From a virus, in IMG/VR virus record IMGVR_UViG_3300009068_004979: a stretch of DNA of 64,000 bases. One strand, 5' to 3'. The position numbers were made by a program, and so were the translations under genes. Under the pieces are notes generated by a model, which made no database searches, was not told the DNA's origin, and saw only the letters and a program-made list of their open reading frames with translations. Positions 1 through 64,000 of this stretch are shown one piece after another. Numbering within the stretch: the stretch's first letter is position 1; every line of letters starts with the position of its first letter.

Positions 1-782
1 GAGGTACTAGAAAAAGAATTCTGCTTTGCTGTTTCATATAACTTGATTCTATTATAGTCATTTTTAAGCGGGTTTTCAACTAATATGGCCAACTGTTCTT
101 CAAATGATTTAGTATGAATGAATGGCATAAGAGAATAGTGCACCGGGTGTAAAGATATGCCTTGATTGGTTATATCCATGTTAGTTGTGCCTGAAGTCTC
201 ATCTTTTAGATCAATTAAATTAATCCCATATGCTTTCATTATTTCGCCAACTAGAACATCTTCTCCTTTGTATGTTTCCGGTGTATTATGAAATGTATCA
301 AAATTATTCAGCGTGATTGTTTTTACTGCCTCATAATCTAAGATATAAAAGCTGCCTTCAGCATATGCATTTTTTGCATCGCGTTTGGAAACATGAAATG
401 ATTTGTTCTTTATTTTATAATGATGATATGTTGCTGCACGATTGGGCTCATTCTTTTTACCTGCATATTTGACATTCGACAAATTGAGTTGCAGAAACTT
501 CTCAACATTAACATAGGTATCATCATTAACTTTAACAACGTGTGTGAAGTCACAATGTTGCAGAAGTTTTTGCATGGCCAGATATGTTTTAAGTGGCAAT
601 TGCTCATAACACTCTTGGAAGTTTTCCAGGTATAAAGAATTTGGTAGATCATTTAACTTATCACCTGAAACAAAGAAAAATGGTATATTGTTTTTAATCA
701 AATCCTGAATCCAAGTATCCAGAAGGCATTTACACCTGTGCACAGTTTTAGCGCAGGTGTAAATTACGAACACGCATTTCAT
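1..782 (-). CDS. GT31 (Fringe/beta-1,3-galactosyltransferase-like) glycosyltransferase, runs off the window edge; absent from the ORF track
   Basis: Manual translation from ATG at 782 is open to base 1: MKCVFVIYTC..RCKCLLDTW..ECYEQLPLKTY..FTHVVKVNDDTYVN..YAEGSFYILD..GEDVLVG..LHPVH. These are the GT31 motifs in order. ATGA overlap (779-782) with the upstream gene. Confidence 0.75.
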   Translation of the reverse strand, partial: MKCVFVIYTCAKTVHRCKCLLDTWIQDLIKNNIPFFFVSGDKLNDLPNSLYLENFQECYEQLPLKTYLAMQKLLQHCDFTHVVKVNDDTYVNVEKFLQLNLSNVKYAGKKNEPNRAATYHHYKIKNKSFHVSKRDAKNAYAEGSFYILDYEAVKTITLNNFDTFHNTPETYKGEDVLVGEIMKAYGINLIDLKDETSGTTNMDITNQGISLHPVHYSLMPFIHTKSFEEQLAILVENPLKNDYNRIKLYETAKQNSFSST

Positions 783-1039
783 TTAATAGACGATATTAAT
801 TTTTGTATGAAACAGGCCTTGTAGTAATTTACTTCACAAGCATTGCAGTTGCTTCTTTTAATGATTCTTTCTTCTGCTTTAAAATATTCATCACGCAATG
901 CATCACCATTGGGGAAAATGGAAGGAACAGGTAAGTCTTTATTAAAGAAATCTCTCAGCTCAGAATCATATACATCTGTTTTCCGCTCAATTTCTTTTTC
1001 GAGCTCATCATACTGCTGAAGATTTTCTGTGTCAAGCAT
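779..1039 (-). CDS. Small hypothetical protein with C-terminal CxxC-x8-C
   Basis: 86 aa ORF containing SNCNACEVNYYKAC; its stop overlaps the GT31 start. Confidence 0.6.
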   Translation of the reverse strand: MLDTENLQQYDELEKEIERKTDVYDSELRDFFNKDLPVPSIFPNGDALRDEYFKAEERIIKRSNCNACEVNYYKACFIQKLISSIK

Positions 1040-1096
1040 AAAAAGATATTTTAAATATATAGCTCAAAGCTGAAGTTTTGCAACTATATCGTAGAG

Positions 1097-1729
1097 TTAT
1101 AATAAATCCTTAGGGTTCATAGCAAAGCTTACAAATCTTGCATTTTGCCCTGTCAGGCTGGCTCTATGTGGTAAAATTCCGTTAAAAATAAAATAATCAC
1201 CTTTTTTGCTTAAAAGCTTTTCTTCTCTATCAACACTTACAATAAAGTCACCATCTTCTATATCTTCTAATAAGAAGTGTATCATAACAGCATCGTGACC
1301 GTGCCCTTCGTCTTCAAGAACTAGAGCGCCTTGCTTGAAACAAAATATCCAAGCTACAGATAGCCAAGTAGGTAATATTTTTAGAGTATTTGCAAAAAAA
1401 GCTGCATCAGAATAAACATGCATCTTTCCTGCAATTTGTTGCATTTCAGCAGTCTTCAAAGCATAGTTTTGTTCTGGTCCATCTAAAATAAAATTAAATA
1501 ATTCTTCTTTATACCCAGTGCAGCCACACTTCTTGACAGAGCTATACATAAATGGCAGAGAATACATTTTAATATAATCTGTTTGTAAAATTTTATTATA
1601 TTTAGTATGCTGCTCAATTGGCAAATTTTGCAAAAAATCATAGTAATCTTTACATGCGGCTTGTACTAGCTCATCTTTAATCTGTACTAAATTTGGAAAC
1701 GTTTCAATAGATAAAAAATTTGTTTTCAC
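1097..1729 (-). CDS. Asp/Asn beta-hydroxylase-like cupin oxygenase
   Basis: GHGHD..MIHFLL..GDYFIFNGILPHRA..ARFV fits the AspH-type double-stranded beta-helix; GTG start. Confidence 0.55.
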   Translation of the reverse strand: MKTNFLSIETFPNLVQIKDELVQAACKDYYDFLQNLPIEQHTKYNKILQTDYIKMYSLPFMYSSVKKCGCTGYKEELFNFILDGPEQNYALKTAEMQQIAGKMHVYSDAAFFANTLKILPTWLSVAWIFCFKQGALVLEDEGHGHDAVMIHFLLEDIEDGDFIVSVDREEKLLSKKGDYFIFNGILPHRASLTGQNARFVSFAMNPKDLL

Positions 1730-1734
1730 TACTA

Positions 1735-2346
1735 TTAATTAATACTATTGTTAAGCAAATCTATACGCGCAGCGAAAACAATTAAACATACATATCCACC
1801 GATGCATCTAGCGCTATGAAGTAATCTCCCATCTAGCGAAAAAAAATGACCTAATTTGCTTGCTTTGTATTCATGATTGTTGCAGTGTACTTGTAAATAT
1901 CCATTGTGCTCAATATCATTAAGAAGAATAAAGGTATGCATTTCGGCTTCATCATGTATGTGACTAGGTATATGTGAGTTTGCTTTTATATAGAGTAATG
2001 TAGTATTAGTAATACAATCAATACTATTAGCTAGTTTAGATATGTTTGGAAAATAAAGCGAACTATCATATGCATATATACTTTGATCAAAACTCGCATA
2101 AGCTTGTCGACATGCATCATCTTGGCATGAAATTTCGGGATCAAAGATTATATTGCATTCAATAGCTTTACTTGCAGGGTCTTTAGAATGCAGTCTAACA
2201 AAATACATGTTAGTCAGTTCATTCTTTATAAATTCATCATGTCTGTTTTTCTCTTTTTGCGGCAAGTTTATTAAGAATCTGCTTACTTCTTCTTGAATTA
2301 ATAATAAGCTTTTATCAGGCAAAAAATGCGTATTGGTATAAATCAT
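1735..2346 (-). CDS. Asp/Asn beta-hydroxylase-like cupin oxygenase
   Basis: IKANSHIPSHIHD..HTFILL..FFSLDGRLLHSA; paralogous to both neighbours. Confidence 0.55.
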   Translation of the reverse strand: MIYTNTHFLPDKSLLLIQEEVSRFLINLPQKEKNRHDEFIKNELTNMYFVRLHSKDPASKAIECNIIFDPEISCQDDACRQAYASFDQSIYAYDSSLYFPNISKLANSIDCITNTTLLYIKANSHIPSHIHDEAEMHTFILLNDIEHNGYLQVHCNNHEYKASKLGHFFSLDGRLLHSARCIGGYVCLIVFAARIDLLNNSIN

Positions 2347-2351
2347 ATTAA

Positions 2352-3005
2352 TTAGAATTCAGATCCCACAACCAATAACGTACGGTTTTTTTTGCCTCGC
2401 TCTATTGCTATATGCTCATATGAAGAATCAAATATAAGCAGGGGTTCCTCAGGACATAGGTGCACAGATTTGCCAAGTGCTTCAATTTGCATATATTCAT
2501 CTGATTCAGTTAAATTAAAAGATGACAAATAATATTGAGGATGGTCATGCGGATCAAAATGTGTACCAGGCTTAAATTCAATAAACATTGCTTGCCACAA
2601 TTTGGGTACATGTTGTGTTACTAGTGCATAAGATTCTTTAAAGAGATAAGAAATGTCTTCATCAGAGAAATAATTAAAATCAAACATTTTTTTAAGTGTT
2701 ACATGATGCTTAATATAAGAGCGCTCTTCTGGTGTCATCTGGTATGTAGGAGCACAAATACCATTATAATATCCAGTATCTTCTTTAAATTTTCTTGTGG
2801 GGTTCTTAGTGAAAAACGGTACAGATAATGCTTTAATTAAAGGGCAACTTAGCATATTGTTTAAATGCTCTGCTGCTACCGGATGCGCTGTTTGTACAGT
2901 GTGTTTGTAATTCTCATACTCGCTCAAGAATACCTGTTTATGTTGTAGCAGTGTTAAGGCCCAGTACAAATTTTCAGGTACATTTTCTCTAGTATATAAT
3001 ATCAT
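2352..3005 (-). CDS. Asp/Asn beta-hydroxylase-like Fe(II) oxygenase
   Basis: FKPGTHFDPHDH..LLIFDSSYEHIA..NRTLLVV resembles AspH PGT.I.PH..FDDS.EHE..R..L. Confidence 0.65.
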   Translation of the reverse strand: MILYTRENVPENLYWALTLLQHKQVFLSEYENYKHTVQTAHPVAAEHLNNMLSCPLIKALSVPFFTKNPTRKFKEDTGYYNGICAPTYQMTPEERSYIKHHVTLKKMFDFNYFSDEDISYLFKESYALVTQHVPKLWQAMFIEFKPGTHFDPHDHPQYYLSSFNLTESDEYMQIEALGKSVHLCPEEPLLIFDSSYEHIAIERGKKNRTLLVVGSEF

Positions 3006-3745
3006 AAGGCCTCTCTACAATGAAGATATTTTAAATATATAGCTCTAAGCCGTAGTTTCTCAACTCTGCCTATATAATTTTCAATGTATCCTTTTTTAGT
3101 CGTTCCCCATGGCTTATACTCAATAAAATGTAAAATCTTTATATCTTTAAAATCTATTCTGCTTAGTAGATCTAGTGTGGTATTATAGCTTATTGGCATG
3201 GGTGTTATTTTATCTGCAAAGAATAAATTGAGTGGTATTTGATTGCCACTAAATTTTTTTGTCTGAACAATATTCAAAAGCTCTTCTCTTATGCTTTCAT
3301 TTAAATGGCTCTTGCCTATGACCATAACACCGGCGTTGAACCCAATTTGCTCATTATTATATACTAGATTGTGCTTATATTCGTTACAACTTATATTAAA
3401 ATCACCTTCAAAATTAAAAATATCTGAAATACTATTGAGTATTATAGTATCACTATCTAGGTACAAGATTTTGTCGTATTTCTTGAGTTTGAATATATCA
3501 AATTTGCATACTGGTGAAATGCCCCAGTCCCGCGAAAAATATTTGCTATATTCCTTATATTCTGATATGCGCTTAAAAATAATATTGTGATTTTTATTAA
3601 CTGGTACTGCTTTAAAATCTAAATCATCTGTGTGCATAATTACAATATCACAGCTGAGCTGTCCGTTAATATATAAACTCTTTAATGAGCAGATTAGAGA
3701 GTTAAAATAATTTGAATTAACTATGTATACAACTGCTGTTTTCAT
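3002..3745 (-). CDS. Glycosyltransferase family 8 (glycogenin/LgtC-like)
   Basis: YDKILYLDSD, FNAGVMV, NQIPLN, HFIEYKPW; likely start MKTAVV at 3745 (track start 3757). Confidence 0.85.
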   Translation of the reverse strand: MKTAVVYIVNSNYFNSLICSLKSLYINGQLSCDIVIMHTDDLDFKAVPVNKNHNIIFKRISEYKEYSKYFSRDWGISPVCKFDIFKLKKYDKILYLDSDTIILNSISDIFNFEGDFNISCNEYKHNLVYNNEQIGFNAGVMVIGKSHLNESIREELLNIVQTKKFSGNQIPLNLFFADKITPMPISYNTTLDLLSRIDFKDIKILHFIEYKPWGTTKKGYIENYIGRVEKLRLRAIYLKYLHCREAL

Positions 3746-4556
3746 GGTAATATTCATTTACAAAGCTGGCTTGCAAGTCAGCCGGTAACGTTGCAGAAAA
3801 ATCTGTTATCATATTTTTATAGACCAAATGCTGCACTCGATTCATGGGTTGCTTGGCTCTTATTGCTTTTCTTATATTTAAAAATGTATTTTGATTGATG
3901 ATGCGCTTAGAAAGCATGCATGTATAATTATAAGCAGCGATATTGACTTCATGTGGCGGTTCAACGCTATATTTGTCAGCACCATAATAATAAAGACTTT
4001 TATCTAAGAAAGATATTTTTTTATTTTGCATAATGAACTCAAGCCATAGCAGATAATCTTGATATCGAGAAAGACTCTCCGGATACCATCCTAACTCTTC
4101 TACCACTTGTTTTTTATACATCACATTATGCTCAATATGATTAAAAAAGATCATTTTAAAAGGTAAGAATTCTAGTCTTGTCAATTGTTTGTGTTGCGAT
4201 TTAGTTGAAAAATTTGAGTAAACTAAATCACTATGATCTTGCTGTAATTTAGTAAGAAATAATTCTAGTCTGTCTGGACCGGAGATATTATCTGAATCTT
4301 GTCTTAGGATGTAGGTGCCTCTGCATAGCTTTAATCCTATATTCAGAGCTCTTGATATACCCTGATTATATGGCAACGTATGAATGATAATTCTAGGATC
4401 AGTATATTGTTTAAGTATTTGTGTTGTAGTGCTATTGCTGCCATCATTAATAATAATAAACTCGAAATCACTATAGGACTGATTTACAATAGATTCAATG
4501 CTCAGTTGAAGATTGTCTTTGCTTTCATTAAATACAGGCATTAGTACGGACACCAT
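3717..4556 (-). CDS. Glycosyltransferase family 2
   Basis: MVSVLMPVFNE, FEFIIINDGS, NQGISRALN, RQDSD, YQDYLLW; start reassigned to MVSVL at 4556. Confidence 0.9.
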   Translation of the reverse strand: MVSVLMPVFNESKDNLQLSIESIVNQSYSDFEFIIINDGSNSTTTQILKQYTDPRIIIHTLPYNQGISRALNIGLKLCRGTYILRQDSDNISGPDRLELFLTKLQQDHSDLVYSNFSTKSQHKQLTRLEFLPFKMIFFNHIEHNVMYKKQVVEELGWYPESLSRYQDYLLWLEFIMQNKKISFLDKSLYYYGADKYSVEPPHEVNIAAYNYTCMLSKRIINQNTFLNIRKAIRAKQPMNRVQHLVYKNMITDFSATLPADLQASFVNEYYHENSSCIHS

Positions 4557-4584
4557 ACAAGCATTTAAGTAGGAATAATATATT

Positions 4585-5400
4585 ATGCAACGCAAACTAG
4601 CCTTTGTATCAACTTTAAATAGGGACTACCTTCTAGGGTTCAAGGTATTTTTATATAGCATATTGCAGCATAATCCAAATTTAGATTACGACTATATTAT
4701 TTTTAACGAGGGAGACATAACGCAAGAGGATGTTGCAGAGCTACGTAAAATATATAGTAAAATTATTCTTAAAGAAATTGATACTACTTTTTATAGTGAC
4801 TGCAAATTTCAAGCCTATAGAGCTTGGAAAATAAACCCTGCTCATAGATTGGAAATATTCAAATTAACTGAATATGATAAAATCATATTCTTTGACGCAG
4901 ATATGCTTTGCACTGGTAGTATAGCAGAACTCTTTACTATGAGTCATGATTTTGCTGGCGTTGCACACCCTATGCATGATGCAGGAGATATTTATAACTA
5001 TGGCTATTTCAAGCAAAATAAAGGGTTTAATGGTGGATTAATGGTTGTAGATAAGAAATTTTTAACTGAAAAGACAGTTGATGATTTAAAGAAAATAATA
5101 AGCGGTTATACTTGGTTTGGTAACCAAGCCAGTTTAAACATATATTTTAAAGATACAGTAACATACATTGCAAACAAATATTTTCTCTCCACACCATTTA
5201 TGAATTTTAAAAATATTAAAGAATCGGTAATATGGCATTTTGTTGGAGATAAAAAACCGTGGCATGGTGTTCCTTTTGATGGAAAAAATATTGACGTAAT
5301 GCATATAAAGTATAACAAGCATGTGCTTGGATCTACCGCTTTTCATGTATTAATGAAAGTGCAATCAGTGTACGAGAAGTATCTTGCTAAAGTTTTGTAA
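4585..5400 (+). CDS. Glycosyltransferase family 8 (glycogenin-like)
   Basis: YDKIIFFDADML, FNGGLMV, GNQASLN, HFVGDKKPW. Confidence 0.85.
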   Translation: MQRKLAFVSTLNRDYLLGFKVFLYSILQHNPNLDYDYIIFNEGDITQEDVAELRKIYSKIILKEIDTTFYSDCKFQAYRAWKINPAHRLEIFKLTEYDKIIFFDADMLCTGSIAELFTMSHDFAGVAHPMHDAGDIYNYGYFKQNKGFNGGLMVVDKKFLTEKTVDDLKKIISGYTWFGNQASLNIYFKDTVTYIANKYFLSTPFMNFKNIKESVIWHFVGDKKPWHGVPFDGKNIDVMHIKYNKHVLGSTAFHVLMKVQSVYEKYLAKVL

Positions 5401-6069
5401 TAAACTGCTTCTGCCAAATCCTTCGGTGTTTACTTGTAATTTTCTACTAGTAATGTAGCTATCTATGTGATTAAAGAGTGTTTTATCATGCGTATTGCTT
5501 TCCAGGGTGAATGGCGTAAAAAATATTTTTTTAAAAAATAGTAGATCAAAATTAACTCCATTGACAAAGCAACGTCTTATGAAATCACTATATGGTGTCG
5601 CCACACCATCTTTCATTAATGATTCATCAAAACCTCGCATTTGATCAAATACTTGTTTACCGATAACTAGCAATTTTTCTGTTATTTCTGTTATTTTATT
5701 AGAAACAAGTATATTATCTGGTTTTGTTTTAATTAATTTAGATATGAAATATGCATTTAATATGGTATGATTTGTATTTAAGATAAGAACTTCTCCTTGT
5801 GCAGCTTTGCAAAGTAAATTAAGAGGATGCGAGGCTTGAAAGCGCTGCGGTCTTTCATTTTGATAAAAATTAACCTTTCCGCTTTCTATTGCTTTTGCGT
5901 AATGTTTCTTAATAATTTCATCTACATTTTTTTTGTAAGGGTAATTTAAAATCACTAGCTCATAATTTAAACCAGCCATTTCAAGTAATTTTATATTTGT
6001 ATCAATAGCGGTTTTAGATTGCTCAAGAGTATCATCATAAAATACACAGTAAGAATATTTGGGTTTCAT
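5365..6069 (-). CDS. Divergent GT-A fold protein (GT2/GT7C-like) lacking DxD
   Basis: ELVILNY, N....AAQGEVLIL, FDQMRGFDESL, SDFIRR; LNTNHT lies where the DxD is expected. Confidence 0.5.
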   Translation of the reverse strand: MKPKYSYCVFYDDTLEQSKTAIDTNIKLLEMAGLNYELVILNYPYKKNVDEIIKKHYAKAIESGKVNFYQNERPQRFQASHPLNLLCKAAQGEVLILNTNHTILNAYFISKLIKTKPDNILVSNKITEITEKLLVIGKQVFDQMRGFDESLMKDGVATPYSDFIRRCFVNGVNFDLLFFKKIFFTPFTLESNTHDKTLFNHIDSYITSRKLQVNTEGFGRSSLLQNFSKILLVH

Positions 6070-7448
6070 ATTTTAAAAAACCACGTAGGTAGCGGTTTAT
6101 AAAACCCAACTTTTTCAAAAATTTCTTTGCCTTGATTGTCTACATCTACAAAAGGAAATTTATTAGCCAACATGTATTGCCGCTGGGGTTGTTTAAAATG
6201 TTGATAAATGCTTTTATCAAGCCACAATGTTTCTTGCCAAACTTCCTTATCTAGATATGGGTATCTTACTTCCAATCCATGTAGACCACAACAAAATTCA
6301 CATGAATAGATGTTGTTATCATCAAAATCAATAACGCCGTTAATATCATTAAGCTTTTTAAACAGCTGATTTATGTTCTTGTTCCCAATGACGTCACCTG
6401 CAAGACCAGATAGGCAAATCCTATAGCCCTCTTTCTTGGCTTTTGAAAATATAGCACCAGCTCCTAAGAAGCCATATGTTTCACGACAGACTCGGGACTT
6501 AAACTTGCCTTCATCAAAATAAAAATAACGATAGTCTTCGCATAAACTATAAATGGTGTCTTTTATTTCTTTTAACTCTTTGAACGATAAATTCATGTAT
6601 TCTTTATCTTTTATATTTGGTATCTCTATTTGTATATTCTCAACAACGGGTAGGGGCTTGGTAGCTGTATCATGGCGCCATAATAAAACATTGCTTGGAG
6701 GTGTTTTAACATTTACAGAGAAAGCTTTGAAGTTTAAGTTGTTTTTGAGGAGGCTTGCGCAAATAGTGCCGCTATCAAACCCTTCACTCAAGCCAATGAA
6801 TACTTTCTTATCAACATTGCTTGCTCGTTTTAATATGCTTCTTTCAAATGCAGCATTCCAATCATTAAAATCTGTTTTATACTCATTGTCAAGATCAAAT
6901 TCTGTAACGCGGTGAAGAGCCAAGTTTTTTTTCTTTGTATCTGCTATATAAAAATAATTGCCATATACACGGTGCACTTGCTTAAACCCTAGAATCTTAA
7001 GACAGCTTTCATATGTGGACATACCATATGATTCATTTTCAAACGAAAAAAAGATAGGTTTTGTGCCAAATGTATCTGATCCAAATATAATTTTGTTATT
7101 TTTAAAATCAATTAAAACAATAGCAAACTCACCATCAAGTTGTTTAAAGAATGTTTCACCATACTTTAAATAACATGGAATAAGACATTCACCATCAGAA
7201 GTATATTTGTCAGAAAAAGTTTTATAATTGTAAATTTCACCATTAAAAATACAAACAATGTCATGTTCCATATCAACAAAAGGCTGCTTTGTGAACAATC
7301 CTGTTATGCTGAGTAGGTTGTGTACAAATGTGACACCGCGGTGTTTGAAGATATTAGTAAGGTCTGGACCACGTAATTTTTGATAGAAATTGGCCTTCTC
7401 TAAGTCTTTGCTACTGATATCTTTGCTGGTTACAAGGAAACTGCACAT
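6066..7448 (-). CDS. asnB: Asparagine synthetase B-like glutamine amidotransferase
   Basis: Met-Cys N-terminus (MCSFL at 7448), RGPD, HNLLSITG..QP, FNGEIYNY, LDGEFA, D.FG.KP, LSEGFDSG, EVRYPYLD. Confidence 0.85.
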   Translation of the reverse strand: MCSFLVTSKDISSKDLEKANFYQKLRGPDLTNIFKHRGVTFVHNLLSITGLFTKQPFVDMEHDIVCIFNGEIYNYKTFSDKYTSDGECLIPCYLKYGETFFKQLDGEFAIVLIDFKNNKIIFGSDTFGTKPIFFSFENESYGMSTYESCLKILGFKQVHRVYGNYFYIADTKKKNLALHRVTEFDLDNEYKTDFNDWNAAFERSILKRASNVDKKVFIGLSEGFDSGTICASLLKNNLNFKAFSVNVKTPPSNVLLWRHDTATKPLPVVENIQIEIPNIKDKEYMNLSFKELKEIKDTIYSLCEDYRYFYFDEGKFKSRVCRETYGFLGAGAIFSKAKKEGYRICLSGLAGDVIGNKNINQLFKKLNDINGVIDFDDNNIYSCEFCCGLHGLEVRYPYLDKEVWQETLWLDKSIYQHFKQPQRQYMLANKFPFVDVDNQGKEIFEKVGFYKPLPTWFFKI

Positions 7449-7502
7449 ATAATTAATTATGACATAAATTGAAAATAGCATTTTCTTTATTAAATCATTT
7501 AA

Positions 7503-8654
7503 ATGATGGATGCAGAGTTTTGTATTTTGCCATGGGTTTCTCTTTATATTCGGGCAGATGGTAACATTTATCCGTGTGAGAGTGTAGCATGGAGCGGTGA
7601 CGATTATCTATTGGGCAATATAGAAGATTGTTCATTGGAGCAAGCATGGAATCATAGAGTGATGTGTGAATTGAGAAAAAAGGTTCTTCAATTAGGTACT
7701 TGCGAGCTCTCTAATGTTCAAAAAAATTCATGCATGTATTTGATCAATCACAGTCTTTATGCTGAAGCATATAAAAATGTAACAAAAACGCAACCAGACG
7801 GAACAGCTGAATTTACATTGCAAGCATTATTCTTAGAACGTTCAAACATGTGCAATTTGAAATGCATTTACTGCTGTGCTACTAGCAGCTCTATTTGGGA
7901 GAAAGAATCTGATGTAAAGATTAAGAAAATACCTGATGAAGATTATGATAAAAAATTGTTACCGTATCTTAATAAATTAAAAGAAATTTTTCTTTCTGGT
8001 GGTGAGCCGGTAATTAATCCTTATAACTATAAAATTTTAACTTATCTTTTAGAGCATAATCCTAATATACAAATCGGTATAGCAACAAACTTAACCTATG
8101 ATATTAACAAGTATAGTAAATTTTTTACAGCCTTATCAAAATTTACTAATACCCGAGTTTTTTGTAGTATTGATGATGAAGGCGAACGTTTTGAAAATAT
8201 AAGGGTAAATTCAAAATGGTCGCTAGTTAAGAGAAATTTGCGTGTCTTAAAGCAGTATAATGTTAAGATGTATTTTAATTCTGTAATCTCAATTTTAAAT
8301 GCATTTTATTTTAAAGAATTTCATAAAAACCTTATAAATGATAATATATTAGATATAGATAGTGTTCGCTATATAACACTTGCGGGTCCTGGCAATTTGT
8401 GTATTCAAGGTTTATCTGATAATAAAAAGGATGAATTAAAATCCTATCTTTTACAATACTATGCATTTTTGCGAAGCAAAGAAAATAACAAGCACAATAT
8501 AGACACTTATCCAAATTATAAAAAACCGTCGGATGCAATAAAACAAATTATAGAATTTTTATATGCCCGAACAGGTAGTGAAGCATACTTGCAAAATATC
8601 ACTAAATATGTTCCTGAGTGTGTATTACAAAAAACGTTTATGAAATTATTTTAA
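7503..8654 (+). CDS. Radical SAM enzyme with N-terminal twitch/SPASM domain
   Basis: FCILPW..DGNIYPC N-terminal twitch; CNLKCIYC; FLSGGEP; SIDD.GERFENIR. Confidence 0.9.
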   Translation: MMDAEFCILPWVSLYIRADGNIYPCESVAWSGDDYLLGNIEDCSLEQAWNHRVMCELRKKVLQLGTCELSNVQKNSCMYLINHSLYAEAYKNVTKTQPDGTAEFTLQALFLERSNMCNLKCIYCCATSSSIWEKESDVKIKKIPDEDYDKKLLPYLNKLKEIFLSGGEPVINPYNYKILTYLLEHNPNIQIGIATNLTYDINKYSKFFTALSKFTNTRVFCSIDDEGERFENIRVNSKWSLVKRNLRVLKQYNVKMYFNSVISILNAFYFKEFHKNLINDNILDIDSVRYITLAGPGNLCIQGLSDNKKDELKSYLLQYYAFLRSKENNKHNIDTYPNYKKPSDAIKQIIEFLYARTGSEAYLQNITKYVPECVLQKTFMKLF

Positions 8655-8933
8655 TTTTACAGTTCCTATTGTATAGTTTTCTGAAAGCTCGTAAATAGAA
8701 TTTCCTATATAAATTCCTTTATCAAGATCATAATATGTGAATCCGCTGTTGTTTTTTTCTGATTCATTATATTTTATAATGAATATGTTTTTATTTAATA
8801 TACTTCTCTCGTAGGTGCCTTTTGAATATGGCATGCCTTTGTTATTATGAGTCAAAAATGTGCCGTCGTTATTTAAAACTGTAACATATTCATTGGGCTT
8901 ACCTTCATCTGAATGCAATTCTATATAGTTCAT
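8646..8933 (-). CDS. Small beta-rich hypothetical protein resembling the N-terminal extension of the 11780-13336 radical SAM
   Basis: 95 aa ORF filling the gap; LNNDGTF..GMPYSKGTY. Confidence 0.5.
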   Translation of the reverse strand: MNYIELHSDEGKPNEYVTVLNNDGTFLTHNNKGMPYSKGTYERSILNKNIFIIKYNESEKNNSGFTYYDLDKGIYIGNSIYELSENYTIGTVKLK

Positions 8934-9873
8934 GGATTACAAAATTAAAATGTTTAAGTACTTAGTGTCAAATATTTGCTTTATAACTGATAATTTACTG
9001 CCAAATTATTTGGAAAAACCTGTATATTATCGATTTCGTGATGGGCCATTAGCATTTACAGGCAAGTATATACACACAGCTTATAACTATTGGATACTAA
9101 AGAATGCTGGTGTTAAGAATGTTAAATTGATAACGAACACTGACGACATAGGTGATGATGATATTTTATTTTTTCATTATGAATATGCAGATAAAATAGA
9201 TTTTAGTAAGCCGTATCCTAAGTTACAGATTTTATCTGACAAGTATAGAGTAGAGGGTGCTGATGCATATTGTGTATATGACCCTTCACATATGGGCCCT
9301 ACAGATGTGCTGTTGTATGACCCATTGCCTGTGGGGCTACAGAGAAAGCGGACTAATGATATACCGCAGATATTTCATTGCAATACCTCTCTGCATTGGA
9401 TGCCAAGTTTTTTAAAGGATGTATCTTTTCTGCAGCAGCTTCAAAAAGAAAATATTCATATTACATTTGAGCATAAAAGACATTATACTAATCAAGATTT
9501 TGATGTGTTCTTTTTTATAAGAGACATAAGTTGTTTAGAGGAAGAAGATGAAGATGGGTCACGACACCATAAAATACATCATTATAAAAATGCAGCAAGA
9601 TTGTTTCAGTCGTGGCACATGGGTGTACCAGGTATCTTTAGTCATCATCCATCCATGGCGTATCTCAAAAAAACTGAGTATGATTATCTGGAGGCGAACA
9701 CTAAGGATGAATTTATTAGTAAATGCAGGCTGTTAAAAACTAATAATGATTACTACAAGCAAATGATACTGAACTGTGACAGACGCGCCGGTGAATTTAC
9801 TAATTCAGCAATAGTCGAACAAATTAGCGACATAATAAAAAAATATCATAAGGAATTAGTTTATGAAATCTGA
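8932..9873 (+). CDS. Putative GT-B-fold glycosyltransferase-like protein
   Basis: C-terminal FDVFFFIR..YKNAARLFQSWHMGVPGIFS..DYLEA fits a nucleotide-sugar-binding Rossmann segment. Confidence 0.5.
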   Translation: MDYKIKMFKYLVSNICFITDNLLPNYLEKPVYYRFRDGPLAFTGKYIHTAYNYWILKNAGVKNVKLITNTDDIGDDDILFFHYEYADKIDFSKPYPKLQILSDKYRVEGADAYCVYDPSHMGPTDVLLYDPLPVGLQRKRTNDIPQIFHCNTSLHWMPSFLKDVSFLQQLQKENIHITFEHKRHYTNQDFDVFFFIRDISCLEEEDEDGSRHHKIHHYKNAARLFQSWHMGVPGIFSHHPSMAYLKKTEYDYLEANTKDEFISKCRLLKTNNDYYKQMILNCDRRAGEFTNSAIVEQISDIIKKYHKELVYEI

Positions 9874-11056
9874 TTGTTTTTGCATTGTACCGTTTGTTTC
9901 ACTATACCGTTCTCATGATAGTAATGTTTACCCCTGTCCTGTGATGGCTTCTTATCCTGAAATGAAGCTCACCACTACAGATAATACATTAAGCGGTGCA
10001 TGGTATTCAGAAAAATTTGTACAATTTAAAAAGGATATGCTTGAAGGCAGAACAAATAAGATATGCACGCAAAGATGTTTGCAGCATGTAAATTCGTGCC
10101 GCACATACTTTGGTACAGAGCTACTTCCATATGTAGAAAAAGATATTGAATTATTTGAGCAAACTGGCACACAAGCATTTAAGCTTCTTTCTAATGATAT
10201 TTTTGATACAAATAAATGCAATTTAAAATGCATTTACTGTAATGCTGATTACAGTTTTCTACATAGTAAAGACTATGTCTTAAAAACTGCACAGCATTGG
10301 GATTCATTTGTAACTGAATTTTCTAGTTATTACAAAGATCTTAAGGAATTGTGGTTTGCATCTGGTGAGAGTGTGCTTCAATCCAAATATTATTATATTT
10401 TAAATACTTTATTAGCAAATGGTAAAACTGACGTACATATAAACTTTATTACTAATATGACATCTTTAGGTACACCCAGCATGTATGATTTGCTTGCTAA
10501 ATTTGAACGTGTTACTGTGTTTGTAAGTGTTGATGGCGATAAACATGTAACTGAATTTTTACGGCAAAACAGCAATTACGAGAATATAATTAAAAATTTA
10601 AAAGCTATAATGCAGTATAATAAGTTTAAAATTATATTACAACCAGTGATGAGTAATATTAATATTCTTTATTTTCCAAAATTTCATTACCAAATGGTAA
10701 AGTTAGGATTGCTCAAAAAAGATAATGTTCGATACTATGTTTTAAATTCACCTGCTCATTTTAATATTAAAGTTCTACCAGAAGCATTAAAAAAGAAAGT
10801 GCTTGTAGAATACGAACCATATATCAAGTGGTTGCTTGAAGAAAAAGATATAGATGTATCTGCAAATAACGAGCACCCAGTAGTAAAGGTGCAGAAAATG
10901 TTGCAGTATATGCAAACAGGTGAACTAAGACCAGAATGGTTTGGTGCACTGCATACATTTTTAATAGAAAACAATCTCATAAATAATTTTAAAGAAGCCT
11001 TCCCGGAATTACAGGAGCTATACTATGCATCAAAAATACATACAACAAAAAATTAA
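9863..11056 (+). CDS. Radical SAM enzyme with N-terminal twitch domain
   Basis: FCIVPF..VYPC; C.QRC; CNLKCIYC; FASGES in place of GGEP; SVDG..EFLR. Confidence 0.88.
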   Translation: MKSDCFCIVPFVSLYRSHDSNVYPCPVMASYPEMKLTTTDNTLSGAWYSEKFVQFKKDMLEGRTNKICTQRCLQHVNSCRTYFGTELLPYVEKDIELFEQTGTQAFKLLSNDIFDTNKCNLKCIYCNADYSFLHSKDYVLKTAQHWDSFVTEFSSYYKDLKELWFASGESVLQSKYYYILNTLLANGKTDVHINFITNMTSLGTPSMYDLLAKFERVTVFVSVDGDKHVTEFLRQNSNYENIIKNLKAIMQYNKFKIILQPVMSNINILYFPKFHYQMVKLGLLKKDNVRYYVLNSPAHFNIKVLPEALKKKVLVEYEPYIKWLLEEKDIDVSANNEHPVVKVQKMLQYMQTGELRPEWFGALHTFLIENNLINNFKEAFPELQELYYASKIHTTKN

Positions 11057-11804
11057 ACACTTTTTAAATAACACCCAAATTAAAAATTTTTTAGACACAT
11101 GCAGCAACACTAATTTAGGTAAAAAACACAAGAACCTTGCCTTGCTGTTTTCATTTAATATTCAGAAAGACGAAATAGTCGCATCAAAACTATATTTTGA
11201 ATTGTATAGATTGTTCAGGCCTTCAGAGATATCTAAATTTTTGCCAGTTACAAAGGACTTTCTAAAGCTGCAATTGTATTGGAATAAGAATCTCGACTCA
11301 TCACTTTGTTTTGGTATCAAAGAAATTAATGGTAAGATAGTGCATTATTTTCATATCAAAACAGATAAAGTATATAACCGTAGAATTCTACCTGCAACTA
11401 GTTGCTTCAACAAACACAACATTGGCATATCTTACGAATACGGTGATGGTAAAGCAGTTAGAAAGATTTATGCTTATTTAACTGAAAAAAAAGACATCAA
11501 CAAATTTTTACACGAAAACGGGTCACAGTACGACACAGACATGTTAGATCATATTGAATACACAGAGACCTCAGATGGTACAAAAAAATACATTCTCGTC
11601 AATGACTTGAACAAATATCCAAAGATCAGCAAGGTAGTATTTACTCAAAATACACATGATGCCATTGATTATATGGAGCAATATGGAGCACAGCCTGTGT
11701 TTTACGGTCATTATCTAGACAAAGACATAACCAGTTTGTATTTTAGTTTTACTAAGAATAGGGACAACTTCAATGCCTTTTATAATTCACACGCATCAAA
11801 ATAA
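11025..11804 (+). CDS. Hypothetical protein, possible ABBA-fold (LynF/TruF/PatF-like) prenyltransferase
   Basis: FSFNIQKDEIVASKLYF, CFGIK, GISYEYGDGKAVRKIY and SLYF resemble PT-barrel strands. Confidence 0.35.
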   Translation: MHQKYIQQKIKHFLNNTQIKNFLDTCSNTNLGKKHKNLALLFSFNIQKDEIVASKLYFELYRLFRPSEISKFLPVTKDFLKLQLYWNKNLDSSLCFGIKEINGKIVHYFHIKTDKVYNRRILPATSCFNKHNIGISYEYGDGKAVRKIYAYLTEKKDINKFLHENGSQYDTDMLDHIEYTETSDGTKKYILVNDLNKYPKISKVVFTQNTHDAIDYMEQYGAQPVFYGHYLDKDITSLYFSFTKNRDNFNAFYNSHASK

Positions 11805-13336
11805 TCTGCTAGCTCAGGAAAAATATTTCGAGCATTTTCATTACGAAGTGCATCTAGCTTCTGTGTTGTATCTTTAAAAAGACTGCGAGTATCATAGTCT
11901 TTTTCATTCATATATATTAACACCTTATTGAAATGTTGTTTTAGCTCTATCGATAAATTATGCTGTTCTTTAAATTCTGAATAAGCTTTTGTAACTTTTA
12001 GCTTAAATTCTTTTGTAAGACTACGAATATCATAAATTTTTGGCTGCTCTAGAAAGCTCAGATGAAAGGATGTTGTACTGCCATCAATGAATTTTAATTT
12101 GGTGAGATATGTATACATTTCGAGCAAATGAAGAACATTAAAAATTTGAACTGTAACAAATATCTTGAAGGTACAATGGGGCACTTCTTTGTGTAGGTAG
12201 AAACGGTTATTAAAGAAATCTTTCCAAATCAATCCTTTGCGAATATATTCACCGCGGTCCTTTATACCATCTAGACTAGCTTTTACAGTGATGTTACTAA
12301 ACAGTTTCCATGTCTGGCAAATGTCTCTGTTGAAGAACTTCAAGTTAGAAAAATTAGTATTGTAAGTAAGATCAACATCAAGGCGTTTTTTTTCAACAAG
12401 CATATCTAAGATATCATAGTGCTCTTTTATCATCAATGGCTCACCACCAGCAAAATTAATTTTTTCTGCTGTATCCACAATGTGAGGTAGATCTGGATAC
12501 ACATTATCCCACACATTAAAAATAGTTTTTTTACCGGAATTCCAGCCCAGCTTCTTCTCATCTTCATACCAAGCTGAGCTTGAATGAGAACTGCACGTGC
12601 GGCATTTGAAGTTGCACAAGTTAGATATTCTAAAATCTGCATAAGCTAAATTAAATGCGTCTACTGATCCATCTTCATTTGTAGCAGTTACTTTATCAAA
12701 ATGATGACTATAATTAGAATTAAAAAACTTTCTATATGAGCTGCCCCAACGCATTTCATTAAGCTTGCAGACTTCACAGGATGGCACATATTTACCAGTG
12801 AGCATGTTTAATCTTATTTTTTTGAGCTTATCAGAGTTCCACAGTTCTTTGAGTGTATTATGTTTTAAATTGCCTAGTAATGTCTTCTTATTCTTGCAAC
12901 ACGGGAATACATATCCTGAGCTTTGCATGTACATGTGCATCCATGGTGCCATGCAGAAGTTATCACTTGCAAACATTTTTTCAGAATTCAAATTTTTAAT
13001 AAAATCTTTATCTAATTTCTCTACGCTATCTCCTTCTGGTGATGTTATCATTAATACTTCATCAACTAGCCTATATGTAAACGCGCGCTCGAAATTACCA
13101 TCATTATAGTTCACAGTAAAAATACATACATTAGTATTGTCTTGCAAAACAAATGTTCCATTCACTGTAGTATCCACTGTTATTTGATATGTGCTACCTG
13201 TCTTTTTAAAATTACCTACAAGTCGAGGCGCGCCATCATCTGATGTAAAGAAATAGAACGAGTCTTTATTTAGATCGAAACTAATTTTACCGAAGTAATC
13301 GCCTCCCTCATAGAGGTAGTAGGAATAAGCGTTCAT
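11780..13336 (-). CDS. Radical SAM enzyme with N-terminal twitch domain and an extra ~110 aa N-terminal beta domain
   Basis: FCMAPW..GYVFPCC, CEVC, SNLCNFKCRTCSS..SSAW, FAGGEPL, YNTN, SLDG..EYIR, LDALRNEN..FPEL. Confidence 0.92.
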   Translation of the reverse strand: MNAYSYYLYEGGDYFGKISFDLNKDSFYFFTSDDGAPRLVGNFKKTGSTYQITVDTTVNGTFVLQDNTNVCIFTVNYNDGNFERAFTYRLVDEVLMITSPEGDSVEKLDKDFIKNLNSEKMFASDNFCMAPWMHMYMQSSGYVFPCCKNKKTLLGNLKHNTLKELWNSDKLKKIRLNMLTGKYVPSCEVCKLNEMRWGSSYRKFFNSNYSHHFDKVTATNEDGSVDAFNLAYADFRISNLCNFKCRTCSSHSSSAWYEDEKKLGWNSGKKTIFNVWDNVYPDLPHIVDTAEKINFAGGEPLMIKEHYDILDMLVEKKRLDVDLTYNTNFSNLKFFNRDICQTWKLFSNITVKASLDGIKDRGEYIRKGLIWKDFFNNRFYLHKEVPHCTFKIFVTVQIFNVLHLLEMYTYLTKLKFIDGSTTSFHLSFLEQPKIYDIRSLTKEFKLKVTKAYSEFKEQHNLSIELKQHFNKVLIYMNEKDYDTRSLFKDTTQKLDALRNENARNIFPELADYFDACEL

Positions 13337-14274
13337 CTGATACCAACAACATAATTTGGTGCTGGTAATAGTAAGGATGGCCAGAAAGAGAAAAGCTGCT
13401 TAGGCGTTTTAAATTGTGTGAAATCCACATCATTGATCACATTGTTAATTAGCTCTTTAATGAATGCTAATTCTTCCAGATCTTGCGCACTACCATGGGT
13501 TTTAATAGCTTCCTCTTCATCTGTTAAGTTTTTAATGGAATCAAGTGCATGCTGTTGAATGCATTGTTTCCACGTATTAATACACTTTTGCATTGTTTCA
13601 GCTGAAGTATCAGTTAAAAGTTTAATTGGCAATTCACACACCTCGCAAGCTCTAACATAGCTAATATAATCAAATATATTGGGAAAATTCTTATCAAAAA
13701 ATGCAATGACCTTCTCCACTTCTTCTTTTTCGTAAAGTTCTATGACTGGTTCTGTAAAGGTTAAAAATTTTTGTTTGTCTTGCTCATCAAATGTGTGTGT
13801 GAAATTATCAAGCTTCTCTTTAATGATTTTATAAGCATTTTTAATAATAAAAAGTTTCTGCATGGTTTCATTGCTTACATAGTTGTTTTCAAAATTATTT
13901 GCTGATAGTTTTTTGCCTCGTTCACGAATCTGATCTAAAGCTTGCTTTTGATATTCAAAAAACTCTTGTGGGGAGATCTTACCTTCGTTTGCTTCATTAA
14001 ACACATATTCTGGGAATACTTCAAATGGCAACTCATACATTTCAAAGGAGTCAATTAAATCTAAATTGATTTCATAAATTAAATTATTTTTTACATCATA
14101 TACAGTAGCCATGTTATTAAAGACAGGCATCGATGCGACAGTTCCATGCAAGTATTTTATAATTTCAGGGCTCCTGGTAATATACAATGAATAATGCCCA
14201 TCATTTGTCACATCATATTTGATTCTGAGCATGACTTTATCCAAGCCACGTGTGAAATACTGTTTACGATCCAT
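13333..14274 (-). CDS. Hypothetical protein with C-terminal tail-fibre-assembly-like helical domain
   Basis: C-terminal LTDEEEAI..G..DLEEL..IKELIN..DFTQFKTPKQLFSFWPSLL resembles small proteins that follow phage fibre genes; ATGA-coupled to the radical SAM gene. Confidence 0.45.
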   Translation of the reverse strand: MDRKQYFTRGLDKVMLRIKYDVTNDGHYSLYITRSPEIIKYLHGTVASMPVFNNMATVYDVKNNLIYEINLDLIDSFEMYELPFEVFPEYVFNEANEGKISPQEFFEYQKQALDQIRERGKKLSANNFENNYVSNETMQKLFIIKNAYKIIKEKLDNFTHTFDEQDKQKFLTFTEPVIELYEKEEVEKVIAFFDKNFPNIFDYISYVRACEVCELPIKLLTDTSAETMQKCINTWKQCIQQHALDSIKNLTDEEEAIKTHGSAQDLEELAFIKELINNVINDVDFTQFKTPKQLFSFWPSLLLPAPNYVVGIR

Positions 14275-14307
14275 ACAAAAATTTATACAGATATTCTAAG
14301 AAATCAA

Positions 14308-16454
14308 TTAACCAGAAGAATTATTAGGGTATGTTACTTGTGCCTGGTATCCAATTTGACCAATGATGCCGCATCCTAGAGCATCTTTAACGTGCACATT
14401 GTAGGTGCCAGCCCCCAGGCCAGTGTATGTGTAGCTTGGAGAGCCAGAGCCAGTCCAGTATGCGCCACCACCTGACGGATTCTGTGGCGTCGATGGCAGT
14501 CCACCACTGGCTAAATTAAAATAATATACTGATCCGAACGGGCTGCCTAGCCCAGTTACAGTGAGAGCGCCGTAGCCTGGACCGGATGCACGATTTGCAT
14601 TGCAGAACCAACTCAAAGGTTTGTATGTGGATTGAAACCAACGATATGCGCCTCGAAATTCTGACATGCGTGCAGGTAAATATGTATTATCGGTGCCTGT
14701 CGGTGCCCAATTGGTTGCATTCTTTTCTGTTTGGTAAGGATTGCATACACCAGTCTTATTGAAAGGATTGGAACCAGAACCCAAGGCTACTCTGTAAGGA
14801 TTTGAAGATTGATCTTCACGAGCACTAAGAGAAGTATTTGATGCAGTAGTTGCTTGATCAAGCAACAAGTTGATACTCCCAGAGCCTCCAGCACCATCAC
14901 CTACTGCTACTGATCCTACACCAGGTGAGCCCAGTGTGTAGTTACCACCTCCAGTTATTACAGTGATTGTGAAAGCAGACCCAGCAGTAGAACCACCAAT
15001 GTTTGTAACTGTGGGTGTAACTGAGTACGTGCCAGCTGCAGCTGTAATGGTGCCTGCAATGTCACCAGTAGATGCATTCAATGATGCACCAGTAGGGAGC
15101 CCGGTGGCACTGTATGCAGTAGCTGGAATATTGTTGGTTATGTAATTTGCCAATTGAATTGTACCCATGGCGGTATTTCTTACTTCTACGGCATTAGCAA
15201 CAGTACCAAGCACAGGTTTCACATAGTTATCACCTACATAAGGGCTGCCAAGCTTGTAGAATGCACCAGGGATAGCAGCTACAGGTTGAGGAGCACCAGC
15301 AACAACTATGCCAGGGAAGTCTGCAGTTACACTGGCACCTAGGTATATTGCAGTTGTGGATAGAGTGTTTCTGAATGTTCTTAATGATAAAGGAGCAGGG
15401 GCGCCAATGTTATTAACAGAAATGCCACCAACCTTGCTTCCACCTGTGCCATCAGCAATAGCTAAGCCTACCATGGTTGGTGCACCAGCAACCACACTGG
15501 CATTACCACCTGCACTGGAAAGAGCAACACTAATACCATATGTTTGATTGCGCTTGCTGCTGCTCTGATCAAAAGTTTCAAGATAACCTGTCAAAGTTTT
15601 GGAGAGGGTGTATGTGGAGCCTGCAAGTGTATAGTAATAAGCAGCTCCACCTTGTGTGACGCCATCGGCATCTGAATTGCTGCCAATAGCAAGTCCATTT
15701 TGATCAATATCAAGACTAGCACCAAAAAATCCTTCAGTTTGTGGCACCGGTGGGTCTATCTTTTGCTGCTGTGTCCATGCAGATGTTGTGGGGTTGAATG
15801 TGAAATAATACACTGCACCAGCACTGGTACTTGCACCATATGTTTTTGTGGGCGCGCTGACGACAAGTTTATTTTCATGCATGGCAGCAGCGAATCCGAA
15901 TCTGTCACCTGCAAGCAAATCCGAAGAAGCAAATTGTTCAATTGTGCATATTTGGCAATGCCGCCAGTGAGCCGGTAATAATAGCATGCACCACCATTGG
16001 CAACAGATTCTGAATTTCTAGCACAACCAACTACTAAATTTCTGCCACTCAAAGCTAGTGCAGAACCAAACTCTTTCACATTAACATTAGAATCGCTGGC
16101 TGATAGCACATATGTCTGTGAAGCAGTAGGTGTGCCAGGATTTTCATACACATACACACGGCTCTTGCCAGGCATGCCCACAAAGTACATACTCGTACCA
16201 AATACAGCACTCAATGCTAAGGATGTGCCAAAGCCGTCACCAGCAGATCTGGAAGCAAATGGAGCTGCTGTTATTAAAGAATAAAAAGTAAAATTCCCAC
16301 TTGAATAGTTGTAAATGAAAACTTTGCCTTTGTTGTCAGCTTCAGGTGCAGTGACCATGAGCTTGCTCATGTCATTGTTACCGTGCAGAACACTGCCAAA
16401 TTGATCAGTATTTGAAGAATATACGGTGGGAGAATATGATGTTAAATCAGCCAT
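14308..16454 (-). CDS. Virion adhesin/fibre: 7-blade FG-GAP beta-propeller + putative Ig domain + SprB-like C-terminus, interrupted by a -1 frameshift near 15931-15960
   Basis: Blades DQFGSVL, DGFGTSL, KEFGSAL (ORF 15756-16454) continue as DRFGFAA, GFFGASL, QTYGISV, IYLGASV (ORF 14308-15987). YSATGLPTGASLNASTG is Ig-like and GLGAGTYNVHVKDALGC is SprB-like. Confidence 0.7.
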
Positions 16455-16459
16455 GATGT

Positions 16460-18112
16460 TTACTTCTGTTTATTATTTAGTTCTTTGATTGCTTCAATCA
16501 ATAACGGTATGATCTTCTCATAGCGTACTGCCTTGGTTCCATTGTCACGGGTAGTAACAATTTCAGGCATGATAGCTTCAATTTCTTGAGCAATGACACC
16601 CACGTCTTTGCCGTGGAACGGGGCATTATCTTGCCATTCAAAGTTAACACCAGATATCTTAGTAATTTTTTCTAATGGCGATGCAATCTTCTTGATGTTC
16701 TTCTTGAGAGTTACATCAGAAGTTGCATAAGCCACAACGTCTTGTGATATTCTCAATCCACCACTGATGGTGACATTGTCAGTAGCTGTAGCATTACTTA
16801 CTTGAATTAAGAATGAATTACCGGCTTGTGCTGATGATAACACTGTGCCAGCTGAACCACCGCGCAACCACAAGTGACCAGTGTCACTAGAATGTATATC
16901 CACATGATCTGTTGTATTGGGTCGTCCTCTGGAGAACAATCCACCTGATACCGCAAACACATAATTACTACCAAATCCTGTGCCATAGTTTAAATTGCGA
17001 TCAATGTTAATGCCTGCTAGTGGTCCATCACGCACAATCAATGTGGGGTTGCCTTCATAACCATCGAAAATAGCTATGGGCTGTTCTGCGTTAGTAGGGT
17101 TAGCTTCTTTAACATACAAAGCTGGTGCTAAATTAGCAGAGAAGTTAATGACACTCAATGCACTAGTGACAGTTACAATGGTTTCAATGTATGTGGCATC
17201 ACCATAAACTGACAAGTTGCCTTGAATAGTTAAGTTCTTATCAATGTATGCGCTATCTCTGAATCTCGGAAAACCAATGAAATCAAAATCTGGTGTATTG
17301 AAATTACCATCATCATTACCATGGCGTGTGGAAGAGAAAGTGATACCCAATGTTGTGGGTGTTGCACTCAAGACTATTTGTTCATATTGTTTTCCTGAAA
17401 GATGGGTTCCAAGGCTCATGGAAGTTTTGCCTTGAATGATGAACCGGCCACTGGTGGATCTCACGACTGTTGTGCTGAGTGTTGGGTGATTTGCGTAAAT
17501 GTGAATAGCAGCACCACTGGTTGTGTTGCCATTAATGAAAAGTGAATTGTCAATGTTAACTGTAGCATTTAAGTTGTTACTGACTTGCTTGTTTCTAACA
17601 TTACCAAAATAGAAACTGCCATAAGCAGCACACAGTGAAAGGTAGCGAGAATCAAACTCAATGGTGCCCAAGCTAAGATTGGATATGCGGTTGCTATTTC
17701 CTGTGGTATTATAAGGATAACAGATGTTAAAACCTTCACCAGCATACGCATTTGGTACACCCCATTTGCCTTGATTGGCTGTTATCTTCTGTAAAGAGAG
17801 CTCATCAACAATGGGATGAATATCATTCCATGTGGAGCCATCCCATGCCCATAAGCGAGTATCTGTAGTTTGATAGATAGTATCACCCACTTCAGCTAGA
17901 GAAGAATATGCAGTTCTGTCGGATGTGATACCTAAGAAATAATTACCAACGGCTTTGCCACCAAGAGAAACACCGTCTCCTATGAACAAACGCTGTGTAT
18001 CAACTGTGTATCCTAATTCACCTTCTGTCAGGATGGTAAGCTTACGCTCATAGTCCTGACCTCTGCGTATCAGAATCTTTACAATTGTATCGCTGGTAAT
18101 CTCAATTGCCAT
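16460..18112 (-). CDS. Tail fibre with Mtd/hyaluronidase-type N-terminal domain and C-terminal S74 intramolecular chaperone
   Basis: IRRG..GELGYTVDTQRLFIGDG; TSDVTLKKNI..GVNFEW..GVIAQEIE..YEKIIPLLIEAIKEL. Confidence 0.85.
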   Translation of the reverse strand: MAIEITSDTIVKILIRRGQDYERKLTILTEGELGYTVDTQRLFIGDGVSLGGKAVGNYFLGITSDRTAYSSLAEVGDTIYQTTDTRLWAWDGSTWNDIHPIVDELSLQKITANQGKWGVPNAYAGEGFNICYPYNTTGNSNRISNLSLGTIEFDSRYLSLCAAYGSFYFGNVRNKQVSNNLNATVNIDNSLFINGNTTSGAAIHIYANHPTLSTTVVRSTSGRFIIQGKTSMSLGTHLSGKQYEQIVLSATPTTLGITFSSTRHGNDDGNFNTPDFDFIGFPRFRDSAYIDKNLTIQGNLSVYGDATYIETIVTVTSALSVINFSANLAPALYVKEANPTNAEQPIAIFDGYEGNPTLIVRDGPLAGINIDRNLNYGTGFGSNYVFAVSGGLFSRGRPNTTDHVDIHSSDTGHLWLRGGSAGTVLSSAQAGNSFLIQVSNATATDNVTISGGLRISQDVVAYATSDVTLKKNIKKIASPLEKITKISGVNFEWQDNAPFHGKDVGVIAQEIEAIMPEIVTTRDNGTKAVRYEKIIPLLIEAIKELNNKQK

Positions 18113-18113
18113 A

Positions 18114-18593
18114 TTATGCTACCCTCACTACTCCTAAATCATTCCATAATTTACCACTGGCTACACCAGGATTTGATGTAGGCAGTAAAGATCCATTGAT
18201 GCCTGAAGCATCCACATAAAGCTGACCTGATCCATTGTATTTCATCGATGCATTGTCAGTTTGAGTGCCTACAAATTTATATGCAGATGGTGTTGTGTAA
18301 TTTGGAAAATTATTCGCATCACGGCCAGATAGCACATACAAATAAGACGAGCTTGTATCAAATACTAAATCGCCTACTTGAGCTGTGGCTAATGATGCAG
18401 GTGTTGATAGATTGCCAAAATAAAATTTAAGAGCTGCAGAATTACCACCTTTTGTGACACCATCTCCTACAAACAAACGCTGAGAATTAGTATCAGTTAC
18501 ATAGCCAATTTCACCCTGATCCAGAGTAATTAGCCGTCTCTCAGCATCTGTGCCTCTTCTAACTTTGAGCTTTATTACGGAAACTGTAGCCAT
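18114..18593 (-). CDS. Short fibre-associated protein with the same Mtd-type N-terminal domain
   Basis: KVRRGTDAER..GEIGYVTD..RLFVGDG; ends LPTSNPGVASGKLWNDLGVVRV. Confidence 0.7.
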   Translation of the reverse strand: MATVSVIKLKVRRGTDAERRLITLDQGEIGYVTDTNSQRLFVGDGVTKGGNSAALKFYFGNLSTPASLATAQVGDLVFDTSSSYLYVLSGRDANNFPNYTTPSAYKFVGTQTDNASMKYNGSGQLYVDASGINGSLLPTSNPGVASGKLWNDLGVVRVA

Positions 18594-18599
18594 TTAAAT

Positions 18600-18605
18600 T
18601 ATTTA
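18600..18605 (-). promoter_or_regulatory. Late promoter box TAAATA (tail fibre operon)
   Basis: 6 nt before ATG 18593. Confidence 0.65.
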
Positions 18606-18626
18606 TTAAAATTGAGCGTTTATCAA

Positions 18627-20243
18627 TTAATTTAAGTAGATTATAATGGAGCTACTATATGCTTTATCTAATTCGCTCTTAAGCAAATTCATTAGATTTA
18701 TCTGTACATCATATAGCTTTTTAAATGCTCTATTGACTATAATATTTTGAAAGATTTCATTAGCACCTATATAGAATGACATGTCTGAATCAAATGCTAC
18801 ACTCTGATACTCTGCTGGTGTTAAATATCGTGCATTTGCAAACACCAGGTTGCCTAGTGAATCTCGCTTGGCTTGAAACCGGCCTTTAATTGCATCACGG
18901 AAACGCATATGATTTTGTACTAATTTAGAGAGAGATTTGTTGAATACCCAGTTTTGTGTATACTCTTCTTCAGAAATCTTTGTTTCATCATAAGAATATA
19001 TATCAAAGAAATCATCAGCAAGCACATCATACAGATTGATGCTATCAAAAAATAAGTTGAATTTACCTGCACTAGTAGCACTGTTGGTAGTGAATACCAT
19101 GGTCTTGTCACCTTCTACTGTGGATAAAGCTGCAAAAGCGTTAATATTTTCAGCTGTATTAAACTTGAACAAATAGAACAAATACTTGCCTACATTATTT
19201 TCCGGTATTGTAACATAGCGCTTGTACACATTTTTATCAGAAATTATATAGAACAGATAAGGATTTTGTGGTGAGAAAAATAACGATTTAAATGTTTCAC
19301 CTGCCATTTGAAAAGTAGAAAGATAATAAGTTGTTGAGTCTTGAAATTCATTTGAATATTTTATGAGTTTACTATCCCTGGTTAGAACCCAGAAACTACC
19401 AGACAGATAGTCAGTTTTCATGTCAAGAGGATATGATGAATAGAAGTCGCGATACAGTCCATATGTCTCTTGCCAATTTAAAAACTCATCATACTTCTTG
19501 ACGCATTTATTACCAGAATCAAGTACAAATACATTTGACCCTTGGCACACTACACTACGAGGAGAATTAAACTCTGTCTTGCTTGAGTTGGATCCATAAC
19601 CACCAATGGCATCCACATATTGCAGTGTGTTTAGTAAGACTGTATCGTCTGTTAAAAATCCTGTGGCATCATATTTGTACAGAGCATTTGCACTTAAATC
19701 CAACAAGTACATGCTGTTGTTATAATTGAAATCTATTGAATTGACATCTTGAAAATTGATTAATGAACTTGGATATGTTTCCCGCGAACTTATGGCAAGG
19801 GAAATTGATGACTGGTCATTGGGGCTTGTGAATATGACTAAATCTTTACCGTATGATGTGAAGATAGAATACTGATTGAGATTTTTATTTCTTTGAATGC
19901 TCAGAACTTTTGTTTTATCAACATTGTATAATTTGCCTGCTGTGAGCGGTCTAAACTGACTGGTGCTAAGATATCGATTCCAAGCAAATGTTGTAGAGGA
20001 CGAGCTCACACCAGCAGTTGCTGTAGAAGAAATTGGTATCACATTGCTAGCAATTTTAGAACTTTTATACAGGTATAGAAAATTTTGATACAAATGATCT
20101 AGCTTTAAATTAATAAGATCGCGTGTCACTGTATCATTATTTTGAATTTTAATTTGTTCAAAATCATATGGTAGTGACAAACTATCACCTAGATATCTAT
20201 CATAATAAAATGTTGATTGTAGGAATGCTTCGTTGATTGTCAT
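18627..20243 (-). CDS. Virion structural protein with NHL-type beta-propeller
   Basis: IGGYG....EFNSPRSV....VFVLDSGNKCVKKYD NHL repeat; position in the tail/baseplate block. Confidence 0.6.
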   Translation of the reverse strand: MTINEAFLQSTFYYDRYLGDSLSLPYDFEQIKIQNNDTVTRDLINLKLDHLYQNFLYLYKSSKIASNVIPISSTATAGVSSSSTTFAWNRYLSTSQFRPLTAGKLYNVDKTKVLSIQRNKNLNQYSIFTSYGKDLVIFTSPNDQSSISLAISSRETYPSSLINFQDVNSIDFNYNNSMYLLDLSANALYKYDATGFLTDDTVLLNTLQYVDAIGGYGSNSSKTEFNSPRSVVCQGSNVFVLDSGNKCVKKYDEFLNWQETYGLYRDFYSSYPLDMKTDYLSGSFWVLTRDSKLIKYSNEFQDSTTYYLSTFQMAGETFKSLFFSPQNPYLFYIISDKNVYKRYVTIPENNVGKYLFYLFKFNTAENINAFAALSTVEGDKTMVFTTNSATSAGKFNLFFDSINLYDVLADDFFDIYSYDETKISEEEYTQNWVFNKSLSKLVQNHMRFRDAIKGRFQAKRDSLGNLVFANARYLTPAEYQSVAFDSDMSFYIGANEIFQNIIVNRAFKKLYDVQINLMNLLKSELDKAYSSSIIIYLN

Positions 20244-23200
20244 TAGTTACTCCACTTTATTTTATTAATTCTTGCATAAACTGGCGCTAGTTTTTGCAAT
20301 TGTAATAATATTCTTTGTTCCAGAGCATATTGTAATGCAGGATCGTTGATACCACTGTTGCGCAGAATAAGGTTATAAACAGCAGATTTAGATCCAGGTA
20401 TATTAAACTTAAAGTACCTTTCAATTTCTTCTACATAATTACGACGGCCGCTTGCCAAATCAAACTCAATATCATGTATTTGCATGCCCTGTTTAGCTAA
20501 GAAATTAATATCAAAAGTATTTAATGGCTTGCTATACAGGTTAAAGTTTTTAATCATGATACCTTCTGCAAGATAAGCAGTTGTATCCAAATATTCAAAT
20601 AAAGGTATGGTTGAGCTGTAAATTGAAGCACCAATGAAAAACGGTCTGTTTATAAGGTTACTGAAACGGTATTTGCGTGGGGCAAATGTATCCATGCCTT
20701 GCTGCTGACCATCAACAAACAGATACATGTAGCCCAGATAAGAATCAAAACGCACAGCAAAATGATGATAACCTGGATCCAGTGCTGATAAGTTAAATAT
20801 AATTTCTGTTGTGGTTTTATCTGTAGAATTATAGAGATTTACAAGGCTTGCTTTGGCATTCAAACTGGCTCCTGGATATTTAGTTTCAATAATTTTACGT
20901 AAGTAATCAGCATTTGTGAGCTGCCATGGTGCAGCTGTGGATGAAACAAATGATGTACTTGCTGAAGTATATGCACCAGTAGTATTATCAATTTTATAAT
21001 ATTTGAGCTTATTACTAGCAGTTGGTAATTGCACAGTAATAATAGGATATCTATCCGATTGACTGCCAGTAACAAATTCTGATACTGCATCTACTCTGTA
21101 ATTTACATAGCCGTCTGACGGGAGTACACCAGATAGTAATAATGTTCTTGTGCTTGTAAATTTAGCAAATTTAATATCATTATAAAGAATCCAAATATTA
21201 TTATCGAGATCAACAGTGAACCCATTAATTTTAGTAGATGAAAATGCTACTGTGACATTAGTATTTGAATCAATATTGTCCCATCTATATATGGCAGTAT
21301 TGGTTGAATAGTAAATTGTATCGTCTATTCTGAATGATTGGTTACCTTCTGTAAAATAAAATAGCTCGTTAGAATTATCAATAGTAGAGGCACCATTAAT
21401 ATTATTGACATTATCTGTAAATCTAAAATGACCTGCAGATTGCTCTTGGTTAGTTATGTCTAGGTAAGCACCTGAATCAAAAGTATAAGATACAAGTGTT
21501 TTAGTGCTAGGACCTGTTTTGTTTAGAATGTATGCTGTATTATCTGTGTAATCAATGTCTTGAACTGCAGTAATAACACCAGCAGGTGTCTTGGAGCTTT
21601 CCACGTTCAAGTTATTCATTCTGCGAATTGAGCCATCAGCAAATACCAAGTGATAGTCTAAAAACCCCTCGCGTTTAATAATTCCTGTGATGTTACTATC
21701 AAATTCCACATTATTAAGCGTGATAAAATTAGTATTAGTTATGTTGAGTATTTTGTTTCTGGGTATCAACAGAGTGGGTGTAATTGAGTTTTCATTGAAA
21801 ATACCAAACCCATCATTGCCATAATTGCCTATAAATTGATATGCAAATGGCTTGTTCCAATCATTGCAATGAGCATAGAAGCAAATGGTAAATTGATTTG
21901 TTTCATTTATGGCTGATAGCGAATTGGTAATTGCATAAGTGTTTCCGTTGAAAATAAATTCATTATCTGTTGTTATCTGATCTGTTGCATCAGAACCATC
22001 AATGTAGTAAAACTGAGGCAAGCCACTCAAGATTAATATTGGATTCAATGAATTCAAATAGCGATTCACATCAGACGGGCCATAGTGATGATAAGCATAA
22101 TAGGTTCCCTTTTCAAACACAAGATCTGATGGTTTATCAAAAACATCCACATCCCCTAGCAAATCTGCTACACGGGAAACTAAGCAATCAAAAATAGTTG
22201 CATACTTGATGGCTTGAAATTCTGATGCTGTTAATGCTGCAAAAAATGAAATTTTCTTAGGGTTGTAATAACGATCCATCCAGATGGGTTTAACTAGAGG
22301 ATCAACACTGCCTGATAGCCATGCACACAAGAAATTACCAGAAGTTTCTTCAATGGTGTCACCATAGTTAGATGTGTTTCTAAAGTCTGCTTTTTTCTTG
22401 AAAAGTTTATCTGATTTTAAAGGATGATCGCCAGCTATGGCGCCGGCTTCTGTGAGCCCGGAATCATTAATGTTGAGTCTTTCAAATGGATAAAATACCT
22501 GTGGAACATGAAAGTAGGTGACTTTATCGCGCTTGAGTTCTATCTTGGATGTATATGCCTCATATCCAAGTGAAATGTTATCATTACCATTCAATTGGTT
22601 TGAACCTGTGAACAATTTTTTATAATCTCTGAATTCAACTCTATTTTCATTAAAGAACGGATTATTTCTGGACTGATAATTTTCAGATGTATTAGTATTT
22701 TTGAGAGAAAGTGCATTCACATCCAGGCTTGTTCCAGATAGTGTTAAGTATTCATTGTTGAGAAGCAAGTTTGATTCAACGTTAACATAACTAAAGCCCG
22801 GATTAATTTCTTGTGAGTTAGTTTTTAAGTTCTTTTTATAGCTTACCCATGAGTCAAATAGCTTTGTGTTGTTAGGGGCTTCATTTCGAGGTATGCATCT
22901 AAAAATTGAATTTGTTCCATAAGGCAATTGTGATGCTGTAATAGCAGACACCAGTGCCAATTCTTGATTACCAGGGTTGAAGCTCAGGTATTGAATAATA
23001 TCATTAACGTTCTTGAGAAACACAACAAAATCATTGGCACGATCATACACATAATTGAACACCTGTGGGCTGTAGGTGCCAAGTACATCAAGAGCTGCAT
23101 CCTTAGGAAAACTTAAATTGCCTGCTGCATCAAAAGTGAGATATCTGGCAACACCTTCATATTCATGACCAATTTTGCACAGAGTATCTGTTAAAAATAC

Positions 23201-23602
23201 TATGTCAAAAAAGTATCTGTTGTCTATCTGTGTGTATGTACCAGACACAGCTACTGCTGCAACATTTTGTGCAATGTCTGGCTCTTCTGTGACCCAGAAG
23301 CGAGAAGTAGGTGTGATTTGCGCAAATGCATTAACAGCTAGGTATGTGGAAAACCCTTCATCTTCAATTTTACTCAATTGATCTATGTTTAAATTGGTGC
23401 TGAGTACTGATTTATTTGTTAAGAATAGTGAAGAATAATTGTTAGTTCTGTTGTCGTTTAGATTGTTTAAAACTTTGGTCAACGGCAAATTAATACCTTG
23501 CTCCGTAAATAGCATGTTTTGATTGAAGCTTATGGATGTATCTGGTGCGTATTTAGACGTCAAACCTAAGAAATTGGTTGAGCTTAATGTGATAACCTCC
23601 AT
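20243..23602 (-). CDS. Large virion/baseplate protein with LamG/concanavalin-like and propeller segments
   Basis: FIFNGNTY..FTICFY; GYHHFAVRFD..MYLFVDG..FFIGA..IKNFNLYSKPL. Confidence 0.55.
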   Translation of the reverse strand: MEVITLSSTNFLGLTSKYAPDTSISFNQNMLFTEQGINLPLTKVLNNLNDNRTNNYSSLFLTNKSVLSTNLNIDQLSKIEDEGFSTYLAVNAFAQITPTSRFWVTEEPDIAQNVAAVAVSGTYTQIDNRYFFDIVFLTDTLCKIGHEYEGVARYLTFDAAGNLSFPKDAALDVLGTYSPQVFNYVYDRANDFVVFLKNVNDIIQYLSFNPGNQELALVSAITASQLPYGTNSIFRCIPRNEAPNNTKLFDSWVSYKKNLKTNSQEINPGFSYVNVESNLLLNNEYLTLSGTSLDVNALSLKNTNTSENYQSRNNPFFNENRVEFRDYKKLFTGSNQLNGNDNISLGYEAYTSKIELKRDKVTYFHVPQVFYPFERLNINDSGLTEAGAIAGDHPLKSDKLFKKKADFRNTSNYGDTIEETSGNFLCAWLSGSVDPLVKPIWMDRYYNPKKISFFAALTASEFQAIKYATIFDCLVSRVADLLGDVDVFDKPSDLVFEKGTYYAYHHYGPSDVNRYLNSLNPILILSGLPQFYYIDGSDATDQITTDNEFIFNGNTYAITNSLSAINETNQFTICFYAHCNDWNKPFAYQFIGNYGNDGFGIFNENSITPTLLIPRNKILNITNTNFITLNNVEFDSNITGIIKREGFLDYHLVFADGSIRRMNNLNVESSKTPAGVITAVQDIDYTDNTAYILNKTGPSTKTLVSYTFDSGAYLDITNQEQSAGHFRFTDNVNNINGASTIDNSNELFYFTEGNQSFRIDDTIYYSTNTAIYRWDNIDSNTNVTVAFSSTKINGFTVDLDNNIWILYNDIKFAKFTSTRTLLLSGVLPSDGYVNYRVDAVSEFVTGSQSDRYPIITVQLPTASNKLKYYKIDNTTGAYTSASTSFVSSTAAPWQLTNADYLRKIIETKYPGASLNAKASLVNLYNSTDKTTTEIIFNLSALDPGYHHFAVRFDSYLGYMYLFVDGQQQGMDTFAPRKYRFSNLINRPFFIGASIYSSTIPLFEYLDTTAYLAEGIMIKNFNLYSKPLNTFDINFLAKQGMQIHDIEFDLASGRRNYVEEIERYFKFNIPGSKSAVYNLILRNSGINDPALQYALEQRILLQLQKLAPVYARINKIKWSN

Positions 23603-23623
23603 AACTTTATTTATCCAAAGATT

Positions 23624-24301
23624 CTAAATAGCAGCTGTGAGACCTTCTATGGAAGTTGCATATTTAAACAATGTTACATATTCTGGATCAGTTACTTCTA
23701 TGACTTTCAAGTCTTTATTGAAACTCTTGGAGAGCTGCAATGAATCTAACAAGTGATAATCCCCAAATTCAAACAATGAATCATGATACATGTCAAAGGT
23801 AATATTGAATATGTTTACAACAGAACTGCCATTGATTACAGATACAGATGGATTGAATGTGGTTTTAATTTGGTTGGATGGCCAATAATCATGTGCAGGT
23901 GAGGTGCTTTTTGGATCTGCAGCATTGGTTGTGGATGCAATGCCTCGTTCCACACTCCTAGATGTTCCGTCACCAAAGTCATACACTATTTTTAACAATG
24001 GATAATATTTTGTATCCACAGCAGATGGTACAAATGTGATGGTGTATGGTCCTTTGAATGGACCTGCTGTTAAAAATGTGAGTGTGTTGGTTATGATGTA
24101 TCCCCATGGGAAGAAATTGCCTCCTTGTGCAGTGAATGGGTATACAAATGTGCCAGTTGTGGTGGTGAATCGGCTTCCATCTGCTGATATAGGGTAAGTA
24201 AAATTAGTGCCTAGTACTGGATCCACAAAGATATAATGATTGATTAAATCAGGTGTACCATATGTTTGAGTAGTGGATAATACTATGGAATATGTTTTCA
24301 C
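23624..24301 (-). CDS. PKD-domain virion protein
   Basis: KIVYDFGDGT..PAHDY PKD signature; GTG start. Confidence 0.55.
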   Translation of the reverse strand: MKTYSIVLSTTQTYGTPDLINHYIFVDPVLGTNFTYPISADGSRFTTTTGTFVYPFTAQGGNFFPWGYIITNTLTFLTAGPFKGPYTITFVPSAVDTKYYPLLKIVYDFGDGTSRSVERGIASTTNAADPKSTSPAHDYWPSNQIKTTFNPSVSVINGSSVVNIFNITFDMYHDSLFEFGDYHLLDSLQLSKSFNKDLKVIEVTDPEYVTLFKYATSIEGLTAAI

Positions 24302-24313
24302 TTTAATTACTTA

Positions 24314-26746
24314 TCAAGGCAATCCCAGGCTGCTGCCTATGGTGCGTTTGGTTAAATCATATAGCCGGTTCACTTGAAAATCTGATACAGCTGTGAGAGA
24401 TAACAAGCCAGACATGAAGATGGTGTTGTTTGAATTGGTATAGTTTATTGTTCTGGGGTCATACACTATGCCTGCTGCCAAAGTCAGATTGGACGGTTGA
24501 GGGTATCCATATGTATCTTGTGGTAGCACTGAACCTATGGGATATATGGTTTGTGTGATGGTGTTGTTAATATAATATTTGCATGCAGAAAGAGAGCTGG
24601 CAGGTGTGTAGAAACAGAAGAATGGATTGTTATCATAATAGCTTCGCAATCCAGCTGGGCAAAATACATTTAAATCTGTCCATGTGCGAATCCATTCACC
24701 TGGGTATTTGCCATTGAAGTCACTGTAGAAATTGCCTAGTCCTAAGGTACCAGCACCAAAAGGTGTATTCACATGTAATCCTGCCTCATGACCGATATAT
24801 CCATAAGCTGGTGCTGCATATGATCCAGGTATGCGACCTGCTACTATCTTGAGCATGTTGCCGTTATCTCCTGGACCGCCTGGGTTACTATACCAGCTAC
24901 CATTTAAGTTTACAATGCCAAAAGATGCTATTCCATACTGACCAGCACTCTGTGGGTAAGTGTTGTTGTTATAATCAATCAAATCTACCCAGGTGCCACT
25001 GGTGAACAGCAATCCTTGATCAGTCCATTGAGGATAAGGAATATAAACTTCTGGTTTGTTGAAGCGAGAGGCATATTTGTTATAATTTTTAGCTACTTCC
25101 CATTGTGTTAATGGTTGATTGTAAACTTCTGCTAAGAAAAATTCGCATTCTTGAGCATGAGAACCACCAATATAAAAGAATTGAATGCCTTGATCATACG
25201 GAATAACAAATTTACCCACTTGTGAAACGGTTAATACACCGTTAAGATAAAGGCCCGCACAAACATATGGATTGGCAGTAGAATAATTTGCAGATGGTGT
25301 CACTGTTATGGTGACGTTAATAGGCTCATTCAGAGGCAAGGGATCCGGTGTAACGACATTACTAATAGTTCCACCGCTTTGATTGGTATTAAAATATAAT
25401 CTGCCTTTAAGAGAAGCCCCCGCACCATCGCCGAACAGAAAGCAGCGATACCCGCTTATTAAGTAATTTTCTGAAGAAGTGATCGAAGTGCCATAAGCAT
25501 CCGGGTAAGCGCTCAACTGTAGCCAGAAATTAATAGTGAAGTTGCTGTTTAATCCAAGCCCTGTCCAGGTGGCTCCTGCAGGCGCACCAGTGCCGTTAGG
25601 AACACCGTATATAATAGGATTATAATCATTACCAGCACCACTCAACACATGCAATGCACCGCCATAAGCTGTGGTGTACACATACCCAGCTGTATTCCAA
25701 ACATTAGCATAATATGGCAAGTTTTTTAAATTGTTAACTCTCCACGGTTCACTCGGTTTGTAGCTTGATAGATTGGCAATGTCAATGTAGTATACTCTAT
25801 TATCGGCAGGCACTTGGTAATCATACCAGCTGCTCATGATACCATTGGAAGTGGTGAGACCGCCTAGACTGTATACTGTTTTGCCAGACCCTGCATTAAA
25901 CGGTGTGGCCATGGGCCAGCAAATGAAACTGTCCCATAAGTCAAGAGCCTTTAACCCCACAACAAATTCATTGATGGGCACAATGTCAGTGGCACCACTG
26001 GCATTTACAAACGCTTGAGCATCAGGATCATAGGGACCAGCAGATGTTGCATCTGTTTTGAATGCATCAATGTTGAAATTCTGAACTGCAAAATTTGTGC
26101 CTGTGACATTCTTAGAGAAGCTCAAGCACGGCTTAACGCTCACAGGAAAATCATATGGTATAATTGTTTCAATGTAGTTGTGTGAGGCGTTCCAGCCACC
26201 TAAATCTGTAGCTGGTTTTATATCTACCAGTAAACGCTGACTAAAATCAGCCAATCGAACTCTCACTCGGTAGAAATCAGGCTCTGCTGTGGTAGATTGA
26301 TATAAAGAAATAGGTACACTGTATGCAGTACCTGCCAAGTTTTCTGTGCGGTAAAAGGTGTTGTAGCTGGACAGATAGTCTGCTCTTAAACAAATAGTAT
26401 TGGGTACTGCATCAGCATAGCCATTGATATGATCTGCGCTTGTAGCATAGTTGCCTGTGATATCAAATCCAATGCCTAGTGCACCACCGGCAATGCCATA
26501 ATAAAAGACTGCGCTACTAGCTGATGTGCCAGTAAAGTAAGCATAGTTTAATGCCGAGCCAGGTCCACCGCCACTCAATGCATCATTGTTGGCGTTGACA
26601 AAAAATAAATTGAACCCTTCACTACCAGAGGCAGGTGCTCCGTAGCAAGCATAATCAAAAGTTACGACTATGTCCTTGGATGTGTCTAGCTTGTCTTGCA
26701 GATAAATGGCATTGCTTCTGCTTTTGTTTGTGAGTGTTTCAGCCAT
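24314..26746 (-). CDS. Multi-domain adhesin: legume-lectin-like + DPDAQAF domain + LamG-like domain
   Basis: GSEGFNLFF..GGGPG..GALGIGFD L-lectin; YDPDAQAF..GLK..LW; FTINFW..LYLNG..YNQPLTQWEVAKNY. Confidence 0.6.
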   Translation of the reverse strand: MAETLTNKSRSNAIYLQDKLDTSKDIVVTFDYACYGAPASGSEGFNLFFVNANNDALSGGGPGSALNYAYFTGTSASSAVFYYGIAGGALGIGFDITGNYATSADHINGYADAVPNTICLRADYLSSYNTFYRTENLAGTAYSVPISLYQSTTAEPDFYRVRVRLADFSQRLLVDIKPATDLGGWNASHNYIETIIPYDFPVSVKPCLSFSKNVTGTNFAVQNFNIDAFKTDATSAGPYDPDAQAFVNASGATDIVPINEFVVGLKALDLWDSFICWPMATPFNAGSGKTVYSLGGLTTSNGIMSSWYDYQVPADNRVYYIDIANLSSYKPSEPWRVNNLKNLPYYANVWNTAGYVYTTAYGGALHVLSGAGNDYNPIIYGVPNGTGAPAGATWTGLGLNSNFTINFWLQLSAYPDAYGTSITSSENYLISGYRCFLFGDGAGASLKGRLYFNTNQSGGTISNVVTPDPLPLNEPINVTITVTPSANYSTANPYVCAGLYLNGVLTVSQVGKFVIPYDQGIQFFYIGGSHAQECEFFLAEVYNQPLTQWEVAKNYNKYASRFNKPEVYIPYPQWTDQGLLFTSGTWVDLIDYNNNTYPQSAGQYGIASFGIVNLNGSWYSNPGGPGDNGNMLKIVAGRIPGSYAAPAYGYIGHEAGLHVNTPFGAGTLGLGNFYSDFNGKYPGEWIRTWTDLNVFCPAGLRSYYDNNPFFCFYTPASSLSACKYYINNTITQTIYPIGSVLPQDTYGYPQPSNLTLAAGIVYDPRTINYTNSNNTIFMSGLLSLTAVSDFQVNRLYDLTKRTIGSSLGLP

Positions 26747-26747
26747 A

Positions 26748-29700
26748 TTAGAAAATAAACTCCCCTGCAGCTATGCTGCCACCACTGCCTAACAGTGTGT
26801 ATGTGGCAAAATTTGCACCTGTAACTGAGTTACTAAAGTTTTCTGAATAAGCATATAAATCTGGTTTGAGCATGTTGCTAATAATATTTGTTAAGCGGCC
26901 ATTAAAATATTTAAATGATGTATTGAAGATGTAGAACATGCCAGAAGCATCTTTGCCCATGTAAGAAAGGTTGTAGCGACCTGTTTCATCAGAATAATTT
27001 AAGATGGGTTTCTCAATTTCTACTATGTTAATATCATAGCCAGTGCCAGAAAGTGTAAAGGCAGAGAGTGTGTTAAATGTTAATGCAGCTGTAGTCACAC
27101 GTGGATACAATTGAGCAGTACCAAATGTATCTAAATTAACAACATATATTTGTGGGTATATGATCTTGTAATTTGTGGCACTATATTCTCGGAACAATGT
27201 TGTCTTGCAGAATATTAACTCTTTTTCTTGTTCATTAAACCATACAGTAGATGTTTTTTCAAATGCTCTGTATGGTCCTTTGTAGATGAAGTTTTCATTG
27301 TTAACAGAGCTTTTAACAGTATTAGAAGCATAATTAAATTTGATCTGATCAAAAATTAAGTAATTTTCTGTTTCAATTTGAATTGTGTCATAATACACAT
27401 CAAAATCAATTACATGGTTATTAATATCATCGCGAATTTCTGGTGTATACTTTACAAATATGGCAGATAGAGCTGAAGACACTGGCTGCACCACAGTGCC
27501 ATTTGAATTGCGATAATAGAAATCACCATAATTCACATTGCGTGTATCATAAATTGTTTGACGCGTAGCTATACCACTTAGATTATCGAGAACGCGTGTT
27601 GTTCTATTTGCAATGTGAATATTTGCAAAGTTTGATTTTTCTATATATGGTATAACGACATTTGTATTAATATCACCACAAGGTGATGCACTATTAATAG
27701 CCATGTAACTGCCATTGTATGGTGTAACTGCAGAAGCAGGTGGTACAAAAGTGAAGTTACCTGCAAAAGCAAAGTTTGCAACAAAATTTGGTGATAATGG
27801 ACTCACACCACCATCTGCTAATTCTGTATAGTACAGCGCTAGGTTAGCAGGATCAAATCCTGGATCGTCACTTGATGAATCTGGAAATAACCCACTATTG
27901 GCATTTACAAACGTTTGCCCGTCTTTAATATTACAATTAAAAGTTACAGTTACAACACTTGGGCAAAAAGATTCTGGTTGCAAGTTATAAGATTGAATAC
28001 TATATGGATTTCCAGAGAGTGTAAATTCTGGTGGTCCTTGATTGTAGAAGTATGTTGATAGTGGTGATACTCCTGTGAGGGAATCTGCATGCGTCCACCA
28101 TCCTGTGCCTGGTGGTATATTGTTAGTAGTTTTTAATGTAACTCCAGAGTATTCTTTTGCAGGATTAACTTCGTTCCAATCAAAATTATAACCTGATACT
28201 GAGTCATAAAATGAATACCCATCCAATATGAGGCAGTATAGCAATCGATTTTCAGCTATGGCTTCAGGTGTATTAACAAGTGTTTTGAGAGGATCAACAT
28301 CTTTATATAGACCATATTCATTGCCATACACATCGGTTTTATATTGAACCATGGTCTTGTTGACTGATAGTAAGGTATTAATACGATTATCAATAGGAAA
28401 TTCATTAGATGGAATAATTGGATATACATCTTTGTTGGCCCATAATTCACGCTTTTCAGGGCTAAAAAAGTCTTGTGGGTCTTCATAGCGTGCCAAGCCA
28501 AAATTAGAATAATCAAGAGATTGCTCTCTGGACTGATATGCTCTAAAAATTTGATACAATGGATCAGTATCAGCATCACCAAAGCGATAGCTATTGGATT
28601 CGTCAATCTTGTTAAAATAGCTTTGATCTGCAAATACTAGCGGTGTTGTGTATTCTGTTTTTGTATTACCTGAAATATTACCAAACTTGTTAGGGTCAGG
28701 AAAAATATAAATTGTATTAGGTGTAAGTCTACTGGCAGAAACATTGGCAACTGAACTAAAGTTTGTAAAATTAATTAATCCTATTTTATCAGGCTTAAAA
28801 AACAAACCTATTTGTTTTGCTGTCTTTAAGAAATCTGTGCTTGGGACTGCAGCAACTGTTGGGTAGCGTTTATTTAGATAATTTGCAAAGTTGGATTGTG
28901 CTGTAAATAGCACACCGGATACAACATCATAAACTGTGGAGCCAGTTGATACATAATAAAAATCTGTACCCAGATACTTTTCTGTTAAAGTTTTTTCTAG
29001 ATTTAATTTTAAATTTTCGACACTTCTATTATTAACTAGATTAATGTAATCACTATCTTTAAGATATCCTAGCTGATTTGAATTTGGTTCAACTGTAATA
29101 GAAAAATTATTGTCACCCAGCTCTATGGCAAAAAATGGATAGGATGTAATTGCATTTGTAATGCTAGTATTAAAATCCAAGGACAAATAAGGATCTATGC
29201 CATATGTATTAGCCTCAAAATATGTGGCGCGGTCACCGGATGTTGCGTCATAAAGTGTTGCAGATAGTGCAGGATTTATATCAAAGTAATTGGGGTATGT
29301 ATCATATAAATCTTCTACATTAATAATAATATTATTACGAATATCAGAAAGAGATAGATTTAATGTTCGTATTAAATCCGTTAAATCTTCTGTTTCTAAC
29401 GATTTTGAAATTTCATTATATATTGTTTTTTCTATACCGAAATTGGAGCCTTTGAGATTGTATCTTAGATTGGCTGTTTTTACATCGTCACGCAGAGTGC
29501 TAAAATAGATGCAAATGTCTTTGATCTTTTGCGCGAAAAATGGTATAGCTATGGCTAGATCACGGGGGTTGTTATAATCAAGATTTTTTAAATAACGTCT
29601 TTCATCAACTGTTGTATAGTTTAAAACTATTTCATTTATAAGGGTTGTATACAGGTATTTTGTGTAGTCAACCGCAAAAGGTTGTTTGATATTTTTAGCA

Positions 29701-29891
29701 GCATACCAAGCAGTTATGTATGTTTGATATCGTCTAAGAAAATCTTCTACATTGGTAAACAATCGCTCTGAATACTTTACCCACTCTGTAAATGATAGTG
29801 GAGCAATGCGATCTGTAGCTGACACACTGCCAATTTGTGTTGTTATGGAGCTTTCCAGATTACCAGCTATAAATCTTGTTGATTCAGGCAT
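26748..29891 (-). CDS. Large baseplate/virion structural protein
   Basis: 1047 aa in the baseplate block; RYNLKGSNFGIEK resembles the P2 gpI/T4 gp7-like motif. Confidence 0.45.
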   Translation of the reverse strand: MPESTRFIAGNLESSITTQIGSVSATDRIAPLSFTEWVKYSERLFTNVEDFLRRYQTYITAWYAAKNIKQPFAVDYTKYLYTTLINEIVLNYTTVDERRYLKNLDYNNPRDLAIAIPFFAQKIKDICIYFSTLRDDVKTANLRYNLKGSNFGIEKTIYNEISKSLETEDLTDLIRTLNLSLSDIRNNIIINVEDLYDTYPNYFDINPALSATLYDATSGDRATYFEANTYGIDPYLSLDFNTSITNAITSYPFFAIELGDNNFSITVEPNSNQLGYLKDSDYINLVNNRSVENLKLNLEKTLTEKYLGTDFYYVSTGSTVYDVVSGVLFTAQSNFANYLNKRYPTVAAVPSTDFLKTAKQIGLFFKPDKIGLINFTNFSSVANVSASRLTPNTIYIFPDPNKFGNISGNTKTEYTTPLVFADQSYFNKIDESNSYRFGDADTDPLYQIFRAYQSREQSLDYSNFGLARYEDPQDFFSPEKRELWANKDVYPIIPSNEFPIDNRINTLLSVNKTMVQYKTDVYGNEYGLYKDVDPLKTLVNTPEAIAENRLLYCLILDGYSFYDSVSGYNFDWNEVNPAKEYSGVTLKTTNNIPPGTGWWTHADSLTGVSPLSTYFYNQGPPEFTLSGNPYSIQSYNLQPESFCPSVVTVTFNCNIKDGQTFVNANSGLFPDSSSDDPGFDPANLALYYTELADGGVSPLSPNFVANFAFAGNFTFVPPASAVTPYNGSYMAINSASPCGDINTNVVIPYIEKSNFANIHIANRTTRVLDNLSGIATRQTIYDTRNVNYGDFYYRNSNGTVVQPVSSALSAIFVKYTPEIRDDINNHVIDFDVYYDTIQIETENYLIFDQIKFNYASNTVKSSVNNENFIYKGPYRAFEKTSTVWFNEQEKELIFCKTTLFREYSATNYKIIYPQIYVVNLDTFGTAQLYPRVTTAALTFNTLSAFTLSGTGYDINIVEIEKPILNYSDETGRYNLSYMGKDASGMFYIFNTSFKYFNGRLTNIISNMLKPDLYAYSENFSNSVTGANFATYTLLGSGGSIAAGEFIF

Positions 29892-29905
29892 TCAAATATT
29901 TATTG

Positions 29906-32900
29906 TTAGAAAAAGTTACTACTAGAGCTAACACTATTATAAACAATATCATTAGCGCTTAAGAATAGTCTTAATCCTTTGCTTAGTTCGTAACTTATTA
30001 GGTTTTGCATGATTCCATTGTTGTCTTGCCATGAGCCAAAAGAGCTAACACTTGGATCCAATGTGTTTAACGGGTCAGTCCAGTTAATTATATTGTCATA
30101 AAAGCTGTTTTCATAAGTTGTATTATATTGATAAAACTTATAATAGTTCTTTATATCTGTACCAGTTAATGACTTAGGTGCTACTAGGCCCCAGCCCCAG
30201 TCATATGCATATGTTGATAGTGGAAGAGTTTGACCAATAGCGTAGCCGCTAATGGCTGCAAAATTTACAACCTGATATTGTTCGGAGAAGGTTTCATATG
30301 CCACAATGGGTATACCAGAAGATATGATGCTTGTTTCTGTGGATAATTCAGCGCCTTTATTTTTACCATAATTAGAATTGGCTACAGTACCACGTTTGTT
30401 AAAGTCGAGATTGTATTTGTTTTGCTCGCCCCATAGTAGCTTGTGTTTTATGGAAAGAATATCTACCAAGCGGCGTAGCTGAGGTGGAAATGGGTAGTTA
30501 TACAACTCAAACTGTATGGATAGTTCTTTGCACATGGAAAGCAATGAATCAAGATTTGCTTTATCCGGATCAGATTTATTGCTTACAAAATTAGCAATCT
30601 TTTCATATATTGTTTTGCCTAGTTCATATGGCTTAGCTGTATTACCACCTACAATTGTTCCCAGAAAATTATTAAAGAATATATTCTTTTCTTGTAAAAC
30701 ATCTTGATAGCGTAATGAGTTGTAATAACCGCGCGCATCAAAATCTTCATTTATTTTTGTAATGTTATACTCTCCTAAATATGGATAAATATTAAAGTAA
30801 CTTGATTCACCTGTTAAGGTACGTATTACTGTGAATGGAATCATGTACTTGTTGATCCATCTGAATCCAATCCAATCACCATAAGCTAAAAATGCACGCT
30901 CTTGGAAGCTTGAGAGCGGATAAGCGGAAAGCTCTGGGGCAAATTGTAGTGGTACTTGATCAATATCTGCTGCAGCTGTTGGTGGAGGCATGAGTGTATC
31001 AAGAAAATACATATTTTGATCAAAATTATTAATTGTCCAGATATAATTTGATGTGTCACATGTCAAACCACCAAAGCTATTAATGTAGCTACTTTGATTT
31101 AATCCTGAGCCCACAGTAAAGTTTGTCATGTTTGTTTGTGTGGCAGATGCACCATCAATGCGTGTAATCGTCTCTCTATCTTGTGCTACCCATGCATTTT
31201 GAGCGCCGTCGATAGTAATATTACCAGTGCGTTTGAACCCTGAAAGAGGAAATCCTGTAGCTAGCACACCATTTTCATCAAACTTATACACATAATCATT
31301 ACACCCTGTTAATGTGTATGCACTTGTATTAAGGTTGATTGCAGTAACCCACACATTACGATTTCTATCAACAACAATTTCTGCGGGTGAAGTTATAAAT
31401 GGAAACGGAATAACTGTTAATAGTGCCCCGTTAGGATCATACTTGGCTAAGAAATTTGAAATTGGATGTGTGTAAGAGATCCAGATATTATTGTTTAAAT
31501 CAGTATCAATGCATGATGGTAGAATAGTGCCTTCACCTGCATACCCACTCAAAGAAGATATATTATAGTCAGCACTCAAATAATAATATATGTTAGTTAG
31601 ATTAGACTCTATAGCTGCTTTTACATAACCACCTTCACCGTCAAATTTTATCGCAGATCCACTATCAAACAGTGTTATCCACAGATCACTATTACCATCA
31701 AGCACAATGCTACTAGGCGCCGCACTGGATAATTCTGGTGATAATAAGTTTCTGTACTGTATTTCATTGCCGCTTAAGACAGGAAATGCTGATAGGTAGA
31801 ATGATGATAAAATATTACCATACACATCCAGCTTGATGAGTGTATCATTTGTTGCATCTGATACCCATGCTTTGTAATCATTGCCAAAGCCTGCACCTGA
31901 TGGCGCAACTGCTATGGCGTAAACATTGCGATTTGGATCGCTTGGAAAGAATGACTGTAGTGCTGAGATATTAACTGAAATTGTTCCTAAACATGAATCA
32001 TAAAGTGATTGCTTGAAGAATCGAGTCAGATAACTATACTGTGGTTGCGCGATCCAGCCAACTAAAGAATCTTTAGGAAAATTAACTGGGTCAATGAGTG
32101 TCATCTGTGCTGTTAGCTTCACATTCATTGTTGATTGTGCTGGAACAAAATATCCTTTATAAAATGCACCAAGAGATTGAGGTGCATCTGGAGTAAAATC
32201 TTCATAAAAAGACACTGCAGTATACGGGTGTGTCCCTGTATTGTCAGTGTATACTAATCCAAATTCCATATTGTAAGACGTGAGTGATGTAAGAGCTGTG
32301 TTTGTAGTAGAAGAAGAGAGAGGTGGGTATGTTTTTGTTGTGAAATTAGCTTCATCTTTTAATCGAATCACAAAAGGGATCTGTGTTTTTTGCCAACTAA
32401 TTTCAGGAATATTAAACAGCGTAGATGATAGTGTACCTTCACCATCTATGCCAGTGGTTGTAATGGACATATTTTGCGCGGGGTTGTGTCGTACTTTGAT
32501 AATGGGCTGTACAGCAGGTGCAATATTCTGAAACCCATATGGTGGATAGTCGATGTAGTCAAATAAATTTGTTCTCTGTGAAAATTCATCTTTGTAGAAT
32601 CTATTATCTAATGTACAAAAAATTAATATGGGTGGCTCTCTGGAAGTAAAATTCTTTACACGATCGTCCACATAGTAAAATTCGCCTGTTCCAGTTGTAC
32701 CTGCAAATTCGCAACCAAGGGTACCTTTGGGTACAACTTGTATTTTGTTATTAATTATTCCAGCGTAAAATTCTGTATTTGTTGTAGAGAGTTTATCTAC
32801 AAGAACATACTGCTCTGTTGCACCAAGCTTTTCTTTAACATAAAATCTGCTTAATGATCTCAAATGAGACCATTTATCGTTCTCAAAATTAACTGAATCT

Positions 32901-33403
32901 TCAAAATCGCCTGCAGCGCCTGATGCATAGAGACCGATTGTATAACCGCCATTGGCGCTCACAGCATTATAAGATTGCCAGCTGGAATAACGATCTATAA
33001 CCAAAGGATCAATAATTCTACTAGCAGGCACGTCATATATAAATTTACCAAAGTCTTTAAATAAAATCTGCTCATGGATAAAATCATATATGTTAATAGT
33101 GGGTTGAAAGGAACTATCATAAGCAAATCCATTGCTGTCATAAACAGTAAGTGTAACTTTATATTGTCCAGGCCATTTATATGTGTGGTAGCCTGTAAGT
33201 ACCGTCGACTGTGTACCATCACCAAAATCCCATTTAATTTTTTTGTTAGAAATCTTATTAGAACCAGAAAGTAAAGAGGACGATGTGAAATCAGGTATGA
33301 ACCGAAGTGGTGTCAAGTCAAGAGTATATGATGATAGTATGCTTGTGCCGCTATAATCTCGCACATCAAAGTACAGATATGTCAAATTCACATTTGAAGC
33401 CAT
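29906..33403 (-). CDS. Baseplate wedge-associated protein (gp7-like position) with PKD and beta-propeller repeats
   Basis: KWDFGDGT..HTYKWPGQYKVTLTV PKD; repeated D...N.W propeller blades; directly follows gp6. Confidence 0.6.
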   Translation of the reverse strand: MASNVNLTYLYFDVRDYSGTSILSSYTLDLTPLRFIPDFTSSSLLSGSNKISNKKIKWDFGDGTQSTVLTGYHTYKWPGQYKVTLTVYDSNGFAYDSSFQPTINIYDFIHEQILFKDFGKFIYDVPASRIIDPLVIDRYSSWQSYNAVSANGGYTIGLYASGAAGDFEDSVNFENDKWSHLRSLSRFYVKEKLGATEQYVLVDKLSTTNTEFYAGIINNKIQVVPKGTLGCEFAGTTGTGEFYYVDDRVKNFTSREPPILIFCTLDNRFYKDEFSQRTNLFDYIDYPPYGFQNIAPAVQPIIKVRHNPAQNMSITTTGIDGEGTLSSTLFNIPEISWQKTQIPFVIRLKDEANFTTKTYPPLSSSTTNTALTSLTSYNMEFGLVYTDNTGTHPYTAVSFYEDFTPDAPQSLGAFYKGYFVPAQSTMNVKLTAQMTLIDPVNFPKDSLVGWIAQPQYSYLTRFFKQSLYDSCLGTISVNISALQSFFPSDPNRNVYAIAVAPSGAGFGNDYKAWVSDATNDTLIKLDVYGNILSSFYLSAFPVLSGNEIQYRNLLSPELSSAAPSSIVLDGNSDLWITLFDSGSAIKFDGEGGYVKAAIESNLTNIYYYLSADYNISSLSGYAGEGTILPSCIDTDLNNNIWISYTHPISNFLAKYDPNGALLTVIPFPFITSPAEIVVDRNRNVWVTAINLNTSAYTLTGCNDYVYKFDENGVLATGFPLSGFKRTGNITIDGAQNAWVAQDRETITRIDGASATQTNMTNFTVGSGLNQSSYINSFGGLTCDTSNYIWTINNFDQNMYFLDTLMPPPTAAADIDQVPLQFAPELSAYPLSSFQERAFLAYGDWIGFRWINKYMIPFTVIRTLTGESSYFNIYPYLGEYNITKINEDFDARGYYNSLRYQDVLQEKNIFFNNFLGTIVGGNTAKPYELGKTIYEKIANFVSNKSDPDKANLDSLLSMCKELSIQFELYNYPFPPQLRRLVDILSIKHKLLWGEQNKYNLDFNKRGTVANSNYGKNKGAELSTETSIISSGIPIVAYETFSEQYQVVNFAAISGYAIGQTLPLSTYAYDWGWGLVAPKSLTGTDIKNYYKFYQYNTTYENSFYDNIINWTDPLNTLDPSVSSFGSWQDNNGIMQNLISYELSKGLRLFLSANDIVYNSVSSSSNFF

Positions 33404-33404
33404 A

Positions 33405-35261
33405 TTAGTATTCCTTTTGTAGTGTCTGGATAGAAGGTGTTACTACTCTTATTTTATTTGTAAAATCTAAAAGGTTATTCAAGAATGGAAACTTAAAATA
33501 CGGTAATTGTATATCTTGAGATGTTACTTGAATATCATCATAAGGGTACACAGGATTATAGATTATAACACTTATGCCTGGTGCTGTATAAGTTGTACCG
33601 TTCTCTACTCTCTTTGTATTAACATCAGTTACACCTTCAAGAGCCAAAATACTATTAGAAATATTTGTTAAGCTAATTAACGAGCCGAGATTATCATTAG
33701 TTGTAGCAAAATACTGTCTAAATATCTCGTAAACCTGCTGTTTGATTGTTTGAGGGTTTCTTTTAGCAGTTACATCACGTGTAATTTCAATATAACTATT
33801 ATCAGAGATGGAAGGGGCCAATGCTTCACCAGGTGCTCTTACACCAACATCCACTGTAACGTAAACAGGATCATTAATAATAGTTTCAGCAGTGGTTAGT
33901 TTAATATTGTAGAGATCATTAGTAATAAGCTGCTTTTGCGCAGCATTGAGGTAATTTGCACGAGTTGTGAGTGATGTTAACTTTTCTAATCTAGGCACTG
34001 CATAGATATAAACATTATTAAAATTACAGGCATCTGCAAATTTTACTTGGTTAAATAGTACTCTCGAATTTAAATTTGGTTTATCAAGACCTAGATCAAA
34101 GAAATACTTTTGATGACCGGAGATGTAATCCCAATTGTTAGCTACTTTTATAGATCCAATAATATTGCTATAATTCCTCTTCACGTAATTTTCATAATCA
34201 TCTGTTGTGATTAAGCGATATTGACTACGAAATGTATTTGTGGCATTATTTTTGATATTAGCTACTGGCTCGCGTGGTGTAAAAGGTGTGGATGGATCAA
34301 TGTTAGAAAATGTAATTTGCTGGACCTGCTGTCTGGAAATAACATTTAAATTAATAGGCGTTGTATCGGTTTTAATTTGATTAAAACGATTAGAGCTAAA
34401 GAAGAATAGTTGATTATTGTTTAATAATCCTGGGCCCACTTCACCTTGCGAGCCGTTGGACTTGAGATAATAAATTGCTACTTCATCTCCAGGGTTAAGT
34501 TTTTTCCCATTTACATTATTGCCAAACTTGATTTCATAGCGCTCATTTTCATTTAATCGAATTTCATATCTGAGTGCATTTGATCTTTCTAAAAATAATG
34601 ATTGTGTCGACGACCACTTTTCCCAAACAGGATTAAGAGCTGTGTTGTCTTTGACATATACTTCTGTATTAAAATGATCAATAGTAATATTATTATTATT
34701 GTTATCGACAACAACCATGGTGATTACTTCAAAGGGTTCACCTGTTGCAATATAAGATGGATACTCGGTAAATATGCCTTGATAGAGCAAATTATTATCT
34801 TGCAAGTCTGTTAGTTGCACAGCACCGCTGTTAGGTTTTGTAAACGTTACATCTTGGTTAAAGGAGTAATAGGTACCGTTAATTGTAAAATACGAATATC
34901 TTGGGATGGTGTATGTTTCAGGAGGCAATTGTTCATTTGCGTTAGCTAAGAAAGTAAGAATTGATGTCTGGTTACCAACGGGGTTATAACCAATCAATTT
35001 AACAATCTTGTTTATGTTTTCGTAAAGCTCAGCAGTAGTAAATGTGCTCTCTGCACCAGTTCTGTTCAAATAAAATAATAATGTATGGTAAGAATAAGCA
35101 ATAATATCAATTATTGCAGAAATATTACTCCCTTCAAAATTTTGATCTGTAAAGATATTGCTCTGATTTAACCGAGAGACAATGAGTCCTTTTAAGCTGA
35201 GAGCATCGAATGCTGCATAGCCATTTGCTGGTAAGCTAAAATCGTTAAATTTTTCTGCCAT
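33405..35261 (-). CDS. gp6: Baseplate wedge subunit, T4 gp6-like
   Basis: FTDQNFEGSNISAIIDIIAY..AES..A...ENI..IVKLIGYNP; YEIKFGN..GKKL; QYRLITTDDYE. Confidence 0.9.
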   Translation of the reverse strand: MAEKFNDFSLPANGYAAFDALSLKGLIVSRLNQSNIFTDQNFEGSNISAIIDIIAYSYHTLLFYLNRTGAESTFTTAELYENINKIVKLIGYNPVGNQTSILTFLANANEQLPPETYTIPRYSYFTINGTYYSFNQDVTFTKPNSGAVQLTDLQDNNLLYQGIFTEYPSYIATGEPFEVITMVVVDNNNNNITIDHFNTEVYVKDNTALNPVWEKWSSTQSLFLERSNALRYEIRLNENERYEIKFGNNVNGKKLNPGDEVAIYYLKSNGSQGEVGPGLLNNNQLFFFSSNRFNQIKTDTTPINLNVISRQQVQQITFSNIDPSTPFTPREPVANIKNNATNTFRSQYRLITTDDYENYVKRNYSNIIGSIKVANNWDYISGHQKYFFDLGLDKPNLNSRVLFNQVKFADACNFNNVYIYAVPRLEKLTSLTTRANYLNAAQKQLITNDLYNIKLTTAETIINDPVYVTVDVGVRAPGEALAPSISDNSYIEITRDVTAKRNPQTIKQQVYEIFRQYFATTNDNLGSLISLTNISNSILALEGVTDVNTKRVENGTTYTAPGISVIIYNPVYPYDDIQVTSQDIQLPYFKFPFLNNLLDFTNKIRVVTPSIQTLQKEY

Positions 35262-35263
35262 AA

Positions 35264-35746
35264 TTAGTTGTTAAAGTTGAATCCTGAATTACTTAATGTG
35301 CCAGCAAGTTGAAAACTAGCGTTATTATTGAGTGTTGGTACTGAAAATCTAAGATTAATAATATACTGCGCATTATCTGGATCTGCAATAACTTCCACAT
35401 TTAATCCTGCAATTCGAGGCTCAAAAACTGTAGTGTTATTGTAAATCATGTTACCAATATCCTGAGCTGTTGTTTCATTTACTTCTTCAAAAATATACTG
35501 AACTAGGTTTAAACCAAACACAGGATTAAGAATCTTCTGACCTGGAATAGTAGTAAACAAATTGTAAAGTGAGTTTCTTATACAGGCATAATCATAATCT
35601 TCCTTTAAATCTCTTATTTCTCTTTTTCTAAGCAGTTCGTTATTAATAGTATAATCAAATTCTAAATCTAACTTTAAATCCTGATAAGTGTAAGTGCTTA
35701 CTGCGACTACAGGTTGTGCTACAGACTGTATTTTAATAGATGCCAC
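35264..35746 (-). CDS. gp25: Baseplate wedge subunit, T4 gp25-like
   Basis: IRNSLYNLFTTIPGQKILNPVFG..FE..FEPRI; GTG start at 35746 chosen from TAAATA spacing. Confidence 0.88.
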   Translation of the reverse strand: MASIKIQSVAQPVVAVSTYTYQDLKLDLEFDYTINNELLRKREIRDLKEDYDYACIRNSLYNLFTTIPGQKILNPVFGLNLVQYIFEEVNETTAQDIGNMIYNNTTVFEPRIAGLNVEVIADPDNAQYIINLRFSVPTLNNNASFQLAGTLSNSGFNFNN

Positions 35747-35751
35747 AAAAG

Positions 35752-35810
35752 TATTTATTTGCAGTTTGTATTTCAAAAACTGTTTTATTTAATACTTTAA
35801 AGCATAAATA
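35752..35810. promoter_or_regulatory. Divergent pair of late boxes (gp25 operon and 35817 gene)
   Basis: TAAATA at 35752-35757 (-, N5 to GTG) and 35805-35810 (+, N6 to ATG). Confidence 0.65.
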
Positions 35811-35816
35811 ATTTAA

Positions 35817-36416
35817 ATGAAGAGAAAATTTACTGTTCTAGTAGAAAACATCACAAGACATGTACATGGCGGATTCCTTGCTGGTGATGTAGTTAAATTT
35901 AAGAAGAATGCATTTAGTCATCGTTTCTTTAAAGAATGCCCTGCAGAATGTGCAGAACAAGCTAAGAAACTCATTGAAAGTGGCGTAAATTTAAGAGCCA
36001 AGAACATTAAAACACTCATGCCTGCAGTTATGGGTGCTGGTAACACTGATAACAATGGGTACAGTTTTTCTGTTGAAGTAACACCTGAAATTGCACCTGG
36101 AAGATATGATATCAATCAGTCTCTCACAGTTCCGCATGATACTCTAGAAAGAGTGGACTATTATCCAAGCTTACCTGAAGTGCCTGAGAAGTTTAAAAGA
36201 GACAACAAGACACAGATCAAGCCAACTGAAGTAAAGGATGAAGCAGAAGAAGTACCTTTTTATTCACCTTTTCGCACCCGTACTTCCGATGCAGGTCATA
36301 AGCAAATTGCCGGAGATCGCACATTGTTGAATCAGAACACAAAGATCCCTGCATCGCCTGCTGAAGGTCAGAAAGACCCAGCTCAATATACAGCTAGATA
36401 TCTTCCTAAGCAGTAA
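35817..36416 (+). CDS. Hypothetical late protein (possible internal head protein)
   Basis: 199 aa ORF with TAAATA-N6-ATG. Confidence 0.55.
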   Translation: MKRKFTVLVENITRHVHGGFLAGDVVKFKKNAFSHRFFKECPAECAEQAKKLIESGVNLRAKNIKTLMPAVMGAGNTDNNGYSFSVEVTPEIAPGRYDINQSLTVPHDTLERVDYYPSLPEVPEKFKRDNKTQIKPTEVKDEAEEVPFYSPFRTRTSDAGHKQIAGDRTLLNQNTKIPASPAEGQKDPAQYTARYLPKQ

Positions 36417-37344
36417 GCTTAGAATCTGCTAAAGCCAATAAGCAGCTGTAACAATTAATTTCATTATCCACAACAAAACTACTTCTGTAGATATATTCTG
36501 ATAACGTTAGCAGATAGTGCTTCTTAAAGTCTAAATTGGTTTCATTGCTATCAATAAAATTAAACAAATTGCGCATTAACGAAACATAGTCATTATTAAA
36601 AGCGCTCTCATTCTCTATAAGAGCTTTGCGCAATTGACCAATATTCTTTTTCTTTATTTCGTTGAAAATGAGTTCAAGAACTTTATCATTCTTTGTATCT
36701 TGCAGCTGCAATGCACCAGAAGATGAATACTTCTGCAGTTCATTGATACACATTCTAAGATCCGGGTATTTTGACTTGATGAATTCAAGTAATTTAGCTT
36801 TCTGATCTTCAGGTATTTCAACTTTTTCTGATTTAAGAACATGCACACAACGCTTCACAACACCTTCAATGGGTGGTGTGAGATCAATGCTCTGACATCT
36901 GCTCTGCAATGCAGGAATGACTCTGTATCTATAATTTGCAGTTAGAATGAAGCGAGTAATTTTAGCAAATTCTTCAATAGTGTTACGCAAAGCGCGTTGC
37001 GCTTCCATGCTAAGACCATCTGTTTCATCTAAAATAATAGCTTTAATTTTACCGTCAATGCTTAATGTTTGAGCAAAGCTTGTAACTTTGGTTCTTATGG
37101 TATCAATGCCATTCTCATCACTTGCGTTAATATACAAGTACTGGCATTCTAAGATATCATTAACAATAATTTTAGCTAATGATGTTTTACCTAGACCAGG
37201 TGTACCAACAAAGAGAAGGTTGGGTATTTCTTTCTTTGCTTTGAAAGAGTTAATATATGATAGATTTTTATCAGATATTACAAATTCTTCTAGCTTGCGC
37301 GGGCGATATTTTTCCACCCAGAGATTATTGAAGTTGTAACTCAT
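36406..37344 (-). CDS. gp44: Clamp loader AAA+ subunit (T4 gp44/RFC-like)
   Basis: LWVEKYRP, GTPGLGKT, NASD, ILDETD, LQSRC, PDLR. Confidence 0.95.
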   Translation of the reverse strand: MSYNFNNLWVEKYRPRKLEEFVISDKNLSYINSFKAKKEIPNLLFVGTPGLGKTSLAKIIVNDILECQYLYINASDENGIDTIRTKVTSFAQTLSIDGKIKAIILDETDGLSMEAQRALRNTIEEFAKITRFILTANYRYRVIPALQSRCQSIDLTPPIEGVVKRCVHVLKSEKVEIPEDQKAKLLEFIKSKYPDLRMCINELQKYSSSGALQLQDTKNDKVLELIFNEIKKKNIGQLRKALIENESAFNNDYVSLMRNLFNFIDSNETNLDFKKHYLLTLSEYIYRSSFVVDNEINCYSCLLALADSKLTA

Positions 37345-37805
37345 TATTTACCAGAAGAACCAAAGCCCTTGTCACCACGATCTGTAGCTTCAACAGTACC
37401 CCATTCAATCTGCATACCTAAGTTAAAGTACACAACAAACTGAGCAATTCTATCGCCCGCTTTTATACCATAATCAGTATCAGTTAAATTGTATAATTTT
37501 ATACCTGCATCACCACGATAGCCGCTGTCAATAATGCCCGGGTGAGCTGTAATGCCGTGCTTGAATCCCAATCCGCTTCGAGATTCAACTTTAATCCAAT
37601 ACCCTTCTGGAATATAAGCAAATTTTAAGCCAACACCCACAACAGCACTACCACGAGCCGGTATCAGTTTATCTTCAATACTATACACATCATATCCTGT
37701 GTCTGATTCATGATTTTTTGATGGTAATTTAGCTAAATCATGTGTTTTCTCAAACTTTAATACAGGCATATACTGCATATTTGGATCTATATCACTATTA
37801 CTCAT
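37344..37805 (-). CDS. dut: Trimeric dUTPase
   Basis: GYDV, RSGLG, GIIDSGYRG, GDRIAQ, RGDKGFGSSG motifs. Confidence 0.95.
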   Translation of the reverse strand: MSNSDIDPNMQYMPVLKFEKTHDLAKLPSKNHESDTGYDVYSIEDKLIPARGSAVVGVGLKFAYIPEGYWIKVESRSGLGFKHGITAHPGIIDSGYRGDAGIKLYNLTDTDYGIKAGDRIAQFVVYFNLGMQIEWGTVEATDRGDKGFGSSGK

Positions 37806-37811
37806 AATATG

Positions 37812-37839
37812 ATTCTATTATATGTTTGAATAAAATCAA
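37812..37839 (-). promoter_or_regulatory. Sigma70-type promoter (dut-gp44)
   Basis: TTGATT-N16-TAGAAT-N6-ATG. Confidence 0.65.
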
Positions 37840-37858
37840 TATCTACTAAATAATTCTA

Positions 37859-38332
37859 ATGAGTGATGAATTAAATGAAATGGTTGGTGATTTATTGGAT
37901 CAATTGAATGATGCTAATAAGAAGGTAGATCAGGTTGCTAAAGAAAAAGATCCTTTGAAGAAAGAGGATTTAGAAAATTTTGTTATTGCTAAAGCTGGTG
38001 AATTAGTCGAACAAAGTTTATCCATGGTTGGCAATGTGAAGGATTACGTATATTCAACACCTGAATCGAAAGATGTGTCTTCGCTTTCTGATCTCATTAA
38101 TGCAACAGCAGCTGCATTAGAAACTTTGAATAAAATAGTTGTTTCAAATAAGAGGAATGAGACAGTAATTAAAGCTAAAGAGATGGACATTAATTCACGC
38201 AAAGATTTGCAAGATGCTGCTACTACAGGTAAAATGTTGGCTACAAGAGAAGATATCTTCAAATTAATTCTAAGTGATGTAAAAGATGCAGAAGTCGTTG
38301 AAGTTAAGAAAATTGAAGATCAATCTCGGTGA
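37859..38332 (+). CDS. Putative terminase small subunit (T4 gp16-like)
   Basis: Helical pattern LVEQSL..STPESKDVSSLSDLI..LETLNK..LATREDIFKLI resembles gp16; TAAATA-N6-ATG. Confidence 0.45.
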   Translation: MSDELNEMVGDLLDQLNDANKKVDQVAKEKDPLKKEDLENFVIAKAGELVEQSLSMVGNVKDYVYSTPESKDVSSLSDLINATAAALETLNKIVVSNKRNETVIKAKEMDINSRKDLQDAATTGKMLATREDIFKLILSDVKDAEVVEVKKIEDQSR

Positions 38333-38910
38333 TTGTCGCACGTGAATAACTGCTTAAAGAAATTCTTGAAAATAGTTTTATAATCAGGCAATAGTCTTTT
38401 AAGTGTTGCACGAATTGAATCTGTATTGAAACTAACCGGGAATTTATATTGACCGGATTTTAATTTGTCTATGAGACCAGGAATATTAATAGTTTGTAGG
38501 AACCCTAGAAGCGGTATATTCACAATAGGCAGTTTAAAGTTACATGCTATATTGGTTAGTCCTCTGACTATGCCGAATAGACCTCCGCCAACAGAAGTAC
38601 CTTGTGTAGCAAAGCCTGCAATGTCTTGAAATGAGCCAGGATCTATGGATGGTAACCCAAGTGGTGCGTTCAGATTAATAATCTCAAGCGGATTTACTTC
38701 AGGCAGTGCCAATGCTTCTTCTTGATACAATAATGTTTGTTCATTATCTAACTGCATTTGTTCTAATGCTGGTGGCTGTTCATCTACGGGAACAATCCAC
38801 TGTGTCTGAGCATCATAATTTCTACTATTTAAGTCTGGTAATTTAGGCAGTGATAATTTCTTTAAAGAAAATTCAGGTATGCTTGAATAAGGATCTGGGT
38901 AGTCTGCCAT
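38320..38910 (-). CDS. Hypothetical Pro/Leu-rich protein in the baseplate hub operon
   Basis: 196 aa ORF tightly coupled to the upstream gene. Confidence 0.5.
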   Translation of the reverse strand: MADYPDPYSSIPEFSLKKLSLPKLPDLNSRNYDAQTQWIVPVDEQPPALEQMQLDNEQTLLYQEEALALPEVNPLEIINLNAPLGLPSIDPGSFQDIAGFATQGTSVGGGLFGIVRGLTNIACNFKLPIVNIPLLGFLQTINIPGLIDKLKSGQYKFPVSFNTDSIRATLKRLLPDYKTIFKNFFKQLFTCDNHRD

Positions 38911-38911
38911 G

Positions 38912-39883
38912 TTATAAAGAAGTATTTAAGAACGTACTATCAATCGACTGTGTTGATAGCTGCGGATCGCTTGTTCTGGGTTGCACTGCCAATGACTGTT
39001 TAATTGTTAATTCAGATCTTACTGATTTTATTTTCTTTTGTAGAACATCTAGTGTTTCGTATATGCCTTCTACATTTTCTTTAAAAGTAATATTGCTTAT
39101 ATACTGTTTATTGACGCTATTTTTTTCATATGCATCCCGTGCATTATAAGCAGTTAAATTATTAATATTGCTAAAGTAATTTACATATGAATAAATTCTT
39201 CCAAAATGTCTTGAAAGTGTTGTTATGAATTGAGGAAGAGCAGTTGTTCTTATTATAAAATGATGCAAATCAGTAATAAGATTCATTTCATGTGGTTGTG
39301 TTGAATCAACAGCAAAACTAAAATCTTCATTTATTTTCTGTATTTTAATTATATTAGTTCTAAAGAGTGTGGTTGTTTTGGAGCTCAAATCATTATTAAT
39401 ATCTTTAGTGATATTGCTTATTTTATTGTTTAATGATGGTGGATATGTTGCGGGTGGTCCGTATTTAGTACAATTGATATCAAAGAAAGGAATAACAGAA
39501 GTATCCAAAAGATATTTTGTATTTGCAAGTAAACCTATGCTATCACTCATTTCATCAAAAAATGATTTACTACCTGATGTATTTTGTATGACAATTTGCT
39601 TAACATCATCTACAGCGTTCTGATATTTTTTAACCCAAAAATATATAAACTCGCTATTGAAGCTTGTGAATCTATTTTGATCCAAGTCAATGAAAAAATT
39701 AGCTAGAGTATTGACTCTGTCACCTTCAGCAGATGAGCGCCAATAATCAATAGCTGCTTTGAATTCATTAACTAATGAGCCAACAACACTTACATATGTG
39801 GTATATGTAGTTAGAAAATCATAAGAATTAGCAACATTGTTAAATACCAATTCTGGTGATACTGATTTAATTAGAGATGTCAT
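38912..39883 (-). CDS. Hypothetical virion protein
   Basis: 323 aa ORF with ATGA overlap to the hub gene. Confidence 0.5.
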   Translation of the reverse strand: MTSLIKSVSPELVFNNVANSYDFLTTYTTYVSVVGSLVNEFKAAIDYWRSSAEGDRVNTLANFFIDLDQNRFTSFNSEFIYFWVKKYQNAVDDVKQIVIQNTSGSKSFFDEMSDSIGLLANTKYLLDTSVIPFFDINCTKYGPPATYPPSLNNKISNITKDINNDLSSKTTTLFRTNIIKIQKINEDFSFAVDSTQPHEMNLITDLHHFIIRTTALPQFITTLSRHFGRIYSYVNYFSNINNLTAYNARDAYEKNSVNKQYISNITFKENVEGIYETLDVLQKKIKSVRSELTIKQSLAVQPRTSDPQLSTQSIDSTFLNTSL

Positions 39884-41463
39884 ACACTATCCTTGTTTAT
39901 AAAGATGTCTTTAAAGTTATACGTCTTGGCGCATCTCAGTTCATTATAATATTCACTATCTGTAAAAACATGCTTCACTTCAACAACAAAATAAATACCT
40001 AAAAGTTTATTATCAAAATCACTAGATGCGACAGCATCATCTCTCTCAATAGCTATAAATTTACCTGATTGTCTGTGAGATGAACCGGGAACTTTAAAAT
40101 TGATTATATTATTCATGAATACGCTATTGAATAAAAATCTATTTCTACCAATTGCTAATCTTTGATTTTCAACATTATCTACAACAGAAAATATATTCTG
40201 TATATTTTTTCTTAATGTTCTATAAGCACCAGGTATAAAATTCTCAGTTGGTGGGTTACCATTATCACCTTTCATGCAATCAACATAATTCTTTTTATAT
40301 ATCGCCATGGCTTCTGTAACGTCATTGCGATATGATTCTATGCTAAACTGCTTGTCTTCGTAATTGTAGCTATGCACATCTCTTGATGTGAGTCTATCTT
40401 GTGAAAAATAACCAGGCATATTTTCAAAAGAAAAATTTGAAATAGTAGCAAGTTTTTCTAAAAATAAAGCATATTTTGGTCCATAGTTTACTTTGAGCAC
40501 TGGTATTACAGCAGAGTTGTCATTGTAGCCACCAATTTTGTATGTTTCAAGAAAGTCGTCACCGCCTTGGTCATCTAATGATGATCCTTTATCGTATGCA
40601 CCGTTAAAAAAGCTTTTTAAACTTCTTAAAATAAATTGTCTTGGATAGCGCTCCAAGCTTAAAAATGCAGGGTCAAAATCATTATCAGCAGAAGAAACAT
40701 GGCGTGATAGTATATATTCTACAGAATCAATTCCCTTATAGTTTGCAGGTGATGAGAAGAACATGGGTGTCGAGCCTTCTTCAAAATTTTCTTCATCTAT
40801 GGTAACGGGGTACCCATCATTAGGATCAAACGCAGTTCTTAAGAACTCCTTTAATGCAGTGCCAGTTCTAACTCCACGCTGAGAGTTTGATAAGCCATTA
40901 ATATCTTGACCGCTGAGAATATTAGCTGTAGAAAATGCAACATTTTTTTCTTTTAAGAGTTCATAATAAAGATCCCATAGATACAGCTTAATATACTTTC
41001 TGCCTGGTTCATCAGTTAAAATTTCTTCTGTATTATATACCACCATATCAAGAGTAATTCTAAAAAGTTTATTTGCATCGTCGTCATTATCAGTAGTAAA
41101 TGGACCATCAGCTAATTTTGGCATGATGTCAATAGACACAATATCGCGGCTGTCGCCTTTAAATATAAAGCCTTTATTTTGCTGCTGTGATAGTGGTGTA
41201 TAGTATTGAGGAGATGAAGCTGGCGGTGCTGATTCAATATTACGTTCCAAAGCACCAAATGAATTATCAACAATCATATAGCCACGGTGAAATGTATTAT
41301 GAATTTGATCTTCAAGTACTAATGATTTTATTGCCGCCGGCTTTATTTCCCTATAGCGTTGATCTGTATTAATAATTCCTACATTAAAGCTATATGTTGT
41401 ACCATGAAATACAATTGTATTTTCATCAGTAAATAGCTGGTCATTTTGAAAGACGTCTGCCAT
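39880..41463 (-). CDS. Baseplate hub protein (gp27-like)
   Basis: IKSLVLED..FHRGYMIVD N-terminus; FKVPG..RQSGKFI..GIYFVVEVKHVF C-terminus; follows gp53. Confidence 0.6.
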   Translation of the reverse strand: MADVFQNDQLFTDENTIVFHGTTYSFNVGIINTDQRYREIKPAAIKSLVLEDQIHNTFHRGYMIVDNSFGALERNIESAPPASSPQYYTPLSQQQNKGFIFKGDSRDIVSIDIMPKLADGPFTTDNDDDANKLFRITLDMVVYNTEEILTDEPGRKYIKLYLWDLYYELLKEKNVAFSTANILSGQDINGLSNSQRGVRTGTALKEFLRTAFDPNDGYPVTIDEENFEEGSTPMFFSSPANYKGIDSVEYILSRHVSSADNDFDPAFLSLERYPRQFILRSLKSFFNGAYDKGSSLDDQGGDDFLETYKIGGYNDNSAVIPVLKVNYGPKYALFLEKLATISNFSFENMPGYFSQDRLTSRDVHSYNYEDKQFSIESYRNDVTEAMAIYKKNYVDCMKGDNGNPPTENFIPGAYRTLRKNIQNIFSVVDNVENQRLAIGRNRFLFNSVFMNNIINFKVPGSSHRQSGKFIAIERDDAVASSDFDNKLLGIYFVVEVKHVFTDSEYYNELRCAKTYNFKDIFINKDSV

Positions 41464-41467
41464 AATT

Positions 41468-41830
41468 TTATCTCAATGATAGTCTAATTTCGTCTATAAT
41501 AGATCTTATATACTCCGGTCTTATAATTTTTAAAACTGTTCCTGCTGAAGGGCCTTTTACAGGATTATATATTTTATTTACCAGACAAATCAACCACCAT
41601 AGCTCTATGGTCTGATAAGCATTGTAGCTTATGGCTGTCCATGGTAAATTCTGTCTTACCTGAATATAGAAAATTTTTGTATCATCAATAAAATCTGGAA
41701 AATTAATAGCTTGCAGGATGCTATAAAAGTATTGATTATCTGGTGTTTTATACATTTTAAAGATATTTTCATATCTTAAATCATTAAGTTTTGGCAATGT
41801 ATTAATTTGATTTTGATATTGGCCATCCAT
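41468..41830 (-). CDS. gp53: Baseplate wedge protein, T4 gp53/LysM-like
   Basis: ISYNAYQTIELWWLICLVNKIYNP..GTVLKI. Confidence 0.8.
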   Translation of the reverse strand: MDGQYQNQINTLPKLNDLRYENIFKMYKTPDNQYFYSILQAINFPDFIDDTKIFYIQVRQNLPWTAISYNAYQTIELWWLICLVNKIYNPVKGPSAGTVLKIIRPEYIRSIIDEIRLSLR

Positions 41831-41833
41831 ATA

Positions 41834-43333
41834 TTATCCTAATACGCGATTAGCTCCTGCTGTGTTGATTATGGCTTGATCAGATTGCGAGAAACCAGAA
41901 TTAATTGGTGTTGTTAGAGGTATGCCATCAGGTACTGGTACCAAGCTATCGGAATTATTTGGTGTAGTAGCTCTCAATAGTTGTTCAGCTACTGTTCCAA
42001 CGTTTTGATTGAACAATGTGCTGACAGTTACTTTGGTTTTCTCACCAATAGCATGGTACATGAAATTTTTTGTCTCAGAAACAAGGCTTTTTATTGTGAG
42101 CCGTACTTGATAAGCATCCGGTATAATAGCTGTTACATCGATTGGTGTAATTGCCATGGATTGAGAACCAATGACACTGTTAGTTTGACCGGGTATTATA
42201 TTGTTTGCTTGAGGCAGATTGGGATTATATGGTACACTTACATTTGTATTGAGCTGCAATGTGGTTGGTATAGTAAAATTCATTTCACGTCTAGAACCTA
42301 CAAAATCAACAGCCATGCCTGTGATATAAGCAAATGGCATAAATTTTTGACCAGGTATCTCCAATTGATAAAGTACAGGTGGTTCAACTATTGTTTTGCT
42401 TATGCGACCTGGTTTATTTTGATAAAGCAATAAAAATAAGAACTGCCAGTTCTTTATCACATCATCAAATGTTGCAGAGCCAGTATTGATGAGAGGAAAT
42501 GTTACAGTTATTTCTTCACCATCAGTAGGAAAATTATAAAATTTAGCTTTTTCTTGAAATGCAAAATTTGCTTTAATATTTGTGTTCAGTAAAGCTATTG
42601 ATTCTGCAAACCCACCAGCAATCTTAGATGCAGCGCTAAAAGCACCAGAACCGAAAATACTATAATTTGACGATTCACCATAAGAATTCTGGGCTGCATT
42701 AGCGTAATTTTCAAAATATGGCAGAATATAACTCCATCCTGTGTTTTCAGTTATGTAGAGGTTTCTGTAGGGTTTTAACCAAGGTGATGAATTTACTGTA
42801 GCATTATCATCGTATATACTCTGTTGCACATTTTTGATAGCATCATTAAGTGCTTGAGAGGCTCTACTATAAAGCTGTGTACCACCGGGACCAAATTGCG
42901 CTGCTGTTTTATTTGCAATATCGCCTGATGCTGAGCCAGCCTTTATTGCTAGTCCTTTAACAAAATCGATTAATCTTTTTTGCGTGCTTTTAGAGACACC
43001 CAATTGATTCAGCGTTTGTGTTGAAATTTCAGTAGCTGCTCCAATAGAATATGCTAACTGTGCTACTAGAGAATTTACTTTGAGTCTCTTTTCTGTTAAA
43101 ATAACACGAGGTACTTCTTGCCTTGATTGAATTAATTTTGAATATGTCCAGTAGAAGTCACTTACAACATTAACTGTTTTGCCACTATTGAGTGTACCAG
43201 GGCGCTGCAAATTGCCTATGTTTGCGGCATTGCTAGCTGCTACAAGTGAAGGTGGCTGGATTGAATCAGTTATGCTGGTATTACCTGACCCAGCATTCTT
43301 AGCAGCATTAATAGCCCATAAATAATTTGGCAT
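41834..43333 (-). CDS. Baseplate/tail-tube junction protein (gp48-like)
   Basis: ITVTFPLINT..P..EPPVLY.LEIPG..AYITGMAVDF..P.AY.V.LTI.SL tube-fold; lies between tape measure and gp53. Confidence 0.5.
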   Translation of the reverse strand: MPNYLWAINAAKNAGSGNTSITDSIQPPSLVAASNAANIGNLQRPGTLNSGKTVNVVSDFYWTYSKLIQSRQEVPRVILTEKRLKVNSLVAQLAYSIGAATEISTQTLNQLGVSKSTQKRLIDFVKGLAIKAGSASGDIANKTAAQFGPGGTQLYSRASQALNDAIKNVQQSIYDDNATVNSSPWLKPYRNLYITENTGWSYILPYFENYANAAQNSYGESSNYSIFGSGAFSAASKIAGGFAESIALLNTNIKANFAFQEKAKFYNFPTDGEEITVTFPLINTGSATFDDVIKNWQFLFLLLYQNKPGRISKTIVEPPVLYQLEIPGQKFMPFAYITGMAVDFVGSRREMNFTIPTTLQLNTNVSVPYNPNLPQANNIIPGQTNSVIGSQSMAITPIDVTAIIPDAYQVRLTIKSLVSETKNFMYHAIGEKTKVTVSTLFNQNVGTVAEQLLRATTPNNSDSLVPVPDGIPLTTPINSGFSQSDQAIINTAGANRVLG

Positions 43334-43340
43334 ATATTAA

Positions 43341-43348
43341 TATTTATA
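43341..43348 (-). promoter_or_regulatory. T4-type late promoter TATAAATA
   Basis: Exact consensus 7 nt before ATG 43333. Confidence 0.7.
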
Positions 43349-45563
43349 CAGTCATGTAAATACCACGGCTTGCATCAGCTCGGAAGTCTGTATTGCCTTT
43401 GCTGGATTCGTTAAACACCATGGTATTTGGTTGATTATTGACCAATACACTTGAAGCTGCTTCTTTATCTTTGATATCTTCAAGGTGATCATTGCCTTGC
43501 TTGACAGCATCTACTTGTTCTTTGGCAGCTTTAAGTAGTTGTTTAAAATCATCTCGTACGCCTGTCATGGTTTTACTCATTTCGCTTACATCCATGGAAT
43601 TTAAAATCTTATTCAATTCTGCAGCATCTTGAACATCTTTTAATTTGCTTTTGACTAATGCATTCACACCTGCTGCAGCAGCATCTGTTACTGCACCTGT
43701 CAAAGCAGAGCCAGCACCTAGTCCACTTAAAAACCCAGTAATTTTGCTTAATTTATCCAGATCTTTAATTGTTGTGAGACTTTCTATTCCTTCTCTTACT
43801 AGCATCATTTGATCTTTGAATTGCTTTCCTACTTGTTTTGTAGAAATTTCAACAAATGTATCATTCATGCCTCGAACAACGCCTGGTAATTTTTCAATTT
43901 TATCTACTCTATCAGCCATGTCTATAATGGATTGAATGTAATCCTTTTTACCTGTCATTATACCGAGAGCACCGCTTATGCCACCTACTATTCCTGAAAC
44001 TGCTTGCCCTGCAGAGCCAGCTAGTAATGCTACAGAAAGTTCAGCCATGGCGGGAATAATTTTTGCAAAAGAATTTAAATCTAGCTTATCTACTGCAGGT
44101 CCTAATTTTTCAAAACCAGTCGCGAGTGAAGTTAGCCCATCGCCAAACATTTTTATGTTATATGCTAGACCAGCAAGAAGTGCTTCTGTTGCTCCAGCTG
44201 CTAGAGCTGCAGTTCCACCTGTTGCATATACTGCAGCACTGCCTGTAATAAGTAGTGCAAAGAAGCCGCCCAAGATACCGACAGCTTTGCCAAACCCTTC
44301 TGTATTGGTTGCTCGGGTCAAATCTTCTATGCCTTTACCAAGGGCGGTAAGAGCTGGTCCAAAGCTTTCTATAATTTTAGGCAGGAAATAAGCAGCTGCA
44401 AAAACTGCAGCAATACTTGCAGCTGCTTTTAAATCAAAAGATTTTGCTAGTTGCTCCATTATGAAAATAAACCCTGCTCCTGCAGCTCCACCGCCAATTA
44501 TAACACTAAACCCTTTAATAATGGCATTCGTATCCATGCTACCAAACTCTTGTAAAGCTTTACGAAATTGATTGATGGCTACAGCTAGACCAACAAGAAC
44601 AAGAGCGGTTTTAGCAAGTGGTAGCTGTTTGATAAATCCTGCAATTGTGTCGCCTGTTTTCTTTAATAAATAAAAAAATACTTCAACTCCAACTGCACCT
44701 GCTGCTATAGCAGCAAGGGTACCAAAAAAATCTTGTACCTGTTTATCAAAGCTTTCAGCAAAAAATGCTTTAAATTTTTCTGTGAGTATGCTAATAAACC
44801 CACCCAAAGCAGCTCCAAGTGCAGGTAAATTTTTAAGTAGCATATCAAATAATACCGGTAATTGTTTTATTGCTGTATCTACAGAATCCATTATCCTATC
44901 AAAAAATGGAAAAAGTGAATCTTTCATTGCTTTGAGTATGGGTGGTAGCTGACTGCCCACTACTGGAAGAGCGCTTATTACAAAATCTTGAATAAGAGGA
45001 ATTACTGTTTTTGCAAAGTCAGTAATCTTATCAAAGTTTTGAATTAAAGAAAGTATTATTGCAATGCCACCACCTATCATGAGTAAAGTTTTCAAGCCAC
45101 CGAATAAGCCACCTAGACCAGCTAAACCTTGAAAAATACTTCCAAATATGCCAGGTTTGTCTTGTTTCTTATCTGTTTTTAGAATCTTTTCTAATAAATC
45201 ATTGGTTCTTTTATTGGATAGAACTTTAGCTAAATTATTGACAACTTCTTTTGAAACAGATTCTAACTGTACTTTAATTGTTTGTCTTTTAAAAATATTT
45301 TTTAATGTGTTATTTGCGTTTTTCTTTTCATCGTCTTCTGCACCCATGGTTTTATTAAAGGTTTTTGCATAAATTTTAGCAATTTCTTCTGTGCGTTTTT
45401 TTTCTGCTGAAGTAAGTTTATTCTGTGCTGCAGTTTTTTTATCTTTTTTAGTTTGATCTGCTTTATTATCAATTAGTTCTTCATTTGCGTCTGCAATTTC
45501 TTTGAGAGACGCAGAGATAGTATTGAGCTTATCTAAAAAATTCTGAAACTGTGTTTCATCCAT
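43344..45563 (-). CDS. Tape measure protein (putative)
   Basis: 739 aa, Ala/Gly/Leu-rich helical with hydrophobic segments; position after hub-assembly genes. Confidence 0.65.
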   Translation of the reverse strand: MDETQFQNFLDKLNTISASLKEIADANEELIDNKADQTKKDKKTAAQNKLTSAEKKRTEEIAKIYAKTFNKTMGAEDDEKKNANNTLKNIFKRQTIKVQLESVSKEVVNNLAKVLSNKRTNDLLEKILKTDKKQDKPGIFGSIFQGLAGLGGLFGGLKTLLMIGGGIAIILSLIQNFDKITDFAKTVIPLIQDFVISALPVVGSQLPPILKAMKDSLFPFFDRIMDSVDTAIKQLPVLFDMLLKNLPALGAALGGFISILTEKFKAFFAESFDKQVQDFFGTLAAIAAGAVGVEVFFYLLKKTGDTIAGFIKQLPLAKTALVLVGLAVAINQFRKALQEFGSMDTNAIIKGFSVIIGGGAAGAGFIFIMEQLAKSFDLKAAASIAAVFAAAYFLPKIIESFGPALTALGKGIEDLTRATNTEGFGKAVGILGGFFALLITGSAAVYATGGTAALAAGATEALLAGLAYNIKMFGDGLTSLATGFEKLGPAVDKLDLNSFAKIIPAMAELSVALLAGSAGQAVSGIVGGISGALGIMTGKKDYIQSIIDMADRVDKIEKLPGVVRGMNDTFVEISTKQVGKQFKDQMMLVREGIESLTTIKDLDKLSKITGFLSGLGAGSALTGAVTDAAAAGVNALVKSKLKDVQDAAELNKILNSMDVSEMSKTMTGVRDDFKQLLKAAKEQVDAVKQGNDHLEDIKDKEAASSVLVNNQPNTMVFNESSKGNTDFRADASRGIYMTV

Positions 45564-45602
45564 AAGTCATTAATACTTATGGAAAAAATTGTGTTTTATA
45601 CT

Positions 45603-46382
45603 TTATTCTTTGGTGAAGAATACTGTATCTAAATTAATAGTATATGTTGTTTCTTCGTTTTTAACTTTAAGAGCGCTTTGCTCAGCATCTCTTACAGTAG
45701 AAATAAAATCGATGAGCCTACCATTAAGAGCCATGGGTAAATTCTCAATAACTTCTATTTGCTGAGGGATAGAAAGTGTACTAAATTTTATTTCTTCAAT
45801 ATTGGCACCATCAGCAAGCTTAATGCAATCAATAAACTTGATTAATTCGTAGATATAAACTTCACCAACGAGCTCTCTTAGTTTATCTTCATTTGTTGAC
45901 TTCTTGCTATCGAGAATGCGTTTACACTCAGCGTTAGTGCGAAGGTCTTCATCAAGTGTGGGTACTTTGGTAATAACTTCTATTTTATCTAAAAGAATGC
46001 TGGTAGTAAAGGCTGTCAAATCAATTTTATTTTTTATTTTTAAATTTTCTGCATAATCAAACTTAATTTTTACGCCTTCGACTTCTTGTGTAACTTCTGT
46101 GCCAAGTGCATCAGCTCTTAGTGCTAGCAAAAGATTGGGTTTGTCTAAGATAGTTAATTTAGCAGGTGCTACTAAATTTTTAATTATAATATCAGTTGTA
46201 GCAAGAGCAAATGTTATAGGCGTCATAACAATATCTAGAGCTGTTTTTAAAAGCTCTTTTTGTTGCTTTACCGATAATGAATGCAGCTCAACATTTGTAT
46301 TTAAAGAAGGGGCATAAGCGGATACTTTCTTTGCTCCTGTTATTTGTTTTAGCTTGTTAATGGCCAAATTATTATTACTCAT
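45603..46382 (-). CDS. Baseplate hub assembly protein (gp26-like)
   Basis: APSL..VEL..LSVKQQKELLK..LTILDK..LLLALRA.ALG..KVPTL. Confidence 0.6.
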   Translation of the reverse strand: MSNNNLAINKLKQITGAKKVSAYAPSLNTNVELHSLSVKQQKELLKTALDIVMTPITFALATTDIIIKNLVAPAKLTILDKPNLLLALRADALGTEVTQEVEGVKIKFDYAENLKIKNKIDLTAFTTSILLDKIEVITKVPTLDEDLRTNAECKRILDSKKSTNEDKLRELVGEVYIYELIKFIDCIKLADGANIEEIKFSTLSIPQQIEVIENLPMALNGRLIDFISTVRDAEQSALKVKNEETTYTINLDTVFFTKE

Positions 46383-46405
46383 GTTACTAATAACTTAAGC
46401 GCGTT

Positions 46406-47254
46406 TTATAGTTTTCCAGGTATCTTTGGTTGATTTTGCTTATTTTGTTGCTCTTCGATTTTTTTCTGCTCTTTCTCGAACAGATTGAGTAGCATTATGT
46501 TTTCTACAAAAGTATTTTTATCAACATAATCAGGCGTATAAAATATTTTACTTACAATAAAATATTGCATCTCATATAGGCTAGTTAGATTTGTTTTAAA
46601 GAAATATTTTATAATATCCAAAAGCGATTTGTTAAACGGATTAAGCTCTATATCCTCTTCAATTGTTGGTAGTTTAAATTTTATTTGCTTGAAACTTTCA
46701 ATAATAGTTTCATAAAAATTTTTAATTTCAAAAATAACAGATGCAGGTAAAAGTTTTAATACTTCATCTTTTTCATTATCTTGCAATGTATTAAAATTAA
46801 TTGTTTCATTTTCAAATTTTATTTGTTGTATAATATAGGTTGTTAGATCCAGAAAATTATCATATACAAAATGTGTTGGTAGCCCTAACTCTACAGTAAT
46901 ATTATCCATAGTTAGAATCTTTTTAAATTGAATATTGAATTCAAATATTTGTTTTAAGAAATTTGTTAACGGTAATCTGTGTGTTTGATTTTTTTCAGAA
47001 AATTCTAAATCAGGCGCAATGCATATGGTTCTTTGTAATACCATGAGACAAAATTTATCGTAATTTGTAAATTCTCTGATGTCTGTTTTAAACTCTAAAT
47101 TGTTTTCAATTATTTCGTCTATATATTTTTCTAGTAGTAAATCGTTATTATTCAATATGTATTTATTGAGTTCTTTGAACTGTAGGAAGTTTAATTCGCT
47201 AATTTTATGTTTAGTTCTGGTAGATGGTGCTTCAAAATTAAGATAAAATGCCAT
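46406..47254 (-). CDS. Second gp26/gp51-like hub assembly protein
   Basis: PST..KISELN..DKF..L..R..I; LGLPT; C-terminal LYEMQYF..YVDKNTFVE. Confidence 0.45.
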   Translation of the reverse strand: MAFYLNFEAPSTRTKHKISELNFLQFKELNKYILNNNDLLLEKYIDEIIENNLEFKTDIREFTNYDKFCLMVLQRTICIAPDLEFSEKNQTHRLPLTNFLKQIFEFNIQFKKILTMDNITVELGLPTHFVYDNFLDLTTYIIQQIKFENETINFNTLQDNEKDEVLKLLPASVIFEIKNFYETIIESFKQIKFKLPTIEEDIELNPFNKSLLDIIKYFFKTNLTSLYEMQYFIVSKIFYTPDYVDKNTFVENIMLLNLFEKEQKKIEEQQNKQNQPKIPGKL

Positions 47255-48162
47255 TATAAGAATCCCAAAGGATTTATATTGCCAATACCATTTTGCAATG
47301 TTGATATCCTTGGTATTTCGCCGTTTGAAATTCTATTCACTATATCTTGCACTGGAAGGTACAAGCTGTTCTCTACAGTATAATTCGAATATGTCCAGCG
47401 CGTTGAGTAAACTGTTTTTTGTTCTGTTTCGTATTCAAAATTTTGTTCTGCAACATTAAATGGCATGCAGTTATAAAAAGTCCAGACTTTTCTAGGTATC
47501 ATGGAGATATTTTGCAGAGTGCGTGTATAGTTTAAAATGGTCATATTTACTTTCATATTTTTGGCATCGCGTAACCCGTTTCTATCGCCAGGTCTAGCTA
47601 CCATGCCAAAATGCGATCCAAGAATAACCCATGGTCTAATAACAAAATCAATAAAGGATGTATTGGTTTCTAGGAAGTCTAGTACTAATGTAGGCGGCTC
47701 AGCATTACGAGCTCCACCAAGCACACCCGGTAAAAAACCTCTGTTATTAGGAATAGTTATAGATTCAGGAGAAAACTGCTCAGTGGGGATTGTAGCGCCT
47801 TGAGCAAATAAACACCCAATTACCTTTTGCAATGGAAAACTTTTTAAAATATTGGCAGCACTATCAATATTAAATCCTTTTTTACTGCCATCTGTGCGTT
47901 CTAGGCTTTGTATGATACTTGTGCGCAGTGCTGGTGGATAGCGATCGATTACAACAATCCACTGTGTCGCCATTGGAATTGATGTAAACCATGATTCCAT
48001 TTGTGTGAGAAAGTAATCACGAACACTAATGAGCGGTACACCTGGTATGTTAAAACCAAAGAGATTGGTAACTTGTGGAGCAAATAAAGGATTAGTGCCA
48101 CGACCAATACCTGTAAAATTTTGGCCTAACGAGTTTAGAGCATCAGTGAACGGATTATTCAC
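47254..48162 (-). CDS. Tail tube-fold protein (gp54-like initiator)
   Basis: LDFLETN..F..PW..RKVWTFYNCMP.NV..F.Y; adjacent to the tube gene; GTG start. Confidence 0.55.
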   Translation of the reverse strand: MNNPFTDALNSLGQNFTGIGRGTNPLFAPQVTNLFGFNIPGVPLISVRDYFLTQMESWFTSIPMATQWIVVIDRYPPALRTSIIQSLERTDGSKKGFNIDSAANILKSFPLQKVIGCLFAQGATIPTEQFSPESITIPNNRGFLPGVLGGARNAEPPTLVLDFLETNTSFIDFVIRPWVILGSHFGMVARPGDRNGLRDAKNMKVNMTILNYTRTLQNISMIPRKVWTFYNCMPFNVAEQNFEYETEQKTVYSTRWTYSNYTVENSLYLPVQDIVNRISNGEIPRISTLQNGIGNINPLGFL

Positions 48163-48189
48163 TTAAATATTTAGAGCAAGTTGCTTATT

Positions 48190-48738
48190 TTAGGAGAGTT
48201 TTCTCCAGTAGTGATAGGAGATAGTAGAAGTAAATTCAATTGTGTTACCAACACCTTCAGCAATATTATATGTTAAGGGCCCAACACTTCTCACGGAAAC
48301 ACCTACAAGCTGGTACTGAGCTTGTTTATTCATCTGATTATCAAGTGTTACTAGATCGATGATAGCTGTCTGCTTTGGTGCAAAATAATTGCCTGTACTA
48401 GATGAATCATCAAATACTGCTTGTGACCACTGTTCAAATTTCTGACGAATCTTTGACTGTGCATCAGCATAGAATGTTAATGAATAAGCTTCGCTGCCTG
48501 GATATGTAGCATTGCCAGGAATGTTAAAATTCAATCCCATGTAAGGAACTGGAACATTTGTTATGGCGCGCTCTGGAAGTGTGGCTGTTTTTACGTAAAC
48601 TAAATCATCTTGATCAAAAGTAACTGTACCAACACCACCTGTGTTGATTGAAAGCACTCTGAAGTTAAAATCACGAGTAAACTCGCGATTGGTAGCGACT
48701 CTGTAAAAGTCTGTTATGAGTTGATTTACATCTGCCAT
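48190..48738 (-). CDS. gp19: Tail tube protein (T4 gp19-like)
   Basis: R.FNFRV..VKTATLP..VPYMG..PG..TFY.D..IRQKFEQW..F...ISYHYW; directly after the sheath gene. Confidence 0.85.
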   Translation of the reverse strand: MADVNQLITDFYRVATNREFTRDFNFRVLSINTGGVGTVTFDQDDLVYVKTATLPERAITNVPVPYMGLNFNIPGNATYPGSEAYSLTFYADAQSKIRQKFEQWSQAVFDDSSSTGNYFAPKQTAIIDLVTLDNQMNKQAQYQLVGVSVRSVGPLTYNIAEGVGNTIEFTSTISYHYWRKLS

Positions 48739-48743
48739 AAAAT

Positions 48744-48749
48744 TATTTA
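48744..48749 (-). promoter_or_regulatory. Late promoter box TAAATA (tail tube)
   Basis: 5 nt before ATG 48738. Confidence 0.7.
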
Positions 48750-48763
48750 TTTCCTTTCGCTAC

Positions 48764-51049
48764 TTACGCGACAATCTCCTGGAAGTTGGTACCAGTTCTT
48801 GTTGCGTAGAAGTTACAAAGGATAAATTCTGCAGTGCGTACTGGTTTGAGATAGATATCCACAACAAGTGAATTGTCATCTACTACTGATGTTGGGTTGT
48901 TTCTCTCGTCGCAAATAAGCAAGAAGTCATATACACCTTGTGTATTCTTTGCATTCTCAAACAATGGTGTGAGTGTATTGAGCACTTGTGTTCTTGTGAA
49001 GAGTGTGTTTGGTTCGAATACAAAATACTTGACAGTTTCTTTTGTAGCAATCTCAAGATTCAAGAACAATCTACGAACATTGATTCTATCAAATGCGCTT
49101 GGCTTCTTCTGCAAGGTCTTTTTACCAAAGATCACAAATCCTTCTGCAGGGAAGAATGCAACTGGATTCAAGCTAATCTTATAGAGTTGATCGCGTTCTT
49201 TCTGCTTAGGATAAAATCCAATATCTGTAACACCTGTTATGATGCCACGTGTAAAGCCTGCTGGAGCATACCATGGCTGGAAGTTTGAATCGGTATTAGC
49301 CATGGCCGTTGCAGCAAATCCTGAGAATGGTACCCAAACTTGCTGATTAGTTGCAATATCAGCCACCTTGGCACAGTTTGCAAATGTACAAACATAGTTT
49401 GAATCAATAGCATTAAACTGATTGCGCAATGGCCAGTAAATGTTGTTTGAGAACGTATTGCCAGGATTATCAAGTGTCTTAATATTGTTTTCTACAAATA
49501 TGTTGGTGAGAGGATCGGCAATAAAGATATGATCTTTGCGCTTGCTTTCAGCCAGGCTAACAAATTCATTAGCAACTGCAAGGTAATTTGATACAACAGC
49601 TGGTACAGATGTTGGATTCTGCGCTGTTAAGCTAGCAGTAGCTGTTGGATAAGGCACTGAATCATCAAAGTAACCAGATGTTGCAGGGTTAAACGAATTT
49701 GCATAGATTGTACCCAATCCAGCTTCAACTGTTACATTGATTGGATAAAGGTCTGTATTATCAAGTCTAGCAAATGCATTCTGTAGCTTAGCTGGAACAT
49801 TACCAATGATCTTAGTATTGATGTCCTGCTGTGAAAAATCACCCAAAGCAATCAATGCATCAGTTGCACCTATGCGATTAATAAATCCTGCATATGTTGC
49901 AGATGGTGCGCCGACGCGGGTTGCATATGCAACAGCATCTTCATTATTAACTGGAAATTGCATCGGTGTGCTTAAGAAGCGAACTTTCTTTATAGGTACA
50001 CCTGAAAGATCTAGCCATGTGCTTGTGTTCTTATTAGAAATATATGGATTGATCAGTGTTGTAATTTGTGTGGAGCTATTGTCAACTGTTTCCATGAAGA
50101 AACTAATGGCAGGTCCACCATTAGGACTGTTGATCTGTCTGAATGTATCAAATGATGCATTGTAACTTTCTTCTAACACGTAATCTAAAGCAATTGTATC
50201 AGGTGAGAACACAGACTGACGTAGTTTGAATATACCAAATGTGGCTGTGTCGTCAAACTGATTGCTTGAAGTATCAAATGTTGGTACATTTTCAAGTACT
50301 TCTGAAACACTGCCTGGTGCACCACCAGATGATGCTGAAAGTGAAAAGTTGAGTCTCACATCAGGAATTGTTACATAGTTACTAATGGCAGCTGCTGTTG
50401 TATTGATTGATAGTACACTATTAACACCATTGAATGGTGTTGCTGGGTTTAGGTTTGTATTGTCAATGGCACCAAAATAATAACCTTCATATCGAGAATT
50501 AATAGTCGATTGTGACTTGTTAAGAATAATCATACCAGCAGCGCTCAATGAGGCTACTGTATCGAAAGTTGAAGAACCAGATGTGTTATTAGACCATGTG
50601 AAGCCATTACCACGAATAAGATTCAAATACTGTGTGGTGTTAAGTTTGAGATGTGTGGGCTTACCAAAGAAATATGCACCAGATGTCACATCCAGAGCTG
50701 TTGATGATGCTCCGTTAACATACGATAGCACTGGGTATACCAAAGCGCTATAATTTGCGCTTGTATCAATACCAGCTGCAGAGCCATATGGCAATCTATA
50801 TACTAAAATATCTGCTGGGCTGTTGAAAACTGATTTAACTGAATGATAAAAATATCTTTCTGCAGCATTTGTAGGCTGTCCAAAGATTTGCTCGTGTTCA
50901 GAAAGGCTTGATACTTTGATTGGTTCGGAAAGTGGGCCTCTTGGAGCAAAGCCAGGGATAAACACTGTAGTTGCTGGAGATCCTACTGCTCTTAATGAAA
51001 GGTCAATTTCTTGAATTTGTACGCCGGGGCTTTGGATCGTTCTTGCCAT
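48764..51049 (-). CDS. gp18: Tail sheath protein (T4 gp18-like)
   Basis: SPGVQIQEIDLS, GFAPRGP, PWYAPAGFTRG, FGKKTLQ..SAFDRINVRRLF, FEPN, DIYLKPVRTAEFI. Confidence 0.96.
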   Translation of the reverse strand: MARTIQSPGVQIQEIDLSLRAVGSPATTVFIPGFAPRGPLSEPIKVSSLSEHEQIFGQPTNAAERYFYHSVKSVFNSPADILVYRLPYGSAAGIDTSANYSALVYPVLSYVNGASSTALDVTSGAYFFGKPTHLKLNTTQYLNLIRGNGFTWSNNTSGSSTFDTVASLSAAGMIILNKSQSTINSRYEGYYFGAIDNTNLNPATPFNGVNSVLSINTTAAAISNYVTIPDVRLNFSLSASSGGAPGSVSEVLENVPTFDTSSNQFDDTATFGIFKLRQSVFSPDTIALDYVLEESYNASFDTFRQINSPNGGPAISFFMETVDNSSTQITTLINPYISNKNTSTWLDLSGVPIKKVRFLSTPMQFPVNNEDAVAYATRVGAPSATYAGFINRIGATDALIALGDFSQQDINTKIIGNVPAKLQNAFARLDNTDLYPINVTVEAGLGTIYANSFNPATSGYFDDSVPYPTATASLTAQNPTSVPAVVSNYLAVANEFVSLAESKRKDHIFIADPLTNIFVENNIKTLDNPGNTFSNNIYWPLRNQFNAIDSNYVCTFANCAKVADIATNQQVWVPFSGFAATAMANTDSNFQPWYAPAGFTRGIITGVTDIGFYPKQKERDQLYKISLNPVAFFPAEGFVIFGKKTLQKKPSAFDRINVRRLFLNLEIATKETVKYFVFEPNTLFTRTQVLNTLTPLFENAKNTQGVYDFLLICDERNNPTSVVDDNSLVVDIYLKPVRTAEFILCNFYATRTGTNFQEIVA

Positions 51050-51055
51050 ATAAAG

Positions 51056-51061
51056 TATTTA
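51056..51061 (-). promoter_or_regulatory. Late promoter box TAAATA (tail sheath)
   Basis: 6 nt before ATG 51049. Confidence 0.7.
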
Positions 51062-51090
51062 TGTTTCTTCAAGTAAAACTTTTTTACTTT

Positions 51091-51726
51091 TTATAAATTA
51101 TCTACATTTTCAACTAAATTTGCAATAAATTGTGAGTAAGCAAACGAGAAAGTGGTGTCAATTTCACTGCCATCTCTATAGTTAAATTCAATGCCTCCAA
51201 GTTCTGTTGGGAAGGCTTGTGTGTATCTAAACTCTATGGTTCTCTTGTCATATTCATCAAGAGCAAATATAGATATATCTGATCTGTACAAAAGCTGTGT
51301 GGGTGATAATCCTTGATCTTTAGTAATTTTTACAAGAGGAACACCGTCTGTTGTTAAGTTGTTAACATCAAATGTGCTTGTCTTATCATTGTTTAGTAAG
51401 TTTAACCAAGAATATAATACCCAATAGTTATAAAAACGGTTATCCACTGTAAAATTAATAGTCAATGGAGGATAGGGGCTTCTAGAATTGCTTGAATGCT
51501 GCAGTGTTTGCCCGGAATATCTGGTTTGTACTTCGGCCACATCAACATTCGGCACCACCGCACCATATATGGAGAACTGCAGTGAATCAGGGTTGATGCC
51601 TTGTTCTCCGCTTCTAAACTTTGATGCTACTTTCTTCAATGCATCAGGCAAGTTTAATACAAAAAGAAATTTATCTTTGCGTGACTTGTTAAAAGGGCTC
51701 TGCATGTATGCTGTATTGTTGGGCAT
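51091..51726 (-). CDS. Tail completion/tube terminator protein (gp3-like)
   Basis: KFLFVL..QFSI....VP..YPPLTINFTVD..NY..LYSWL..AFPTELGGIEF..F.Y tube-fold. Confidence 0.6.
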   Translation of the reverse strand: MPNNTAYMQSPFNKSRKDKFLFVLNLPDALKKVASKFRSGEQGINPDSLQFSIYGAVVPNVDVAEVQTRYSGQTLQHSSNSRSPYPPLTINFTVDNRFYNYWVLYSWLNLLNNDKTSTFDVNNLTTDGVPLVKITKDQGLSPTQLLYRSDISIFALDEYDKRTIEFRYTQAFPTELGGIEFNYRDGSEIDTTFSFAYSQFIANLVENVDNL

Positions 51727-51729
51727 ATA

Positions 51730-53436
51730 TTAATTTATTCTTTTCCACCCTTGTGACTCTAGATCTTCTATCTCAGAAAATTCTTTTTCACCATTACCAG
51801 AGAATACAATAGGTGGTGGTATGAAGCCCTCTTTGTTCTTCTCATTACTGTAAATTGAAGCTGGGTTAACAAAATATTTGATGCCATAGTCAAGTGGTTT
51901 GAGTTTAAGTGGTTTTTTATTATCATCAACTTCTACAATTTCAAAATACTTCTCTGTGAGCTCATTTTCTAAGATCATAAGCGTCCATACTAAACTCATG
52001 ACACGATCATCCCAACTATCAGCACCAGATTTTGCAGACCATGTACCATTGGGATGACGAACAAACCCTTTGAGTTCAATGAGTGTATTAATATCCCTAA
52101 TCTTTACAGATCTGAGTTCGTTGACCCAGTACCGCATGTTCATTACACCTTTGTATTTTGTGTTGGTGTGAGCTTGTACACCAATCTTTTTATAATCAGT
52201 ACCTGCAATCTTAGGCCCGTAACTCACCAGATTTTCATAGCCAAGAGTGTGTCGCAACTGGTCTACTACTTGTGCGCCACAATTATTTCTTTCAACTAGT
52301 GCTGGTGGTGAACCCCAATGTTGAAGAATTTCATGTAGCTTGGTTGTAAAATTGTATGGGCTAATGTTTCTATTGTGATATACTGCCACTTGTTTGATGT
52401 TGCGTAAATCTGTTATATCGAGAATTTGAGCTACGCTAGCAGCTTCGCCGACGCCTTCACTAATATCTACACCAACCACATACAAATTTTCTTTTTGCGG
52501 TTCTTCCCACATGAGGTAATGGCCGTCTTCGAAAATAAAATTTGGTTCAGTACATTCAGTTTTCAATTCTTCAAAAAGCTTTTCATCAACGGCGCTTTCG
52601 CCAGACTGTAGGAACACATTACCATACTCTTGATCAAATGCTTCGCGACTGCCCATGGATCGTATGGTGTGTTCTTTCCATTCTTCGTCACGACCGGGAA
52701 CTTCCCACCAATCAACTTTTTCTGCTTTCCAGCCATTGGTACCTTCTGTTGCTCCTGAATATAGTGTATGAAATAAATTACCAGTTCCATTGGGTGTACT
52801 GGCAACAAAGATTTTACTTCTCTTGGAGCTTGAAATAATTGGATATACTGATTTCCAAAATTCTTCAACCAGGTGGTTGTCAATAAAGGCCAACTCATCC
52901 AATATGAGAACATTGCAACTATCGCCTCGGCCTGCGTCACTACTGGTTGTAGATATGCCTATGCTACTTCCATTGCCTAGCACCATGGCAGTCTTTCCAT
53001 ATTCAACAGCACCTGGTTTCAAGTAGTTGGGCAATTGTTCGTACGCAAGCCTGATACGTTTGAATATATTAATTGCTGTCTGCTCTTTGTTGGCAACAAC
53101 AAGTATTCTCTGGTCTTCATAAAAACATGCAATCCACAGGGCATAGATTGTCATGAGAGTTGTTTTGCCTATTTGTCTTGATGCCAGACAAACAATAAAT
53201 CTACTGTCTCTCAAGCTTCTAAGAATTTTCTTTTGATAGCCATGCAATGCTATCTTCTCCTTGCCACGATCTAAGTTTATAATGTAGAAAAAATTCTCTG
53301 CAAAGTATAATATGTTCTTTCTGCACTTAGCTATATCTTTAACCCACTCTGGGTGCTCTGCATAATCAAAAGTAGCATCTGGCCGAGGCAGACTAGTGTT
53401 TCCTAAATAAAATTGATTCTCTTGTTTTTTAGGCAT
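51730..53436 (-). CDS. terL: Terminase large subunit (T4 gp17-like)
   Basis: ASRQIGKTT, LILDELAF, STPNG.GN.F, FDQEY, GVDISEGVG, ERNN.G, DDRVMSL. Confidence 0.96.
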   Translation of the reverse strand: MPKKQENQFYLGNTSLPRPDATFDYAEHPEWVKDIAKCRKNILYFAENFFYIINLDRGKEKIALHGYQKKILRSLRDSRFIVCLASRQIGKTTLMTIYALWIACFYEDQRILVVANKEQTAINIFKRIRLAYEQLPNYLKPGAVEYGKTAMVLGNGSSIGISTTSSDAGRGDSCNVLILDELAFIDNHLVEEFWKSVYPIISSSKRSKIFVASTPNGTGNLFHTLYSGATEGTNGWKAEKVDWWEVPGRDEEWKEHTIRSMGSREAFDQEYGNVFLQSGESAVDEKLFEELKTECTEPNFIFEDGHYLMWEEPQKENLYVVGVDISEGVGEAASVAQILDITDLRNIKQVAVYHNRNISPYNFTTKLHEILQHWGSPPALVERNNCGAQVVDQLRHTLGYENLVSYGPKIAGTDYKKIGVQAHTNTKYKGVMNMRYWVNELRSVKIRDINTLIELKGFVRHPNGTWSAKSGADSWDDRVMSLVWTLMILENELTEKYFEIVEVDDNKKPLKLKPLDYGIKYFVNPASIYSNEKNKEGFIPPPIVFSGNGEKEFSEIEDLESQGWKRIN

Positions 53437-53442
53437 ATATTG

Positions 53443-53450
53443 TATAAATA
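53443..53450 (+). promoter_or_regulatory. T4-type late promoter TATAAATA
   Basis: Exact T4 late consensus 6 nt before ATG 53457. Confidence 0.75.
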
Positions 53451-53456
53451 CTTAAG

Positions 53457-54401
53457 ATGAACAACACAAGAACGCTAGTAGAGATGGGTGATTTCTATGA
53501 AAAGAATATCATCGAGGAGAAGAAATCAGTATTCCCTCCCAAGGGTACTTTTGAGTTAGCCACGGCTAAGAAAGCTGGTCCTGGTGAAGCTAAAAAAGAT
53601 CCTTTTGTTGATACCAAGGGTTCTGGTCCATGTGCTGAAGGCAATGGATTTGATGAGAAAAAGCTACTTGATCCAAAGAAAACAAAAGGTAAAGATTTTC
53701 CTCAGACAGCTAAATTTTCTGCTGATACTGTAAATATTACAAAGACTCTTGAAAAAACAGAATCAGAAACAATAAATAATTTTATGAGCAAATCTATATT
53801 TGATAAACTATATGAAGAAGTGATGGGGGGTCACGAAGATGAGGCCGACGCAGCAGCCCTCGGATTACCTGCTGAAGTTGGAACACCTGAAGGTGAAAAA
53901 GAAGAAGAAAAGAGTTTAAAAACCATTCTTGCTGATGCTATTGCATCATTGCAGAAGGTACATGATGCTCTTCCTGCTGATCTAGAATCAGAAGAGAAGG
54001 GTGGTGAAGAAGCTTCTGACGAAGAAGGTTCCGATGAAGATGCTGAACAAGCATTTGCTCCTTCTGAAGACGCCGAAGCCAAAGCTAAGAAGGATGAAGA
54101 AGAAGATGAAGAAGCCAATGAAGCAACTGAAATGAAAGAAGTTCCTGCTTCAGCTGGTGAAGGTCTTGCAAAAGTTGGTGGCGCAGCCAATCAAGTTGGT
54201 GACGAAACAAAAAAGCTCGTCTCCAAGGGTGGCGGCGATGGTAAGATCAAAGATGGTATCGATGCTAAAGGTGAAGATAAAGGTCATTCTTTAGTTGGTG
54301 CCGGTGTTAAGGGTGGTGCTCCTACATCAGTTAAAGGTAAAGCTAATGTAGTTAACTCCAAGACATCCAAAGTTGGTGCTTATCTAGCTGGTCTAAAATA
54401 A
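53457..54401 (+). CDS. Acidic/Lys-rich low-complexity late protein (possible prohead core or internal protein)
   Basis: Glu/Asp-rich centre and Gly/Lys-rich C-terminus; perfect TATAAATA-N6-ATG; followed by a strong terminator. Confidence 0.6.
   Translation: MNNTRTLVEMGDFYEKNIIEEKKSVFPPKGTFELATAKKAGPGEAKKDPFVDTKGSGPCAEGNGFDEKKLLDPKKTKGKDFPQTAKFSADTVNITKTLEKTESETINNFMSKSIFDKLYEEVMGGHEDEADAAALGLPAEVGTPEGEKEEEKSLKTILADAIASLQKVHDALPADLESEEKGGEEASDEEGSDEDAEQAFAPSEDAEAKAKKDEEEDEEANEATEMKEVPASAGEGLAKVGGAANQVGDETKKLVSKGGGDGKIKDGIDAKGEDKGHSLVGAGVKGGAPTSVKGKANVVNSKTSKVGAYLAGLK
53784..54401 (+). CDS. Probable nested in-frame short product (205 aa, MSKSIFDKLYEE...)
   Basis: Internal TAAATA (53773-53778)-N5-ATG (53784), in frame at codon 110. 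Confidence 0.45.
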   Translation: MSKSIFDKLYEEVMGGHEDEADAAALGLPAEVGTPEGEKEEEKSLKTILADAIASLQKVHDALPADLESEEKGGEEASDEEGSDEDAEQAFAPSEDAEAKAKKDEEEDEEANEATEMKEVPASAGEGLAKVGGAANQVGDETKKLVSKGGGDGKIKDGIDAKGEDKGHSLVGAGVKGGAPTSVKGKANVVNSKTSKVGAYLAGLK

Positions 54402-54424
54402 CATTAGATAACCAAATATAGATT

Positions 54425-54462
54425 AAAAAAGGGCCTTGACGCAAGTTAAGGCCCTTTTTTTT
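54425..54462. terminator. Intrinsic terminator, potentially bidirectional
   Basis: AAAAAA-GGGCCTTGAC-GCAA-GTTAAGGCCC-TTTTTTTT: 10-bp stem (one G-U pair), GNRA loop, A and T tracts. Confidence 0.9.
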
Positions 54463-54476
54463 GCTTAAATAATATT

Positions 54477-54803
54477 GTGCAAAGCTTTCGTAATTTCTTT
54501 AATAAGACTGGTGCGGGAGTAGAACATCGTCATATGAAAGATGTTGTACCAGATGCATCTTCTCATCCACAAAGCCCTGGTAAAACAGTACCAGAATATA
54601 TACGCACAAAGAATAAGAATCAAAAAGTCGAGCAGCTCAAAAAGCAGCAAAGTGGTAGAATAACACTCAATAAAAGCGATATTGCACAGATACAGAGTGA
54701 ATTTCAAGCTCAGCTAGACATCCATAAACCAAAAAAACTAGGCAATACAGGCATAACTTTACGCTACGATGCGTCAATAAATGCGCCTATCTTGGAGAAA
54801 TAA
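54477..54803 (+). CDS. Hypothetical late protein
   Basis: GTG start with TAAATA-N5; N-terminus MQSFRNFF; its stop abuts the neck gene. Confidence 0.55.
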   Translation: MQSFRNFFNKTGAGVEHRHMKDVVPDASSHPQSPGKTVPEYIRTKNKNQKVEQLKKQQSGRITLNKSDIAQIQSEFQAQLDIHKPKKLGNTGITLRYDASINAPILEK

Positions 54804-55544
54804 ATGGCAAATGAGCTGATAGCAATGGATCAGTATACAGGTAACAATACACCTAACGTATATCCTTTTGCTTTTGTTGACAATGAATGCTTTCGTTATA
54901 CTAACAAAGAAAATAATGCTTCAGAAAGAAATGTATACTCTAACTATTTCAGAGAGCAGATTAATTTATATGGTCAGAAAATAGGTTATTATGTAAACAA
55001 TTTTAACTTGTTATCCGCAGATAATCTGTACGGTGAACAACCAACACAGAAGTTTTCTCCGCCCCAATATATCATAATGGCTATCAATTTAAATGAAAAC
55101 GCTACTATGCTAAGCAAATATGGATTGATAGCAGAAGATGAGATCACAGCTTTTATACACATAAGCGCGTTCTATGAAACATTTGGCTACCAAGCTGAAC
55201 CAAAATCTGGTGATGTATTCCAGCTTGTTGAATATGGTAGTGATAGACCTGGAGGCAGAAATGGTAATTATTATGAAATAACACAGAGATTGGATCAAGA
55301 TATAGCTCAAATTAACCCACTCATGGGTCATTATGTTTGGTTGATTAAAGCTAAACGTTTTGAATATTCCTTTGAGCCTGGTTTATCTGGCTCAGCTCAA
55401 AACCAGCAAATATTTGACGATACTAAAAATCCTGCAGCATCAGGTGCTACTAAGCCATATGACTACAGCGCAGACATTGCATCAAGACAAATATTTGATT
55501 ATACACAGACTGACTATGGTGATGTGTACGGTGGCTACTACTAA
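54804..55544 (+). CDS. gp14: Neck/head closure protein (T4 gp14-like)
   Basis: EQINLYG..YY..LYGE..F..LSKYGL..DE....I..P.SGD..YEIT..F.YS.E. Confidence 0.75.
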   Translation: MANELIAMDQYTGNNTPNVYPFAFVDNECFRYTNKENNASERNVYSNYFREQINLYGQKIGYYVNNFNLLSADNLYGEQPTQKFSPPQYIIMAINLNENATMLSKYGLIAEDEITAFIHISAFYETFGYQAEPKSGDVFQLVEYGSDRPGGRNGNYYEITQRLDQDIAQINPLMGHYVWLIKAKRFEYSFEPGLSGSAQNQQIFDDTKNPAASGATKPYDYSADIASRQIFDYTQTDYGDVYGGYY

Positions 55545-55816
55545 TCGGATCTTTCCAAGCTATCGTAATCTGGCAATTCTTCTTGACGGTGTTTGGCAAT
55601 GAATTTATCTCCCTGTCTGCAAGATTCAAATTGCATCTCAACTGCGGGGCCTCCGCGACAGACAAAGTTATACATGACACCATTTTCGGTTCTTTTGATA
55701 TTAATAAGTGAATATGTTACACCGGGTTTAAAATTTTTCTCACCGCGAAAAAAATTCTTAGGATCAACGCGTTGAGCTGGTGTTACTTTGAGATTGGTTC
55801 CAATGATGTAGTGCAT
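55541..55816 (-). CDS. Hypothetical protein
   Basis: 91 aa ORF in an overlapping minus-strand run. Confidence 0.5.
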   Translation of the reverse strand: MHYIIGTNLKVTPAQRVDPKNFFRGEKNFKPGVTYSLINIKRTENGVMYNFVCRGGPAVEMQFESCRQGDKFIAKHRQEELPDYDSLERSD

Positions 55817-56097
55817 TTTACTTTTACTGGTATGCTAGTGATAGTGCTCTTATCAAACAACTCTACTTCATCTACCATAGAATCAAATCGCTCGGTAATA
55901 TATTTTTGAAATGAAAGTGGTTTGACCCAATCTACGTCTTTCAAATCTACCTTCATTTGAGCAGCTTTTTTATTCACATGCTCCAATGCTTCTAGTAGAC
56001 AAATCCATCTACTGTATTCATCAACTGTTAATTGATGATTCTTCGTTTTAGTTTCAACTGTTATGTATTTTTTTGAATGTTCCGATTGCATATCCAA
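55783..56097 (-). CDS. Hypothetical protein
   Basis: 104 aa ORF overlapping both neighbours. Confidence 0.5.
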   Translation of the reverse strand: MDMQSEHSKKYITVETKTKNHQLTVDEYSRWICLLEALEHVNKKAAQMKVDLKDVDWVKPLSFQKYITERFDSMVDEVELFDKSTITSIPVKVKCTTSLEPISK

Positions 56098-56506
56098 GGA
56101 TTATCAAGGAAAGCTTCCTAGCGTCAAGAATATTCTTCTCCTTGTTTAAAGTCGTCAGTAAAGTGTAGTAGGATTCTAGTAAAGCTTCAGCACCTTTATG
56201 AGCCTGCACAGTGGCACTCACTGTCTGATCTTTTAACGCCTCATCAATTGTACCAGCACGTATGCTCTTTGTTAAATGGTCTATTACCAAGCTGATAATG
56301 CTTTTAATAAAGGTACGTTCATTGGATATATCTTTCTTGAAATATGCTAATCCCTCATCTAGAGATGCAAGATCTTTATACTCCAGACCACTCTTTATGC
56401 TATGTAATATTTCGTCAAAATTAATTTTAGCTCGAGCTTGGGTAGGATTAAATTTGTCGTTTTGTGTGGTGGTAGTTAAATTGGAAATGCTTTCAGGTAT
56501 ATCCAT
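56054..56506 (-). CDS. Hypothetical helical protein
   Basis: 150 aa; TAATG coupling with the upstream gene. Confidence 0.55.
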   Translation of the reverse strand: MDIPESISNLTTTTQNDKFNPTQARAKINFDEILHSIKSGLEYKDLASLDEGLAYFKKDISNERTFIKSIISLVIDHLTKSIRAGTIDEALKDQTVSATVQAHKGAEALLESYYTLLTTLNKEKNILDARKLSLIILGYAIGTFKKIHNS

Positions 56507-56955
56507 TATGATGCTTTCTGCTTGACTTGCTGTTCAACAAGTTTATTAAAGATTGCTTCAACATCACCTGTTGCAGTATTCGCAATAGGCTCTGTTACCA
56601 GTGCTGTCTCTGCTGCAAGCACAATACCTACAGTCTTGCTACACTCTTTGCATTTGTAGTAATTGGAAGAGTTTAATTTTACAGGAACGAAGTCTTTTAT
56701 CTTCTTGGAACAAGGACACTCAACAGCAAGGCCCTGGTAGGAGAACTCTTTGATGCGTTCATTCTCTAGCTGCTTATTTTTAAGTGTAGCATATACTTCC
56801 AGTCCATATGAAAAAGCACGAAAGACAGCAAATTGTATCACAACACCAAAAGCAATGCCAAGGTAAAAATTTAAACTAACAGCGTTAAACAACAAGCCAA
56901 AGCATAATGCAACGGCTATAATAATACATAGCTGCGATACCAATCGTCTGAGCAT
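56506..56955 (-). CDS. Membrane protein (two hydrophobic helices) with C-terminal Zn-ribbon-like motif
   Basis: Hydrophobic N-terminal ~45 aa; ECPC...CKEC. Confidence 0.6.
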   Translation of the reverse strand: MLRRLVSQLCIIIAVALCFGLLFNAVSLNFYLGIAFGVVIQFAVFRAFSYGLEVYATLKNKQLENERIKEFSYQGLAVECPCSKKIKDFVPVKLNSSNYYKCKECSKTVGIVLAAETALVTEPIANTATGDVEAIFNKLVEQQVKQKAS

Positions 56956-56961
56956 ACGTTT

Positions 56962-56989
56962 ATTATACGAGATTTTTCTACTTAATCAA
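56962..56989 (-). promoter_or_regulatory. Sigma70-type promoter
   Basis: TTGATT-N16-TATAAT-N6-ATG. Confidence 0.7.
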
Positions 56990-57362
56990 CAATATTTTCT
57001 AATGAATCGCTAATCTGCTTTATTTCGTCAATAATATTGCCAAGCTTGCTAATGATGGTGTCAACGCTTGCTTTTGCTTTCTCTTTCTTATTGATCAATG
57101 GATACTGCATAGCTTGTTCAAAAAGCCGTTTAGAATTGGCAGCATTCACATACAAAGAAGATAACTCGTTGAGTACGTTAGAAATAGGATACGGTAATGT
57201 TTTTTGTGCCTTGGCATCATTTGGATACTGGCTGGTAGACATGGTTTTATCGAATAAATCTCTGAGTGACAACCTTTGAGCATTGATTTCTCTTGATGAG
57301 ATACCTTGTGTCCATTTGTTAAATTGCATGGTCATATCTTCAAAAACGATCTTCTTTTTCAC
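56982..57362 (-). CDS. Hypothetical late protein
   Basis: GTG start with TAAATA-N5. Confidence 0.55.
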   Translation of the reverse strand: MKKKIVFEDMTMQFNKWTQGISSREINAQRLSLRDLFDKTMSTSQYPNDAKAQKTLPYPISNVLNELSSLYVNAANSKRLFEQAMQYPLINKKEKAKASVDTIISKLGNIIDEIKQISDSLENIVD

Positions 57363-57367
57363 TGAAT

Positions 57368-57390
57368 TATTTAATCTAATGTAATAAATA
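57368..57390. promoter_or_regulatory. Divergent pair of late boxes
   Basis: TAAATA at 57368-57373 (-, N5 to GTG 57362) and 57385-57390 (+, N5 to ATG 57396). Confidence 0.65.
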
Positions 57391-57395
57391 ATAGT

Positions 57396-57791
57396 ATGAG
57401 CAACTTTGAGAAAATATTTAAAACTGTGTTAGAAGCAGACGAGCCACAAGCAGCTCCAGTAACTGATAAAGAAGCTATGGCACAGCAGTTAGATACAGCA
57501 AAACCAGAAGATTTTGATGTTCAGGTAGCTAAAAGAGCAGAACAAATTGATCACAACAAAGTTGAGCAAGTGGGAAAACTTAAAGAGTGGATTGGCAGAA
57601 TCGATGAATTTATTAATTATTTGAACGGTACAGATGGTGCTTCCATTCAAGCTCAGCTACACGCTGCACCATGTGATACAGCTTTTGAAGAAATTGCTCG
57701 TAGTGAAAAGAAGAAGATTGCTCGTCTTGCTGCTGAACTTAGCTCTCTAAGTGAATCCTTGAAGGGCTATCTAATTTCTTCTAACGACTAA
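57396..57791 (+). CDS. Hypothetical late protein (possible internal head protein)
   Basis: TAAATA-N5-ATG; N-terminus MSNFEKIFKTVLEA. Confidence 0.6.
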   Translation: MSNFEKIFKTVLEADEPQAAPVTDKEAMAQQLDTAKPEDFDVQVAKRAEQIDHNKVEQVGKLKEWIGRIDEFINYLNGTDGASIQAQLHAAPCDTAFEEIARSEKKKIARLAAELSSLSESLKGYLISSND

Positions 57792-58815
57792 TTACTGATA
57801 GTACCAGCTTAGCTTTTAAATCACTATGCGAATTGCAGATTAAAAATTCAGGATCTAGCTGGTTAATATTTTTTGCTATACACAAATCGTTAATATCCTT
57901 ATACTGCTTGCCTTTGCTTTCAGGCCAAATGAACACACTCTCGCCAATGTTTACAAGCTTTTCTGTTTTCTTTCTGCTAGCTTTATCAATCCACTGCGAA
58001 TCGAGTACCCATATTCGTTTGTGAAATTTATATTGTGATATCTGACGCTCTTGTAGTGGTGTAAATGTATTGTAGCTATCCTCCTGAATACCTGCTACAG
58101 CTGTGCCGTTTTTAACAAAAAAAGAATTTATAGGTCCTTCAAAAATAAAAATATAATCAAGCTCTGCGCTTACCTTATTAATGTTATAGAGTGAGCGTTC
58201 ACCGTTTATTTTACTCAAATATTTTGGTCTTAAGCGCATATCTTTATCATAAATTGCACGAGTTTGGTAAAATATAATGTCGTTGCTCTCACTGTAGAAT
58301 GGAATTACAAGTCTGTTCTTATGCACGGGATCAACAAGAGATATCCAGAGTGTATCCGGTCGATTCACTGCAGTATCAAGTTTTCTATTCTTAATAATAT
58401 TAAGAGCATCTTTTACAACAGCATTATTTGAGTAGTACAATAGCTGACTCTTATCAAATAAGTTTATAGAATCTGCTGGCAGACTTTCTGTATTCTTTCT
58501 TACTACAGGTGCAATCTCATCTTTAAGAATATCAAGCGGCAGTACATCATAGTTCTTGGTTTCATCTATTATTTCAGGTAATGATAACCCGGACACTTCT
58601 TGAATCCATTTGCTTGGGTTGCTGTACCACCCACAATTATGACAGCATATGGCATTATTTTCTACAATATAATAACAGCGTCTTTTCTTACCCCAAGAGC
58701 GACCTTCACGGCAAATAGGGCAGCTGGCTTCATATGTATTCGATAGCCTTTTAAAACGAGGCGAACCTGCGTATTGATAAAATTTCTGAACAATATAATC
58801 CTGAGGAAGAATCAC
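57781..58815 (-). CDS. gp61: DNA primase (T4 gp61-like)
   Basis: CPIC.EG..CHNCG zinc ribbon, RLVIPFY, YQTRA, KYL, FEGPI, TOPRIM; KDINDL. Confidence 0.92.
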   Translation of the reverse strand: MILPQDYIVQKFYQYAGSPRFKRLSNTYEASCPICREGRSWGKKRRCYYIVENNAICCHNCGWYSNPSKWIQEVSGLSLPEIIDETKNYDVLPLDILKDEIAPVVRKNTESLPADSINLFDKSQLLYYSNNAVVKDALNIIKNRKLDTAVNRPDTLWISLVDPVHKNRLVIPFYSESNDIIFYQTRAIYDKDMRLRPKYLSKINGERSLYNINKVSAELDYIFIFEGPINSFFVKNGTAVAGIQEDSYNTFTPLQERQISQYKFHKRIWVLDSQWIDKASRKKTEKLVNIGESVFIWPESKGKQYKDINDLCIAKNINQLDPEFLICNSHSDLKAKLVLSVISR

Positions 58816-58821
58816 TACTAT

Positions 58822-58849
58822 AGGTTACAGGCACCTAAGAAAAAAACAA
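58822..58849 (-). promoter_or_regulatory. Sigma70-type promoter (primase)
   Basis: TTGTTT-N16-TAACCT-N6-GTG. Confidence 0.5.
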
Positions 58850-58851
58850 GA

Positions 58852-59040
58852 TTATTTTTTCTCAGGCTGAGGCAAATCTCTGACAGAAACAACGCCTTTG
58901 CGGATAAAGGAGCCACTAGATGGGTCGATATAGTGAGCTTCAACAATTTCTTTATTGTCACGAATGTAAGTTTTTAATTGCGGCTTAACAGGTTGTCCGC
59001 TAATAGGTGAAACAATGATTTTTGGTTCAATTAAGTCCAT
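58852..59040 (-). CDS. Small hypothetical late protein
   Basis: 62 aa; TAAATA-N5-ATG. Confidence 0.55.
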   Translation of the reverse strand: MDLIEPKIIVSPISGQPVKPQLKTYIRDNKEIVEAHYIDPSSGSFIRKGVVSVRDLPQPEKK

Positions 59041-59070
59041 ACTAGTATTTACTCTGATAGTTTGTTTATT

Positions 59071-59334
59071 CTAGCTTTTATTCTTCTTATATTGCTTAAC
59101 ACATGTACCATACACATCTGCAGGTAGTTTCTCGACTATATCAATAATTTTATGTTTTAAGCCATGGCTAAAATTTTCTATTGTTGTATTGCGTAATTGC
59201 ATTTCAGGTAATGCAAGAAAACAATGTTCATGCTGCTGATCTTCAATATATACCCACATTTCTCCCAAGTATTTACCTTGAGTTACAGCGTACAGATACT
59301 TCTTTTTAGGATGACTGGTTGTAAAAATTCTCAT
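59071..59334 (-). CDS. Hypothetical protein
   Basis: Likely start MRIFTT at 59334, which avoids a long overlap with rmlB. Confidence 0.5.
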   Translation of the reverse strand: MRIFTTSHPKKKYLYAVTQGKYLGEMWVYIEDQQHEHCFLALPEMQLRNTTIENFSHGLKHKIIDIVEKLPADVYGTCVKQYKKNKS

Positions 59335-60295
59335 TGTGCCGATCTGTGTACCACTGTATGGTACATAACATATTAGCTTCAAATAAATTTTCATCAACTG
59401 ACCAATCGAGCTCTTTGGATATTTTTTTAGAGCAAATTCTATAGGCTTGATCATGACCTTTTCTGTCTTCTACAAATGTGATTAAGTTCTCGCTTTTGCC
59501 GAGCATGTTGAGAATTAGCTTGATGATAGCGATGTTTGTATATTCACCAATTGTGCTAACGTTGTATATTTCGCCAGGTAAGCCCTCTAGAAAAACATTA
59601 AGAATAGCTCTGCAATGATCTTTAACATATATCCATTCACGTGTATTCGTGCCATTACCATACACAGGTATTTTTTTGTCACACAATGCATTCAGGATAA
59701 CTTTAGGCAGTAATTTTTCATGATGCTGATAGGGGCCATAGTTGTTGCTACACCTTGTAATATTCACATGCATACTATGTGTCTTGTAGTAGGACATTGC
59801 AAGCAAATCTGCAGATGCTTTAGATGCAGAGTATATAGAGCTAGGGTTTAACCTTTCGGTTTCGTCAAACATATCCATATCAGAAGCTGATCCATATACT
59901 TCATCAGTACTAATTTGCAGAAACTTCTTAATGTTATGCTTTTTGCTAAGTTCTAGCAAATTAAACGAACCTACAATATTGGAATAAACAAAAGGCTCTG
60001 GTCCTGAGATGCTATTATCTACATGGCTCTCAGCAGCTACATTAATGACACCGTCTATTTTATTATCATTAAAAATAGAACCAAGAGCCGCAGCATTTGC
60101 GATATCTACGTAGTAAAATTTAATTCTGTCTTCATTATGATTATTTTGTTGTGTAAACTTGCTAATATTTCGAGCATCTGCTGCATAGGAGAGTTTATCT
60201 GCTACAAGAATTCGATAATCTGTTTCCTTGAGAAGTAGCTCTAATAAATGAGTACCAATAAATCCACAGCCACCAGTAACAAGAACCGTTTTCAT
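59306..60295 (-). CDS. rmlB: dTDP/NDP-glucose 4,6-dehydratase
   Basis: TGGCGFIG, DKLSYA, AAESHVDNSI, STDEVYG, YSASK, RCSNNYGP.Q..EK, R.W.YV.DH, DRKGHD..Y. Confidence 0.95.
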   Translation of the reverse strand: MKTVLVTGGCGFIGTHLLELLLKETDYRILVADKLSYAADARNISKFTQQNNHNEDRIKFYYVDIANAAALGSIFNDNKIDGVINVAAESHVDNSISGPEPFVYSNIVGSFNLLELSKKHNIKKFLQISTDEVYGSASDMDMFDETERLNPSSIYSASKASADLLAMSYYKTHSMHVNITRCSNNYGPYQHHEKLLPKVILNALCDKKIPVYGNGTNTREWIYVKDHCRAILNVFLEGLPGEIYNVSTIGEYTNIAIIKLILNMLGKSENLITFVEDRKGHDQAYRICSKKISKELDWSVDENLFEANMLCTIQWYTDRHNENFYNQSS

Positions 60296-61155
60296 TATTT
60301 TTGTAGACTAAGAGCGCTAGCACAAAGCTCTATAGATTGACGAGCTTGAGGAAGTCTTAATCCTAATTTATCAATTTTTTCTGTAGATATAACACAGTTG
60401 GATCTATTGGCCTTGAGGCTCAGATGCTCTATTTCTACAAATTTCCAATTAGGATTCTGTAGGCCATATTCTTTTAAAATCAAAACTATTTGCTTGGCTT
60501 CAAGTGCAAAAGGATTAACAACATTATAAATGCCCGGGCTAGTAATATGGTATTGTTGATTAATAAATTTTTCAATAAAAACGCAAAAATCTTCTAAATT
60601 AGTCATGCTATTTTTATATGAAATTAAATTATCATAATTCAAGAGCTTATTAAGATAATTTCTTGGGGAATTATATTTGCAGAAAGGCATGCGCAGTCTG
60701 AATACTGTAGTATGTTTTTTATCTAAAGTAATTTCTGCCAGATGCTTGGATTTACTATATGTGCTACTCGAGGCAGTATATAATCCAAAATTTGGTACAT
60801 CTTCTTCTGTATAATCCTTTTCATATCCTGTATAAATGCAGCCACTAGAAATGTTGATAAAGGGAATGCTGCACTCTTTAGTTGCAAGCTCTAGAATAAT
60901 TGGCAGTACACTGTTATAAAGCATACATTTGTCTTTCTCGTTCTCACATGCATCGACATTAGGCTTGCCTGTCATGCCGGAACAGTTTATGACAACTCTT
61001 GGCTTTAGCTCTTGAATTTTTGCTTTGACTAAGCTTAGATTAAAATAATTAAACTCTGCATGAGACAAGCAAACAACCTTTGAGGATTTTGATTGTAGAT
61101 ATTTTGTTAAATGCAAGCCTACAAAGCCTTGCCCAAAGATGAGTATGTCAGTCAC
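60295..61155 (-). CDS. NDP-4-keto-6-deoxyglucose 3,5-epimerase/4-reductase (NRS/ER-type; RmlD-like SDR)
   Basis: GQGFVG, GMTGKPNVDACE, SGCIY, YSKSK, RLRMP, KLLNY, NSMT, GIYNVVNP, RSNC. Confidence 0.8.
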   Translation of the reverse strand: MTDILIFGQGFVGLHLTKYLQSKSSKVVCLSHAEFNYFNLSLVKAKIQELKPRVVINCSGMTGKPNVDACENEKDKCMLYNSVLPIILELATKECSIPFINISSGCIYTGYEKDYTEEDVPNFGLYTASSSTYSKSKHLAEITLDKKHTTVFRLRMPFCKYNSPRNYLNKLLNYDNLISYKNSMTNLEDFCVFIEKFINQQYHITSPGIYNVVNPFALEAKQIVLILKEYGLQNPNWKFVEIEHLSLKANRSNCVISTEKIDKLGLRLPQARQSIELCASALSLQK

Positions 61156-61161
61156 CCTAAT

Positions 61162-61189
61162 ATTATATGCAATTAATTACGAATCTCCA
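61162..61189 (-). promoter_or_regulatory. Sigma70-type promoter (rhamnose genes)
   Basis: TGGAGA-N16-TATAAT-N6-GTG. Confidence 0.55.
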
Positions 61190-61515
61190 GAGTCTTCTTT
61201 AGAATGCAGATGTGTAAAAAATTTATTAACTAGTGTTGCTAGTGAATCTGCTTCTTGTTGATTGTGTGCGAAAATTGTTTGCACAGGCTCACCTTCCATG
61301 GTGTAGCCTAGAATGATAAACGAGTTTAAAAACTCTTGAACTGTTTCAGTAAGAGCTGCTATATTCTGACGATTATGAGCCTTTTCTTTTATTTGATGCT
61401 GAAGAAATGTATTTAAAGCTCTCTTAGCCAATTCATTTACATCCTTGTTCTCACCAGGCTGAAAAGTTTCAGCACTATTCTTGGCTGACTTTTTGGATGG
61501 TTTCTTGTCTCTCAT
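61177..61515 (-). CDS. Hypothetical protein
   Basis: TAAATA-N6 places the start at the second ATG (61515). Confidence 0.55.
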   Translation of the reverse strand: MRDKKPSKKSAKNSAETFQPGENKDVNELAKRALNTFLQHQIKEKAHNRQNIAALTETVQEFLNSFIILGYTMEGEPVQTIFAHNQQEADSLATLVNKFFTHLHSKEDSGDS

Positions 61516-61873
61516 CATAATTATTTATTCTTTTAGACAAATAGCGAGTCTTACCTGGGTAGTCGGTGTTGTTTGAAACACCATGTTCTAACAAGAAACA
61601 AACAACAGATTCAATACTGTCTGTTTTTAAGCTAAAATTACGGGGAATTCTGTTGCCACCGTCATTGAGTTCGAACAATATTTCATCAAAATTCTCGCGA
61701 TTGAGATAACATGTAATGAACACAGAAGCGTCTGAAGGATTAACAATCACTGTCCACCGGCGAGAATCGTGTTTCGCATATACTGAGAAGACTCGGAGAA
61801 CAATGAATCCATTGTCTCTTAATCTTTTAATAAAATAACCTGGGGTACGTAGTTTGTTTTTGCTTATTTTCAT
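61475..61873 (-). CDS. Hypothetical protein
   Basis: 132 aa; TAATG-coupled to the sliding clamp gene. Confidence 0.6.
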   Translation of the reverse strand: MKISKNKLRTPGYFIKRLRDNGFIVLRVFSVYAKHDSRRWTVIVNPSDASVFITCYLNRENFDEILFELNDGGNRIPRNFSLKTDSIESVVCFLLEHGVSNNTDYPGKTRYLSKRINNYDERQETIQKVSQE

Positions 61874-62604
61874 TAGTTTAAAAGTGCCGATATAACAAAT
61901 TTAAGGCTGGTACTATCTAAATTCAAGTCGAAAAGTAATACACCCATCTTGCTCACTAGTTGTGCATTTATTGCTTTAAATTTCATTATGGATACAATTC
62001 TAATAATCTCAAAATTAAGAGGAATTGGATTTGCAAATTGTACACCATCGTAGTCATCAGCAATCTGAATACCATATGAATCGACATTAGGACGAGCTTT
62101 ATCTGTCAGTTCACCGAATATTTGCTTATCTTTAACAGACAAGTAGAGCTTATTTGTATCTGTAGTAATGACACTTCCTTTTACAAGATTTATAATTGAA
62201 CTATAAGGCAATGTAAATTTACCGTCAAAGTCTAGTGCTTTAAGTTTATCAATATTAAGCTTTGGTGTAGGAATAATACCATCATCATACAGGTGATATT
62301 TGAAACGTACGCTATCGGACTTGTATGCAATACAATTAGATGATATGTCGAGATCAAAGCTGGTTGCATCAATACAGGATATAATCCTACAAAGCTTCTT
62401 GATATCAGGTATATTTAAATCCTTGGATGCGTTTATATTGCTATCGGTAAACTCAGCATGAACAATAATATTATTATCGCTAGTAGAAAGTAAGGACGTG
62501 ACTTTACCTGGTGTAACTTTTAATGCTGCGCTATCTGTAACTTTGCTTATTGGAGATAAAAAATTATTTAAGAATTTATCCCTATCAGATATTTTAAGAA
62601 TCAT
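61873..62604 (-). CDS. gp45: Sliding clamp (T4 gp45/PCNA-like)
   Basis: 243 aa two-domain alpha/beta clamp pattern (LNIPDIKKL..I, FKYHL.D, C-terminal LKFVISAL); near gp32. Confidence 0.7.
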   Translation of the reverse strand: MILKISDRDKFLNNFLSPISKVTDSAALKVTPGKVTSLLSTSDNNIIVHAEFTDSNINASKDLNIPDIKKLCRIISCIDATSFDLDISSNCIAYKSDSVRFKYHLYDDGIIPTPKLNIDKLKALDFDGKFTLPYSSIINLVKGSVITTDTNKLYLSVKDKQIFGELTDKARPNVDSYGIQIADDYDGVQFANPIPLNFEIIRIVSIMKFKAINAQLVSKMGVLLFDLNLDSTSLKFVISALLN

Positions 62605-62611
62605 TTCTATA

Positions 62612-62639
62612 ATAATAAGCGTTTGATTTTGTTAATCAA
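62612..62639 (-). promoter_or_regulatory. Sigma70-type promoter (sliding clamp)
   Basis: TTGATT-N16-TATTAT-N7-ATG. Confidence 0.6.
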
Positions 62640-62647
62640 CTGCTTAG

Positions 62648-63079
62648 TTATGACTGGTCGGTTTTTTTTAAAGTACGCAAATTATTGATTGTCTCAATAA
62701 TTTTTTCAAGTCTTCTATCAATAGTATCAAGCCTATCAAAAATAAGCTTTGAATATGGGCAACTATCAAAATCAAACTCTAGCTGATTAGAATCGCTCTG
62801 TACAGGTGCAGCAACCGGTGCTGCAGCTACTGCAACTGGAGTATTGGGTATCGGTACCGGTTGTGGCGTTAGATTAAATGCAGGTGATTGCGGTGCAGCA
62901 GCTGGAGGTGCAATAGAGTTTAAAACTTTATGCGGATCAAGTGTAACACCTTGCAAGGTCTGATTTTTGCTAACAATATAGTTATCAAGTTGCTTGAGAT
63001 CTCCCATGTTCTGTCCCATGAAATTGAGCATAACGGATTTAAGCTCATCAGAGGATATGTCACGGAAAGTATCGCTCAT
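62648..63079 (-). CDS. Hypothetical Pro/Ala-linker protein with QLEFDF motif and C-terminal coiled coil
   Basis: 143 aa between gp32 and gp45. Confidence 0.55.
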   Translation of the reverse strand: MSDTFRDISSDELKSVMLNFMGQNMGDLKQLDNYIVSKNQTLQGVTLDPHKVLNSIAPPAAAPQSPAFNLTPQPVPIPNTPVAVAAAPVAAPVQSDSNQLEFDFDSCPYSKLIFDRLDTIDRRLEKIIETINNLRTLKKTDQS

Positions 63080-63089
63080 ATAATACTAA

Positions 63090-63944
63090 TTATAGATCTT
63101 TGAGAAGATTAGCAATAGATTCGTCTTCAACAACAGTTTCTTCCTTCTTAGGAGCAGTAGCTACTGGTGCCTTGACAACAGGTGTACTCTCTTTAATCGT
63201 TGTTAGAGCTGTACCATCAGAATTCTCAGTATCAGTCTTGCAGAAATAATGCTGATTAAGCATTTCCTTGAGATCATCATAACTCTTGACTGTTACATAA
63301 GATTCAAGATCAAATGCTGCTTTGTATACTTTGTCATAGTTATCTTCATCAAGACCTTCAACCTCTTTTGGTGAGGAGAACTTTGAAGATACATATGTAG
63401 GATAATCACCCTGCTTCTCTACCTTAATCTTAAGATTGACCCCTTTAGCAGATAAGTCAAAAATACGAGGGCCGAGCTCTGCAGCATCTTCACCTTCAAT
63501 ACCATCCATAATAATTTTGTGCAATTGTCTGCCAAAGCGAAGAATTTTAATCTTCCCGTTATGGTCTGCATTTACCGGATCATTAACAACATAGACATTT
63601 ACTAGCCAATTTTCAGTTCTGCGAATAACTTCTGCTTTCTTCTTCTCTTCTTCGGTTCCGTTGCGCAGAATACGATAGCGCTCTTCGGCAATAGGATCAC
63701 GCTGACTCCAGGTTGATGGGCTAACTGCGCTTACATACTTGCCTGTAGCATAGCTATTCCAGCCAAACGTATAATAATGAAAAAAGGTCTTTGCTGGATT
63801 CTTTACATTGGGTAGCAATCTTACTGTGTAGGTATTGCCGGACTCTGTCTTAATGTAATCCTTAAGCTTACTGCCTGTATTTTCGGTTTCTTTAGTTAAT
63901 GCACTCTTAATGCTTTCGAACATGGAACTTGTAAATGTACTCAT
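63090..63944 (-). CDS. gp32: Single-stranded DNA-binding protein (T4 gp32-like)
   Basis: TVRLLP, DPIAE, NVYVVNDP....GKIKI.RFG, FDL..G.N.KIK....YPTY..SKF, acidic tail. Confidence 0.9.
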   Translation of the reverse strand: MSTFTSSMFESIKSALTKETENTGSKLKDYIKTESGNTYTVRLLPNVKNPAKTFFHYYTFGWNSYATGKYVSAVSPSTWSQRDPIAEERYRILRNGTEEEKKKAEVIRRTENWLVNVYVVNDPVNADHNGKIKILRFGRQLHKIIMDGIEGEDAAELGPRIFDLSAKGVNLKIKVEKQGDYPTYVSSKFSSPKEVEGLDEDNYDKVYKAAFDLESYVTVKSYDDLKEMLNQHYFCKTDTENSDGTALTTIKESTPVVKAPVATAPKKEETVVEDESIANLLKDL

Positions 63945-63951
63945 ATGTATA

Positions 63952-63979
63952 ATAATATGTGCTTATTTGAATAGTTCAA
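63952..63979 (-). promoter_or_regulatory. Sigma70-type promoter (gp32)
   Basis: TTGAAC-N16-TATTAT-N7-ATG. Confidence 0.6.
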
Positions 63980-64000
63980 GCACTTTTTTGTAATAAACAT

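Follow-up and report, generated by a model that had tools for sequence, protein, structure and literature searches.

Gene clusters combining tail fibers and glycosyltransferases have been described in aquatic T4-like phages, namely, the host recognition cluster (HRC) of pelagimyophages (Zaragoza-Solas 2020, PMC7029224) and, in large cyanomyoviruses, clusters of glycosyltransferase genes (S-SCSM2R, PMC12801897). The island analyzed here, located at positions 1-14274 of a 64,000-nucleotide viral DNA stretch (hereafter, the window), resembles both in being a hypervariable island of the structural region with gain and loss of cassettes, and in bringing tail fibers together with radical SAM (rSAM) cassettes, sugar-nucleotide enzymes, and numerous glycosyltransferases of GT8 and other families. 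Its host genome is that of an uncultured freshwater T4-like myophage, which, unlike the carriers of those clusters, is neither a pelagimyophage nor a cyanophage; its TerL was at most 38.7% identical to that of any phage in the collection, and no near DNA match to the phage was found. Islands of this kind have already been reported, and the pairing of N-terminal-twitch rSAM enzymes with a peptide-prenyltransferase-like protein is new. The N-terminal-twitch architecture is absent from the accounts in PMC7029224 and PMC12801897, and a term search of both retrieved no mention of a prenyltransferase.

The prenyltransferase-like protein shares a ten-stranded ABBA barrel with the cyanobactin F-family (PagF, PirF, LimF, DciF, PatF, and KgpF; Foldseek E of 5e-8 to 1e-5, TM of 0.5-0.63), and in this comparison its invariant Lys, Tyr, His, and Glu residues were placed on barrel strands. 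It differs from that family in sequence (10-15% identity), in length (259 versus approximately 295 aa), and in having no cyanobactin precursor, protease, or heterocyclase gene nearby. The three phage rSAM proteins scored above the curated cut-off of NF033640 and, like that family, have a Cys-rich N-terminal twitch before the CxxxCxxC core; a difference is that the phage has three paralogues, one of them with an extra N-terminal domain, linked to the ABBA protein. No characterized NF033640 member was found. In the Skp1 (PhyA, Gnt1, PgtA, and Gat1), glycogenin, and serine-rich-repeat adhesin (GlyE/GalT1) pathways, soluble GT8 and GT2 enzymes act stepwise on a cytoplasmic protein, and a 2OG oxygenase acts first in the synthesis of the Skp1 hydroxyproline glycan. 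The island likewise encodes soluble GT8 and GT2 enzymes, and the GT8s of these pathways are the nearest solved relatives of the phage GT8s, at modest E-values (1e-5 to 6e-8); unlike these pathways, the phage has oxygenases only as an optional insertion, and no acceptor motif was found in the structural proteins encoded in the window. A precedent for virion tailoring by virus-encoded soluble glycosyltransferases is the virion glycosylation of mycobacteriophages (Freeman 2023, as cited in PMC12619734), together with capsid and fibril glycosylation in chloroviruses and mimivirus. In the phage, by contrast, no C-terminal acceptor tail was found in the structural proteins of the window, and the island is poor in late promoter boxes relative to neighboring structural genes.

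The island comprised 17 open reading frames in an unbroken series (ORF listing), as a preliminary description of this DNA had stated. It was also described as running past the left edge, and it does so in near-identical contigs, but only by approximately 1.7 kb, where a PIG-L deacetylase and an SDR are added before it ends; the whole island thus covers approximately 16 kb and 19 genes. It is flanked by distal tail-fiber/adhesin genes, which abut it as described, on one side and by a nucleotide-metabolism block (PDDEXK and dCMP deaminase) on the other, with RNR genes also among its neighbors. The features were as follows:

3..782, minus strand: GT31/Fringe-like glycosyltransferase (Pfam Galactosyl_T 44.3 bits, cut-off 23; Fringe 21.9 bits)
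779..1039, minus strand: conserved 86-aa protein (orf86) with a CxxC pair, following GT8 in three lineages
1043..1085, minus strand: 43-nt direct repeat, copy A, promoter-like (TTGCAA-N16-TATATA), downstream flank of the oxygenase cassette
1097..2346, minus strand: two paralogous proteins of 203/210 aa (1097-1729 and 1735-2346) with HxHD...H motifs (paralogy E of 2e-7)
2352..3005, minus strand: soluble AspH/LpxO/OlsC-family (PF05118) oxygenase, no transmembrane (TM) segment (Pfam 30.4 bits versus 22.6)
3002..3757, minus strand: GT8 glycosyltransferase a, GT8a (Pfam 67.6 bits)
3023..3065, minus strand: 43-nt direct repeat, copy B, inside the GT8a 3' end, upstream of the oxygenase cassette
3717..4556, minus strand: GT2 glycosyltransferase (Pfam 107 bits)
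4585..5400, plus strand: GT8 glycosyltransferase b, GT8b (Pfam 78 bits)
5365..6069, minus strand: 234-aa protein, ATGA overlap with the AsnB gene (sub-threshold GT2 match only, 17 bits versus 23.3)
6066..7448, minus strand: AsnB-type glutamine amidotransferase, 460 aa (GATase_7/6 and Asn_synthase; TIGR01536 119.8 bits, below cut-off)
7503..8654, plus strand: N-terminal-twitch rSAM, 383 aa (NF033640 202 bits versus cut-off 170)
8646..8933, minus strand: 95-aa beta-rich ORF
8932..9873, plus strand: GT-B fold glycosyltransferase, GT1/GT4-like (Atlas feature score 0.97, TM 0.80)
9863..11056, plus strand: N-terminal-twitch rSAM, 397 aa (NF033640 197 bits versus 170)
11025..11804, plus strand: ABBA (PT-barrel) prenyltransferase-like protein, 259 aa (AlphaFold2 model, Foldseek)
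11780..13336, minus strand: N-terminal-twitch rSAM, 518 aa, extended N-terminally by a further domain of approximately 120 aa (NF033640 367 bits versus 170)
13333..14274, minus strand: 313-aa helical protein, last gene after the adhesin, homologues in the closest lineages only (L001/L004)
14308..16454, minus strand: FG-GAP/He_PIG adhesin, 715 aa (Pfam)
16460..18112, minus strand: distal tail fiber, Mtd_N and Peptidase_S74 intramolecular chaperone (Pfam), the conserved slot anchor
59306..61155, minus strand: two-enzyme NDP-L-rhamnose route, 4,6-dehydratase and NRS/ER-type 3,5-epimerase/4-reductase

The island is an optional, modular glycoconjugate-tailoring block with a glycan module (two GT8, GT2, GT31, PIG-L deacetylase, SDR, and AsnB-type amidotransferase), a module of two or three N-terminal-twitch rSAM enzymes with the ABBA protein and the GT-B enzyme, and a third, lineage-specific cassette whose three genes encode cupin/AspH-like proteins. 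The preliminary calls of GT31, glycogenin-type GT8, three twitch rSAM enzymes, and an ABBA prenyltransferase were supported. Of the up to six glycosyltransferases proposed, the GT31, the two GT8, the GT2, and the GT-B proteins stood; the 234-aa protein, which gave no match in NCBIfam or PHROG, is unproven and possibly has a GT-A fold. The 3' end of the GT31 gene passes the window edge by approximately two codons, the protein being 262 aa in near-identical contigs (complete in L013), with homologues of 42-45% in L001/L004. GT8a was closest in the PDB to GlyE (5gvv, E of 6e-8), with Gat1, WbbM, and glycogenin also matched, and GT8b to the Skp1 alpha-GalT Gat1 (6mw5), followed by glycogenin-2/1 and GlyE. 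The nearest solved relatives of both are cytoplasmic protein-glycan GT8s (those of Skp1, glycogenin, and PsrP), and LgtC, an LOS enzyme, was absent among their PDB matches at E <= 0.01. The PDB matches of the GT2 protein were generic, and its start is likely the ATG at 4556 rather than the TTG at 4595, judging from relatives called at 279/284 aa. The AsnB-like amidotransferase was recovered as described, with its true start at MCSF and its motifs (Cys2, NGEIY, PP-loop SxGxDSG, and ExRYPxLD) intact. Homologues of the GT-B protein occurred in L001, L004, and L007.

In the second module, the 383-aa rSAM protein has a SPASM domain (7-67) followed by Radical_SAM (113-261). The extension of the 518-aa protein is also present in its homologues (48-92%), and the 95-aa ORF, whose place in L001/L004 is taken by ORFs of 83/87 aa, is possibly a stand-alone copy of it, given a weak similarity (E of 0.02). 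The AlphaFold2 model of the ABBA protein (pLDDT of 93.7) has five alpha-beta-beta-alpha units, and every top PDB match from Foldseek was an ABBA prenyltransferase, led by PagF (4.6e-8), PirF, LimF, DciF, and PatF. On this model, the protein, which gave no match in Pfam or NCBIfam, can be confidently assigned to the ABBA barrels, nearest to the cyanobactin peptide prenyltransferases, in line with the peptide prenyltransferase suggested earlier. Its family is small (45 representatives), with K55, Y57, K99, E138, Y149, E178, and K188 invariant, and is present in eight of nine rSAM-bearing lineages versus none of the five without rSAM (p = 0.003).

Three AspH-like oxygenases had been proposed. The protein at 2352-3005, which also gave weak NCBIfam matches to OlsC/LpxO, was upheld as the sole one of them to pass the PF05118 cut-off; the other two are a paralogue pair with weaker evidence, in which BLASTP detected no similarity to it. 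These near-orphans have homologues from the same lineage only, and their model was poor (pLDDT of 53), but all Foldseek matches were cupins or 2OG oxygenases, including AspH (5apa), and the model makes a cupin/DSBH fold probable. In L001/L004, GT8 directly adjoins the small ORF with no oxygenases between. As the triplet is a repeat-flanked, lineage-specific insertion, the "hydroxylate-then-glycosylate" logic put forward previously is not conserved.

Inserting the G that is missing behind 15938 turns the adhesin into a single ORF (the G was present in contigs from three runs); its counterpart in L001/L004 is 719 aa. The hypervariable slot beside the S74 fiber was filled at the same place in 10 related lineages, which bears out the linkage to fiber genes that was to be checked in related contigs. 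At least two relatives have no island at all, and it is dispensable (L106-L108); GT-only islands also exist, with modules occurring separately. The rhamnose genes are real as well: the dTDP-glucose 4,6-dehydratase scored 378 bits for TIGR01181 (cut-off 365), and the epimerase/reductase matched 4qqr (6e-24), the Mimivirus UDP-L-rhamnose synthase 7jid (3e-20), and RmlD (1e-7).

The leading reading is the tailoring of virion proteins, with the distal adhesin/fiber proteins as the most likely acceptor (probability of roughly 0.4). It is favored by the absence of TM segments from all 17 proteins, which are soluble, and of a flippase, polymerase, or lipid-carrier transferase (Pfam and TM check), and by the constant slot by the S74 fiber. 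Relatives without the island also lack two extra genes after that fiber. The fiber-strand block ends with 13333-14274, whose stop is overlapped by the start of the 518-aa rSAM gene, in the window as well as in L001/L004. The closeness of the GT8s to protein-glycan enzymes, the modeled peptide-prenyltransferase-like fold, and the two-enzyme NRS/ER rhamnose route with its Mimivirus match point the same way. Against it stand the dispensability and separable modules of the island and the lack of acceptor motifs: no EGF/Asx-hydroxylation motif, collagen repeat, Ser/Thr-rich tract, or C-terminal tail was found in the structural proteins (tail, baseplate, and fibers) encoded in the window, where no capsid gene was identified. 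T4-like phages are generally plastic at this slot (PMC7029224), so adjacency to fibers is by itself little proof. Overall, the earlier observation was confirmed and its interpretation partly supported: glycan-building and tailoring genes do lie beside the fibers, and the virion-protein target was weakened by the acceptor search and by the promoters.

ATAAATA, the late box, stood 3-9 nt ahead of the ATG in four of 121 island genes versus 33 of 127 neighboring structural genes (p = 2e-7), two island operons of L007 carry canonical early-type promoters (TTGnnn-N16-TATAAT), and for the promoter of 13333-14274 (TTGATT-N16-TAAATT, 5 nt before ATG), a gene with no match in Pfam, NCBIfam, or PHROG, an early geometry fits at least as well as a late one. 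These promoters also favor the main rival, host-envelope remodeling, which is the published reading for the pelagimyophage HRC (PMC7029224) and the large-cyanomyovirus clusters (PMC12801897). The soluble enzymes would alter lipid-linked O-antigen, capsule, or core intermediates of the host at the inner membrane face for export by host machinery, and the surface would change during infection, for example, blocking superinfection or preventing progeny adsorption to debris. The gene neighbors of bacterial N-terminal-twitch rSAM enzymes are envelope-glycan genes (GT2, GT1, PMT_2, UbiA, PEP mutase, and carbamoyltransferase), among which the ABBA protein was not seen; LpxO and OlsC, relatives within PF05118, act on lipids, WbbM was among the GT8a matches, and the hypervariable content resembles O-antigen loci. 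We consider this rival somewhat less likely than virion-protein tailoring, as membrane proteins of any kind are missing from the island, along with an initiating phosphoglycosyl transferase, a flippase, a polymerase, and a ligase, the GT8s are nearer to protein-glycan GT8s than to LgtC, the ABBA protein is peptide-prenyltransferase-like, the ox3 protein has none of the membrane anchors that a lipid hydroxylase should have, and any benefit to a lytic phage would be hypothetical.

The co-occurrence of ABBA and rSAM genes would also suit a diffusible or intracellular small product, with the rSAM, ABBA, AsnB, and glycosyltransferase set making a RiPP-like peptide or pseudo-oligosaccharide and no virion or surface component. 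Classic peptide maturases include SPASM/twitch rSAM enzymes, F-type prenyltransferases, and AsnB-like enzymes (the NCBIfam matches here were weak), GT-B, PIG-L, and twitch rSAM together are reminiscent of aminoglycoside pathways, and small conserved ORFs lie within the module. Such a product is improbable, as no leader/core-type precursor was found, orf86 being conserved over its full length (invariant DFF, P..P, LR, C65, and C68) like an enzyme partner, no RRE, protease, or exporter was detected in the island (Pfam and TM check), and the AsnB-type protein retains the glutaminase Cys2 that lasso cyclases lack.

DNA hypermodification, in which the glycosyltransferases would decorate a modified base, is the least credible reading despite the adjoining PDDEXK, dCMP deaminase, and RNR genes and the early-like promoters, as GT8, GT31, and ABBA are not known as DNA-modifying families and, consistent with the hydroxymethylase and nucleotide kinase already noted as missing, no hydroxymethylase, DNA kinase, or DpdA is encoded in the island or window; phage glycosyltransferases that hypermodify DNA are known from elsewhere (Pyle 2024, as cited in PMC12619734).

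Under virion-protein tailoring, the glycosyltransferases would assemble a short oligosaccharide directly on a soluble acceptor in the cytoplasm, drawing on host UDP-sugars and phage-made NDP-rhamnose. PIG-L would then de-N-acetylate GlcNAc of the glycan, AsnB would amidate a carboxylate, and C-H chemistry, perhaps along with prenylation, would come from the rSAM/ABBA module. If the phage modifies its own fibers or adhesin in this way, the island would tune host recognition or virion stability.

The T4-like myophage affiliation of the window was assigned from its gp32, clamp-loader subunit, primase, large terminase, tail sheath, and baseplate wedge and hub genes, which were accompanied by many fibre-like proteins. 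The large terminase matched best to that of Sinorhizobium phage phiM9 and showed at most 38.7% identity to all phages of the collection; judged from sequence comparison, the cultured phages are all distant from this one. A near-identity DNA search of INPHARED with 1-14274 and 20000-44000 and an exact 40-mer search of IMG/VR returned no match; metagenomes of freshwaters and lakes, sampled in several studies, contained near-identical DNA.

The 17 consecutive genes claimed in a preliminary description of the sequence were recovered as 17 closely packed ORFs in 1-14274. The main features of the island, together with a distant sugar-nucleotide locus, were as follows.

3-782: GT31 glycosyltransferase
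1097-1729 and 1735-2346: two paralogous genes first read as AspH-like
2352-3005: PF05118 oxygenase
3002-3757: GT8 glycosyltransferase
3717-4556: GT2 glycosyltransferase (Pfam)
4585-5400: GT8 glycosyltransferase
5365-6069: sub-threshold GT2 match
6066-7448: AsnB-type amidotransferase
7503-8654: radical SAM enzyme (383 aa)
8932-9873: GT-B fold protein
9863-11056: radical SAM enzyme
11025-11804: ABBA-fold protein
11780-13336: radical SAM enzyme (518 aa)
13333-14274: no family assigned (Pfam, NCBIfam, and PHROGs)
59306-61155: two-enzyme NDP-L-rhamnose route

The island does run past the left edge, as had been proposed: near-identical contigs add about 1.7 kb encoding a PIG-L deacetylase and an SDR, and then it ends. 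Beyond these genes, small ORFs are followed by genes for a PDDEXK nuclease, a dCMP deaminase, and a ribonucleotide reductase, so that the island is bordered by the distal fibres on one side and by a block of nucleotide-metabolism genes on the other. On the fibre side, the FG-GAP adhesin gene (14308-16454) appears split into ORFs of 232 and 559 aa. An extra G behind 15938 is present in contigs of three sequencing runs, one of them from a ~94% identical relative, and restoring it gives a single ORF of 715 aa (719 aa in relatives). A programmed frameshift was rejected, as the extra base occurs in three assemblies; the split is an error of the record or a rare variant.

Large aquatic T4-like phages spend tens of kilobases on glycosyltransferases and radical SAM enzymes. 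The predicted linkage of the island to fibre genes held in related genomes: the same slot is occupied in the related loci L001/L004, L007/L016, and L094 and in six IMG/VR contigs, and these relatives carry radical SAM, fibre, or ABBA proteins that are 31-55% identical. The slot is empty in the IMG/VR contigs L106-L108, where the fibre is followed by small ORFs and the PDDEXK and dCMP deaminase genes within about 1.4 kb; a second adhesin pair, the two genes normally found after the S74 fibre, is absent along with the island. Islands with glycosyltransferases only were observed in two contigs (L099 and L100), and clusters with radical SAM genes only in two jumbo-phage contigs (L009 and L011) and in the cultured Vibrio phage K566. 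Among lineages of this phage family, the ABBA gene was present in eight of nine with radical SAM enzymes of the N-terminal-twitch (N-twitch) type (the ninth locus is truncated) and in none of five without genes of this type (p 0.003, for lineages that are not phylogenetically independent). A single 17-gene pathway was ruled out because the modules were found apart. The analysis supports an optional, modular glycoconjugate-tailoring island.

With a fixed slot, varying content, fibres, GT8s, and radical SAM cassettes, and with the slot empty in L106-L108, the island has the properties of a hypervariable host-recognition cluster. Such a "host recognition cluster", with fibres, GT8s, and radical SAM cassettes, is present in pelagimyophages and was read as serving host O-chain modification (PMC7029224). 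As many as 12 radical SAM genes were reported in marine T4-like genomes (PMC5332604), and 13 glycosyltransferases together with a radical SAM "maturase" in a cyanomyovirus (PMC12801897). This kind of island is therefore already known; what is new is the radical SAM-ABBA sub-module and the evidence of a modular, optional architecture.

The glycan enzymes largely agreed with their first annotation. The GT31 protein matched Pfam Galactosyl_T at 44.3 (gathering threshold 23) and Fringe at 21.9 (threshold 21), and a PDB sequence search with it returned nothing usable. Both GT8s exceeded the Pfam threshold of 24.3 (67.6 and 78 bits) over profile positions 2-251. As many as six glycosyltransferases had been suggested, and the GT31, the two GT8s, the GT2, and the GT-B protein stood, leaving out 5365-6069. 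The AsnB-like amidotransferase was recognized by Pfam and NCBIfam, and its Cys2 nucleophile, NGEIY, PP-loop SxGxDS, and ExRYPxLD motifs are kept across four phage homologues. It scored 119.8 bits against TIGR01536 (asparagine synthase B equivalog), below the curated cut-off of 267; it is a paralogue of AsnB type and no asparagine synthase. The longest-ORF starts at 7448 and 4556 are probably wrong, with AsnB starting from MCSF (with the Cys2 nucleophile) and GT2 from MVSVLMPVFN; with these starts, the apparent overlap between the divergent gene starts disappears. A PHROGs search of the island proteins lacking an assignment found nothing. The rhamnose reductase matched plant NRS/ER (E 6e-24) and Mimivirus UDP-L-rhamnose synthase (E 3e-20) much better than bacterial RmlD (1e-7), and by sequence it is of NRS/ER type; neither RmlA nor RmlC adjoins the rhamnose genes.

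Of the three oxygenases described as AspH-like, the one at 2352-3005 matched PF05118 (30.4, threshold 22.6), and the other two had no Pfam match. The latter are paralogues of one another with undetectable similarity to the PF05118 gene, and a poor fold model of one (pLDDT 53) matched cupin-like structures, which is a hint only. The PF05118 protein had no tblastn match in cultured phages, and a PDB sequence search with it gave nothing usable. The triplet was found in the window's lineage only, and a 43-nt direct repeat (1043-1085 and 3023-3065, 88% identical) that brackets the three genes identifies it as an inserted cassette. This arrangement recalls the promoter-mediated module shuffling of T4-type phages. 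The repeat core (TTGnnn-N16-TATATA) is itself promoter-like. In L001 and L004, the GT8 gene lies directly beside a small ORF, where the window has the oxygenases in between. The postulated "hydroxylate then glycosylate" logic is consequently not a conserved design.

The three claimed twitch radical SAM enzymes were confirmed by full-model matches to NF033640 (202, 197, and 367 bits; curated cut-off 170). In all three, SPASM precedes Radical_SAM, i.e., the Cys-rich auxiliary-cluster domain is N-terminal to the CxxxCxxC core, and the conserved cysteines of the alignment are C42, C60, C102, and C105, followed by C156, C160, and C163. A full-text literature search found no characterized member of NF033640. 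Three distant matches were obtained by tblastn against cultured phages, and a single-protein IMG/VR scan with the 518-aa enzyme found nothing. Vibrio phage K566 was the only cultured phage found as a handle for the family; it (OZ196521.1, 161548-168284; 255 kb) has four clustered N-twitch-like genes amid hypothetical genes. In the phage contigs L009 (343 kb; 6277-13302) and L011 (123 kb; 5385-12880), four to five such genes are in tandem downstream of a GP38-type adhesin gene, one being a tandem fusion of 852 aa; their neighbours include carbamoyltransferase, dCMP deaminase, and DegT aminotransferase genes and no glycosyltransferase or ABBA gene.

The tentative LynF-like prenyltransferase was corroborated at the fold level. 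Its AlphaFold2 model (pLDDT 93.7) has five alpha-beta-beta-alpha units and gave 76 PDB matches at E <= 0.001, with ABBA prenyltransferases throughout among the matches listed; the best were the cyanobactin enzymes PagF, PirF, LimF, DciF, and PatF (E 5e-8 to 1e-5). Sequence families (Pfam PTase_Orf2/DUF5838 and NCBIfam) gave no match at E <= 0.01, the only lead beyond them came from Atlas (0.89), tblastn against cultured phages found no match, and a PDB sequence search with the ABBA profile gave nothing usable. The family is small (45 representatives among 1.8 billion), with Lys, Tyr, and Glu invariant on the barrel strands; these invariant basic and aromatic residues are the one indication of the predicted prenyl-diphosphate binding and peptide transfer. 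No paper reporting a phage prenyltransferase was found in the full-text literature search. Small beta-rich ORFs divergent from the GT-B gene occur at matching positions in the window (8646-8933), L001 (16935-17186), and L004 (16926-17189). They bear a loose similarity to the N-terminal extension (~120 aa) of the 518-aa radical SAM enzyme and may represent stand-alone versions of a domain that handles the substrate.

Structural genes of the window carry ATAAATA ending 5-7 nt upstream of ATG (late class), and replication genes carry TTGAyT-N16-TAnnAT ending 6-7 nt upstream of ATG (early class). Both classes are sharply placed with the leader nearly absent (e.g., 63945-63990, 48739-48760, and 20244-20260), and Shine-Dalgarno-like spacing was not evident at the window promoters. 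Over 11 loci, the late box preceded 33 of 127 structural genes versus 4 of 121 island genes. Two island operons of L007 have canonical early-type promoters, and the box upstream of 13333-14274 matches the geometry of the early class at least as well as that of the late class. Early expression would take away the argument that the island merely belongs to the fibre operon; it would still be compatible with virion modification, as enzymes can precede their substrates.

The proposed tailoring of virion proteins stood as far as a glycoconjugate-tailoring island is concerned, and virion proteins as its target are plausible but unproven, with a probability of roughly 40%. The island proteins have no TM segments (maximum 19-residue hydropathy <=1.7), and the lack of a TM segment, flippase, polymerase, or lipid-carrier transferase favours a soluble cytoplasmic acceptor. 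Among solved structures, both GT8s come closest to Gat1 (Skp1 pathway), glycogenin, and GlyE (PsrP adhesin pathway), with WbbM present among the matches and LgtC absent; the kinship to Gat1, glycogenin, and GlyE and the closeness of the ABBA protein to peptide prenyltransferases both favour a soluble acceptor such as a virion protein. The overlap of the 518-aa radical SAM gene with the gene that ends the fibre-strand block was also counted in favour. Counted against it were the late-box depletion with early-type promoters and the acceptor candidates, as EGF/Asx-hydroxylation sites, collagen repeats, and Ser/Thr tracts were absent from the tail, baseplate, and fibre proteins of the window; specifically, the motif C-x-D/N-x4-F/Y-x-C was absent from its 25 structural proteins, and no EGF domain (Pfam) was detected among the 10 proteins scanned.

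Remodelling of the host envelope is the main rival, and we regard it as somewhat less likely than a virion target. Bacterial N-twitch radical SAM genes have envelope-glycan genes as neighbours, which counts against the virion target. Gtr-type and Wzx/Wzy-dependent O-antigen systems use a membrane flippase or transferase or a lipid-carrier glycosyltransferase, and the island is without these (Pfam). A RiPP cluster is disfavoured by the small ORFs of the island, which are conserved over their whole length, unlike a precursor with leader and core, and no RRE or peptidase domain was found in the island (Pfam and PHROGs). As for T4-type DNA glycosylation, no hydroxymethylated-base pathway was seen within the 64-kb window.

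Virion proteins as the target would also accommodate a more specific scheme, which we consider improbable: the radical SAM, ABBA, and GT-B proteins would perform RiPP-style maturation, in which the distal adhesin or fibre would receive a prenyl group and radical SAM modifications, and the same proteins would be glycosylated by the glycan module. If true, these would be the first prenylated or radical-SAM-tailored virion proteins, and the N-terminal-twitch radical SAM family would gain a role.

The vague label of "LPS genes" is replaced by testable alternatives, with the limits of the island and its independently gained and lost modules defined, and the sequence features gathered point to a soluble acceptor in the cytoplasm and speak against one that is lipid-linked. 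The cultured Vibrio phage K566/K567, with related radical SAM clusters, may serve as a handle. Should the target be virion proteins, phage virion glycosylation would be extended to Gram-negative aquatic systems, with new chemistry added.
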